This document shows, piece after piece, positions 1 to 64,000 of a stretch of 64,000 nt of DNA. The notes beneath the pieces were generated by a model. It worked only from the letters and a program-made list of their open reading frames with translations, ran no database searches and was not told the origin of the DNA. Position numbers and translations under genes: made by a program. Source of the stretch: Eledone cirrhosa (taxonomy: Eukaryota); contig OZ024740.1 in NCBI GenBank assembly GCA_964016885.1, positions 296,112,001 to 296,176,000 on the forward strand, given 5' to 3'. The stretch's first letter is position 1. Each line of letters begins with the position of its first letter.

Positions 1-5571
<5,571 letters not shown>

Positions 5572-5791
5572 TGTGTGTGTGTGTATCCATCTCTGTGTAA
5601 TATTGACCCTCCGTCTGACACCTTATAGCTAATACCTTAAGGGACCCACGTCGTTGAAAGCTTACGTCTTTTGACACTACAGTCGGTCGATTAATTGATT
5701 AACCAACATTCCTCTACTTTAATATTATATATATATTACCAGGAAATATTCATTTAACTGTAATTGTTTGCATAGTGATTAGATCATTCAA

Positions 5792-5940
5792 TATAATTGT
5801 TTCTACTTTTGGCACAAGGACAGCAATTAGCCCTAGTGTATTACTGAAAAGGCATAGTTAACGTTAGAATATAAGGGGCCATAACTCCATGCTGCAAAGC
5901 ATGGTGTCTGACGCTCTACCGATACTGCCAATCCACCGCG
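5792..5940 (-). mobile_element. tRNA-derived SINE (main family), internally deleted copy
   Basis: Matches the head (ccgatactgccaatccaccg) and tail (aattgtttctacttttggcacaagg) of the complete copies, e.g. 29919-30108. Confidence 0.85.
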
Positions 5941-6321
5941 TTGATTAGGTCATTCAATATAATAATACTCATCGTGTATAATGGTCTATATTACGCGTAT
6001 CGTTTTATGGAGTCTCTATCTTGCTATCTGTTTCTGTCTTATCTCTCTGCCACCACCACCCTACCGCCTTCTCACTCTTACGACTTTAGTAACAAATCCA
6101 CTCTTGCTGTTCCTGACAGACGCTCAGGTATTGTGCTGGGATAGAGAATGATGATGAATACGATTTTCTTGAAGAGAGAAAACAGTTTGATGTCACAAAT
6201 ACTAAAAATTAGGCGAGACAGAGAGACGCAGTGAAATAGACGTAGAGGGGCTACAATTAGAAGAGATGTGTTATTTAAAACGAAATAAATTGATATAATA
6301 TTGGTTTATAATTTTTTAACG

Positions 6322-6672
6322 ACGTGTATTTAGGACAATGGAAGGGTCTTTGGAGTAACGTTCTCGATAGAGTGCGTAGCTCGGAGATCAGAGAGTCAGT
6401 CCAGGTAGCGCTGCTACTTCTCCGAATTGAGAGATCACAGCTCTGATCTGATACTATGGGCATGTAGTTAAAATGTCTCAGGAAATAATCATCGCTGGAC
6501 TGGTCTTACAGACAAGACGACCAGCAGGAGACCCAGGGGTAGACCCTGAGCATGATGGTTGAATAATATCCATAATCTTGGCTATTCTCGAATTGGAAAC
6601 AGTTGCTTCTGGCAGGACCCGCTGCAAGGAATGTTTGGCGACTCAGTCCCCACGACCCTCTCAGGAATAGTC
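6322..6672 (+). mobile_element. RTE-clade (Rex3/Expander-like) LINE, 5'-truncated 3' end
   Basis: With frameshifts it reads GVT..DRVRSSEIRESVQVALLLLRIERSQL..YYGHVVKMSQE..RRPRGRP, the C-terminus typical of RTE ORFs. Homologous to 24740-25023. Confidence 0.8.
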
Positions 6673-7283
6673 TAAGATACATTTTGCTTAAAAAGAGATT
6701 TGATGTATAGCTGGTGAAAATCCGAAATAAATTCAAAATGCTTCTGTTATGTTCAATTTACAGTTGAACGTTACAGCAATTCTATCGGAATGTCTATTTT
6801 ATTTATATTTTGAATGCGAGAGTATAAACATTTTCATATACTGGAAAGGCTTTATAGCAATTCTTCTCGGCGTATTTATCAGAATTCACTGCTGCAATTA
6901 GTCGGGAAGGCTTCCAGTCTGATGATACTTCCTTCTACCACTCTGAAAAAGCTTCATTGACTCTGCCCGTCCTTATTTGAAGAAGCTCATGAATAATTTA
7001 AAAGAAAGTTCAATTAATTTGCTTGCATCAGAAGCTGCTTTTGTTTTCAATGAGTCAACGATGGAGTATCTATGCTATCGCTCGACTTGGTGGAAATAGA
7101 AGCCACATATCGTATCTTACAAAACAGAAAGATAATATATGGTGGGTTTCCGAGAACAGAAACCAAAACCTAAGCATCACAACATCTTGTTTTCAAAAAC
7201 TCGCCGAAATGCAGAAACTCTTGCATCAGACTTCTTTGAAGTTGTTTAGGATATTCTGCAACAAGACTGCAAGATATTTTTGT

Positions 7284-7319
<36 letters not shown>

Positions 7320-7411
7320 CGAAGGAAGTGTGGTAAGGAACCAGGTGAACCATAACGCACCAGAGTACTCAATACTTAGGGTAGTAGAGTGGGTAATAGG
7401 AAAATGTTCAA

Positions 7412-7538
7412 GACCCGACGGTACAGCTCAAGCCGTTTCGACGGCTATTTCTGAACTAAATTAGATTTTTACCACGCTAAAAATTTAATTTAGTCGAGAA
7501 ATAGCCGTCGAAACGGCTTGAGCTCTGCCGTTGGGGTC
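7412..7538. repeat. Imperfect inverted repeat (~60-bp arms, 6-nt loop) inside a segment flanked by (TA)n
   Basis: agctcaagccgtttcgacggctatttct pairs with agaaatagccgtcgaaacggcttgagct. Confidence 0.9.
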
Positions 7539-7551
7539 GTGATCATTTTCC

Positions 7552-7583
<32 letters not shown>

Positions 7584-7651
7584 AATGAAGTAATTCCGTC
7601 GGAAAAGTCCAGGAAAAAGAGTGCTCTATGTAGGTAACAGAGCTTAATAGT

Positions 7652-7892
7652 TATGTAATAAACAACATAAGGCAATTATTCCATTTACCAGTGGTTTCTT
7701 AAAAGCAAAAAATTTTGCTTTCAATCCTCAGAATGAAAAAATCCTGGTCTTTTTATTGAATTTGGATTCTAAAAAGTTTAGAATCCAAATTCAATAAACA
7801 GACCAGGATTTTTTCATTCTGAGGATTGAAAGCAAAATCTTTTGCTTTTAAGAAACCACTGGTAAATGGAATAATTGCCTTATGTTGTTTAT

Positions 7893-7898
<6 letters not shown>
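7652..7898. repeat. Near-perfect palindrome, ~122-bp arms, 3-nt loop at 7774-7776
   Basis: tatgtaataaacaacataaggc...ggattctaaa/aag/tttagaatcc...gccttatgttgtttattacata, with only a few mismatches. The right arm runs directly into (TA)n. Confidence 0.95.
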
Positions 7899-7943
<45 letters not shown>

Positions 7944-8329
7944 AATGACGAAATTTAAACTGTATTGCCTGTTTACTTATAAGTGTTTAGACAAAACTCA
8001 GATTGTATTAAATGACTCAAAATTTTGGTTTTATATTTTTGAGAGTAGCTGTTAACTTTTTAGCAAAAGAATTAATAATATTAGAACGAGGTTAATCTTA
8101 ATTCCATGCTTTATGCTGACAGCTGTCATGGTAAATTCTTAGTTCTTTGATATCTTTCAGTGTACATGGGCAAACGTGGAATCCACTTTGTGATCACTCC
8201 ATTTGCTTATTGTTATAAAAGGACACATTGGACAACGTAATCCTAATTATACAAAAACTATACAAAAGCTGGAAAGGTTACGATCCTTGGTATGTCCAAT
8301 CAAGACTGACTTTCAGAAAAATAACAAAG

Positions 8330-8950
8330 AAGCTCTAGTCAGTAGATTGTAAAGTAGGAAACCCTGTACATTACAGTTGGTAACATTTCTTCTTAATTTC
8401 TTCAAGTAAACGTTTGTGTAGAAACGTGGACAGAAAGGATTACATAATTTTAGTTCCGTGAAAGGAATGGGGCTTGTTGCTTTGTACTTATATTTGGCAG
8501 TGAGAAGTGGTTTTAGGAGAAGGGAAAATGAAGGATGCATAATACGGATCCATAGCTGGTTTACTAGATCAGAGAAGCAGATACTGTTCTAAGTGTAGAA
8601 GATACAAAAAGAACATGCAGTTAGTGATATTAACGTGTTAGTTTGTGATAGTTTGTCACTATCCGGTTATTTTTTTATATGGTTTATTTTATTCGTATAT
8701 GTTCACCATCTTAGATATTTGAGGAGTTTCCTAGTGTGAGTCACAGGAAACCTTGTGCAGGATCAATAGCTTTTCCGAGATGACAGAAAACGAAGATTTT
8801 GATGAGCCCTCTTTGTTATGTTATCCTCAGAATGATATAGGTAGTGCCATGTAGATTGTTAATATACAGTACAATGTGTGTACGAGAGAATCACACTCTA
8901 ATGTACACCAGGGTGAACAGGACATGACTGGGAGATGGATCTCTTAATAT
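8330..8950 (-). pseudogene. Highly decayed LINE ORF2 remnant (Jockey/CR1/L2-like RT and C-terminus)
   Basis: The minus strand gives GVH*SVILS..LYINNL (GVPQGS..YINDL-like) and, further on, ACSFCIFYT*NSICFSDL. Confidence 0.45.
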
Positions 8951-8954
8951 ATGG

Positions 8955-9095
8955 TTTGGTAGAGTCGTGTGAGCGTTGGACAAATGCTTATTCATATTTG
9001 TTCAGGCTCGTTACGTTTTGAGTTCAAATGCCGTCGCGGTTAGCTTGGCCTTTCATCTTTTCGAGGTCGACAAAAGTACCAGTTACATACTTGGG
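8955..9095 (+). mobile_element. Older diverged copy of the main SINE
   Basis: B-box gagttcaaat plus the core gcctttcatcttttcgaggtcgacaaaagtaccag. Confidence 0.7.
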
Positions 9096-9817
9096 TTACT
9101 ATAATCTGATCTATCTCCTTTCAAAATTATTGGGTTTCTGGCTAAATTCGAAACTATATGTTGTGATAGCGTTTTCAGACTTGAAGCTTTTATGTGTTCG
9201 TAATGGGGAGGGGCCATCAAGAAAGATGGGTTTCCAGTTGATCTGCTTCTGGATATCGCGTAGGAAGAGGTCCTCAAAATTAAAAATATATTGTTCATTT
9301 TCAAATGTCTTCATCAATTTTGTGATGTTGAGATTTAGATCAATAGAACAGTTGTTGGTAGGTTTCGTAAAGTAATCTACTTAGTACAAACTGTTGTATA
9401 TTTTGATTGTTTAGTTTGTAGAAATGATAGGCTAACTTGAGAGCAGATTTGAGAATTCTCTGCGGACCGCTGTCGTATTTTGTCATTTGACTGACAATAT
9501 GATCGTATTCCTATTTTCAACTTGCCGTTGAATCCATACAGCAAGGCTCTGTTGAAAGCTCTTTTGAAGCGTCAGTATGAACTTAGGTCTTCAATATCCT
9601 TTTTCCAACTGGAAAATTAATGCCACTTTTACCAGAAATTAGATTTCTACTGGTACGAAGAAGCAGAAAAATAAGTTTCTTATAGTCTTAAGAAATATAC
9701 CATTTCTTAGCAATGCTCATCAGTAGACGTTCCGTTAAAACCAAGGGAATATACTGAACATGAGATCACTAAATTGACTCAGCATTTCACTGTTTGCAAA
9801 CCAATGTACTTGAAGTA

Positions 9818-10000
9818 TTGTTTAGGCTCGGGTCAACTTTGATTGAGCAAACCTATTATGAAAGGCGTTCCACGTTTAACTATACATCTTTATAGGAATG
9901 TCATTATCTAATGCGTCTTTCTATTGTTAAAATAGTAGGGTTTAATTCAACGAAGTTTGGCTGCCATTTCTACATGTCCAGTGACTGCGTACTGGCTACA
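9818..10000 (+). mobile_element. Second dispersed repeat family (SINE-like); other copies at about 8140-8310(-), 10790-10925(+), 27230-27335(-) and 39970-40140(-)
   Basis: Shared motifs tgat(c/t)gagca(g/a)ac.tat.atgaaag...ttcca, cattatc.aatg.gtc.tt and tttggctg.yatttcta occur in several copies. Confidence 0.6.
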
Positions 10001-10269
10001 CCACTGGCTTGAACCTGACATGCTGTGTACATTGTACTTATATAGTCCAGTGTAAATTATTTAAATATTTACCAAGCTGTAAACATCTATTTTTAAAAAA
10101 TATCTCAATTTAAAAAAAAAAAATTTAGGTGATTGTGTATGTGTGTGACAATTTATACTTAAATATACCAACAATTGATTTTTCGCACGTGAAAAATGGT
10201 AGGGAGATCTGAAGTGTAGGTTGTTTGTTTTACTTAAGCTACTGTTTGACTTCAGCTACTACTATTACT

Positions 10270-10485
10270 ACAGTTTATCTACGTTTTGTAAACCCCATCT
10301 GTCTCTTATCTCTAGGATTACAAGTTTCATATCTGACCGCGCTATCACAACTTAAATTGTTAGAGCTTCTCCACCTCACTCTCAGTAACTTTCACTCAAC
10401 TCTGGTGTACATCAACAATCTTCTCACCGTTACCTGTAACAACACACATTGCTATGCAGATGATATCACCATTACATATTTATAA
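10270..10485 (+). pseudogene. Non-LTR retrotransposon reverse-transcriptase fragment
   Basis: ITSFISDRAI, then SGVHQ overlapping VYINNLL..THCYADDIT (YADD catalytic motif). Confidence 0.7.
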
Positions 10486-12204
10486 TATTGCCAAGAGAGC
10501 ATTTCAGAATCTTGCGCTAGAAAATACTTGAGTTTATGCACATATTCTTTTTTCGATAATTATTATATCTTAAGTACATTTTTATTCCGATTACATTATC
10601 GGATGTTCTTAAAATTCAATATAACTGGCATTTTTATTCCTAATCTATAACATTGTAATACTCCACTGTTAACATTGCTTTTCCTTACTCTGTAGTTTAT
10701 AAATGATGTTCTGTGATAAACTTAATCAGCTATACCAGATCGTGGGATATGCTCCGCTGATTCAGACTTTTAATCTGTTGGCAAATTGATCAGTCCTGAT
10801 CGAGCAGACTTATAATGAAAGATATTCCAATCTTAACCACCCCGTCTTTGCTGGGTAAATCTAGGAATACATAATAGTTCCCTTTTTTAAAAAGGGTAAC
10901 CTGTAATTTGAGAGAAGTATAGCTACAAATGCATCACCTTGTTCGAAAGTGAAAAATTGATATCATAGCTTTATTGTAGTTATATTAACAAAAATGCATT
11001 GATTATCTATGTTTATTGAACACTGTTTAAGCAGACAACTGATATGAACTTTTAATGTGTATTAGAAAATTTAAAAGCGTGTCAATCGAGGTTAGGACTC
11101 CTGAAAAATACACAAACACCTTTGATAAAAACCAGTTTTACCCGCTATAGCTAATTCGAACTGTCATGTATTAGATGCTGATAGCCTCTTAATGCAGTTA
11201 GAAACGAACTCCGTCAACCCTTTGCTTCATTATTTAGACGACTCCTTTAAGAAAAAAGCCGAATATATGTTTTCTACTTGCTCTAAAAAAATGTAGATGC
11301 GTCGCTTTTATAACTTGTTTCACTATTTTTAACTGCTTAAGGGGACTGCATTGACCCCATTATCTTTTTTTATTCCTACGATTCAATAAGCAATGTTAGG
11401 TTAGTCACCTCCTACTGGGAAGAAATAAAAGTAAATATTTCACCGAGGCAAATGTTTTGTCATGTTTTCTTTCACCTGATAACACATTTATAGTTTTTGC
11501 TGACAATTCAATCTTAAAACTATATCGAGTGTTGATTATATTGTTCTAATTGAAAATATACGCACAAAAGATATTCTAATTGAAAATATACTCACAAAAG
11601 ATATTATTCTAATCATTTCTAGCGCTTTTATTTATATGCGTGTGTATTATAAGACTTTGAAAAAGAAACAAAACAAAAAGACCTAGTTCAAACATCATTT
11701 ATCATTCTTCATATCAAATTTCTTCGACATGCTTGAAAACCTTTCGTTTACCTAGAATAAACTACCGGCAAATAAATTGGGCTGCCTCTACCTTATTGAA
11801 GTTAAAGCCGTAGTATTTGTTCAAAAGAAGTTTTTCTTTCCTGACGATCTATTTGAATAGTCTTTCGTCCATTTTCTTCCTCTCAATTTGAATACATTTG
11901 ACTGAAAGTTTCACAGAAAATAAACCTGTTTATATCAAGAATATTCTAGGCAAATTTTTCTCTATTTCATTATTTTACTCGTTTCCGTCTTTGGGTTGTA
12001 GCCAAGCAATGTCAGCGCTTTTAAGGATTTGTTGCTGATTATATCGACAGAGTATTTTGTTTGATACTTATTTTATGGGACTCATATGAAACAAAAATCA
12101 AGTCGACCTTAGAGAAAATGATATAACTTAATCGGAACTAAATACCAAGAGTTATGCACGCTCAAGGCACCGATTGTATTCGGCCTTTACACACAAATAT
12201 CTTA

Positions 12205-12620
12205 TTTGTTGTCGGCAATTTTTCGGTGTCGAGGATGATTGTACACCACATCTAACTTATGTGAACTTTCGTGTGACTATGTAGGTCAATACATACTCTC
12301 CAGGTCGGGAAGCTGATCGGACCTATCTTGTCTACGTCACTGTGTTTGCCGCTTCATGTTCCTTTCTATGCTCACGTTTATCGTTGAGATGTTGGGTTCT
12401 ATTATAAAGGACCCGTCTCTACCTGTGTCGGTTATTCGCCAACGATTACCACTTATACACATTAATGCCAAACCTTTTGGAATTTGATTCAAGTACGTCG
12501 TTGAACCGCTTTCCTTGTGCCTTTGACATTTCTCCATCTATTGCCACTGAATGTACATAATGTTTCTCGGACATATTTTGGGGTTTATTTGCAGCTTGTG
12601 GCAATGTCACCTATAACTTG
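12205..12620 (-). mobile_element. RTE (BovB/RTE-1-like) LINE 3' end, decayed
   Basis: The minus strand gives KRFNDVLESNSKRFGINVYKW*SLANNRHR*RRVL, followed by a His-containing DLHSHTKVH C-terminal motif. Confidence 0.65.
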
Positions 12621-13232
12621 TGCAGGTTTCGGAGCTATATAGAAGTTTGTATACAATAGCAAACTTATGGCTGTAGTCTGACTGAAATCAGAAAAAGAAT
12701 AAAAGAAAAATACATAAGTTTGGAAACTTGTCTCAGATTGTGATCTTTTATATGCTTGTTTTCTCAGAGAACCAAAAGTTACGCTGGTACATAATATTTG
12801 TTAATGAATTTCCTCCTCAATATCTGGTATGTGATATGTAGCTAACCATATATTGTAAGTGCTCAATATTTTCCACCATCTGACCATATACCTGAATGGT
12901 TGTTGTGCCTAATGCAATCTATTTACAGTTGTTCTAGCATAGATTTTGCTGAGGGTTGCCATCCGGGTGGTATATTTGCACGCCAGGTGGAAGTTTTCTC
13001 ATAGTGGGATCAGGCATAGACGAGAGCAAGATGAAAACGTGCGCATGGAGTGAATATGCATCTCTTCCTTCATCCAAATTTCAGTTCAAAATGATCAGTT
13101 GTTGAAGACTGGCACCCCACTTCTGCTTTCATGTAATTGTGAAAAAGACCTGTGATTGCGATGAGGTTTTTATAGGCAGCCAAATTTAGCCTACTCAGCC
13201 TCAGGGTTGCTGATATTAAAAAAAGCAACAGA

Positions 13233-13440
13233 GGCTATGGGTTGGTAGAATCCTTTGAGTGTCGGACCAAAGGCTTTGCGGTATATAGGTATGTTTCTTT
13301 ACGTTCTGGGTTCAAGTCCGATCGAGGTAATTCTATGACTTTCGTCCTCCTGAGGTCGATAAAATAAACCACTAGTCAAATACTGGATCGATTTAATCAA
13401 ATCACCGGCCTTGTGTTTAAAGTAGAAATCGATATTAAAA
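13233..13440 (+). mobile_element. Older diverged copy of the main SINE
   Basis: A-box-like ttggtagaatc, B-box gggttcaagtcc, core gaggtcgataaaataa and tail ggccttgtg..aagtagaaa. Confidence 0.75.
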
Positions 13441-13619
13441 GAAGAAATGCATAACGATTTACATTGCTCAGAGCATTTCTCCTGTAGCTGGCGAGCACAG
13501 ATACTATCAAATGTCGGGAATCAGATTGTAATTTGGATAGGTGAGTTTTAGTAGTTTTCACAGATGCTGAATGTATGTCACCAAATTCCTTCTGTTTCAT
13601 CAGAATGTGGGCCCCATAG

Positions 13620-13915
13620 CACTTTTGGGGTGAGAAGCAAACGAAGTTGCTAGCACTTGCCTAGCTACCGCCTCTTGCCTCCAAAGGGAAGAGTCAACTT
13701 TATGACCTTTCCACAGGTTGATATCATTAGGTGTCCTGTACAGCACCTAATGTATGCACATACATCCGAGGGAATCAGCAGTATATCCCTCAAGGTAGTG
13801 GCTAACCAAACACTAGGGCAGAAGACATTTGCACACAATGATATGCAGCGGGATCGAAACCAGACCCACATGGCTGCGAAGCGAACTTCAGTCATGTCTA
13901 CGCTACAGAATTTCT
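13620..13915 (-). mobile_element. Different tRNA-derived SINE family; a related head lies at about 33170-33280(-)
   Basis: The minus strand has ggtttcgatcccgctgc (B-box-like) followed by gcaaatgtcttct. The 33.2-kb copy has gtgtggttaag...ttcaatcccactgc. Confidence 0.5.
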
Positions 13916-14700
13916 GTGCATCGTTTTTTTTTTTGTTTTGTTTTTTTTTCCATGACAACAAAAGAAATACAAAGGATAATTTATATAAATCAGTTAAGGG
14001 GGATGGTTATACTGAAAGGTGTATGCAAAATGTCTTCAATTAATTGAAATGTATCTCGTAGTTAGAAAACAAAAACAATCTATCTGTAATTGTTAGCGAC
14101 TCTAAAATGAAAAAGAAAATATATATCTCCCAGGTATATACCCATATTTTTCCGTTCAGTGGTTTTATACACCCCATTATTAGACTATATTATGTAGTCA
14201 ATGTTACGTCGACGCTTCTATTTCAATTCTAATATAATTTCAAGAGCTTCAGAATTAATTTCACATAAATCTTGATATTCTTGTTTAATGAGCAAGGTGA
14301 TTGCTACGGACATGTTTTGGTCGTATTAACGCTCGTCGGCAAAGCTTAAACAAATTTTAGTCGACAAAGATTTTTAAATATAGAAAAGGCTTTGGCTTGT
14401 AATTTGTATAATTCATAAAATATGATCGAAGTGGATTAACTCAAAATGAACGAACGGCATGAAAATAGATAAACCAGGTAAATGAACTGAACTGAACTGA
14501 ATGATTTACACAAATAATTCTTAATTGAATTTTACCTCCGTCGCTAACGAAGTGATTTACAAATAATTCCTAGCTCTGATAACCCCCCCCCCCCCCCAGA
14601 AGTCTGTGGGAAAGAGTTACAGTCAATTGAATTAATTCCATTGTATTGCTGGTTATCCCCTTTGTAGAAATGTAGGGCCAAGTCAACTCAGACGAGATCT

Positions 14701-15328
14701 TGACAAAATAATGGTTTCTGATTTAAGCACAAGGCCAACAATTTTGGGGGGCAAGGGAAGTCGATTAAATCGATCAATGCATTACTGATGCTTTATTTTA
14801 TGGACTCCGTAAGAATGAAGGGCAAAGCTAAACTCAGAAAGTAAAGGGCTGTAACTATTTACCATAAAGCATGTTGTCTGACGCTCTACCGATACTGCCA
14901 ATCCACCGCCCTCTGGGACTAAATAATTGTTTCTATTTTTGGCACAAGGCCAGCAATTATCCCAGTGCGTTACTGGTACTTTATTTTGTCGATCCCGTAA
15001 GGATGAATGGCAAAGTTAACCTCGACGGGATTTGAACTCAGACCGTAAAGGGCTGTAACTCTATGCTGCAAAGCATGCTTCCGACCCTTTACCATTGCTG
15101 CCAATCTACCGGACTAAATAATTGTTTCTACTTTTGGCACAAGGCCAGCTATTACCCCCAGTACATTACTGGTACTTTATTTTATCGACCCCGTAAGGAT
15201 GAAAAGCAAAGTTAACCTCGGCAGGATTTGAACTCAGAATGGCAAGGGGCGTAACTCTATACGTCAAAGCATGGCGTCCGACCCTCTACCGATACTGCCA
15301 ATCCACCGCCCTTACCGGACTAAATAAT
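14701..15328 (-). mobile_element. Array of three SINE copies separated by the direct repeat ggactaaataat
   Basis: Repeat at 14916, 15111 and 15317, with a degenerate tgacaaaataat at 14701. Confidence 0.9.
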
Positions 15329-16490
15329 GCAAAGCATTTGGTCACGCATTCTTCTATTTCTGGCCCTCCTATAATTTTTAAGTGCAGAACCTATTGCCAA
15401 GTGACTTTGGCCTCTATTTTATTGTAAAAGAATGAGCTGTAGTAATTGATCTAAGTAGGTTTTTAATCTGAAATGAATGTTATATATAATGTTACATTTT
15501 TACTCCGATCACCCACTTTTCTTATCTACCCTCCTTTATAAACTATTTCATTCAGACTTCGTTAATTTCTGCAGTTTCAGCTGTATAAGAAGCCAATTTC
15601 GGGGCTTCGGGGCAAAAAGGTTGAAGGACAATTAAAAAAGGCTTTGGTCCTGAGTTTTATTTATTAGTGCTAATAACTTAATCCACTTAACGAAGGAAAT
15701 GAAAAACTGTTATGGAATGTTATCCATGCTTTGACTTGAAAACATTTAAAACTGCTACTTTTTCAACATAGAGCGTACAGTTTGCTTACGTTTGTGTGAT
15801 TAGCATTTTCGAAAGGAAAGTTCGAGATGATGCACACGTCTATACTTCTCTTTCATCATTTCTTCTTTTTGATAGTCTATATTTTAACCCAACGCAAATC
15901 AAGTCAAACCTTTATTCCTAGAAGCCGAACATTCACTTGTCGATGAGAGTCGAGGTGCGGCCTAACTGCAAACTCTACAAATAAGTTATCAGATGGTAAA
16001 GATGGTAAATATCACGTCCAGTAGTATGTAAATTAATTCTATATATGAACATATAACGTACGAGTGTTCAGAAATAATGAAAGGGCTGCCACTGATTTTA
16101 TGAGCTCGAAATAATGTTTTAAGGCACGCCACTTTCGAAATGATGCAAAACGTGTTTTCTTCTCATAATATTGTTAATTGTGACTAATGAAAATAAAAAT
16201 AAGAAAAGATGTATCAGGTTGGGTGTGTTGATTTGTTATACTGTAAAGGGTACCACAATAAACATCTGTTTCTTTTTTATAACTACATATCAATAAATAT
16301 TGATTAGGTATAGCAAACAATAAACTTGCTTGTAAATGTCTTCTCGTTACCATGAGAGCTATTACTGTTTCTAGAAATAAAAAATCTGTTAAAGCAGTAT
16401 GCAGTCATGCTTCATAGTGTATATACATTAACTAATGACATCTGCTCAACTGCATGTAACAGATGCAAGATTTTATGAATAATTAACTGA

Positions 16491-16743
16491 TTTCAGAAGA
16501 ATAATGGTTTCTGATTTAAGCAAAAGGTGAACAGTTTTCGTGGGGAAGGGGCAAGTCGATTAAATCGATCCCACTGCGCTACTGGCGCTTTATTTTATCG
16601 ACCTCGTAAGAATGAAAGGCAAAGCTAACCTTGGCGGGATTTGAATTCAGAACATAAAGAGCCGTAGCTACATGCCGCAAACATGTTGTCCAACGCTCCA
16701 TCGATACTGCCAATCCACCACCCTTGGTTTCAGAAGAATAATG
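16491..16743 (-). mobile_element. Full-length SINE (long form) with a 16-bp TSD
   Basis: TSD tttcagaagaataatg at 16491-16506 and 16728-16743. A-box tggcagtatcg and B-box gaattcaaatcc on the minus strand. Confidence 0.9.
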
Positions 16744-17693
16744 AATAGAAGAAATTACAGAATTCAGGTGTCCAGTTATTGAATCTCTACTCCGTACCTC
16801 TGATATTTTATTGTTCTTTTTATGTAAATCTTATATTGCAGTAAACTCCGTTAACATCAGTTTCGTGACTGACAATAATGCTAACTGTATTCTATGAAGT
16901 TAGTGAGTCCCTATATTTGTACTTCTACTAACATTTTAGGGTGTCCTTTGAATTTACGAGAGGACTCCAGTAAATAGGTTCCTTTTTAATATATAACATA
17001 CAACAGATATAAGGGTTAGATCTATAAACAGATAACCTTAAGCAATACAATAGATGTGGATCATTTCTTGCAGTAGTTTGGCAGTGTTTTAATATAAGTA
17101 TATATGTTCTATCTGCCCACAGGTGCAAAATACTTGAACTCCTTTTTGTCACTATGTTCACAATTTCACAAAGGATTAACAATACTTCATAGCCATCCAT
17201 CATGTTTCCTCAACACTCAACCCTGGTGATTATCGTAAACAGCTCTAATCTGGGTTTGACAAAATGTGCTCTATTTGTGGCGGCAGCTTTTTAGGTTGGA
17301 GTGTGGAGCACAAGTATGATTAAGATAGTGATAACAGCATTCCATTTTCTCTTAAATTTAACCCACATCTTTGTGATAATTACGCTTGCTTGATGTGTAC
17401 TATAAGGCGACCTACACCACCCATTCATTCACTTAACCGATTTCTTACTTTCTATCACTGTCATAATGTCTGTCAGTCTCTCATTTATATATTATTTTTT
17501 CTGATGTTTATATAGTCACTCTCTTTCTTTACTCTCTCTTTATCACTCAATCCACACATACACATCTATATACATATATACATATATGTATACATACCAA
17601 AAGATCCGCAATAGGGTGAAAGCAGAAATTATTTGCTTAAACTTTGCTTAAGCTTTGCTTAAATCTGTACTACTAATAATATATATATGCATA

Positions 17694-18160
<467 letters not shown>

Positions 18161-18371
18161 TGTGAGAAAAACCACAGACCCTCCATCTCAACTCTACTTT
18201 TGAAAAGCAGAACTGCGAACCCGGTAAAGGAACCAAATAAATATATATATATTTTAAAACATAAGACTCCAGTTGCATTTTCGATTTCATCTTTTTTTCT
18301 TTATACTTTCACTCGTGTAGGACACCTCGTTTATTTTTCATTTTGTAAAAAAAACCTCACTTTCTAATAAT

Positions 18372-18406
<35 letters not shown>

Positions 18407-18465
18407 GTGTAATGAATTCTTTTACAATCAAATTAGCTCAAAGAAAGAAATATTTCTGAACCGTG

Positions 18466-18941
18466 TAAAACATTTAAATATAAATTAATATATATGATGA
18501 AACACAAATACCAACATATCTGTATTTATATTGCAAAAGAAAATTTAGCTAGAATGAGGTATACTAATTATAATATTACAGTCTGTCCATATCGATTTAA
18601 AATAATAAATCAACAAAGACGAACTGTATTGCCAAATGGCCATGATGTTTAGACACATTTAAATTTCAAAATCAAACCTGTTCCGTAGATAAGTTTAAAC
18701 TTTAAAATCCAAATATGTTTCGAGATGAAAAAGTGTAAGGAATATCATGTCCTGCTCTCTTCAGTAAACATCCAGGGACAAATTGATATGCTTCACTTCT
18801 AAATAATTTAAAAGACTGTGTAACGCACATGTTTCACAGTTTCTAGCTAGCCTCATAACCGTACTGCTAGAAATAACAGCCGTATATATAAATACAGATA
18901 TGTTGGTATTTGTGTTTCATCATATATATTAATTTATATTT

Positions 18942-18951
<10 letters not shown>
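18466..18951. repeat. Perfect 66-bp inverted repeat (18466-18531 and 18886-18951) with a ~350-bp spacer
   Basis: taaaacatttaaatataaattaatatatatgatgaaacacaaataccaacatatctgtatttatat and its exact reverse complement, which abuts (TA)n. Confidence 0.92.
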
Positions 18952-18976
<25 letters not shown>

Positions 18977-19467
18977 TATGTAAAGACACACACGCACGCA
19001 TGCGCGTTAATTTGATTACTAATGAGTAGAATTGGTGGTTTTGGTAGGTAAACCATGATATAACAAATCAAACAAAGCACTCAACGTTATGCAAGTCATC
19101 CATCGTAGATGTGGTTGGTGCAGAAACGGAGTAAAGTATTTATTAAATAACAACTGAAGGCCGGACTGGAAAATATGCTTTAGAATTTTATTTCCGTGAA
19201 ACCACGATACATATTTCAATGACCCAGCTCCATCATCCAATTATGATGCAAGGCAGGACGATCTCATCAGGCCGCATCCTCAGAATTACTTAACAGGGAT
19301 ACGTTGAAGCCAAGCATATAATGAAGATAGGGAAAAGAAATTAGAAAATTGAAATTTTGATTCGGGGACTGCTTGCAATAAGGCCCCGAGAACTGCCTCA
19401 TACCAATATAACAGAATTGAAATAGAAATAAAGGCGTCGCCATAACATTGACTCCGTAATATAGATT

Positions 19468-19643
19468 AATAATTGTTTCTACTTTTGGCACAAGGCCAGC
19501 AATTTTCCAGTGTATTACTGGTACTTTATTTTATCGACCCCGTAAGGATGAAAGGCAAAGTTAACCTCGGCGGGATTTGAACTCAGAATGGCAAGGGCCA
19601 TAACTCTATGCGTCAAAGCATGGCGTCCGACCCTCTACCGATA
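19468..19643 (-). mobile_element. SINE (short form) with TSD atagaYtaataat
   Basis: Family core present. Flanks atagattaataat and atagactaataat. Confidence 0.88.
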
Positions 19644-19747
19644 ATAGACTAATAATGGGATGTATAAACCCACTAAATGGAAAAAGATGGTTATCAGCAA
19701 ACCCGCTCAGTGGGTTTATACACCCCATTATTATGTAGTCAATAGTA

Positions 19748-19935
19748 GGGCGGTGGATTGGCAGTATCGGAAGAGAGTCGGACACCATGCTTTGCAGATA
19801 GAGTTAAGGTTCTTTATGATCTGAGTTCAAATCCCACCGAGGTTAACTTTGCCTTTCATCCTTACGGGGTCGATTTAATCGACTTTCCTCTCCCCCAAAA
19901 TTGCTGGCCTTGTCTCTAAATAAGAAACCATTATG
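19748..19935 (+). mobile_element. SINE (long form, with an internal deletion)
   Basis: gggcggtggattggcagtatcgg (A box), gagttcaaatcc (B box), tail gctggccttgt..gaaaccatta. Confidence 0.88.
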
Positions 19936-21363
19936 CAGACGATACTTCTATTTCTATTTTCTACTCTAAAGCTTTGCTCGCGGCGTTCCAAACATATCTC
20001 CTTAATTTTAATTACATAAAATAATGATATCGTTTAGTTTTTTTTTTTTAATATAATACCAAAATTAAGGTATTTTTATGTATGAGCAACTTTTATGTCT
20101 TCCCGATCTACCCGATTTCTCTACTTCGTTTTCAATTTCACAAATGTAGAAAATGATAATACTTACAAAGATAGTTTATCGCAAAAAGCAGCAGTGTTTT
20201 TGTCACTTATAAATGTAAAAATTTGCTTTTTCACAATTCTTGTAGGACCAAGTTGCATGTCTTTGTTCTGGTCACTCCTAATTTCTGTCAGTTTCATAGC
20301 TGTAGATTTGATCAAATCTTTCTCCAATAGTATGTTTGTTTCAGGCAATCAGTCTGCTTTTCCTTTCAATATTATATACATGAGTGAGGTTCTGAGAAGT
20401 CTCTCTCCCACTGCAATCATTAAACCCAAATATTTATTTTACTTTTGATCCAATACGGAAAATGTTCTCCAGTTTCCCAACCCACAGCCTAAAGCAATAA
20501 TCCGGAACAGGTCTTCCAGAAAACGTTAACGTTTTGTTCTAAATATTTTCAATACTCTGCCTTCCTGATGCCTTGAATTAACAATACATATCCAACATAT
20601 TCTTAATGACATTGAGATCTCTGTTTATGTATGTATGCTATGTGCTAGAGGAATTATAACGTTGTTTGTGTAATTTTTCTACCTTGCTTTCAATGTTATC
20701 GGCTTACGATATCTGTCTTTTTAGAAAATTCCTTTTTTACGAATTAGTAAAAGGAGGGTCCCCGAGAATACTGGACGGAAGCTATACTTAGACTGCAGGG
20801 CTTAGATTCAATGAATGCTAACAACAGAGCGGATTCCACAACTGGCACCTGTTAGCTAAGTAGTGCTGCTTAACCGAGCGATGAATATGGTGTCCTTGTC
20901 ATCATAGTTAAGGGCAATTAGTTCAATAACTGGGGATACACATCTGATTTATTACAAACAATCAGGAACCCAAGACGTTCTCTAAGGCACTCCACTCAAA
21001 TGCACTAATGAGAATAACATTTACACTTGATACAGCAGCACCAAATGTATAAAGCAGCTGGTGGGAAGGGAACCGTTCTTGGCCTGACTTTTCTATAAGG
21101 ATGTAAGCAGTTCCTTTCAGATAATTCCCTCTATCACTAGGCTAATATTTAACGTTAGATCAGCATGCCATTTTTAGCATGTTTCAGACTTTCCAATCTG
21201 TATATGTAGAAACAACCATACGATTTTTGAGTGATGAGGTTTACTTTTTCAAGGTAGTTTATTAGTTATATTTGAAGTACTTTAAATAAGTATTTTTTTA
21301 GAGATTTGACGGGCCTCATGCTGAGTTGAGTTTTCTTACATATATTTTTTATTTATATTGATA

Positions 21364-24300
21364 CTAGCAGTTTAGCCCGGCGTTGCTCGGGTTTGTTCAT
21401 TTGCTATGAAAAGTTACATACAGGTGAACGTGGTTTGAAAGCGAATAAGCTTATCAATTAAGTGCATAAAGCAGTTGAACCGGTTATTAAATGTTACGAA
21501 CCAATTAGCATTTGGGTCAATCAATGATGGGTTAATAATCTTCCAATAGCGAATTTAGTAGACCAAAGTTGCAATATGGTGGCCGTGATGCCGCTGGGTA
21601 TCAGATCTGTCCGCCGTGGGATACCCTACCAGGAAATAGTGTTCCAGACGGCATAGCTCCAACACCTGCACCAACATCTATAGCACCTCTTTGTAGACGA
21701 TATTGCGTGTCATCCCTTGAGGAGAGTAAGCAAAAAGTCCATTCCTGCTCCCTGCGCGGGAACAGGCAACATAAAGTTGGCCATGGGAGAAGCTTGGCTC
21801 CCCCAAATGGATGCCCGCCACCGACAATGTTTGCCCTTGTGACTTGTTAATGGACATAGCAAAACATGGTCTCACCGGGTATTGGGATCGCCGGAAATCG
21901 AACGGGATATCTGACGCCGAGGGGAAAAGGTTCATCCTTGGAATGAAAACATTCTCCCCTCTTCCGCACCCCGTTACAATGGTGGCCTCAATCAAGTGGG
22001 TGTCAGTGACTTGACGACCATGCGAGTACCGTTGCACTGCTTTGGTGGACGCAAGTTCCTTATTAGCATAATGGGACAGCCAACCCTAAGCTTAATAATG
22101 CGAGGTGGGAGCCCTGGGGGCTCAAGGAGATTTAATAACTCAACCGGATAATTAACGATATCGTCGGGGTCTGATTTGAAGATGTGCTCTTTACCGGGAA
22201 TCTTCTCAATCAGCTGCTCGTTAATAAAATTAACCATGGTATTTTTCGGAGCAAGGATGGCTCTTTCGCTGAGCCAATCGAGGTTTTTAAAGTTAGATGA
22301 GACATTAGGAAAAACTGCTTCCCAAAGGTCAGAAGGGCTGCTCACAATGTTGCACAGGGTGTCGATTGCTATGCCGCCCTTGTCACCCGCAGGGATCTTG
22401 CCCTCACCAAGTGCTAAAATGTTCTGTGCTGCAGACATGTTGTCACCATGTAAATGAGCACGCATATTTGTGCTCGGGTACAAACTATTCACCTGGAGCC
22501 ACAACATGGACGACTTAAGACAGGCACGCACTTCATCAGCTCTTGTCCATTTGGGGATGACAGGCAGAGTTTTCCGAAAAGCCCCTGATAGCAGAAGGGT
22601 TACGACACCCATAGGAGCCGTAGAATCCCTAATGTCTTTCCGGTCCTTGTCCAATGCCTCAAGGGCACCCTTGTGTGCCATTGTGCACTCATCCCAAACA
22701 ATGAGGCAACATCTTTTGAGAACCAGAGCTTTTTGTGAACTCTTGCTGATATTGCATGTTGGTGTCTCAGTTTTTACTAAATCCAAAGGGAGTTTAAAGG
22801 TTGAATGTGCTGTCCTGCCTCCCGGCAGCAAAGTAGCAACGATCCCGGACGATGCACCGGACAACGCAACTTTTTTCTCCTGACGAATCTTAGCGAGAAT
22901 CAAATTCGTCACAAAAGTTTTTCCGGTACCCCCAGGAGCGTTTTTTATTGGGGAGATCAGGGGGTTTTTTTTTTTACCTTGAGGTATAACCAGTCAGTAG
23001 TTCCTTCAAAAGCTCTGGCGGTTCCGTAAGAGGGGGCAAGGTGACCTTACCGTTTAAGCAGCACATTGCAGGTGGCTCCCCAGCCCACTTTGTAGCATTG
23101 CAGAATTGGCAATTGAAGCGCATCTCGCCTATATTTATGTCAGAGCGCATCGAGTAATTAACGTTTTGCTCATACTTGAAAGCCCGTAGGTGCCAGTAAG
23201 GGCTGTTGGGGCTCGTCACACCGCGTGCAGCTTCTCGCCGTCGACTGTTACGCTTGAACGTAGAACATTGGTCGTGTGGTTGGTGGGAAGGTCTGGCAGC
23301 AATAGCAGAAGCAACATTTGCAATGCTAATGGACCGCCCGTCTGCATCTTCAGAAGCCATCAAGTTCGTAGGAAGGCGAGCCGTCCGTTGTTTTAAACGT
23401 TCCAAAGACCTGGAAGCAGCATTAGTCGCATCGTTTCTAGCCAGGCGCTTCGACCTTTGTTCACGGTCTCTGAAGCCCTGGAAGAAGCCTGGTATGAAGC
23501 CATTTTGGCTAGGCGTGCGGTGCGCTGTTGGAAACTTTCAGCGGCTCGACATTCTGCTGAACGTAAGGCTGTCTGTGAAAGTCTTGAAGCATTTTCCTCA
23601 GAGGACTCGTTTGCTATAGTAGCCTTTTGCGCCACTGCTGACGCGGTATGTCGACTGAGGCGACTTCTCTTTTTAGGTGGCATTTTATGTCCAAAAGAAA
23701 GGGTGAAAGTTACTTCTGCAGAAAAATTGACTTTGAAAGTATAAGGCTGATAATTGAATGTAAAAAGATTGATAAGAAAGGCCCCCCCAAAAAAAATTTA
23801 CAGGTATTTGTATGTATGTGTGTATTTTTATGTCGAAAATAAAGGGTTAAAGTTCCTTATACAGAAAAATATAGTTTGAAAGTGTAAGGCCGATTGAAAA
23901 ACTTAGTTTAGTAAATGAAAGTCAGCTTCGAAATGGAGTTTGAACGCGCTAATACAAACACACACACATATACCCGTCTTTTAGTGTGTCTGTTTGTTTC
24001 TCTTTATCATTATATCCCTCTTTATCCTTATATGCTATTGTTATTTCTAAAACAAACTGTGTATGCGTTGATTGATTGAAATTCCCGCGTTCCTGTTTCT
24101 ATGACGTCAATCGTAACCATACCAACATATATGTGTGTGTATACACCCACATATATGTGTGTATATGTTTTTTTTCAATGTTTCTCTTTTTCACAAACAC
24201 TTATAAGAGAAGGTAGCAATTTTAAGGGGAGGTGATGAAGGGAGTAGATATAGGAAACGTATATCATATGAGAGAGGAGAAATCATTTATTGTTGAAATA

Positions 24301-24474
24301 AATCGATTTTTCCGTAATTGTGGCATTTTTAAAAAAATAAGTTCGCCCATGACCCAAGTTAGAATATTTGTAAACATTCTGCTTAATTATTCATTCAATA
24401 TTTTTGGAATTGTGTAAATGTATAAAATTTAAACATACATACAGACACAAACATCTGCCTTTTATAGATAATGA
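21364..24474 (-). mobile_element. Helitron, non-autonomous, Rep domain deleted
   Basis: On the minus strand it starts TC (24474) and ends with the hairpin cccgagcaacgccggg, 8 nt, then CTAG (21364). It sits in an A|T site with no TSD of its own and contains RepHel fragments. Confidence 0.93.
21678..23683 (-). pseudogene. Helitron RepHel remnant: N-terminal repeats and Zn finger fused to a Pif1-family helicase; frameshifted
   Basis: CQFCNATKWAGEPPAMCCLNGKVTLPPL Zn finger, Walker A APGGTGKTF, IVWDECTM, PIMLIRNL, FAMSINKSQGQTL and FSHGQLYVACSR. No HUH Rep motifs lie between the Zn finger and Walker A. Confidence 0.93.
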
Positions 24475-24477
24475 TAT

Positions 24478-25023
24478 ATCGAATAACGTTACTTCAAACC
24501 CTTCGGAGGAACCCCATTTCGGCCGCATGTATTAGCGATCGTATTCTTTCGGTCATTACACAAAATTCATGGCCATAGGTAAGGGTTGGCATGGATACCG
24601 AATTGAATATAGTGAGTTTGGCTTTTACACCAACCTCCCTTATTCTGATTACCGAATGCTGAAGCTGGCACATAACTGCATCATCTCCAGCAATTCTTGC
24701 ACTTAATTCAGCCTCCGACCTTCCATCACTCGTGAACATGTAGCGCAGAGATTAGAGAGTCATTCCAGGTAAAGTCGCTACTTCTCCGAATTGCGAGATC
24801 ACAGTTCCGATATTATGGGCATATGATTAGAATGTCTCAGGAAAGAATCGCGAGACAGATTTTACGAGCAAAATCAACTGGCAGGAGACCCAGGGGGAGA
24901 CGCCATGCAAGATGAGCTTGGCTGGATCCAGCCGGCTAAGTTGGAGACGGTTGCTTCTGGAAGGAGTGTTTGATGACTCTGCCCCCACGACTCTCTCAGA
25001 AATAAGTGGACGAATACAAGATG
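24478..25023 (+). mobile_element. Rex3/Expander-like RTE LINE with a 5' inversion (24478-24739 inverted, 24740-25023 forward)
   Basis: Minus piece FTSDGRSEAEL..PTLTYGHEFCVMTERIRSLIHAAEMGFLRRV. Plus piece SAEIRESFQVKSLLLRIARSQFRYYGHMIRM..TGRRPRGR, with a 3' end ccccacgac..ataagtggacga..gatg. Confidence 0.9.
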
Positions 25024-25418
25024 ATATTGATATATGCTTAATGCTTGCCACATCCGTATGCACAGATAGTTTCTGTATGGTAAAACAAGTTTTGTTGTTC
25101 ATTCTATATTTCACTTGAGTATAATGCTCGTTCTTCCTTTCAAACAATGCTTCTACTTTTCGAGCAATAAAACTATTTCTTTTGCAATCTGTAGAATTTT
25201 GTATAGCTCTGGTTTCCTTTATTTCAGTTTCGTTGTCGTGAGAGGATTTCATTATGTTTTCTGATTTACATTCTTACATTGCTATTGTATTTCTTGCTCT
25301 CATTGGTTTGACATTTTAATCGATTTCAGACCTTTGTTCTGGTGAGAATTTTTCTATCCCTGATGATTGTAGTTCTAAGGACTTTGGTAGTATTTCTATG
25401 AGTATATATATACATGTG

Positions 25419-25745
25419 AAGCCACGTGGTTTGGTCGTTACGGTGTTCGGCTTATGATCATTACGTTGTGAGTTCGATTACCTCTGAAATATTGTGTTCT
25501 TGAGCAAGATACTTTATTTTACATTGTTTCGGTTCACTCTGCTGTTTAACATGGACTCTACCAATATTTTAAAGGGCCAGCTATGCCACCCGCTGTAAAC
25601 GCTGAATCTTACTGAAATCGACATTAAGCTAACATGTATCCATGGAGCGCTCAGCCACTTGCATATTAATTTCCCTATCGGGCTGATCCATTGATCGAAT
25701 CAACCGGAACACACGTTGGCGGAAGCGATGGAGGTCCAACGCATA
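25419..25745 (+). mobile_element. tRNA-derived SINE of a third family, decayed
   Basis: A-box-like gtggtttggtcgtt, B-box gagttcgatt, then tgtgttcttgagcaagatact (CORE/V-SINE-like motif). Confidence 0.55.
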
Positions 25746-25789
25746 CGAATGTACGTATGAAAATACACGCACATATATATGACTTTAGT

Positions 25790-26500
25790 ATATGCAAAGG
25801 ATTAGAAGGATAATGTTAAGTATTAAGAAACTCTCGAGAAAGCTGGACAGCAGAAATTCTTCAAAGAAGCCCCTCACCCCACTTCATTCAATTGTTTCGG
25901 TCTTTAACATTCTCAGGGAGCCCGGCCAGATCTAGGTCATGACTCCCGGGTGCCCTTCTGTTGTCACATTTTAGCCGGTTGGAACTTCTCTCTGTTGCTT
26001 TTACTTTCAAACTTATATTTAAACGATTTCTTGAGTTGAGTTAGAAAAATAACGTTGTTAGGGATGAAATGACAACACCTCGACCATGACTCACTACAGT
26101 TACTTCCCTTAACATACATTTAAATTCTCAAATGCTGAGGTAACCTTGATTTGTTTATTGAGATCACGTTTCCCCGATGTTATTCATCTCTTGCTGACGT
26201 TTGGATTTCTGAGGAGGCATTTTCACTGTCTTACTTCATATGTGTCCCTACAGATTGTATAAAAAATGTCTTAGGAAGTGGCTAACATGTGTTTCAGAGT
26301 ACTCTTCCTTGTGCCTTAAGTTTGCAGCGTCTGGTATAAAGGGCTTGTAAAAATTCCTCGTCTCAATCGAAAGCGTTGATGTCATTTACACTGTGATTTG
26401 ACTCCTGATCTTGGTTTTCTGATGTCTTGTATACTAGAGCAATGCGTTGCTGCTCATTCAGCAAAGTCATCATACAGCCTCTTTTCGTACTGAGGTCTAA
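25790..26500 (-). mobile_element. Possible Penelope-like element 3' remnant
   Basis: Weak. The minus strand gives QDIRKPR..FYKPF..RHKEEY (GIY-YIG C-terminal-like) and a gaccgaaac terminal-type motif. Confidence 0.25.
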
Positions 26501-29500
26501 CGCACACGTATGTGCGTATGAAACTATTCATGTATACATACGCGTGCACACGTGAATACACATATGGCTTTAATATATATGTAAAAGGATCAGAAATGGA
26601 TATATTTATCTATCTCGAGGTGTCTTTTCAAACTTTCAGTAATGATATGTTAGTTTCTGAATTGAAATATATTTTCACAGCAAAAATTCATATAGTAAAC
26701 AAAGCGAGAGATAAGGAAACTAGTGTCGGGAAGCTTCTGATTTCTATTAAGTTTCTATAACAATTTTTAAAAAGTCAGGAGTTGCTAAATAGTTGAAGCT
26801 CTGCGACAAGATTGTGATATCGGATTTTAACTATTTTACTTACATTTCTAATGCTTTTAAGAAAGGCATAACATTCGCGGCAATCATCATTTTCTTTCTT
26901 TTAAAATCTTTTAGAAAACAGGAGTGGGGATCGTTTTAGTATGAGAGGTAAATTGCAAGTATATAAGACTGCCCGGAGTATCTCTGTGCTGAGAAGAGTA
27001 AGAAATCTTTAATTTTGGCAATTCATACTATTTTAGTATTAAGGATGAACGTTTTTTTTTTTTGTTTTTTTTTTTTTACTATGAGATTTTAAAGATTTCG
27101 TTAACACGTTTCAAATTTGAATGCGGATGAAATTTCGCCTGCGGATAAGGGGTCCTCGCCTCAGATATAGTGTATTTTTTAAGCGACACTAAGTATACAT
27201 TCCAAAGCACATCATTTACTTAAATCATACTTTGAAGAGGAAAGAAACATTGTACTATTTGTACATATCCATGAAAAGACGGAACAGTTATGACTGGAAT
27301 GCGTTTGATTACATGTCTGCTCAATTAGGCTAAATATCGACTACATTCCTGTCTCCTGTGAATAACTTGATGCATTACTTCCGACCTTCTGCAACCACAC
27401 ATGATTAGTGGTTTACTCTCCCTTCCCTATTATACCAATATCGGAAGCTCCTCCAAAGCATATGAGCATTAATCTTCCACCTAAATTAGTAAGACGCCAT
27501 GACGGTCACAGCAAACAACTATTAGATAAAGTTATTCTTTGATTAAAGTGTGAAATAAAAGGTTTTTAAGGATTGTCTACTTGTCGGCAGTTTTTCAAAA
27601 TCAATGAATCCTTTTATATAATTACAAGCAACATTTTTCAGAATGTACTTTTATTCCGTTGATACCGGAAAACTCACACGGCAAAAAACAAAATATTTTC
27701 TTCTGCTAAAATATTTATTTTTGGCCACTTTGTTGCTAGACCTGCTAGAAACAGCGGTCAAATTTTCCCTTAAATCACACCTAGATATCCCCAAAAGGAC
27801 GAGATTTTTACGACTGGAATGTCTTTCATTATGTCTACTAGATCTAAACTCATTTTCATTCGAGATTTGTTTATATTTTATAACTTTCTACCGAATAGTG
27901 GAGGCTTTGTTGTCACCTGCCTTTATTGTTTTACTGTTTGTCTCTGTTAAGAAATTTCCCGTGAAACTTGGGATATGTTGGCTTAAAGGTAGTCATTAGA
28001 CGTCAAATAGAATGCTTTGTGGTATTTGTTCCGGATGTCTGCGCTCTAAATTCATAATCTGCTGAGGATAATTTTACCTTTCATTCATTCGAGGTCGATA
28101 AATAAAGTACCAGATCAGTCCTGAGTCAATTCTTTCTCTATATCACTTTTTCACTTCTCTCTTGCTCTCTTTCATTCTCTGGCAACAATCCTTTATCTTG
28201 ACAGCTAGAGAGGGATGAGCTCCACCGGGTTTAAATGTAACGACGGTCCTCCTACGACCTCATAACGAGTTAAGTACACATGCCATTGTAATTTATATTT
28301 ATTACTAAGGGCATGTTTTCCAGGTGTGGGTTGAATAAATGGATTTTTAAGTGGCGGACAAAGCACGTAAATACACATATGTATGAAAACATAACTTCCC
28401 GTGGAGTCTTAGGGGCACTGTAATGACATATGGTGTTTCTTGGACACTGAGGAGGGACATGCCCTCTTCAGCTCTGAACTCAGCCGATTTCTTCTGAGGA
28501 GGTAAGAGAGTGTCAGTAAGTAAGAAAAAGATAGAAGTATAGGCCCTAGTACTGAACTGGTACTTTTGTTGTCGACCGCGAAAGGAATTTGAACTCAGAG
28601 CTCAGTGAGCCGGAACGAATATTCCAAAGCATTCTATCCGAAGTTCTAACCACTCTGTCGATTGTCTGCCTAAATACACATCAGCAGAACCTAAATCTGG
28701 TTTCATATTGCTAATCTGATGAAATAAATCTCTGGAGATATCGGAAGAAAATATGATGCGTGTTAATTTCTTCCCGAATTTTTTCACACAGTGAAATACT
28801 TGCAGACGATTTCAAATTTATGTCGACTCGTTATCTAGTAGTTTAATATTTTATTTAATCGCCATATGGCATGTGGGTTGAAGACTCTCAATGCTTCAGA
28901 TAAAACATCTTGGAGTATTTGCTTACGTTCTGTGCTCAAATCTTGCCCATGTTCACTTTGCTATTTACACTTCCAGGGGAGTTAATGTTATCTATTATAC
29001 CCTAGAAGGCTGTTCTCCAGCATACCTACAGTTTAATGGCTGAAGCCAGTGAATAACTATTTTTAATATGAAATATTCAATAAAAGAAAAATACGTTAGT
29101 CTCCTAAACGTTTAACAGTTAGCGATATTATCATTTATAAAGAATTTAGATATGTAACCAAGAGTCTCAATTTTGTCTGATGCTATTATCCGTCAAACAT
29201 TTCCGGTTCAAGTCTGGTAGACTGGAAAATTTACGTTGTTTTACTTTTCCGCTCACTCCTTTAACTCATTCTTTGACAATTGTAAAGAGACATACCTATT
29301 TTACAATCGGATAAATGCCAATGGCAAACGTTAAGGACAACGTAATGAACAGAAGCGAAATATTTTAATGAATTCAACGCCCCCTATTCGCACATATTTT
29401 TTCCTTCCTTACTAAAGAAAAGCAATAAGCTCTACAATGGGAGTATTTAAAGTTCTAATAGGCATCATGTAATACAAGGATCCCATTCATGTGAACTCGC

Positions 29501-29911
29501 AGAACAAGGATAACAGAAGAAAGAAAAAAAGAAAAAGAAAAGGGAAAAACACGCACAGTCACTATTTGCCAGTAGAAGATATGTGAATGATCGTCAATCC
29601 TATTGATGTTAATATGAATATTTAGTTGGGTTTGAAGGCGCCATATATCTTGAGGGTGAGACACTGCTCAAAGGTAACGTATTTTATGCTCAGGTTAAAC
29701 ATTTTTTTCTTTTATTCTATCACAGAGCAATATTTGTTGCTATACAGATGGCGGGAAACTACGCACTATCATACATACATGCATTCATGAATGTAACCAT
29801 GAAAAATGTGAATAGAAACTGTTTCTTTCCCACGCTCCGCATTAATAGACGCATAATCAGTTTATATTGAAACACGATTCATTAAAGCTTTAAACTATAC
29901 ATTCTCTCTCT

Positions 29912-30127
29912 ATATACGATAATTGTTTCTACTTTAGGCACAAGGCCAGCAATTACCCAGTGCATTACTGGTACTTTATTTTATCGACCCCGTAAGGATG
30001 AAAGGCAAAGTCAACCTCGGCGGGATTTGAACTCAGATCGTAAAGGGACGTAACTATGCTGGAAAGCATGGCGTCCAACCCTCTACTGATACTCCCAATC
30101 CACCGCCCTTTATAGATATACGATAAT
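29912..30127 (-). mobile_element. Full-length SINE (short form) with a 12-bp TSD
   Basis: TSD atatacgataat at 29912-29923 and 30116-30127. Confidence 0.92.
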
Positions 30128-30727
30128 ATTACCCAGAATTCACTGTTATAAACTCTTTATTGCTAGGAATTCAGCTAATTTAATATTTTCTTTCTTTGTC
30201 GTGCGGAAACAACTTCCGAATTTAAATTACACATAACATTTCAAATTTGACTTATGTCAATCGAATTTTCGCTATATATTTCGTTGGACAACTTCTCATA
30301 TTTAGTTTGTGATGTTTTATATATATATATATATATATATTTAATTCATGATCAAAATGTATGAAGGAAAATCTGCGTTTAAAACTAGTGCATAAGCTAT
30401 CCCCTTTTTATCTCCCTTCCTCTTTCAACGCATATATCACGAGGCTTGCAGTTAGGCTAGAATTTAGTTGGACATAATACGCACGAAAGTGTTGGAAGTA
30501 TATTGTAAAAGTTTCCCGGTGGAAAGATTAACGTTAAGTGAACCAAGACAGATTACATGCTGTTTGCATGCTGTTTAAAACAAAACCTTTAAACTGTGGA
30601 GTGTTTAAAATTCCCTTCATCGCTATGAAACTTTCTACTTCGTAGAGAATAGATTTAATGTTTTAAATATATAAAGTAATTAATAGCTGTACTTTTATAA
30701 TAATGACCTACTAAGAGATCTGCAGTT

Positions 30728-30769
<42 letters not shown>

Positions 30770-31578
30770 CTCGTTAACATAATAGACTACCTGTCATATA
30801 GATACTGGATTGTATATACTTGACAAGTATAGCTTGTGTACACTTGTTTAGTAAAGGTATATCTTATTAGTGACACTCAAGTCATTTTTATAATTTTTTT
30901 TCCTAAATAAATAAATCTGACATGTTGAATTACTTTGAGTATTAAAAGTATTATGCTGAAATTATCTCGGATTTTCTTTTAAGAATTAGCTTTGCAATCC
31001 GGATACACTTATAAAAGATTTATGTGTTAAGCTGTGAATGAAATGGAGTGGGCACATATAAATTTATGATCGCAAAAACACATGACAGAATACACTCTAC
31101 ATATTCGCTGAATAAGGGGTTTTACAGAAGTCTTTTGTGTGGTAGTCTACAGTTCTGCATGTGATCCTTATAACACAATTAGCTCATAAGTAATTCTCCC
31201 ATGGTAAAGAGTGTAAACGTCTAATGTGAATTAGTATGGGCAAAGTGTTTCTAGCAGCAGGCCTTATAAGATATGGCTCATCATAAACCGACCCAGATTA
31301 CTTAAAGAATAATTTAATACTATACAGAGTATACCATATATGGAATATAATATACATAGTATATCATATATAGTACAGAAGATATCATAACAATATATTA
31401 ATTGAACCTAACCATTATGCTAAAAATGTTAGTAAAACATTATTTATATAAACATGGCATTGCGTCTACTATACACAGAGGGGATCGGAGCAAGTGTCGC
31501 AGGTTTCCGATGTCTGGATTATAACAGTGATGATTACATTTAGTTTCAAATACACCCCCCCCCTCACTCTCATATATA

Positions 31579-31621
<43 letters not shown>

Positions 31622-34600
31622 TAATGTGTGCGTCCGTGTGTCGTGCCTTTTCTCTGTATGCTTACCTAGATAGATAGTTAACGACATTAAGAATGAAGAT
31701 ACACGGTTAATATCAGCATATATAACCAAACTCATCAGATATGGTATAAATTTTAATATAAATGTCAATTACTCTATAGTGGACGTAATATGCTGCTAAT
31801 AGAACCCGCATTAATTGAGCTGGGCTTCCCTGCTGTCACTAAATCAAATTCTGCAAGATGCAAGTCCAAAGCTTGGCTTTTCGCTCTAAAGACTCGTGAA
31901 ATTCAGGACGACTGTTCTCTCTGGCAGCGTAGTAACCACTGTTGGTACTTAATCAACATCTCTCAGCCATGACACAGATGCCACCAAATAGCTTGACCAG
32001 TTGGCGATAGAAAGTTTGGACATCTTGAAAAATTAAACTGGTTGATGAAGTCAAAGCTAAAAGAAATTGCACTATCCAATGTTACAAAGAACTAAAAGAC
32101 CACGTCAAGACAATTCTGTTGGCGTGCCTTATGTATCCTTATGTTGATATGGAAGATCCAAATTACGCTAAAGATATGTAGATACACACACATCCTCACT
32201 GAACACATAAATATATAGTTCGTATGCTCTATCTTTAAGAAAACTCCAGGATAATCTCCACAATGCCGCCATTGTAGGCTGTGCTCTTTCACTTTAGGCT
32301 AAATTGTATTATGTGATGGATATCTTTTTATCCGAATACCAGTTATCTATATATTCGATATGCGAGTTAAAGAATCGTACATCATTTGAACTGTCATGAA
32401 TATTCCAGCTTATCCGAAATAACTTTAGATATGGGATCATTCTATTTATGCAATGTTATCTCGTATTTGAATGAAAATTTATTTAACAAAAATTTAACAT
32501 ATGCAATATGGTTACTTTTAGTAGTGTGTCATACATTAAATGAAATATTGAGGTTTGTAAAGAGATCAAAATATTTATAACAGCTTCTTTAAATGTCCAA
32601 CTAAATTTTGCGACTGAAATTAATCAAAAACTTTTTTCAATTATTTCTGCATAATTTATAATCCTGTTCTACACAATGTTCTTTTGGTATTGAAAATATT
32701 TTAACGCCTTCTATTTTGTCATTTGACCAACTAAAGTGTTAAAGTTTACATTAAATTCCAACTAGAATAGAAGCCAGGCTTCCTAATTTACTCTTTTGTA
32801 TTAATATAATTCTTTGATTCTCAACTGAATAAAATATCAATCTAAGCCCATTAGAACTAGGTTATAAAATGGATTTGCTATTTGAATTGAAATATGAAAG
32901 GCAAACTCGAGAAACAGGACCTCTATGTAGGTTGTCTGTATGTTTCATAACTGTGTCGAGAGGAGGAACATCAGTGCTCGCGATGCATTTCAGGGCCACA
33001 GGAACTGGTAGGTGGAAGGGAAGATGCTTTATTTAGATCAGAGACGTTGCGCGAATTGTTACAACAAGATGCTAAAGGCACCCATCGGCCAAGGTGTGGT
33101 GTGAGTACGAGCCACTGATTGTTCACTCAAGGACATAAAGATCCCTCCCACGAGCCGCTAAACAGTTTCTGACTACGAAATTTCACAAGGTGTCATGCAG
33201 TGGGATTGAATTGAAAACCACGTAATTACGATACGTATGTAATTCCGATACATACTTCTTAACCACACAGACACGTCTCTAGGTTTAACAACAATGATAT
33301 AAGTAAATAAATAATTGTAATTTTGTACCAAATCAGACAGCTCTCTATTCACGATATTAGGTCGAAACACCAACATGACTGGGTTGGGTTTTTGTCATTC
33401 TTTGTCAATTTTAAAAGCTGGGTCTAGTACCTGCATCTATACATGTATAGACAACCAGGGTTATTTCCGCGTGTCAGATGACTGTTAATACCATTACTAT
33501 TTGATACATATATAAGCTGTAAATATTTAATAATATTAAGGATCTTGTTTATGTTATTTTAATTTTCACACGTGCTTTTGTGTAATGTGGTCATTGACCT
33601 AGGTATTTACACGCATATTAAACATCTGGGTGAATAGCTTCAGAAAATTTAGTTAAACAGATTAGAATGAAAAGCAAAGTTGACCTGGGCAGTATTAGAA
33701 CTTAAAGAGCGCAGAGAGCCAGAACTAATACCGCAAAGTATTCTCTCTGACGGTTTAACGACTCTGTCAATTCACCGCCTCCAAATATAATATATGTTTC
33801 TTTATTAGCCAGAGGGGCACAAAAGAAGGGGACAAATACAAAGGGAGAAGTTTACATACAATAAAAACGTGTAAAATATTATCACAAATACAATTTAAAA
33901 GTTAATCGATTTATAATATAGCGAGTTCAAAATGTTTGATTAGGTGATATTATCTTTACAATTAGAAGACAACATTCTTTTCTGGTGTTGTTTAAAATAT
34001 AAGAAGAGCAAGCAAGGAATGTAAATTCAATAATATCGGCTAATCCAAATTTTTGGAAATATAGACGATGGTGTTACGAGTACATTTTGTATTTAAAGCG
34101 AACTAGTGAAAACAGCAAAAATGTTTCAATATTATTAGATCTCTGCAATGAAACATATTCTGCTCAGTTGGTTTTAAAGACAAGATCCACTCTTAACTGA
34201 CTTGTCTAACACGGAATATAGAATTATAAGTAATCAATACCCAAATTGATATATGCGTTAAATAAAAAAAAAATCAAGTGCTCCTATGATTTCATCATGT
34301 ACATTTACACTGTTGCAACGTCAAATTAGTCCGTCTTCAATTACCTAAAGGAGTGAAATAAAAATACCGAAAAAATAATCTCTTCTCTTCACCTCAGAAT
34401 ACTAAGTGATGTGAACAAGTTACTAAAGCCGAAGAAAAAGACTAATTTCCCAAGACCTGTAGTTTGGAATCGTGAAATATCAACCCCTTAATCATATAGG
34501 ATGCTGAAATACTATACTATATACATTTTTTACTAACCAGTTCTCTCTTACTGTGTAAATTCGTATTAATTTTCTGAGTTTTTCATTGAAACTGTTATTT

Positions 34601-35170
34601 TAAGAAGAAACAAACGGAAGTTACATGTAGTGGGTTATATTTTAGTAATTTTAGTGGTATATTCTTGAGGCAGCAATATATATACAACACATCAGTTAAT
34701 ACCTATCGATGCATGGCACCCAACAAACATGTAAACATTGATGTGGTTTTCTATTAATCATTAAAATAAACACAACAGTTTCAGAAACATGCAACGCCTA
34801 ACTTGGGGCCAAGATGCAAAGTGTTTTAACCCAATTTCTTGATAAAGTTGTATTTGCAAACTAATAAGTTACAGCTGTCTCGGATCAAATGGAAAAAAAA
34901 CTTATTCCCCTTTTGAAGAATTTGGTTTGCCGAATAAAGAAATTAAAACTTTCCGGATTATTTTACTACGTTTAATAGGCATGTCAGTTGTATCAATATT
35001 CTTAATTGCTCCATCCCGTGAAACCATAGAGATTTACAGATACTTTACGTACGACTATGAGTTCAAATCTCGTCATCTGGCGTTGAATAAATACCAGTAA
35101 TATATGGAAAAATACCATTTGCAATCTGCACTTAAATATTGATTTTTAGATTTAATTAAAATGAACTATT

Positions 35171-35429
35171 ATTATTAATGTATGTATTTATTGTCGGCCT
35201 TGTGGCCAATAAATGAAATCATTATTAATGTATGTATTGGCAGTATCGGTAGAGGGTCGGACGTCATGCTTTGCAGCATAGTTACGTCCCTTTATGATCC
35301 GAGTTCAAATCCCGCCGAGGTTAACTTTGCCTTTCATCCTTACGGGGTCGATAAAATAAAATAACCAGTAATGTACTGGGTAATTGCTGGCCTTGTGCCA
35401 AAAGTAGAAACAATTATTAATGTATGTAT
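35171..35429 (+). mobile_element. Two SINE insertions (tail-only and near-complete) between three copies of attattaatgtatgtat
   Basis: Repeat at 35171, 35221 and 35413. Confidence 0.88.
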
Positions 35430-35652
35430 ATATGTATGTATAGTTCTGTAACTCCCGAGGGCGTCATAGGAGCGCCGTATAGACATGAGTTGTTTTTAGA
35501 GCATTTTTAAAAACTTGGCGGAGCCCATCTCCTCTCGAGGTTTGAATACAGCAGAATTGAAGAAAGAGATATAAAGGAAGAATCGACACCAGTACTAGAC
35601 TGGTACTTTTTTGTATCTACCTCGAATGAATGAAAGGCAAAGTTGACCTATT

Positions 35653-36259
35653 ATTATTAATACTTACACACTGAGTTCAAATCCCGCCGAGGTTAACTTT
35701 GCCTTTCATCCTTACAGGGTCGATAAAATAAAATAAAATACCAGACAGGCACTTGGGTTGATTTAATCGACTTTTCCCTCCCCAAAAATTGCTGAACTTG
35801 TGCCTATATAAGAAACCATTATTAATACTTACGCAAGGGCGGTGGATTGGCAGTATCGCTAGACAGTTGGACACCATGCTTTGCAGCATAGAGTTACGGT
35901 CCTTTACGGTCTGAGTTCAAACCCTACGGAGGTTAACTTTGCCTTTCATCCTTACGGAGTCGATAAAATAAAGTACCAGTATCGTACTGGAGGTCGATTT
36001 AATCGACTTTCCCCTCTTCCCAAATGACTGGCCTTGTGCCTAAATCATTATTAATACTTACACGGTGGATTGGCAGTATCGGTAGAGGGTCGGACGCCAT
36101 GCTTTCCAGCATAGTTACGTCCCTTTACGATCTGAGTTCAAATCCCGCCGAGGTTGACTTTGCCTTTCATCCTTACGGGGTCGATAAAATAAAGTACTAG
36201 TAATGCACTGTGTAATTGATGGCCTTGTGCCTAAAGTAGAAACAATTATTAATACTTAC
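35653..36259 (+). mobile_element. Three SINE copies between four copies of attattaatacttac
   Basis: Repeat at 35653, 35818, 36047 and 36245. The units differ in 5' truncation and in long versus short form. Confidence 0.92.
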
Positions 36260-36719
36260 ACATAGATTAACTACCCCGAAGCTAGATTAATTCAAAATAG
36301 AGAACCCTCTCTCACTCTTTTTCGCTTTTCACTATTCAGAAAAATTTAGTGATACTGATGAAAGAATAAATCTCTTTACGGGTAATTGTAAATAACATTT
36401 ATAAATTATTATCAATAGCTTAATGAATATAATAAAGTCGGTTTCGCTGTTGTCAGAGAGTCTCTAGTTGTACAATTAAAGAAAACTTGGCCTGATTTAC
36501 TTTTTGTTGTATATTTACATAGTTAAGTTTACTACACAAATATATAGAACGATACTGTCTAGTATGTTTTTTTCATACCGTTTAGACAAGATCCAGTGAA
36601 ATAACTTTGACAGAGCCAATAAATAAAATTCAAAATAAACTTAAAACATAAATATTGAAACGAGAACGCACGTTGATTTATTTTTTTCTCCTTTCTATAT
36701 ATGAACAATACATCTCTAA

Positions 36720-37330
36720 AAATAAATATTTTTATATCGACCCCAGCAATTGACCGGTATTTTATTTTAACAACCCAGAAAGATGAAAAGCAAAGTTGAC
36801 CTCGGTCGGGATTTAAACTCAGAACGTAAAGGGCTGTAACTATTTATCCCACGTTCTACCGCTACTGCTAATCCACTGTTTTTCTAATAACCCTAAAAAT
36901 AATTGTTTCTACTTTAGGCACAAGGCCAGCAATCACCCAGTGCATTACTGGTACTTTATTTTATCGACCCCGTAAGGATGAATGGCAAAGTTAACCTCGG
37001 CAGGATTTGAACTCGGAATGTAAAGGGCCGCAACTCTGTACCACAAAGCAGGTTGTCCGACGCTCTCCCAATCCACCGGTCTTCTAATAACCATAATAAT
37101 AATAATGATTTCTACAATAGGCACAAGGCCTGCAATTTTGGAGGAGGGGAAAGTCGATTTAATCGACCCCAGTTCATTACTGGTGCTTTATTTTATCAAC
37201 CCCGTAAGGATGAAAGGCAAATCTAACCTCGGCGGGATTTGAGCTCAGAACGCGAAGGGCCGTAACTCTATACTGCAAAGCATGGTGTTCGACGCCCTAC
37301 CGATACCGCCCTAATAATAATAATAATAAT
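36720..37330 (-). mobile_element. Three tandem SINE copies separated by ttctaataacc/(taa)n
   Basis: Three family cores, with spacers at about 36882, 37082 and 37311. Confidence 0.85.
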
Positions 37331-37374
37331 TTCTATAACATCGAGTGGAATTGATAACGAAATGAATCCAAGTG

Positions 37375-38061
37375 TAAATATGTAGACAGAAAGTGATCGC
37401 AATGAATGAAAGGTGTATGGAGTGGGCTGCGAGCTTTGAACAAAGATAGTGAGTTTGCAATAATTTTACAGTTAAATATGTAGACAGAAAGTGATCGCAA
37501 TGAATGAAAGGTGTATGGAGTGGGCTGCGAGCTTTGAACAAAGATAGTGAGTTTGCAATAATTTTACAGTTAAATATGTAGACAGAAAGTGATCGCAATG
37601 AATGAAAGGTGTATGGAGTGGGCTGCGAGCTTTGAACAAAGATAGTGAGTTTGCAATAATTTTACAGTTAAATATGTAGACAGAAAGTGATCGCAATGAA
37701 TGAAAGGTGTATGGAGAGGGCTGCGAGCTTTGAACAAAGATAGTGAGTTTGCAATAATTTTACAGTTAAATATGTAGACAGAAAGTGATCGCAATGAATG
37801 AAAGGTGTATGGAGTGGGCTGCGAGCTTTGAACAAAGATAGTGAGTTTGCAATAATTTTACAGTTAAATATGTAGACAGAAAGTGATCGCAATGAATGAA
37901 AGGTGTATGGAGAGGGCTGCGAGCTTTGAACAAAGATGGTGAGTTTGCAATAATTTTACAGTTAAATATGTAGACAGAAAGAGATCGCAATGAATGAAAG
38001 GTGTATGGAGTGGGCTGCGAGCTTTGAACAAAGATAGTGAGTTTGCAATAATTTTACAGTT
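37375..38061. repeat. 98-bp tandem repeat, 7 near-identical copies
   Basis: Unit taaatatgtagacagaaagtgatcgcaatgaatgaaaggtgtatggagtgggctgcgagctttgaacaaagatagtgagtttgcaataattttacagt starting at 37375, 37473, 37571, 37669, 37767, 37865 and 37963. Confidence 0.97.
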
Positions 38062-38091
38062 ATCCAAAATGTTGTGTAGAGTTTTCAGTAT

Positions 38092-38746
38092 GGGCGGTGG
38101 ATTGGCAGTATCGGTAGTGCATCAGTCACCATGCTTTGCAGCATAGTTTATAGCCCTATACGTTCTGATTTCAAATCTCGCCGAGGTTAGCTTTGCCTTT
38201 CATCCTTACGGGGTCGATAAAATAAAGTACCAGTAATGCACTGGGGACGATTTAATCGACTTTTTGCTCCCCCAAATTGCTGGCCTTGTGCCTATTGTAG
38301 AAATCATTATATACACACACGGTGGTGGATTGGCAGTATCGGTAGAGGATCAGACGCCATGCTTTCCAGCATAGTTACGTTCCTTTTCGATCTGACTTCA
38401 AATCCCGCCAAGGTTGACTTTGCCTTTCATCCTTACGGGGTCGATAAAATAAAGTACCAGTAATGCACTGGGGACGATTTAATCGACTTTTTCCTCCCCC
38501 AAATTGCTGGCCTTGTGCCTATTGTAGAAATTATTATATACACACACGGCGGTGGATTGGCAGTATCGGTAGAGGATCAGACGCCATGCTTTCCAGCATA
38601 GTTACGTTCCTTTTCGATCTGACTTCAAATCCCGCCGAGGTTGACTTTGCCTTTCATCCTTACGGGGTCGATAAAATAAAGTACCAGTAATGCACTGGGT
38701 AATTGCTGGCCTTGTTCTTATTGTAGAAACAATTATATACACACAC
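38092..38746 (+). mobile_element. Three tandem SINE copies separated by attatatacacacac; includes a near-identical 227-bp duplication
   Basis: Repeat at 38306, 38533 and 38732. The ORFs 38236-38463 and 38463-38690 are near-identical. Confidence 0.9.
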
Positions 38747-38747
38747 A

Positions 38748-39079
38748 CGTCCGGGTTTCAAAAAGTTCGTGCAAAAAAGTACATAACTAAAAATCGTATG
38801 CGGGGATTTTGATCTCAATGCACCTGTACGTTTTCATACTTATGTGTCATAACATGTCCTAACATGCATGTTCCAACGCGGCGCCGCCAGTCGGAAGTCA
38901 GCACCCACTCAAGCAACATGTCCTCCATCAAAACATCAAATTCGGGCTGAAGTTAAGGTGGAAGAGCAGCCAAATCATTGACGCTCTGGAGCAAGTTTAT
39001 AGGGACAATGCTCCAAAGAAATCAACAATTTACAAATGGATAAATCGTTTTAGAAGTGAAAAAGATAAGGTTGAAGATG

Positions 39080-39117
<38 letters not shown>

Positions 39118-39293
39118 CTTTGACATGGTTTAAATCGCATGGCCCTCAGTTTTACACAGATGGACTTAAAAGCTGGTATCAACGGTTGTAGAAGTGTATT
39201 GACCTAGATAGAGCATATGTTGAAAAATAAACATCATAACTTAAACCGTTTTTTCCAACTGTCCTTTTTCCACGAACTTTTTTAAGCCTCCTC

Positions 39294-39294
<1 letters not shown>
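38748..39294 (+). mobile_element. Internally deleted mariner transposon (Hsmar2/irritans-like)
   Basis: TIRs cg..gggtttcaaaaagttcgtg and cacgaactttttta.gcctcctcg|TA. N-terminus NIKFGLKLRWKSSQIIDALEQVYRDNAPKKSTIYKWINRF; C-terminus LTWFKSHGPQFYTDGLKSWYQRL*KCIDLDRAYVEK*. Confidence 0.9.
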
Positions 39295-39376
<82 letters not shown>

Positions 39377-39388
39377 GTGTGTGTGTGT
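39295..39388. repeat. (TA)n/(TG)n microsatellite extending from the mariner TA target site
   Basis: Pure TA run starting immediately after the right TIR. Confidence 0.9.
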
Positions 39389-41669
39389 AAAAAGTAAACA
39401 GAAATAACAAAGCAAACGGCACAGTATATTGAAGAAATATATTAGTTTAACACTTGAAATAACAAGAAAAGTGTCTTATCAAAAGTGTCTTATCAAAAGA
39501 TAAAAAGTAAGGAAGGAACGGGACAAAATGAGAAGAAAATATAAACACACGTACATATTCAGTCAGTCCTTATGGATATATATATGGGCCCCAGCATGGC
39601 CTCAGCCGGATGGCTGGAACAGGTAAAAGAGTATATATATACACATTGAATCTTGCTATAGCAACTAACCGTTAAACACGGTCTTTTATTTTTACTTCTT
39701 CAAATAACATTAGGACATTTGTTCGATTCCTCAATCTTTTTCACCTAAGAGCTGATATTGTATAAAGGCAGTTGAAACAATTCTTAACTTCGGAAAAGGG
39801 AAATTTGTTTTGTTAACAGACCCACTCAGTTTTATTTTTCTCTATCGAGCCCCTGAAAATTTTGAAATCGTGTAAATTTCGCATGTTCATTAATTTTATC
39901 GATTTACACCCTTCATATATAGCTTCATTAGTTTTATCGATTTACATCCATCGCATATATGTTCTGTGTGGTTGACCAGCCTGATAGAAATAAGAGCAAG
40001 AAAAATCTAACTCAAATCACATTTCACTGTTTTTAAAAGGGGGAAGGAAACGTTAAATAATATAACCTTAGATACACTTTAAAAAAACAGAATAATAGTA
40101 GTGACTATGGCCCTTCATATTTTCAGAGACTCTGAGACTGATATCAAAAAGAGAGGAAGGTATCCTCAAACAGGAGACCTGGCCTCAATGTTTGAACAGG
40201 GAGAAGTTCGCTAAAGCTTTGACAGTCTACCACTCAAATGTGCTATGGAGCGATTTGGACACAAAGAACAGGAATATATTTCATAAAACATTTCGCCTGA
40301 CGTTCTATCAGTTCATTGCCCTAAACTGGTACTTTATTCATCGACATTGGCAGATGAACCTGGGTCTAAGCAGCAAAACAAATATTTTCTCAACGGCTTT
40401 TAACAAGTTTATGCTGATAGTTATTTCGGATTTGTATATCATTTGACAGTTCCAATGCAACTATTTTATGATACATCATATACACGCTTACAATTATGTA
40501 CATTCACTACAGAACAAGCATAAATTAAGTTGTTCGTTATTTACAACACAAAACTTTAAAGAACCGTTTATATTCAATCTGCCAGCAGTCGACAGATATG
40601 TAGATTAGGTGAATGGTCATCAAATATTTTTGTCATGTTTCGTTTTGTAATGCACGCTACGCTAGTATTGTACACGCCTGCAGAATGTGTCAGGACTAGC
40701 AGTACAAGAGGTTTCAATTTTCAATGTATTTTCTCTATACTGTTCGCATTGAATATTTATCACTTGTAGCTGTTATCCTCTCTATGAACTCAAATTGTCT
40801 GATTCGTGGGTTTAGGCGCGATCATTTACGTTTTTGTATTTTTTCTCCTCAACTCAAACTTTTTTAGAAAGAAAACACGTGTCTCGGCCTAGTTTTTATC
40901 TTTTTACCACTTCTACTTGTCATAGTTTAGCTTACTACTTTTATAGTAAAACTTTGTCCCCCCCAAAATTCGACAATTTCAATGGTGTGTTCACAGTTGG
41001 ATGTTGAATAAAATTTATTTATTATTATTTTAGATTTCAAGTCAATCGTTTCGAAGGCACTGTAATGCCGAATATAATGACGTACTTAATATATTTTTTC
41101 TTTGAAATTATAAATAGTGACCTACATTTGAAGTATTAAAGTTTATAGTACGTAAAGAAATTGTCATTTAGCATTAGTTACTACGCTCAGTTTTATCCTC
41201 TAATGCATACTCCAAGTTATATTGGTCCTAATACCTGTCCGGTTTAAAGCTGTCTACTGTGGGTGTTCTGAAGAAGAAAGTATTACGATTCTTTACACAA
41301 TTTCCAGGTATGTAGGACTCAGCTCAAAATACCGGGGATAGCTACCGAGAAAAAGTTTAATTAGTTATCCATGATATGAAACCTCTAGAGACTTATTTGG
41401 TGGTGTAGTTAGAACGTTGGATATTTGTTCGGGCGAGTCCACTTTGACTTTCATATATTTGGGTTCCATTAAGAAAGTACCAACGCATGCTGGTGCAGAT
41501 GTCTCTCCGTCTAGCTGTCAAATCCTGAATGTTCGACTGGACCAAAGGAAGGGGTGTCGAAAGAGTACCTTAGTCAGCCTGGGTTTGTATGGGCACCAAA
41601 ATCTCTGAGATAAAGACTGGTACATAGCACCTAATCATACTATATTGTGAGTGCCTATATAAATCAACC

Positions 41670-41795
41670 AAGTCAGATAAAATGCTCTACCACTTTTGTT
41701 CCGGCTCTCTGAGTTCAAATCCCGCCGAGGTCAAATTTGCCTTTCATCATTTCGAGGTCGATAAAATAAGTACCAGTCTAGTACTGGAGTCGATT
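41670..41795 (+). mobile_element. Older SINE copy (main family); similar decayed copies at about 12030-12180, 28000-28110, 28545-28670, 28870-28975, 33660-33780 and 35580-35650
   Basis: ctgagttcaaatcccgccgaggtc..tttgcctttcatc..cgaggtcgataaaataagtaccag. Confidence 0.75.
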
Positions 41796-42003
41796 CTTCC
41801 TCTAGATCTCTTTCTTACTTCCTCTCTATCCTTTTTTTTTTATTTGCTGAAGCTAGGTATGAGACTATAGTCACTACCGTAAATTCATAGCGAAAGGCCT
41901 TCAAAATGTTTTGAAACAAACATACTGTATATTATTAAATATACAACACGTTCAGTCATATATATGTAGATATGTAAATGCGTATATATGTATGCACATA
42001 TAT

Positions 42004-42203
42004 NNNNNNNNNNNNNNNNNNNNNNNNNNNNNNNNNNNNNNNNNNNNNNNNNNNNNNNNNNNNNNNNNNNNNNNNNNNNNNNNNNNNNNNNNNNNNNNNN
42101 NNNNNNNNNNNNNNNNNNNNNNNNNNNNNNNNNNNNNNNNNNNNNNNNNNNNNNNNNNNNNNNNNNNNNNNNNNNNNNNNNNNNNNNNNNNNNNNNNNNN
42201 NNN
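42004..42203. other. Assembly gap (200 N)
   Basis: Exactly 200 N, which looks like a fixed-size scaffold spacer. Confidence 0.99.
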
Positions 42204-45200
42204 AAATTGATGCTGAAATATTTTGGAAAAAATGACGAAATTTTCTGGAAAAAATGACGAAATTTTCTGGAAAAATTGACGAAATATTCTGGATAAATTG
42301 ACGAAATATTCGTGAAAAATGTCGAAATTTTTTGGAAACAATGACGAAATTTTCGGGAAATATTGACGAAATTTTCTGTGAAAAATGCCGAAATTTTCGG
42401 GGAAAACGTCGAAAATTTCGGCAAAAATTGTTGAAATTTTCGGCAGAAATTGTTGAAATTTTCAGCTGAAACTGACGAAATTTTCGGGAAAAAATGACGA
42501 AATTTCCGGCAAAAATTTACGAAATTTTCATGAAAAATAATGAATGAAATTTTCTGTAAAAATTGACGAAAGTTTCGGGAAAAAATACTGAAATTTTCTG
42601 GAAAAAATGACGAAATTTTTAGCAAAAATGACGAAATTTTCTGGAAAAATTGACGAAATATCCTGGATAAATTGACGAAATATTCGGCAAAAAATGTCGA
42701 AATTTTTTTGAAAAAATGACGAAATTATCGGCAAAAAATGATGAAATTTTCGGGAAAAATTGACGAAATTTTCTTTGATAAATGCCGAAATTTTCGGGAA
42801 AAAACGTCGAAATTTTCGGCTGAAACTGACGAAATTTTCGGCAAAAATTGACGATATTTTCGGGAAAAAACGCCGAAATTTTCGAGGAAAAATGAAAAGA
42901 TTTTCGGCCAAAATGACGAAATTTTCGGGGAAAAACGACGAAATTTTCGTGAAAAAATGCCCAAATGTTCGGCAAAAAATGACGAAATTTTCGGCAAAAA
43001 TTAGGAGGTAGAATCTTAGGGGGTAGAACCTTAGGAGGTAAAACCTTAGGAGGTAGAACCAAGGGGTAGAACCTTAGGGGGAATCCATTTTTTATTTCGG
43101 TGATCCATTTTCTATTTGGGGGATCCATTTTTTATTTCGGTGATCCATTTTTTATTTGGGTGATCCATTTTTTATTTGATGGATCTCCCAAATAAAAAAT
43201 GGATCACCCAAATAAAAAATGGATCCCCCAAATAAAAAATGGATCACCCAAATAAAAAATGGATCACCCAAATAAAAACTTGATCCTCCAAATAAAAAAT
43301 TGATCACCCAAATAAAAAATGGATCCCCCAAATAAAAAATGGATCCCCCAAATAAAAAATGGATCCCCCAAATAAAAAATGGATCACCCAAATAAAAACT
43401 GGATCCCCCAAATAAAAATTGGATCCCCCAAATAAAAAATTGATCACCCAAATAAAAAATGGATCGCCCAAATAAAAAATGGATCCAAAAAATTAAAAAT
43501 GGATCACCCAAATAAAAAATGGATCACCCAAATAAAAAATGGATACCCCAAATAAAAAATGGATCACCCAAATAAAAAATGGACCCCCAAATAAAAAATG
43601 GATCACCCAAATAAAAAATGGATCACCCAAATAAAAAATGGATACCCAAATAAAAAATGGATCACGCAAATAAAAAATGGATCCGCCAAATAAAAAATGG
43701 ATCACCCAAATAAAAAATGGATCCCCCAAATAAAAAATGGATCACCCAAATAAAAAATGGATCCCCCAAATAAAAAATGGATCCCCCAAATAAAAAATGG
43801 ATCCCCCAAATAAAAAATGGATCACCCAAATTAAAAATGGATCACCCAAATAAAAAATGGATCGCCCAAATAAAAAATGGATCACCCAAATAAAAAATGG
43901 ATCACCCAAATAAAAAATGGATCCCCCAAATAAAAAATAGATCCCCCAAATAAAAAATGGATCACCCTAATAAAAAATGGATCACCCAAATAAAAAATGA
44001 ATCCCCCAAATAAAAAATGGATCACCCTAATAAAAAATGGATCCCCCCAAATAAAAAATGGATCACCCAAATAAAAAATGGATCCCTTTTTTATTTAGCG
44101 GATCCATTTTTTATTTCGGGGATCCATTTTTTATTTGGCTGATCCATTTTTTATTTGGGTGATCCATTCTTTATTTGGGGGATCCATTTTTTATTTGGGT
44201 GATCCATTTTTAATTTGGGTGATCCATTTTTTATTTGGGGGATCCATTTTTTATTTGGGTGATCCATTTTTTATTTGGGGGATCCATTTTTTATTTCGGT
44301 GATCCATTTTTTATTTGGGTGATCCATTTTTTATTTGGGGGATCCATTTTTTATTTGGGTGATCCATTTTTTATTTGGTGGATCCAATTTTTATTTGGGG
44401 GATCCATTTTTTATTTGGGTGATCCATTTTTTATTTGGGGTATCCATTTTTAATTTGGGTGATCCATTTTTTATTTGGGTGATCCATTTTTTATTTGAGG
44501 GATACATTTTTTATTTGGGGGATCCATTTTTTATTTGATGGATCTCCCAAATAAAAAATGGATAACCCAAATAAAAAATGGATCACCCAAATTGATGCTG
44601 AAATATTTTGGAAAAAATGACGAAATTTTCTGGAAAAAATGACGAAATTTTCTGGAAAAATTGACGAAATATTCTGGATAAATTGACGAAATATTCGTGA
44701 AAAATGTCGAAATTTTTTGGAAACAATGACGAAATTTTCGGGAAATATTGACGAAATTTTCTGTGAAAAATGCCGAAATTTTCGGGGAAAACGTCGAAAA
44801 TTTCGGCAAAAATTGTTGAAATTTTCGGCAGAAATTGTTGAAATTTTCAGCTGAAACTGACGAAATTTTCGGGAAAAAATGACGAAATTTCCGGCAAAAA
44901 TTTACGAAATTTTCATGAAAAAATGATGAAATTTTCTGTAAAAATTGACGAAAGTTTCGGGAAAAAATACTGAAATTTTCTGGAAAAAATGACGAAATTT
45001 TTAGCAAAAATGACGAAATTTTCTGGAAAAATTGACGAAATATCCTGGATAAATTGACGAAATATTCGGCAAAAAATGTCGAAATTTTTTTGAAAAAATG
45101 ACGAAATTATCGGCAAAAAATGATGAAATTTTCGGGAAAAATTGACGAAATTTTCTTTGATAAATGCCGAAATTTTCGGGAAAAAACGTCGAAATTTTCG

Positions 45201-48200
45201 GCTGAAACTGACGAAATTTTCGGGAAAAAATGATGAAATTTTTGGCAAAAATTGACTAAATTTTCCGGAAAAAACGACGAAATATTCGGCAAAAAATTGA
45301 CGAAATTTTCGTGAAAAAATGCCGAAATTTTCCGCAAAAATTGACTAAATTTTCGGGGAAAATTGACGAAATTTTCGGTAAAAAATCAGGAATTTTTAGG
45401 CAAAAATTGACGAAATTTTCGGGAAAAATTGACGAAATTTTCGGGGGAAAATGCCGAAACTTTAGGGAAAAAAATGATAAAATTTTCGGCAAAAATTGAC
45501 TACATTTTCGGGAAAAAATGACGAAAGTTTCGGCAAAAAGTGACGAAATTTTCTTGGAAAAATGCCGAAATTTATCTGGAAAAAACGTCGAAATTTTCGG
45601 CAAAAATTGTTGAAATTTTCGGCTGAAATTGACGAAATTTTCGGGAAAAAATGATGAAATTTTCGGCAAAAATTGACTAAATTTTCCGGAAAAAATCACG
45701 AAATTTTCGGCAAAAAATGACGAAATTTTCGTGAAAAAATGCCGAAATTTTCTGCAAAAATTGACTAAATTTTCTGTAAAAATTGACGAAATTTTCGGTA
45801 AAAAATGAGGAATTTTTAGGCAAAAATTGACGAAATTTTCGGGAAAAAATGCCGAAATTTTAGGGGAAAAAATGATGAAATTTTCGGCAAGAATTGACGA
45901 CATTTTCGGAAAAAAATGACGAAAGTTTCGGGAAAAAATGCCTAAATTTTCGGGAAAAAAGGACGAAATTTTCGGTAAAAAGTGACGAAATTTTCGGCAA
46001 AAATTGACGAAATTTTCGGCAGAATTTGACGAAATTTTCTTCAAAAAAATCCGAAATTTTCGGCAAAAATTGATATTTTCGGGAAAAAACGCCGAAATTT
46101 TCGAGGAAAAATGAAAAAAATTTCGGCCAAAATGACGAAATTTTCGGGAAAAAACGACGAAATTTTCGTGAAAAAATGCCCAAATGTTCGGAAAAAATGA
46201 CGAAATTTTCGGCAAAAATTAGGAGGTAGAATCTTAGGAGGTAAAACCTTAGGAGGTAGAACCAAGGGGTAGAACCTTAGGGGGAATCCATTTTTTATTT
46301 CGGTGATCCATTTTCTATTTGGGGGATCCATTTTTTATTTCGGTGATCCATTTTTTATTTGGGTTATCCATTTTTTATTTGATGGATCTCCCAAATAAAA
46401 AATGGATCACCCAAATAAAAAATGGATCACCCAAATAAAAAATGGATCACCCAAATAAAAACTTGATCCTCCAAATAAAAAATGGATCACCCAAATAAAA
46501 AATGGATCCCCCAAATAAAAAATGGATCCCCCAAATAAAAAATGGATCCCCCAAATAAAAAATGGATCACCCAAATAAAAACTGGATGCCCCAAATAAAA
46601 AATGGATCCCCCAAATAAAAAATTGATCACCCAAATAAAAAATGGATCGCCCAAATAAAAAATGGATCCAAAAAATTAAAAATGGATCACCCAAATAAAA
46701 AATGGATCCCTTTTTTATTTAGCGGATCCATTTTTTATTTCGGGGATCCATTTTTTATTTGGCTGATCCATTTTTTATTTGGGTGATCCATTCTTTATTT
46801 GGGGGATCCATTTTTTATTTGGGTGATCCATTTTTAATTTGGGTGATCCATTTTTTATTTGGGGGATCCATTTTTTATTTGGGTGATCCATTTTTTATTT
46901 GGGGGATCCATTTTTTATTTCGGTGATCCATTTTTTATTTGGGTGATCCATTTTTTATTTGGGGGATCCATTTTTTATTTGGGTGATCCATTTTTTATTT
47001 GGTGGATCCAATTTTTATTTGGGGGATCCATTTTTTATTTGGGTGATCCATTTTTTATTTGGGGTATCCATTTTTAATTTGGGTGATCCATTTTTTATTT
47101 GGGTGATCCATTTTTTATTTGAGGGATACATTTTTTATTTGGGGGATCCATTTTTTATTTGATGGATCTCCCAAATAAAAAATGGATCACCCAAATAAAA
47201 AATGGATCACCCAAATTGATGCTGAAATATTCTGGAAAAATTGACGAAATTTTCGGGAAAAAATGATGAAATTTTCGGCAAAAATTGACTAAATTTTCCG
47301 GAAAAAATCACGAAATTTTCGGCAGGAATGACGAAATTTTCGTGAAAAAATGCCTAAATTTTCCGCAAAAATTGACTAAATTTTCTGTAAAAATTGACGA
47401 AATTTTCGGTCAATAATGAGGAATTTTTAGGCAAAAATTGATGAAATTTTCGGGAAAAAATGCCGAAATTTTAGGGGAAAAAATAATGAAATTTTCGGCA
47501 AAAATTGACGACATTTTCGGGAAAAAATGACGAAAGTTTCGGGAAAAATGGATCACCCAAATAAAAAATGGATCACCCAAATAAAAAATGGATACCCCAA
47601 ATAAAAAATAGATCACCCAAATAAAAAATGGACCCCCAAATAAAAAATGGATCACCCAAATAAAAAATGGATCACCCAAATAAAAAATGGATACCCAAAT
47701 AAAAAATGGATCACGCAAATAAAAAATGGATCCCCCAAATAAAAAATGGATCACCCAAATAAAAAATGGATCCACCAAATAAAAAATGGATCACACAAAT
47801 AAAAAATGGATCCCCCAAATAAAAAATGGATCCCCCAAATAAAAAATGGATCCCCCAAATAAAAAATGGATCACCCAAATTAAAAATGGATTACCAAATA
47901 AAAAATGGAACGCCCAAATAAAAAATGGATCGCCCAAATAAAAAATGGATCACCCAAATAAAAAATGGATCACCCAAATAAAAAATGGATCCCCCAAATA
48001 AAAAATAGATCCCCCAAATAAAAAATGGATCCCCCAAATAAAAAATGGATCACCCTAATAAAAAATGGATCACCCAAATAAAAAATGGATCCCCCAAATA
48101 AAAAATGGATCCCCCAAATAAAAAATGGATCACCCTAATAAAAAATGGATCCCCCCAAATAAAAAATGGATCACCCAAATAAAAAATGGATCCCTTTTTT

Positions 48201-51200
48201 ATTTGGGGGATCCATTTTTTATTTGGGGGAACCATTTTTTATTTGGGTGATCCATTTTTTACTTGGGTGACCCATTTTTTATTTGGGGTATCCATTTTTA
48301 ATTTGGGTGATCCATTTTTTATTTGGGTGATCCATTTTTTTATTTGAGGGATCCATTTTTTATTTGAGGGATACATTTTTTATTTGGGGGATCCATTTTT
48401 TATTTGATGGATCTCCCAAATAAAAAATGGATCACCCAAATAAAAAATGGATCACCCAAATTAATGCTGAAATTTTCTGGAAAAAATGACGAAATTTTCT
48501 GGAAAAAATGACGAAATTTTCAGCAAAAATGACGAAATTTTCTGGAAAAATTGACGAAATATTCTGGATAAATTGACGAAATATTCGTGAAAAAATGTCG
48601 AAATTTTTTGGAAACAATGACGAAATTGTCGTCAAAAAATGACGAAATTTTCGGGAAATATTGACGAAATTTTCTGTGAAAAATGCCGAAATTTTCGGGA
48701 AAAAACGTCGAAATTTTCGGCAAAAATTGTTGAAATTTTCGGCTGAAACTGACGAAATTTTCGGGAAAAAATGACGAAATTTTTAGCAAAAATGACGAAA
48801 TTTTCTGGAAAAATTGACGAAATATCCTGGATAAATTGACGAAATATTCGGTAAAAAATGTCGAAATTTTTGGAAAAAATGACGAAATTATCGGCAAAAA
48901 ATGATGAAATTTTCGGAAAAAATTGACGAAATTTTCTTTGAAAAATGCCGAAATTTTCGGGAAAAAACGTCGAAATTTTCGCTGAAACTGACGAAATTTT
49001 CGGGAAAAAATGATGAAATTTTGGGCAAAAATTGACTACATTTTCCGGAAAAAATCACGAAATTTTCGGCAAAAAATGACGAAATTTTCGTGAAAAAATG
49101 CCGAAATTTTCCGCAAAAATTGACTAAATTTTCGGGGAAAATTGACGAAATTGTCGGTAAAAAATCAGGAATTTTTAGGCAAAAATTGACGAAATTTTCG
49201 GGAAAAATTGACGAAATTTTCGGGGGAAAATGCCGAAACTTTAGGGAAAAAAATGATAAAATTTTCGGCAAAAATTGACTACATTTTCGGGAACAAATGA
49301 CGAAAGTTTCGGCAAAAAGTGACGAAATTTTCTTGGAAAAATGCCAAAATTTATCTGGAAAAAACGTCGAAATTTTCGGCAAAAATTGTTGAAATTTTCG
49401 GCTGAAATTGACGAAATTTTCGGGAAAAAATGATGAAAATTTTCGGCAAAAATTGTCTAAATTTTCCGGAAAAAATGACGAAATTTTCGGCAAAAAATGA
49501 CGAAATTTTCGTGAAAAAATGCCGAAATTTTCCGCAAAAATTGACTAAATTTTCTGTAAAAATTGACGATATTTTCGGGAAAAAACGCCGAAATTTTCGA
49601 GGAAAAATGAAAAAATTTTCGGCCAAAATGACGAAATTTTCGGGAAAAAACGACGAAATTTTCGTGAAAAAATGCCCAAATGTTCGGAAAAAATGACGAA
49701 ATTTTCGGCAAAAATAAGGAGGTAGAATCTTAGGGGGTAGAACCTTAGGAGGTAAAACCTTAGGAGGTAGAACCAAGGGGTAGAACCTTAGGGGGAATCC
49801 ATTTTTTATTTCGGTGATCCATTTTCTATTTGGGGGATCCATTTTTTATTTCGGTGATCCATTTTTTATTTGGGTTATCCATTTTTTATTTGATGGATCT
49901 CCCAAATAAAAAATGGATCACCCAAATAAAAAATGGATCACCCAAATAAAAAATGGATCACCCAAATAAAAACTTGATCCTCCAAATAAAAAATGGATCA
50001 CCCAAATAAAAAATGGATCCCCCAAATAAAAAATGGATCCCCCAAATAAAAAATGGATCCCCCAAATAAAAAATGGATCACCCAAATAAAAACTGGATGC
50101 CCCAAATAAAAAATGGATCCCCCAAATAAAAAATTGATCACCCAAATAAAAAATGGATCGCCCAAATAAAAAATGGATCCAAAAAATTAAAAATGGATCA
50201 CCCAAATAAAAAATGGATCCCTTTTTTATTTAGCGGATCCATTTTTTATTTCGGGGATCCATTTTTTATTTGGCTGATCCATTTTTTATTTGGGTGATCC
50301 ATTCTTTATTTGGGGGATCCATTTTTTATTTGGGTGATCCATTTTTAATTTGGGTGATCCATTTTTTATTTGGGGGATCCATTTTTTATTTGGGTGATCC
50401 ATTTTTTATTTGGGGGAATCCATTTTTTATTTCGGTGATCCATTTTTTATTTGGGTGATCCATTTTTTATTTGGGGGATCCATTTTTTATTTGGGTGATC
50501 CATTTTTTATTTGGTGGATCCAATTTTTATTTGGGGGATCCATTTTTTATTTGGGTGATCCATTTTTTATTTGGGGTATCCATTTTAATTTGGGTGATCC
50601 ATTTTTTATTTGGGTGATCCATTTTTTATTTAAGGGATACATTTTTTATTTGGGGGATCCATTTTTTATTTGATGGATCTCCCAAATAAAAAATGGATCA
50701 CCCAAATTGATGCTGAAATATTCTGGAAAAATTGACGAAATTTTCTGAAAAAAATGCCGAAAGTTTAGGGAAAAAAATGATGAAATTTTCGGCAAAAATT
50801 GACGACATTTTCGGGAAAGAATTACGAAAGTTTCGGCAAAAAGTGACGAAATTTTCTGGAAAAAACGTCGAAATTTTCGGCAAAAATCGTTGAAATTTTC
50901 GGCTGAAATTGACGAAATTTTCGGGAAAAAATGATGAAATTTTCGGCAAAAATTGACTAAATTTTCCGGAAAAATCACGAAATTTTCGGCAAAAATGACG
51001 AAATTTTCGTGAAAAAATGCCTAAATTTTCCGCAAAAATTGACTAAATTTTCTGTAAAAATTGACGAAATTTTCGGTGAATAATGAGGAATTTTTAGGCA
51101 AAAATTGACGAAATTTTCGGGAAAAAATGCCGAAATTTTAGGGGAAAAAATAATGAAATTTTCGGCAAAAATTGACGACATTTTCGGGAAAAAATGACGA

Positions 51201-54200
51201 AAGTTTCGGGAAAAAATGCCTAAATTTTCGGGAAAAAAGGACGAAATTTTCGGTAAAAAGTGACGAAATTTTCGGCAAAAATTGACGAAATTTTCGGCAG
51301 AATTTGACGAAATTTTCTTCAAAAAAATCCGAAATTTTCGGCAAAAATTGACGATATTTTCGGGAAAAAACGCCGAAATTTTCGAGGAAAAATGAAAAGA
51401 TTTTTCGGCCAAAATGACGAAATTTTCGGGGAAAAACGACGAAATTTTCGTGAAAAAATGCCCAAATGTTCGGCAAAAAATGACGAAATTTTCGGCAAAA
51501 ATTAGGAGGTAGAATCTTAGGGGGTAGAACCTTAGGAGGTAAAACCTTAGGAGGTAGAACCAAGGGGTAGAACCTTAGGGGGAATCCATTTTTTATTTCG
51601 GTGATCCATTTTCTATTTGGGGGATCCATTTTTTATTTCGGTGATCCATTTTTTATTTGGGTGATCCATTTTTTATTTGATGGATCTCCCAAATAAAAAA
51701 TGGATCACCCAAATAAAAAATGGATCCCCCAAATAAAAAATGGATCACCCAAATAAAAAATGGATCACCCAAATAAAAACTTGATCCTCCAAATAAAAAA
51801 TTGATCACCCAAATAAAAAATGGATCCCCCAAATAAAAAATGGATCCCCCAAATAAAAAATGGATCCCCCAAATAAAAAATGGATCACCCAAATAAAAAC
51901 TGGATCCCCCAAATAAAAATTGGATCCCCCAAATAAAAAATTGATCACCCAAATAAAAAATGGATCGCCCAAATAAAAAATGGATCCAAAAAATTAAAAA
52001 TGGATCACCCAAATAAAAAATGGATCACCCAAATAAAAAATGGATACCCCAAATAAAAAATGGATCACCCAAATAAAAAATGGACCCCCAAATAAAAAAA
52101 GGATCACCCAAATAAAAAATGGATCACCCAAATAAAAAATGGATACCCAAATAAAAAATGGATCACGCAAATAAAAAATGGATCCCCCAAATAAAAAATG
52201 GATCACCCAAATAAAAAATGGATCCCCCAAATAAAAAATGGATCACCCAAATAAAAAATGGATCCCCCAAATAAAAAATGGATCCCCCAAATAAAAAATG
52301 GATCCCCCAAATAAAAAATGGATCACCCAAATTAAAAATGGATCACCCAAATAAAAAATGGATCGCCCAAATAAAAAATGGATCACCCAAATAAAAAATG
52401 GATCACCCAAATAAAAAATGGATCCCCCAAATAAAAAATAGATCCCCCAAATAAAAAATGGATCCCCCAAATAAAAAATGGATCACCCTAATAAAAAATG
52501 GATCACCCAAATAAAAAATGGATCCCCCAAATAAAAAATGGATCACCCTAATAAAAAATGGATCCCCCCAAATAAAAAATGGATCACCCAAATAAAAAAT
52601 GGATCCCTTTTTTATTTAGCGGATCCATTTTTTATTTCGGGGATCCATTTTTTATTTGGCTGATCCATTTTTTATTTGGGTGATCCATTCTTTATTTGGG
52701 GGATCCATTTTTTATTTGGGTGATCCATTTTTAATTTGGGTGATCCATTTTTTATTGGGGGATCCATTTTTTATTTGGGTGATCCATTTTTTATTTGGGG
52801 GATCCATTTTTTATTTCGGTGATCCATTTTTTATTTGGGTGATCCATTTTTTATTTGGGGGATCCATTTTTTATTTGGGTGATCCATTTTTTATTTGGTG
52901 GATCCAATTTTTATTTGGGGGATCCATTTTTTATTTGGGTGATCCATTTTTTATTTGGGGTATCCATTTTTAATTTGGGTGATCCATTTTTTATTTGGGT
53001 GATCCAATTTTTATTTGAGGGATACATTTTTTATTTGGGGGATCCATTTTTTATTTGATGGATCTCCCAAATAAAAAATGGATCACCCAAATAAAAAATG
53101 GATCACCCAAATTGATGCTGAAATATTCTGGAAAAAATGACGAAATTTTCTGGAAAAAATGACGAAATTTTCTGGAAAAATTGACGAAATATTCTGGATA
53201 AATTGACGAAATATTCGTGAAAAATGTCGAAATTTTTTGGAAACAATGACGAAATATTCGGGAAATATTGACGAAATTTTCTGTGAAAAATGCCGAAATT
53301 TTCGGGGAAAACGTCGAAATTTTCGGCAAAAATTGTTGAAATTTTCGGCAGAAATTGTTTAAATTTTCGGCTGAAACTGACGAAATTTTCGGGAAAAAAT
53401 GACGAAATTTCCGGCAAAAATTTACGAAATTTTCATGAAAAAATGATGAAATTTTCTGTAAAAATTGACGAAAGTTTCGGGAAAAAATACTGAAATTTTC
53501 TGGAAAAAATGACGAAATTTTTAGCAAAAATGACGAAATTTTCTGGAAAAATTGACGAAATATCCTGGATAAATTGACGAAATATTCGGCAAAAAATGTC
53601 GAAATTTTTTTGAAAAAATGACGAAATTATCGGCAAAAAATGATGAAATTTTCGGGAAAAATTGACGAAATAATCTTTGATAAATGCCGAAATTTTCGGT
53701 AAAAAACGTCGAAATTTTCGGCTGAAACTGACGAAATTTTCGGGAAAAAATGATGAAATTTTTGGCAAAAATTGACTAAATTTTCCGGAAAAAATGACGA
53801 AATATTCGGCCAAAAATGTCGAAATTTTCGTGAACAAATGCCGAAATTTTCCGCAAAAATTGACTAAATTTTCGGGGAAAATTGAATAAATTTTCGGGGA
53901 AAATTGACGAAATTTTCGTTAAAAAATCAGGAATTTTAAGGCAAAAATTGACGAAATTTTCGGGAAAAATTGACGAAATTTTCGGGGGAAAATGCCGAAA
54001 CTTTAGGGAAAAAAATGATAAAATTTTCGGCAAAAATTGACTACATTTTCGGGAAAAAATGACGAAATTTTCGTGAAAAAATGCCGAAATTTTCCGCAAA
54101 AATTGACTAAATTTTCTGTAAAAATTGACGAAATTTTCGATAAAAAATGAGGAATTTTTAGGCAAAAAATTGACGAACTTTTCGGGAAAAAATTCCGAAT

Positions 54201-57200
54201 TTTAAGGGAAAAAATGATGAAATTTTCGGCAAAAATTGACGACATTTTCGGAAAAAAATGACGAAAGTTTCGGGAAAAAATGCCTAAATTTTCGGGAAAA
54301 AAGGACGAAATTTTCGGTAAAAAGTGACGAAATTTTCTTTGAAAAATGCCGAAATTTTCGGGAAAAAACGTCGAAATTTTCGCTGAAACTGACGAAATTT
54401 TCGGGAAAAAATGATGAAATTTTTGGCAAAAATTGACTAAATTTTCCGGAAAAAATCACGAAATTTTCGGCAAAAAATGACGAAATTTTCGTGAAAAAAT
54501 GCCGAAATTTTCCGCAAAAATTGACTAAATTTTCGGGGGAAAATTGACGAAATTGTCGGTAAAAAATCAGGAATTTTTAGGCAAAAATTGACGAAATTTT
54601 CGGGAAAAATTGACGAAATTTTCGGGGGAAAATGCCGAAACTTTAGGGAAAAAAATGATAAAATTTTCGGCAAAAATTGACTACATTTTCGGGAAAAAAT
54701 GACGAAAGTTTCGGCAAAAAGTGACGAAATTTTCTTGGAAAAATGCCGAAATTTATCTGGAAAAAACGTCGAAATTTTCGGCAAAAATTGTTGAAATTTT
54801 CGGCTGAAATTGACGAAATTTTCGGGAAAAAATGATGAAATTTTCGGCAAAAAATGACGAAATTTTCGTGAAAAAATGCCGATATTTTCGGCAAAAATTG
54901 ACTAAATTTTCTGTAAAAATTGACGAAATTTTCGGTCAAAAATGAGGAATTTTTAGGCAAAAATTGACGAAATTTTCGGGAAAAAATGCAGAAATTTTAG
55001 GGTTAAAAATGATGAAATTTTCGGCAAGAATTGACGACATTTTCGGAAAAAAATGACGAAAGTTTCGGGAAAAAATGCCTAAATTTTCGGGAAAAAAGGA
55101 CGAAATTTTCGGTAAAAAGTGACGAAATTTTCGGCAAAAATTGACGAAATTTTCGGCAGAATTTGACGAAATTTTCTTCAAAAAAATCCGAAATTTTCGG
55201 CAAAAATTGACGTATTTTCGGGAAAAAACGCCGAAATTTTCGAGAAAAATGAAAAAATTTTCGGCCAAAATGACGAAATTTTCGGGAAAAACGACGAAAT
55301 TTTCGTGAAAAAATGCCCAAATGTTCGGAAAAAATGACGAAATTTTCGGCAAAAATTAGGAGGTAGAATCTTAGGGGGTAGAACCTTAGGAGGTAAAACC
55401 TTAGGAGGTAGAACCAAGGGGTAGAACCTTAGGGGGAATCCATTTTTTATTTCGGTGATCCATTTTCTATTTGGGGGATCCATTTTTTATTTCGGTGATC
55501 CATTTTTTATTTGGGTTATCCATTTTTTATTTGATGGATCTCCCAAATAAAAAATGGATCACCCAAATAAAAAATGGATCACCCAAATAAAAAATGGATC
55601 ACCCAAATAAAAACTTGATCCTCCAAATAAAAAATGGATCACCCAAATAAAAAATGGATCCCCCAAATAAAAAATGGATCCCCCAAATAAAAAATGGATC
55701 CCCCAAATAAAAAATGGATCACCCAAATAAAAACTGGATGCCCCAAATAAAAAATGGATCCCCCAAATAAAAAATTGATCACCCAAATAAAAAATGGATC
55801 GCCCAAATAAAAAATGGATCCAAAAAATTAAAAATGGATCACCCAAATAAAAAATGGATCCCTTTTTTATTTAGCGGATCCATTTTTTATTTCGGGGATC
55901 CATTTTTTATTTGGCTGATCCATTTTTTATTTGGGTGATCCATTCTTTATTTGGGGGATCCATTTTTATTTGGGTGATCCATTTTTAATTTGGGTGATCC
56001 ATTTTTTATTTGGGGGATCCATTTTTTATTTGGGTGATCCATTTTTTATTTGGGGCATCCATTTTTTATTTCGGTGATCCATTTTTTATTTGGGTGATCC
56101 ATTTTTTATTTGGGGGATCCATTTTTTATTTTGGGTGATCCATTTTTTATTTGGTGGATCCAATTTTTATTTGGGGGATCCATTTTTTATTTGGGTGATC
56201 CATTTTTTATTTGGGGTATCCATTTTTAATTTGGGTGATCCATTTTTTATTTGGGTGATCCATTTTTTATTTAAGGGATACATTTTTTATTTGGGGGATC
56301 CATTTTTTATTTGATGGATCTCCCAAATAAAAAATGGATCACCCAAATAAAAAATGGATCACCCAAATTGATGCTGAAATATTCTGGAAAAATTGACGAA
56401 ATTTTCTGAAAAAAATGCCGAAAGTTTAGGGAAAAAAATGATGAAATTTTCGGCAAAAATTGACGACATTTTCGGGAAAGAATTACGAAAGTTTCGGCAA
56501 AAAGTGACGAAATTTTCTGGAAAAAACGTCGAAATTTTCGGCAAAAATTGTTGAAATTTTCGGCTGAAATTGACGAAATTTTCGGGAAAAAATGATGAAA
56601 TTTTCGGCAAAAATTGACTAAATTTTCCGGAAAAAATCACGAAATTTTCGGCAAAAATGACGAAATTTTCGTGAAAAAATGCCTAAATTTTCCGCAAAAA
56701 TTGACGAAATTTTCGGTCAATAATGAGGAATTTTTAGGCAAAAATTGACGAAATTTTCGGGAAAAAATGCCGAAATTTTAGGGGAAAAAATAATGAAATT
56801 TTCGGCAAAAATTGACGACATTTTCGGGAAAAAATGACGAAAGTTTCGGGAAAAAATGCCTAAATTTTCGGGAAAAAAGGACGAAATTTTCGGTAAAAAG
56901 TGACGAGATTTTCGGCAAAAATTGACGAAATTTTCGGCAGAATTTGACGAAATTTTCTTCAAAAAAATCCGAAATTTTCGGCAAAAATTGACGATATTTT
57001 CGGGAAAAAACGCCGAAATTTTCGAGGAAAAATGAAAAGATTTTCGGCCAAAATGACGAAATTTTCGGGGAAAAACGACGAAATTTTCGTGAAAAAATGC
57101 CCAAATGTTCGGCAAAAAATGACGAAATTTTCGGCAAAAATTAGGAGGTAGAATCTTAGGGGGTAGAACCTTAGGAGGTAAAACCTTAGGAGGTAGAACC

Positions 57201-60200
57201 AAGGGGTAGAACCTTAGGGGGAATCCATTTTTTATTTCGGTGATCCATTTTCTATTTGGGGGATCCATTTTTTATTTCGGTGATCCATTTTTTATTTGGG
57301 TGATCCATTTTTTATTTGATGGATCTCCCAAATAAAAAATGGATCACCCAAATAAAAAATGGATCCCCCAAATAAAAAATGGATCACCCAAATAAAAAAT
57401 GGATCACCCAAATAAAAACTTGATCCTCCAAATAAAAAATTGATCACCCAAATAAAAAATGGATCCCCCAAATAAAAAATGGATCCCCCAAATAAAAAAT
57501 GGATCCCCCAAATAAAAAATGGATCACCCAAATAAAAACTGGATCCCCCAAATAAAAATTGGATCCCCCAAATAAAAAATTGATCACCCAAATAAAAAAT
57601 GGATCGCCCAAATAAAAAATGGATCCCAAAAATTAAAAATGGATCACCCAAATAAAAAATGGATCACCCAAATAAAAAATGGATACCCCAAATAAAAAAT
57701 GGATCACCCAAATAAAAAATGGACCCCCAAATAAAAAATGGATCACCCAAATAAAAAATGAATCACCCAAATAAAAAATGGATACCCAAATAAAAAATGG
57801 ATCACGCAAATAAAAAATGGATCCCCCAAATAAAAAATGGATCACCCAAATAAAAAATGGATCCCCCAAATAAAAAATGGATCACCCAAATAAAAAATGG
57901 ATCCCCCAAATAAAAAATGGATCCCCCAAATAAAAAATGGATCCCCCAAATAAAAAATGGATCACCCAAATTAAAAATGGATCACCCAAATAAAAAATGG
58001 ATCGCCCAAATAAAAAATGGATCACCCAAATAAAAAATGGATCACCCAAATAAAAAATGGATCCCCCAAATAAAAAATAGATCCCCCAAATAAAAAATGG
58101 ATCCCCCAAATAAAAAATGGATCACCCTAATAAAAAATGGATCACCCAAATAAAAAATGGATCCCCCAAATAAAAAATGGATCACCCTAATAAAAAATGG
58201 ATCCCCCCAAATAAAAAATGGATCACCCAAATAAAAAATGGATCCCTTTTTTATTTAGCGGATCCATTTTTTATTTCGGGGATCCATTTTTTATTTGGCT
58301 GATCCATTTTTTATTTGGGTGATCCATTCTTTATTTGGGGGATCCATTTTTTATTTGGGTGATCCATTTTTAATTTGGGTGATCCATTTTTTATTTGGGG
58401 GATCCATTTTTTATTTGGGTGATCCATTTTTTATTTGGGGGATCCATTTTTTATTTCGGTGATCCATTTTTTATTTGGGTGATCCATTTTTTATTTGGGG
58501 GATCCATTTTTTATTTGGGTGATCCATTTTTTATTTGGTGGATCCAATTTTTATTTGGGGGATCCTTTTTTTATTTGGGTGATCCATTTTTTATTTGGGG
58601 TATCCATTTTTAATTTGGGTGATCCATTTTTTATTTGGGTGATCCATTTTTTATTTGAGGGATACATTTTTTATTTGGGGGATCCATTTTTTATTTGATG
58701 GATCTCCCAAATAAAAAATGGATCACCCAAATAAAAAATGGATCACCCAAATTGATGCTGAAATATTCTGGAAAAAATGACGAAATTTTCTGGAAAAAAT
58801 GACGAAATTTTCTGGAAAAATTGACGAAATATTCTGGATAAATTGACGAAATATTCGTGAAAAATGTCGAAATTTTTTGGAAACAATGACGAAATTTTCG
58901 GGAAATATTGACGAAATTTTCTGTGAAAAATGCCGAAATTTTCGGGGAAAACGTCGAAATTTTCGGCAAAAATTGTTGAAATTTTCGGCAGAAATTGTTG
59001 AAATTTTCGGCTGAAACTGACGAAATTTTCGGGAAAAAATGACGAAATTTCCGGCAAAAATTTACGAAATTTTCATGAAAAAATGATGAAATTTTCTGTA
59101 AAAATTGACGAAAGTTTCGGGAAAAAATACTGAAATTTTCTGGAAAAAATGACGAAATTTTTAGCAAAAATGACGAAATTTTCTGGAAAAATTGACGAAA
59201 TATCCTGGATAAATTGACGAAATATTCGGCAAAAAATGTCGAAATTTTTTTGAAAAAATGACGAAATTATCGGCAAAAAATGATGAAATTTTCGGGAAAA
59301 ATTGACGAAATTTTCTTTGATAAATGCCGAAATTTTCGGGAAAAAACGTCGAAATTTTCGGCTGAAACTGACGAAATTTTCGGGAAAAAATGATGAAATT
59401 TTTGGCAAAAATTGACTAAATTTTCCGGAAAAAATGACGAAATATTCGGCAAAAAATGACGAAATTTTCGTGAAAAAATGCCGAAATTTTCCGCAAAAAT
59501 TGACTAAATTTTCGGGGAAAATTGACGAAATTTTCGGTAAAAAATCAGGAATTTTTAGGCAAAAATTGACGAAATTTTCGGGAAAAATTGACGAAATTTT
59601 CGGGGGAAAATGCCGAAACTTTAGGGAAAAAAATGATAAAATTTTCGGCAAAAATTGACTACATTTTCGGGAAAAAATGACGAAAGTTTCGGCAAAAAGT
59701 GACGAAATTTTCTTGGAAAAATGCCGAAATTTATCTGGAAAAAACGTCGAAATTTTCGGCAAAAATTGTTGAAATTTTCGGCTGAAATTGACGAAATTTT
59801 CGGGAAAAAATGATGAAATTTTCGGCAAAAATTGACTAAATTTTCCGGAAAAAATCACGAAATTTTCGGCAAAAAATGACGAAATTTTCGTGAAAAAATG
59901 CCGAAATTTTCCGCAAAAATTGACTAAATTTTCTGTAAAAATTGACGAAATTTTCGGTAAAAAATGAGGAATTTTTAGGCAAAAATTGACGAAATTTTCG
60001 GGAAAAAATGCCGAAATTTTAGGGGAAAAAATGATGAAATTTTCGGCAAAAATTGACGACATTTTCGGAAAAAAATGACGAAAGTTTCGGGAAAAAATGC
60101 CTAAATTTTCGGGAAAAAAGGACGAAATTTTCGGTAAAAAGTGACGAAATTTTCGGCAAAAATTGACGAAATTTTCGGCAGAATTTGACGAAATTTTCTT

Positions 60201-63200
60201 CAAAAAAATCCGAAATTTTCGGCAAAAATTGACGATATTTTCGGGAAAAAACGCCGAAGTTTTCGAGGAAAAATGAAAAAATTTTCGGCCAAAATGACGA
60301 AATTTTCGGGAAAAAACGACGAAATTTTCGTGAAAAAATGCCCAAATGTTCGGAAAAAATGACGAAATTTTCGGCAAAAATTAGGAGGTAGAATCTTAGG
60401 GGGTAGAACCTTAGGAGGTAAAACCTTAGGAGGTAGAACCAAGGGGTAGAACCTTAGGGGGAATCCATTTTTTATTTCGGTGATCCATTTTCTATTTGGG
60501 GGATCCATTTTTTATTTCGGTGATCCATTTTTTATTTGGGTTATCCATTTTTTATTTGATGGATCTCCCAAATAAAAAATGGATCACCCAAATAAAAAAT
60601 GGATCACCCAAATAAAAAATGGATCACCCAAATAAAAACTTGATCCTCCAAATAAAAAATGGATCACCCAAATAAAAAATGGATCCCCCAAATAAAAAAT
60701 GGATCCCCCAAATAAAAAATGGATCCCCCAAATAAAAAATGGATCACCCAAATAAAAACTGGATCCCCCAAATAAAAAATGGATCCCCCAAATAAAAAAT
60801 TGATCACCCAAATAAAAAATGGATCGCCCAAATAAAAAATGGATCCAAAAAATTAAAAATGGATCACCCAAATAAAAAATGGATCCCTTTTTTATTTAGC
60901 GGATCCATTTTTTATTTCGGGGATCCATTTTTTATTTGGCTGATCCATTTTTTATTTGGGTGATCCATTCTTTATTTGGGGGATCCATTTTTTATTTGGG
61001 TGATCCATTTTTAATTTGGGTGATCCATTTTTTATTTGGGGGATCCATTTTTTATTTGGGTGATCCATTTTTTATTTGGGGGATCCATTTTTTATTTCGG
61101 TGATCCATTTTTTATTTGGGTGATCCATTTTTTATTTGGGGGATCCATTTTTTATTTGGGTGATCCATTTTTTATTTGGTGGATCCAATTTTTATTTGGG
61201 GGATCCATTTTTTATTTGGGTGATCCATTTTTTATTTGGGGTATCCATTTTTAATTTGGGTGATCCATTTTTTATTTGGGTGATCCATTTTTTATTTGAG
61301 GGATACATTTTTTATTTGGGGGATCCATTTTTTATTTGATGGATCTCCCAAATAAAAAATGGATCACCCAAATAAAAAATGGATCACCCAAATTGATGCT
61401 GAAATATTCTGGAAAAATTGACGAAATTTTCTGGAAAAAATGCCGAAAGTTTAGGGAAAAAAATGATGAAATTTTCGGCAAAAATTGACGACATTTTCGG
61501 GAAAGAATGACGAAAGTTTCGGCAAAAAGTGACGAAATTTTCTGGAAAAAACGTCGAAATTTTCGGCAAAAATTGTTGAAATTTTCGGCTTAAATTGACG
61601 AAATTTTCGGGAAAAAATGATGAAATTTTCGGCAAAAATTGACTAAATTTTCCGGAAAAAATCACGAAATTTTCGGCAAAAATGACGAAATTTTCGTGAA
61701 AAAATGCCTAAATTTTCCGCAAAAATTGATTAAATTTTCTGTAAAAATTGACGAAATTTTCGGTCAATAATGAAGAATTTTTAGGCAAAAATTGACGAAA
61801 TTTTCGGGAAAAAATGCCGAAATTTTAGGGGAAAAAATAATGAAATTTTCGGCAAAAATTGACGACATTTTCGGGAAAAAATGACGAAAGTTTCGGGAAA
61901 AAATGCCTAAATTTTCGGGAAAAAAGGACGAAATTTTCGGTAAAAAGTGACGAGATTTTCGGCAAAAATTGACGAAATTTTCGGCAGAATTTGACGAAAT
62001 TTTCTTCAAAAAAATCCGAAATTTTCGGCAAAAATTGACGATATTTTCGGGAAAAAACGCCGAAATTTTCGAGGAAAAATGAAAAGATTTTCGGCCAAAA
62101 TGACGAAATTTTCGGGAAAAAACGACGAAATTTTCGTGAAAAAATGCCCAAATGTTCGGAAAAAATGACGAAATTTTCGGCAAAAATTAGGAGGTAGAAT
62201 CTTAGGGGGTAGAACCTTAGGAGGTAAAACCTTAGGAGGTAGAACCAAGGGGTAGAACCTTAGGGGGAATCCATTTTTTATTTCGGTGATCCATTTTCTA
62301 TTTGGGGGATCCATTTTTTATTTCGGTGATCCATTTTTTATTTGGGTGATCCACTTTTTATTTGATGGATCTCCCAAATAAAAAATGGATCACCCAAATA
62401 AAAAATGGATCCCCCAAATAAAAAATGGATCACCCAAATAAAAAATGGATCACCCAAATAAAAACTTGATCCTCCAAATAAAAAATTGATCACCCAAATA
62501 AAAAATGGATCCCCCAAATAAAAAATGGATCCCCCAAATAAAAAATGGATCCCCCAAATAAAAAATGGATCACCCAAATAAAAACTGGATCCCCCAAATA
62601 AAAAATGGATCACCCAAATAAAAAATTGATCACCCAAATAAAAAATGGATCGCCCAAATAAAAAATGGATCCAAAAAATTAAAAATGGATCACCCAAATA
62701 AAAAATGGATCACCCAAATAAAAAATGGATACCCCAAATAAAAAATGGATACCCAAATAAAAAATGGATCACGCAAATAAAAAATGGATCCCCCAAATAA
62801 AAAATGGATCACCCAAATAAAAAATGGATCCCCCAAATAAAAAATGGATCACCCAAATAAAAAATGGATCCCCCAAATAAAAAATGGATCACCCAAATAA
62901 AAAATGGATCCCCCAAATAAAAAATGGATCCCCCAAATAAAAAATGGATCCCCCAAATAAAAAATGGATCACCCAAATTAAAAATGGATCACCCAAATAA
63001 AAAATGGATCGCCCAAATAAAAAATGGATCACCCAAATAAAAAATGGATCACCCAAATAAAAAATGGATCCCCCAAATAAAAAATAGATCCCCCAAATAA
63101 AAAATGGATCCCCCAAATAAAAAATGGATCACCCTAATAAAAAATGGATCACCCAAATAAAAAATGGATCCCCCAAATAAAAAATGGATCACCCTAATAA

Positions 63201-64000
63201 AAAATGGATCCCCCCAAATAAAAAATGGATCACCCAAATAAAAAATGGATCCCTTTTTTATTTAGCGGATCCATTTTTTATTTCGGGCATCCATTTTTTA
63301 TTTGGCTGATCCATTTTTTATTTGGGTGATCCATTCTTTATTTGGGGGATCCATTTTTTATTTCGGTGATCCATTTTTAATTTGGGTGATCCATTTTTTA
63401 TTTGGGGGATCCATTTTTTATTTGGGTGATCCATTTTTTATTTGGGGGATCCATTTTTTATTTCGGTGATCCATTTTTTATTTGGGTGATCCATTTTTTA
63501 TTTGGGGGATCCATTTTTTATTTGGGTGATCCATTTTTTATTTGGTGGATCCAATTTTTATTTGGGGGATCCATTTTTTACTTGGGTGATCCATTTTTTA
63601 TTTGGGGTATCCATTTTTAATTTGGGTGATCCATTTTTTATTTGGGTGATCCATTTTTTATTTGAGGGATACATTTTTTATTTGGGGGATCCATTTTTTA
63701 TTTGATGGATCTCCCAAATAAAAAATGGATCACCCAAATAAAAAATGGATCACCCAAATAAAAAATGGATCACCCAAATTGATGCTGAAATATTATGGAA
63801 AAAATGACGAAATTTTCTGGAAAAAATGACGAAATTTTTGGAAAAATTGACGAAATATTCTGGATAAATTGACGAAATATTCGTGAAAAATGTCGAAATT
63901 TTTTGGAAACAATGACGAAATTGTCGTCAAAAAATGACGAAATTTTCGGGAAATTTTGACGAAATTTTCTGTGAAAAATGCCGAAATTTTCGGGGAAAAC
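42204..64000. repeat. Composite satellite with a ~5-kb higher-order repeat: monomer A (~21-22 bp, gacgaaattttcggcaaaaatt), monomer B (20 bp, ggatcacccaaataaaaaat, both orientations) and monomer C (15 bp, ttaggaggtagaacc)
   Basis: C blocks start at 43001, 46219, 49715, 51502, 55356, 57141, 60381 and 62187. Diagnostic monomer variants recur in the same order. The distance 57141 to 62187 is 5046 bp. Confidence 0.97.

Follow-up and report, generated by a model that had tools for sequence, protein, structure and literature searches.

Head-to-tail SINE arrays around locus-specific target duplications in Eledone cirrhosa and their probable origin by serial insertion

Layout of the focal array

The window, that is the whole stretch of 64,000 nucleotides (64 kb) analysed here, contains at 35653-36262 three SINEs in one orientation, separated and bounded by four copies of a short target sequence (Table 1). 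The 15-mer ATTATTAATACTTAC is present exactly four times in the window (35653, 35818, 36047 and 36245) and has no occurrence in 1.30 Mb of other loci of the genome; shuffling the mononucleotides of 35600-36300 2,000 times never produced a word of more than 9 nt in four copies. A preliminary description, made from the letters of the window, had reported four repeat copies separating three non-identical SINEs, and this was borne out: the 15-mers are identical, and the units are a truncated long, a full long and a short form. A target duplication is present at all three junctions. The right ends of the copies vary, copies 1, 2 and 3 matching copy 4 over 18, 15 and 17 nt, respectively, which is the pattern expected of separate duplications.

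Table 1. Coordinates of the focal array and of the further SINE arrays in the window
Feature	Position	Strand	Description
SINE-related fragment, older	35581-35649	-	81%; abuts target copy 1 in opposite orientation
Target copy 1	35653-35670	+	Native left context; 18 nt identical to copy 4
SINE unit 1	35671-35817	+	Long form, 5'-truncated at consensus position 74 (spans 74-214); 88% to consensus
Target copy 2	35818-35837	+	15 nt, then GCAAG ahead of the SINE head
SINE unit 2	35838-36046	+	Full long form, tail minus 7 nt; 90% to consensus
Target copy 3	36047-36063	+	17 nt
SINE unit 3	36064-36244	+	Near-full short form; 97% to consensus; lowest rare-variant count
Target copy 4	36245-36262	+	Native right context
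Array	14701-15328	-	Trimer short-short-long; three 12-nt targets identical, a fourth copy diverged
Array	35171-35429	+	Mixed: 17-nt target, 33-nt LINE 3' stub (35188-35220), target, short SINE, target
Array	36732-37330	-	Loose pile of three units, head-to-tail; spacer in two imperfect copies; no tail on last unit
Array	38093-38746	+	Trimer; three 15-nt spacers; upstream target copy absent

Contigs of runs X18 and X19, which come from one sample (possibly the source), are identical to the window at 36229-36801 and 34900-35221; contigs of runs X1-X17, holding a small share of the words, were left out as evidence. The contigs aligned to 34900-39000 are dominated by SINE copies, and no allele or orthologue with 0, 1 or 2 units emerged from these alignments. 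The left junction (35652-35680) is uncovered by the contigs of four runs and no record spans the array, as might be found if haplotypes had been wrongly joined in the assembly, although the uncovered junction by itself decides nothing. The probability of such an artefact is nevertheless very low, given about 10^4 exact junctions of this kind on both strands, the agreement of the right junction with contigs from two runs of one sample, and units much more unlike one another than alleles would be.

The SINE family and its abundance

The consensus of the family is 214 nt in the long form and 183 nt in the short form. Its tRNA-like head carries a Pol III A box, TGGCAGTATCGG, at consensus position 11 and a B box, GTTCAAATC, at position 78. 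A weak tRNA-like fold was called by ARAGORN at a lowered threshold only, and neither ARAGORN at its default setting nor Rfam gave a match in the region. The A and B boxes, short length, dispersal, high copy number, variable target site duplications (TSDs), 5' truncation and simple-repeat tail point to a tRNA-derived SINE. The family is putatively of the octopus SINE type, that of the octopus OK, OR1 and OR2 SINEs (Ohshima and Okada 1994). At many loci a G, AG, AAG or TAAG leader often stands between the target copy and the GGCGG of full-length copies, and may either mark where the transcript really starts or have been added without a template.

The exact tail word occurs 287,281 times and the exact head word 104,851 times in the 3.0-Gb genome, and the copy number of the SINE is estimated at about 4-5 x 10^5. 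The preliminary description had proposed a genome-wide count of multimers: exact junctions of tail, 15-45 nt and head number 9,970, on both strands, against 156 expected under uniform placement, a 64-fold excess. Two controls gauge regional clumping. The same word pair set 60 nt further apart, which takes in arrays with truncated middles, was found 482 times (3.1 times uniform), and tail-to-tail pairs, whose number selection against inverted copies may have lowered, 722 times (3.4 times uniform). In 79 unselected 10-kb stretches at round coordinates, 15 of 121 SINE units (counted at 80% identity or more) directly follow another, or 12.4% (interval 7.7-19.4%); pattern counts corrected for tail recall put the share of such re-hits at about 15%.

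Spacers and target motif

The spacer is absent from both consensus sequences, which disposes of the possibility, raised in the preliminary description, that it is part of the SINE. Under offset-tolerant matching, 114 of 199 junctions have a spacer that agrees over at least 10 nt with what follows the final tail, the null being 6.1% when parts were mixed between dimers; in a set of 124 junctions this procedure recognized 75, versus 49 by prefix matching, which is blind to offset spacers. Among 92 dimers, all three target copies were found in 19, the spacer and downstream copy only in 31, other combinations in 10, and no shared target copy of 10 nt or more in 32. As described earlier, each array has its own repeat: spacers are not reused between arrays, the three 12-mers seen twice among 141 being of low complexity. 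The arrangement of an Alu-like dimeric SINE, with one internal spacer at many loci inside an outer TSD, was not found among these dimers, and an outer duplication around a foreign spacer was seen in 3 of the 92.

Of 62 native upstream targets, 51 begin with YATTAT (ATTAT preceded by C or T), a count partly set by the matching rule, and the motif amounts to about 9 bits in all. The target duplications are mostly 11-20 nt long. One 32-nt target context is present both at L100:3169, around a monomer, and at L159:1538, around a dimer, 12 Mb apart; either the locus has been duplicated or the site is a favoured one within another repeat.

Other arrays in the window

The layout of the focal array had been said to recur at four other places. 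This holds for 14701-15328 and in part for the remaining three (Table 1). In the array at 14701 the diverged target copy stands after the long unit, which is the most diverged of its units. The first target there seemingly carries the GGTA of the next unit's head, which is only suggestive, TAAG being a common leader anyway. The first unit between the three 17-mers of 35171-35429 is the 3' end of a LINE and not a SINE, and the array at 36720-37330 has an (ATT)n run upstream.

The units of the array at 38092 have private variants in common, and its middle unit is chimeric: the variants in its 5' half are those of unit 3 and the variants in its 3' half those of unit 1, which indicates local duplication. 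Two dimers that exchanged sequence while out of register would be expected to yield such a chimera. At 37375-38062, stopping 30 nt before this array, a 98-bp unit is repeated in seven tandem copies that are 98% alike.

Relationship of neighbouring units

The three focal units show pairwise identities of 81, 85 and 88% and have no rare variant in common, and their array mates rank from 95th to 405th in similarity among 451-480 comparable copies. Their rare-variant loads are 5/104, 8/173 and 2/173, and unit 3 is likely the last arrival. Near-identical units with common truncations, as in a SINE-derived satellite, are not seen in the focal array and are seen at 38092 and at locus L002, where neighbours are 98% alike.

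The relatedness of neighbours was measured after pooling the window with the 79 unselected stretches and with a set of targeted loci. The targeted loci comprised the 10 best matches, 90 of the first 100 junctions listed (all on C1), 7 further loci and 30 loci for each order of mixed dimers, and are biased toward exact motifs. Once duplicates had been dropped, together with eight loci bearing satellite-like arrays and all units below 80% identity or with fewer than 60 aligned columns, the set held 564 units out of 809 and, among them, 215 adjacent pairs. No rare variant was common to the members of 185 of these pairs, one was common in 22 and two or more in 8; the corresponding figures for 4,565 random pairs are 4,169, 368 and 28. 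Pairs with at least two are thus in excess (8/215 versus 28/4,565; Fisher p=1.5e-4). Twelve of the 215 adjacent pairs are at least 95% alike, versus 6.4% of random pairs, and the mate was the closest relative in one pair of the 215, a count biased by short overlaps. Most neighbours are therefore as unrelated as random copies, and a small, real excess of duplicates is present. The preliminary description had argued from unlike units against simple tandem duplication, and had proposed relatedness within arrays as the check. Its argument stands for the focal array and for the 185 unrelated pairs; it fails at 38092, where the units are close relatives, and genome-wide for the excess just given.

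These figures bear directly on the alternative that one unit of target plus SINE was tandemly duplicated by unequal exchange or slippage, its copies then diverging or being converted by dispersed copies. The chimeric array at 38092, the neighbours at L002 and the excess of pairs sharing two or more rare variants are accounted for in this way, and in a clam, TSD1-(SINE-TSD1)n arrays whose units are highly similar are ascribed to unequal recombination in the accessible sections of PMC11481361. The focal units, however, differ in form, truncation and tail as well as sharing no rare variant, and the LINE stub at 35188 cannot be the duplicate of a SINE. Four identical 15-mers are moreover improbable (0.3-5%) if they are as old as the divergence of the units, a modest argument because older copies age under serial insertion too. 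For the focal array tandem duplication is largely refuted, and we consider it very unlikely. The absence of any common rare variant in 185 pairs makes re-insertion at a duplicated YATTAT target the likely main route.

Order of insertion

Mixed dimers occur as long-then-short 1,136 times and as short-then-long 1,070 times (p=0.17), and in 106 pairs it is the upstream unit that has fewer rare variants, in 99 the downstream one. With both orders about equal, the age polarity and the "ordered record of SINE subfamilies" that had been suggested are not upheld. Growth at one end, of a CRISPR-like or telomere-like kind, was not found in these counts; the lack of polarity in order or load implies that arrays grow on either side. 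Rare variants per site are 0.024 in short and 0.061 in long forms, and the long-form load may partly reflect rare long subfamilies. When the order of insertion given by duplication length was compared with age, three of three cases were concordant with one matching procedure (p=0.25; few decisive cases), and offset-tolerant matching gave four concordant, two discordant and one tie.

Co-oriented units without polarity would also be expected if all units of an array arrived in one event or one cell generation, through repeated nicking or a multimeric transcript. Against this, neighbours show no correlation in rare-variant load (Spearman -0.08), the focal units have unequal loads, outer duplications around a foreign spacer are rare, and spacers are not shared between loci. 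A single event is accordingly a highly improbable origin, and separate insertions are preferred.

The probable partner LINE

The 33-nt stub at 35188-35220 matches a LINE 3' end, and 20 loci with a related end show that terminus. The frames upstream of these ends score RVT_1 and zf-RVT. The LINE ends in GGCCCTTGTGGCC..GAAATCATT and the SINE in GGCCTTGTGCC..GAAAC(A/C)ATT; common to both is a GGC-loop-GCC motif followed by GAAA.C.ATT. A SINE on the same strand begins within 50 nt after 5 of the 20 LINE ends, and an SINE on the opposite strand after none of them. The LINE thus combines a reverse transcriptase bearing a C-terminal zinc motif with a SINE-like 3' end, as looked for in a Tx1-type partner, and is a candidate for that type. 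Judging from the likeness of the tails and the shared targets, the SINE is probably mobilised by this LINE with the same tail. An RTE-like partner was rejected: the RTE-like ends in the loci compared run into (GAT)n tails, which are not the tail of this SINE.

A further repeat family, ending in ...GCACTGTACACAATAATTTTCATTATT, lies beside SINE heads or tails at L033, L065, L147, L150, L162 and other loci. At L161:1136-1550 an open frame directly upstream of a LINE-type 3' end presumably resembles an STT3 oligosaccharyltransferase exon.

Origin of the arrays and rate of re-hits

The order target-SINE-target-SINE-target-SINE-target is likely the outcome of three independent events of target-primed insertion, in each of which the locus-specific target was duplicated, with the LINE of the same tail as the probable driver. 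That serial insertion regenerates its own target, as first proposed from the window, is supported by the unrelated neighbours, the spacers lying outside the consensus, the YATTAT targets, and the presence of a LINE stub and a SINE within one duplication. In the proposed mechanism the LINE endonuclease would nick at YATTAT, where the ATT tail of the RNA could prime, and a second nick 10-20 nt further on would produce the target duplication. Both new copies would remain targets, so that a later element could land on either side, and unequal exchange may afterwards lengthen the resulting dimer, as in the array at 38092.

Unrelated units around one target would also result if different SINEs entered a single empty site in parallel on separate alleles and were then recombined through the 15-nt target. 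That some sites are strong is suggested by one target word that serves both at L100, with a monomer, and at L159, with a dimer, the two being loci of a repeat. This course would, however, need the same rate of re-hits plus exchange through 15 nt. In some dimers (L022, L032 and L102), moreover, the upstream copy matches the spacer beyond its match to the downstream flank, a pattern that requires insertion into an occupied site. We give parallel insertion very little credence and retain serial insertion at the occupied site.

With some 4-5 x 10^5 copies, a 9-bit target preference and regional clumping, re-hits are expected at about the rate observed. Over all sites of the unselected stretches, those flanking SINEs make up 6.4% of the motif target weight at present and about 3.2% averaged over the expansion. 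Multiplied by a clumping factor of 1.65-3.4, this weight predicts 5-11% re-hits in a rough model whose motif was trained partly on the same sites; the 12.4% seen and the approximately 15% from pattern counts are at or above that range. On this rough reckoning, motif preference and clumping would account for most of the excess, leaving at most a small residue, and special homing would be unneeded. It seems rather unlikely that an occupied site is struck more than an equally good empty one, the ATT tail and duplicated target together offering a better substrate.

If occupied sites were indeed favoured in this way, the SINE and its Tx1-type LINE would be preparing sites for their own further insertion; the arrays, tens of thousands in number, would then offer a genome-wide relative chronology of subfamilies through their duplication boundaries and a source of SINE-derived satellites.

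Comparison with known systems

The closest parallels were sought in published tandem insertions, and are described here from the accessible sections of the articles cited. Tandem copies of the crocodilian SINEU-3, mobilised by Tx1-Mar, sandwich the TSD and are read by the author as sequential insertion (Kojima 2015, PMC4494074). The likeness extends to a target preference shared with a Tx1 LINE; the differences are that SINEU-3 has an snRNA head and a Mariner target, whereas in the present family the head is tRNA-like, the target is the short motif YATTAT, and exact junctions number some 10^4. Double insertions in Drosophila (McGurk and Barbash 2018, PMC5932611) likewise show a TSD at the tandem junction, distinct 5' truncations of the neighbours and later growth by unequal exchange, but concern P, hobo, jockey and R1, and the main text of that article nowhere uses the word SINE. 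For tandem Alu elements (El-Sawy and Deininger 2005, as related in PMC3783187), new copies arose beside heads and tails about equally, and the enrichment was gone after correction for nick-site preference; Alu depends on the L1 endonuclease, a TT/AAAA target and an A tail, in contrast to the ATT tail and YATTAT of this SINE.

The clam arrays of PMC11481361 have an identical layout and are also from a mollusc. Their units are highly similar, attributed to unequal recombination, and involve 3% of SINEs, whereas here neighbours are mostly unrelated and about 12-15% of units follow another. Head-to-tail multimers are reported for B2 (40%), Dip (49%) and Ves (11.5%) in PMC8466645, with a comparably high share of co-oriented multimers, of up to eight units; that article, in its accessible sections, leaves their origin open and mentions neither TSD sharing nor how closely neighbours are related. 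The octopus families OK, OR1 and OR2 are cited in the corresponding sections of PMC4758252 and PMC4824008, and among the articles listed in a search of the openly accessible literature none describes such SINE multimers in octopus. Nothing pertinent was found in PMC12840619, PMC13756887 or PMC11699766; PMC10702118 and PMC13282606 were also among the articles consulted.

The arrays thus likely reflect a known process, sequential insertion around one target duplication, in a new family, of which they provide a well-quantified instance; they are neither a new kind of system nor an ordered memory. For one abundant family this answers a question left open for B2 and Dip in the sections of PMC8466645 referred to above: the majority of head-to-tail neighbours inserted independently, and local duplication accounts for a few percent. 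Multimer loci are unsafe as presence/absence markers and should not be annotated as dimeric subfamilies, and the dimers are a substrate for tandem growth.

Other features of the window and the genome

Whole SINE dimers plus flanks have been copied by segmental duplication at L141 and at G000:C1:211.68, 212.10 and 212.91 Mb. Tandem repeats of about 45 bp from the SINE head, that is, SINE-derived minisatellites attached to SINEs, are present at G000:C1:2,040,306-2,044,267 and at L014, L021 and L027.

Within the window, positions 1-5569 are 5.5 kb of almost pure A/T microsatellite. On the reverse strand, 21992-23537 holds a PIF1 helicase frame (PF05970, PF21530) with an open frame upstream, which we take to be a likely Helitron remnant. 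A higher-order satellite occupies 42225-64000 and adjoins a gap of N at 42004-42203; its blocks combine a unit of 22 bp, five of 15 bp and one of 20 bp in arrays that alternate between forward and reverse orientation, and the pattern recurs every 3.5-5 kb.

What the first reader, a model, noticed from the sequence alone, without database searches (positions are those of the whole stretch)
43087..44590. The 20-bp monomer block switches strand three times at conserved junctions, giving a large built-in palindrome in each unit
Seen: an intact B block runs T-rich (~4 units), junction tttgatggatctcccaaa, A-rich (about 16 or 45 units), junction aaaaaatGGATCCctttttt (centre 44080-44085), T-rich (~23 units), the same gatggatctcc junction again, then A-rich (2-3 units). 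The central junction is a loop-free palindrome with ~300-450-bp pairable arms and is conserved across units. Satellite monomers are normally head-to-tail, and long spacerless palindromes are usually unstable. Inference: these could be cruciform or hairpin sites, a source of fold-back dsRNA and small RNAs, or the footprint of amplification by fold-back priming.
Basis: partly seen in the sequence, partly recalled or inferred. Interest (0 to 1): 0.72.

Follow-up and report, generated by a model that had tools for sequence, protein, structure and literature searches.

The report
Strand-flipping satellite with inherited inversion scars
A 20-base satellite repeat flips strand at two fixed junction sequences that recur hundreds of times in this genome; they are likely the scars of one old inversion copied along with the repeat, a layout so far described mainly in flour beetles and human satellites, and no function is shown.

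Summary
Block 43083-44592 reads T5 / J1 / A45 / J2 / T23 / J1 / A3, and all nine blocks in the window carry the same junctions.

It is a family trait, not a feature of this unit alone. In 194 kb sampled on contig C1 there are 219 strand switches, of essentially two sequence types:
- T>A junctions: 94 of 124 are ATGGATCTCC or its reverse complement.
- A>T junctions: 90 of 95 are GGATCC-centred.

The same two types occur on contig C5 beside a ~1.1-Mb stretch where the same satellite shows no switch in 8 of 8 sampled loci.

Raw reads from three other individuals cross J1, and reads from two cross J2, so this is not an assembly artefact.

The arms pair only at monomer-consensus level: 91% identity in any register, and the mirror register is best in 0 of 32 junctions. 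Blocks are 99.2-99.9% alike. The two junctions fit one reciprocal inversion.

My reading is old inversion scars spread by unequal crossing-over and flipped by inter-arm recombination. Fold-back priming is not supported. Cruciform or dsRNA roles remain untested.

The closest known case is the Tribolium "macro-dyad" satellite arrays. The scan's earlier notes hold nothing on this satellite.

The parts
42004..42203 (.). 200-N scaffold gap directly left of the satellite array
   Evidence: the join between unique DNA and the array is therefore not sequence-resolved
42225..43000 (+). 22-bp satellite sub-array (GGAAAAAATGACGAAATTTTCG, 35 copies), single orientation
   Evidence: the 22-bp arrays keep one orientation in all sampled loci except one (L013)
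43001..43078 (+). 15-bp linker repeat TTAGGAGGTAGAACC, about 5 copies
   Evidence: the same 15-mer forms arrays of its own at C1:279.44-279.475 Mb
43083..43178 (-). First sub-array of the 20-bp satellite, T-rich reading, 5 monomers
43175..43192 (+). Junction J1 (T>A), TTTGATGGATCTCCCAAA; 10-nt non-palindromic core ATGGATCTCC
43179..44084 (+). A-rich sub-array, 45 monomers; 15-16 in the short blocks after in-register deletions of 20 and 559/579 bp
44073..44092 (+). Junction J2 (A>T), AAAAAATGGATCCCTTTTTT; GGATCC at 44080-44085, one mismatch at +/-4
44080..44537 (-). T-rich sub-array, 23 monomers; right arm of the quasi-palindrome
44534..44551 (+). Second copy of junction J1, same orientation as the first
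   Evidence: crossed by raw reads of three other individuals
44538..44592 (+). Terminal A-rich sub-array, 2.8 monomers, then the next 22-bp array
46286..47216 (.). Short block T5/A15/T23/A2
   Evidence: 99.5% identical to 43083-44592 over aligned columns
47544..48461 (.). Variant block A32/T11/A3, without the first T run or the 15-bp linker
49797..50714 (.). Short block T5/A15/T23/A1
51584..53112 (.). Long block T5/A45/T23/A2
55438..56368 (.). Short block
57223..58752 (.). Long block
60463..61393 (.). Short block
62269..63779 (.). Long block

Best explanation
The 20-bp satellite flips strand at two fixed junction sequences that are copied together with the repeat unit. These are most likely the two scars of a single old reciprocal inversion inside a head-to-tail array. 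They were later spread by unequal crossing-over or segmental amplification, and now and then flipped by recombination between the oppositely oriented arms.

Shown directly:
- Strand switches are pervasive in this family.
- Only two junction types exist, plus point variants, and they are shared between two chromosomes.
- Whole blocks are near-identical recent copies, while the arms are only consensus-alike.
- The junctions are present in reads of other individuals.

Inferred:
- One inversion as the origin.
- Unequal exchange as the spreading mechanism.
- Inter-arm recombination as the cause of flipped junctions.

On this reading the built-in quasi-palindromes are by-products. They would fold into long hairpins if single-stranded. 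About 9% arm mismatch, together with mismatches next to the centre, would make them tolerable. No function is needed to explain their conservation.
For: 1. Two junction types only. In 194 kb sampled on C1 there are 219 switches. Of 124 T>A junctions, 75 are ATGGATCTCC, 19 are its reverse complement, and most of the rest are one-base variants. Of 95 A>T junctions, 90 are GGATCC-centred. The idiosyncratic bases of J1 recur, which argues for descent rather than repeated events.

2. The same types occur on C5 in the zone 64.41-64.445 Mb, including the CCGC-variant monomer next to J2.

3. Reciprocity. The inner segments are 8 nt (J2) and 12 nt (J1), summing to 20. Of 400 breakpoint pairs tried on a consensus array, only the class p+q = 8 (mod 20) fits. 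The best pairs need 2 mismatches in 71 bases, and all other classes need 8 or more.

4. The event was an inversion, not an inverted duplication. The mirror register gives 0.909 identity against 0.902-0.921 for registers shifted by 1-5 monomers, and it is the best register in 0 of 32 junctions. Monomer variants next to J2 are not mirrored.

5. Recent unit amplification. Eight of the nine blocks (all but the variant block at 47544-48461) are 99.2-99.9% identical to one another, apart from one pair at 98.5%. They differ by indels of 20, 40, 540, 559 or 579 bp. Arm length varies from 1 to 108 monomers.

6. Flips. All four relative orientations of J1 and J2 occur within single 10-kb loci.

7. The junctions are real. 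The J2 28-mer occurs 233 times with 0 controls. Raw RAD reads of three other individuals cover the J1 core at depth 54, 21 and 27. Reads of two individuals cover the bin just right of J2 at depth 7 and 3. k-mer contigs cross both junctions without differences.
Against: - The exact breakpoints cannot be resolved. Nine or more breakpoint pairs tie for the perfect-J2 variant found at C1:279.69 Mb.
- Two independent symmetric switches at the monomer's GATC palindrome would also give the 8 + 12 lengths. The reciprocity argument therefore rests on 2 against 4 mismatches and on the asymmetry of J1.
- The symmetry axis falls on the monomer's only palindromic site. This hints at a sequence-guided event, such as a template switch, rather than random breakage.
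- Unequal exchange inside the arms could have erased an old mirror register.
- At least one other A>T junction type exists, at C5:64.4438 Mb.
- The junction copies are not independent, so conservation says nothing for or against selection.
- Support for J2 in other individuals is thin (7 and 3 reads).
- No outgroup species was available to date the event.
Confidence: 0.72

Rival explanations
1. Palindromic amplification by fold-back priming or a hairpin-capped break (breakage-fusion-bridge type). Each A>T or T>A switch would be the centre of an inverted duplication made when a strand folded back at the monomer's GATC/GGATCC palindrome and primed its own copy.
For: Both symmetry axes pass through the monomer's only palindromic site. 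A perfect form of J2, AAAAAATGGATCCATTTTTT, exists 6 times in one locus. The 8 + 12 nt geometry is also what two GATC-centred fold-backs would give.
Against: There is no mirror-register excess of identity (0 of 32 best at register 0). The J1 core ATG-GATC-TCC needs 3 changes in the 6 bases flanking GATC to derive from a perfect palindrome. Arm lengths are unequal (median short/long ratio 0.42 and 0.25, no higher than shuffled pairs). The junctions are identical by descent rather than recurrent.
Confidence: 0.1
2. The junctions are kept because they do something. Hairpin or cruciform loops would serve as protein-binding or chromatin-organising sites of a (peri)centromeric satellite, as proposed for Tribolium. 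Alternatively, read-through transcripts would fold into long hairpin RNA that feeds small-RNA silencing.
For: The single-strand hairpin is very stable (-435 kcal/mol, z = -39). The junction cores are at least as conserved as ordinary monomers: 76% and 95% carry the main form, against 66% for the two commonest ordinary cores. Large arrays lie mid-chromosome on C5 (64.4-65.6 of 134.7 Mb). The same idea is published for Tribolium.
Against: Conservation is fully explained by copying of whole units that are 99%+ alike. There is no tendency to symmetric arms. The largest array of the same satellite (~1.1 Mb on C5) shows no switch in any of the 8 sampled 10-kb loci, so the switches are not needed for the satellite to persist.
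Confidence: 0.12
3. Assembly or sequencing artefact: chimeric fold-back reads or mis-joins in a hard repeat.
For: A 200-N gap abuts the array. Satellite arrays are error-prone to assemble. The k-mer contigs that cross the junctions may come from the sample used for the assembly.
Against: There are 233 exact copies of the J2 28-mer on both strands and on two chromosomes. Raw reads of three other individuals cross J1 at depth 21-54, and reads of two cross J2. Junction flanks carry consistent private variants.
Confidence: 0.03
4. Tandemly arrayed foldback-type transposon whose inverted arms are built of short tandem repeats.
For: The two ends of each block are inverted relative to each other, T-rich at the left and A-rich at the right. 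Drosophila FB elements have arms made of 10-, 20- and 31-bp repeats (recalled, not checked here).
Against: The boundary word between the 15-bp linker and the block occurs 46 times. All 46 lie in two neighbouring arrays on C1, and none is dispersed. The blocks have three to seven switches, not one. Pure 20-bp arrays without the other parts carry the same junctions.
Confidence: 0.03

Closest known systems
Macro-dyad symmetries of Tribolium satellite arrays (T. freemani, T. castaneum, T. madens; PMC12581902 and PMC13081366, abstracts and passages read)
   Same: Tandem arrays are built of sub-arrays in opposite orientation. A few inversion-site sequences are highly conserved over many sites. A second satellite is interleaved in cassettes with conserved transition zones. 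The sub-arrays could form hairpins. The organisation was confirmed on raw reads.
   Different: The monomer here is 20 bp, against about 110-170 bp or more in Tribolium. Arms here have a median of 16 monomers (about 0.3 kb, at most about 2.2 kb on C1), against several to 75 kb. There is no tendency to symmetric arms here. The family was found on two contigs, not all chromosomes. The genome is 3.0 Gb, far larger than my recalled size of a few hundred Mb for Tribolium genomes (not checked here). The 2026 paper states that such symmetries were documented only in Tribolium.
Human HSat3B5 (chr9) and beta-satellite arrays with over 200 inversion breakpoints (bioRxiv 10.1101/2021.07.12.452052, passages read)
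   Same: Satellite arrays carry many strand switches that are treated as inversion breakpoints.
   Different: I saw no statement there about junction sequence classes or reciprocity. The monomers and scales differ.
Complex satellite monomers with inverted subunits, such as the Tribolium brevicornis 1061-bp satellite with two ~470-bp inverted subunits (as cited in PMC12581902; original not read)
   Same: An inverted pair is fixed inside the amplified unit.
   Different: There the inverted subunits are the monomer itself. Here the arms are arrays of a 20-bp monomer and vary in copy number.
Inverted-repeat flip-flop recombination (chloroplast inverted repeats, yeast 2-micron plasmid, human Y palindromes; recalled, not checked here)
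   Same: Recombination between inverted arms flips the segment between them without creating new junctions. That would explain J1 and J2 occurring in all four relative orientations.
   Different: It is not shown to be ongoing here. It is only inferred from fixed arrangements.
Alu quasi-palindromes in yeast (PMC3855049, passages read)
   Same: These are closely spaced inverted repeats of a few hundred bp. The paper states that structure formation is lowered by spacer length and by sequence divergence.
   Different: Those are engineered 320-bp arms at 100% or 94% identity with a 12-bp spacer. Here the arms are natural, 91% alike, and have register freedom.

Membership tests
Macro-dyad-symmetric satellite arrays (Tribolium type) | Uninterrupted satellite arrays made of sub-arrays with opposite monomer orientation | tested here: met
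   219 switches among 5465 same-orientation neighbour pairs in 194 kb of C1; orientation maps
Macro-dyad-symmetric satellite arrays (Tribolium type) | Few, highly conserved inversion-site sequences shared by many sites | tested here: met
   94 of 124 T>A and 90 of 95 A>T junctions carry the main cores; the J2 28-mer occurs 233 times
Macro-dyad-symmetric satellite arrays (Tribolium type) | Multi-kilobase sub-arrays, with dyads of several to tens of kb | tested here: not met
   Arm median is 16 monomers (0.32 kb), interquartile range 8-29, maximum 108 on C1
Macro-dyad-symmetric satellite arrays (Tribolium type) | Tendency of direct and inverted sub-arrays towards equal length | tested here: not met
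   Median short/long ratio is 0.42 (shuffled 0.46) at A>T junctions and 0.25 (shuffled 0.37) at T>A junctions
Macro-dyad-symmetric satellite arrays (Tribolium type) | Interleaving with a second satellite in cassettes with conserved transition zones | tested here: met
   Units of 22-bp array + 15-bp linker + 20-bp block; the 26-base boundary word is exact 46 times. Pure 20-bp arrays also exist.
Macro-dyad-symmetric satellite arrays (Tribolium type) | (Peri)centromeric location on all chromosomes | not testable with these tools
   Found on C1 (279.5, 295.3, 296.2 Mb of 443 Mb) and C5 (64.4-65.6 of 134.7 Mb). No centromere map is available. About 80% of a diagnostic 50-mer is accounted for by these arrays.
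Palindromic amplicon made by fold-back priming | Arms are mirror copies, with highest identity in the mirror register | tested here: not met
   0.909 at register 0 against 0.902-0.921 at shifts of 1-5 monomers; register 0 is best in 0 of 32
Palindromic amplicon made by fold-back priming | Symmetric junction cores | tested here: inconclusive
   J2 is symmetric but for one base, and perfect in L043. J1 is not symmetric: 3 of the 6 bases flanking GATC are unpaired.
Foldback (FB-like) transposon | Dispersed insertions with target-site duplications | tested here: not met
   All 46 boundary words lie in two arrays on C1
Hairpin-RNA or small-RNA source locus | Transcripts and both-strand small RNAs from the arms | not testable with these tools

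The most novel reading that the evidence does not exclude
Strand-switching 'macro-dyad' satellite architecture is not a Tribolium peculiarity. It recurs in a distant 3-Gb animal genome, where conserved loop-forming junctions J1 and J2 in a 20-bp satellite would act as structural or protein-binding elements of (peri)centromeric chromatin, or as hairpin-RNA sources. The ~1.1-Mb stretch of the same satellite on another chromosome, free of switches in every locus sampled, would serve as a natural control.
Probability: 0.1. Interest if true: 0.7.

Novelty: new member of a known kind. Interest (0 to 1): 0.42.

Why it matters
It shows that a satellite can carry hundreds of near-spacerless quasi-palindromes of 0.1-2 kb and still be copied faithfully. 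It also shows that the apparent conservation of the junctions is explained by descent from one event. This gives a second, independent lineage for the macro-dyad layout that its authors reported only from flour beetles. Here it comes with a within-genome contrast: the same monomer is unidirectional over ~1.1 Mb on C5 and switches every ~26 monomers on C1. That contrast could be used to test whether the inversions affect replication, chromatin or RNA output. For assembly work, it is a caution that strand flips inside satellites can be real.

Tried and rejected
- monomer segmentation with a best-match fuzzy pattern found only a third of the monomers. I discarded it and replaced it with a dynamic-programming cut and with core-motif marks.
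- the gapless symmetry score drifts with 1-bp indels, so I used gapped alignments instead.
- the first breakpoint enumeration used too short an array and missed a tying model. I repeated it.
I then laid two short parts, as the tool advised.
- RNA evidence: no RNA holder was listed.
- Rfam: no family at gathering score in 5000-64000.
- Literal sequence search of papers for the three monomers: 0 papers.
- One search for octopus satellite papers listed nothing relevant among the 12 shown.
- The lead that loose read ends (…GGGGGCAGAATT…) marked a mobile-element terminus was rejected. That string is a variant monomer of the C5 array, with 99 copies all on one strand.
- Idea that each block is two direct copies of a T-J1-A cassette: the two J1 cores are identical, but their flanking monomers carry different variants. 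Only the core is shared.
- Earlier notes of this scan: none at or near this place, and none for this sequence.
Full report
**What is there**

The right third of the window (42225-64000) is a composite satellite. Each unit is a 22-bp array of 15-102 copies, about five copies of a 15-bp linker, and a block of a 20-bp satellite. A 200-N gap (42004-42203) separates the array from the unique DNA to its left.

I mapped the 20-bp monomer on both strands. Block 43083-44592 reads 5 T-rich, 45 A-rich, 23 T-rich and 3 A-rich monomers. The other eight blocks repeat this layout with 15 or 43-46 A-rich monomers. One variant block (47544-48461) reads A32/T11/A3.

The T>A junction word TTTGATGGATCTCCCAAA (J1) occurs 17 times in the window. 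The A>T word AAAAAATGGATCCCTTTTTT (J2) occurs 9 times. Both occur only at the switches.
- The first T run has 5 units, not about 4.
- J2 has one mismatch 4 bases from its GGATCC centre.
- The arms are 91% complementary rather than perfect.

**Is it real?**

The window is G000:C1:296112001-296176000 in a 3.0-Gb assembly.
- A 28-base J2 word occurs 115 times forward and 118 times reverse in the genome. Its reversed control occurs 0 times.
- Raw RAD reads of three other individuals of the same species label cover the J1 core (44536-47). Depths are about 54, 21 and 27, against about 70, 35 and 45 beside it.
- Reads of two individuals cover the private monomer just right of J2 at depth about 7 and 3.
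- k-mer contigs cross both junctions without differences (44067-44119 and 44515-44563). They may come from the sample that was assembled, so they are not independent.

An assembly artefact is very unlikely.

**It is a family trait**

I sampled further stretches of the genome.

On C1:
- The array at 279.48-279.69 Mb is pure 20-bp satellite and switches strand constantly, for example T31 A11 T80 A9 T53 A13.
- The composite arrays at 295.24-295.37 Mb and 296.155-296.206 Mb hold blocks with 3, 5 or 7 switches.
- In 194 kb of C1 there are 5465 same-orientation neighbour pairs and 219 switches. Arms have a median of 16 monomers, an interquartile range of 8-29 and a maximum of 108.

On C5:
- The same satellite fills 64.38-65.63 Mb.
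- All eight 10-kb loci sampled between 64.50 and 65.63 Mb hold about 500 monomers each, in one orientation, with no switch.
- All 99 copies of a private variant monomer lie on one strand.
- A 40-kb zone at the left end of that array has 13 switches.

**Only two junction types**

- Of 124 T>A junctions on C1, 75 have the core ATGGATCTCC and 19 have its reverse complement. Most of the rest are one-base variants.
- Of 95 A>T junctions, 90 have GGATCC between the cores.
- One locus (L043) has the perfect form AAAAAATGGATCCATTTTTT six times, paired with ATGGATCCCC.
- The C5 junctions are the same two types, down to the CCGC-variant monomer beside J2. One different A>T junction sits at the start of the long T array.
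- The recurring odd bases of J1 show identity by descent, not repeated events.

**How the junctions relate**

Between the conserved AAATAAAAAA cores an ordinary monomer has 10 bases. J2 has 8 and J1 has 12, which sum to 20.

I enumerated all 400 breakpoint pairs for one conservative inversion in a consensus array. Only the class p+q = 8 (mod 20) fits. The best pairs need 2 mismatches in 71 bases, and every other class needs 8 or more. This is what one reciprocal inversion predicts.

Two independent switches centred on the monomer's GATC palindrome would give the same lengths. Against that, the perfect-palindrome models need 4 mismatches rather than 2, and the J1 core is plainly asymmetric. The axis falling on the only palindromic site of the monomer suggests that the site guided the event.

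**Not a fold-back duplication**

I compared the reverse complement of the left arm with the right arm over 200 bp at 32 J2 sites with long arms on both sides. These 32 came from 68 exact J2 sites in the first eleven sources. The rest were dropped because an arm was too short or ran off the locus.

The mirror register gives 0.909 identity. Registers shifted by 1-5 monomers give 0.902-0.921. The mirror register is the best in 0 of 32 sites. The arms are therefore different monomers of one array, not copies of each other.

Arm lengths are not matched either. The median short/long ratio is 0.42 against 0.46 for shuffled pairs at J2, and 0.25 against 0.37 at J1.

**Recent spread**

- Eight of the nine blocks (all but the variant block at 47544-48461) are 99.2-99.9% identical to one another, apart from one pair at 98.5%.
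- The short form equals the long form minus 20 bp and 559/579 bp inside the A arm.
- Other differences are indels of 20 or 40 bp.
- This is the pattern expected from unequal exchange in register.
- J1 and J2 occur in all four relative orientations within single 10-kb loci. Recombination between inverted arms would produce that without creating new junction sequences.

**Structure**

As single-stranded DNA, 43620-44545 folds into one hairpin of -435.3 kcal/mol. Shuffles give -146.4, sd 7.4, so z = -39. The minimum-energy fold slips the arms by one monomer.

Whether this forms in vivo is untested. A yeast study states that structure formation at inverted repeats falls with spacer length and arm divergence (PMC3855049, passages read). 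That fits the persistence of these 91% arms.

**Other readings**

- A foldback-type transposon is unlikely. The boundary word between linker and block occurs 46 times, and all 46 lie in two arrays on C1.
- A functional role (centromere structure, hairpin RNA) is neither shown nor excluded. No RNA run was listed.
- About 80% of a diagnostic 50-mer (497 forward, 5491 reverse) is accounted for by the arrays I sampled. Smaller arrays elsewhere cannot be excluded.

**Comparison with the literature**

The nearest described case is the "macro-dyad symmetry" of Tribolium satellites. There, arrays are made of inverted sub-arrays with a few highly conserved inversion sites, interleaved with a second satellite in cassettes. 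The 2026 paper states that this was documented only in Tribolium (PMC13081366 and PMC12581902, abstracts and passages read; supplements not seen).

Human HSat3B5 and beta-satellite arrays hold over 200 inversion breakpoints (bioRxiv 10.1101/2021.07.12.452052, passages read).

The present case shares the defining layout but differs in several ways:
- It has a 20-bp monomer.
- Its arms are sub-kilobase and unequal in length.
- A switch-free megabase array of the same satellite exists in the same genome.

Earlier notes of this scan call the genome octopus-like. I did not test that.

**Verdict**

This is a new member of a known kind, of moderate interest.

Noticed in passing
window 1-5600: About 5.6 kb of almost pure A/T microsatellite-like repeat (GC 0.0-0.8% per kb), made of drifting TA-rich units such as ATATATTATATTTAT.
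   Followed up: no
window 21992-22993 (-), with 22974-23537 (-): An open frame with a PIF1-like helicase domain (Pfam PF05970, E 1.3e-45) and the Pif1 2B domain. It may be a Helitron-type or PIF1-derived element. The upstream frame has no Pfam hit.
   Followed up: partly
window 42004-42203: A 200-N scaffold gap lies exactly at the left edge of the satellite array. The placement of the array next to this unique DNA rests on scaffolding.
   Followed up: no
L041, L042 (G000:C1:279440001-279445000 and 279470001-279475000): The 15-bp linker TTAGGAGGTAGAACC forms arrays of its own (about 80% of 5 kb each), directly left of the pure 20-bp switching array. The composite unit therefore combines three satellites that also exist separately.
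   Followed up: partly
L028-L035 (G000:C5:64.50-65.63 Mb): A ~1.1-Mb array of the same 20-bp satellite in one orientation, near the middle of a 134.7-Mb contig. It carries a private variant monomer (…GGGGGCAGAATT…) 99 times, often in pairs 99 bp apart, which points to a higher-order repeat there.
   Followed up: partly
L013 about 3695-4770 (G000:C1:295303695-295304770): A local mirror arrangement: 22-bp array, 15-bp linker, short 20-bp block, then the 15-bp and 22-bp repeats in reverse orientation. It is the only place where the 22-bp satellite is inverted in the sample.
   Followed up: no
L050 about 3797 (G000:C5:64443797): The A>T switch that opens the long T array on C5 has a different, degenerate junction (28 bases between the cores). 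At least one further inversion event therefore exists.
   Followed up: no
window 44600-46218 and other 22-bp arrays: The 22-bp satellite shows 44- and 66-bp higher periodicities in Tandem Repeats Finder. Its monomer holds a short dyad, CGAAA-T-TTTCG (read from the sequence).
   Followed up: no
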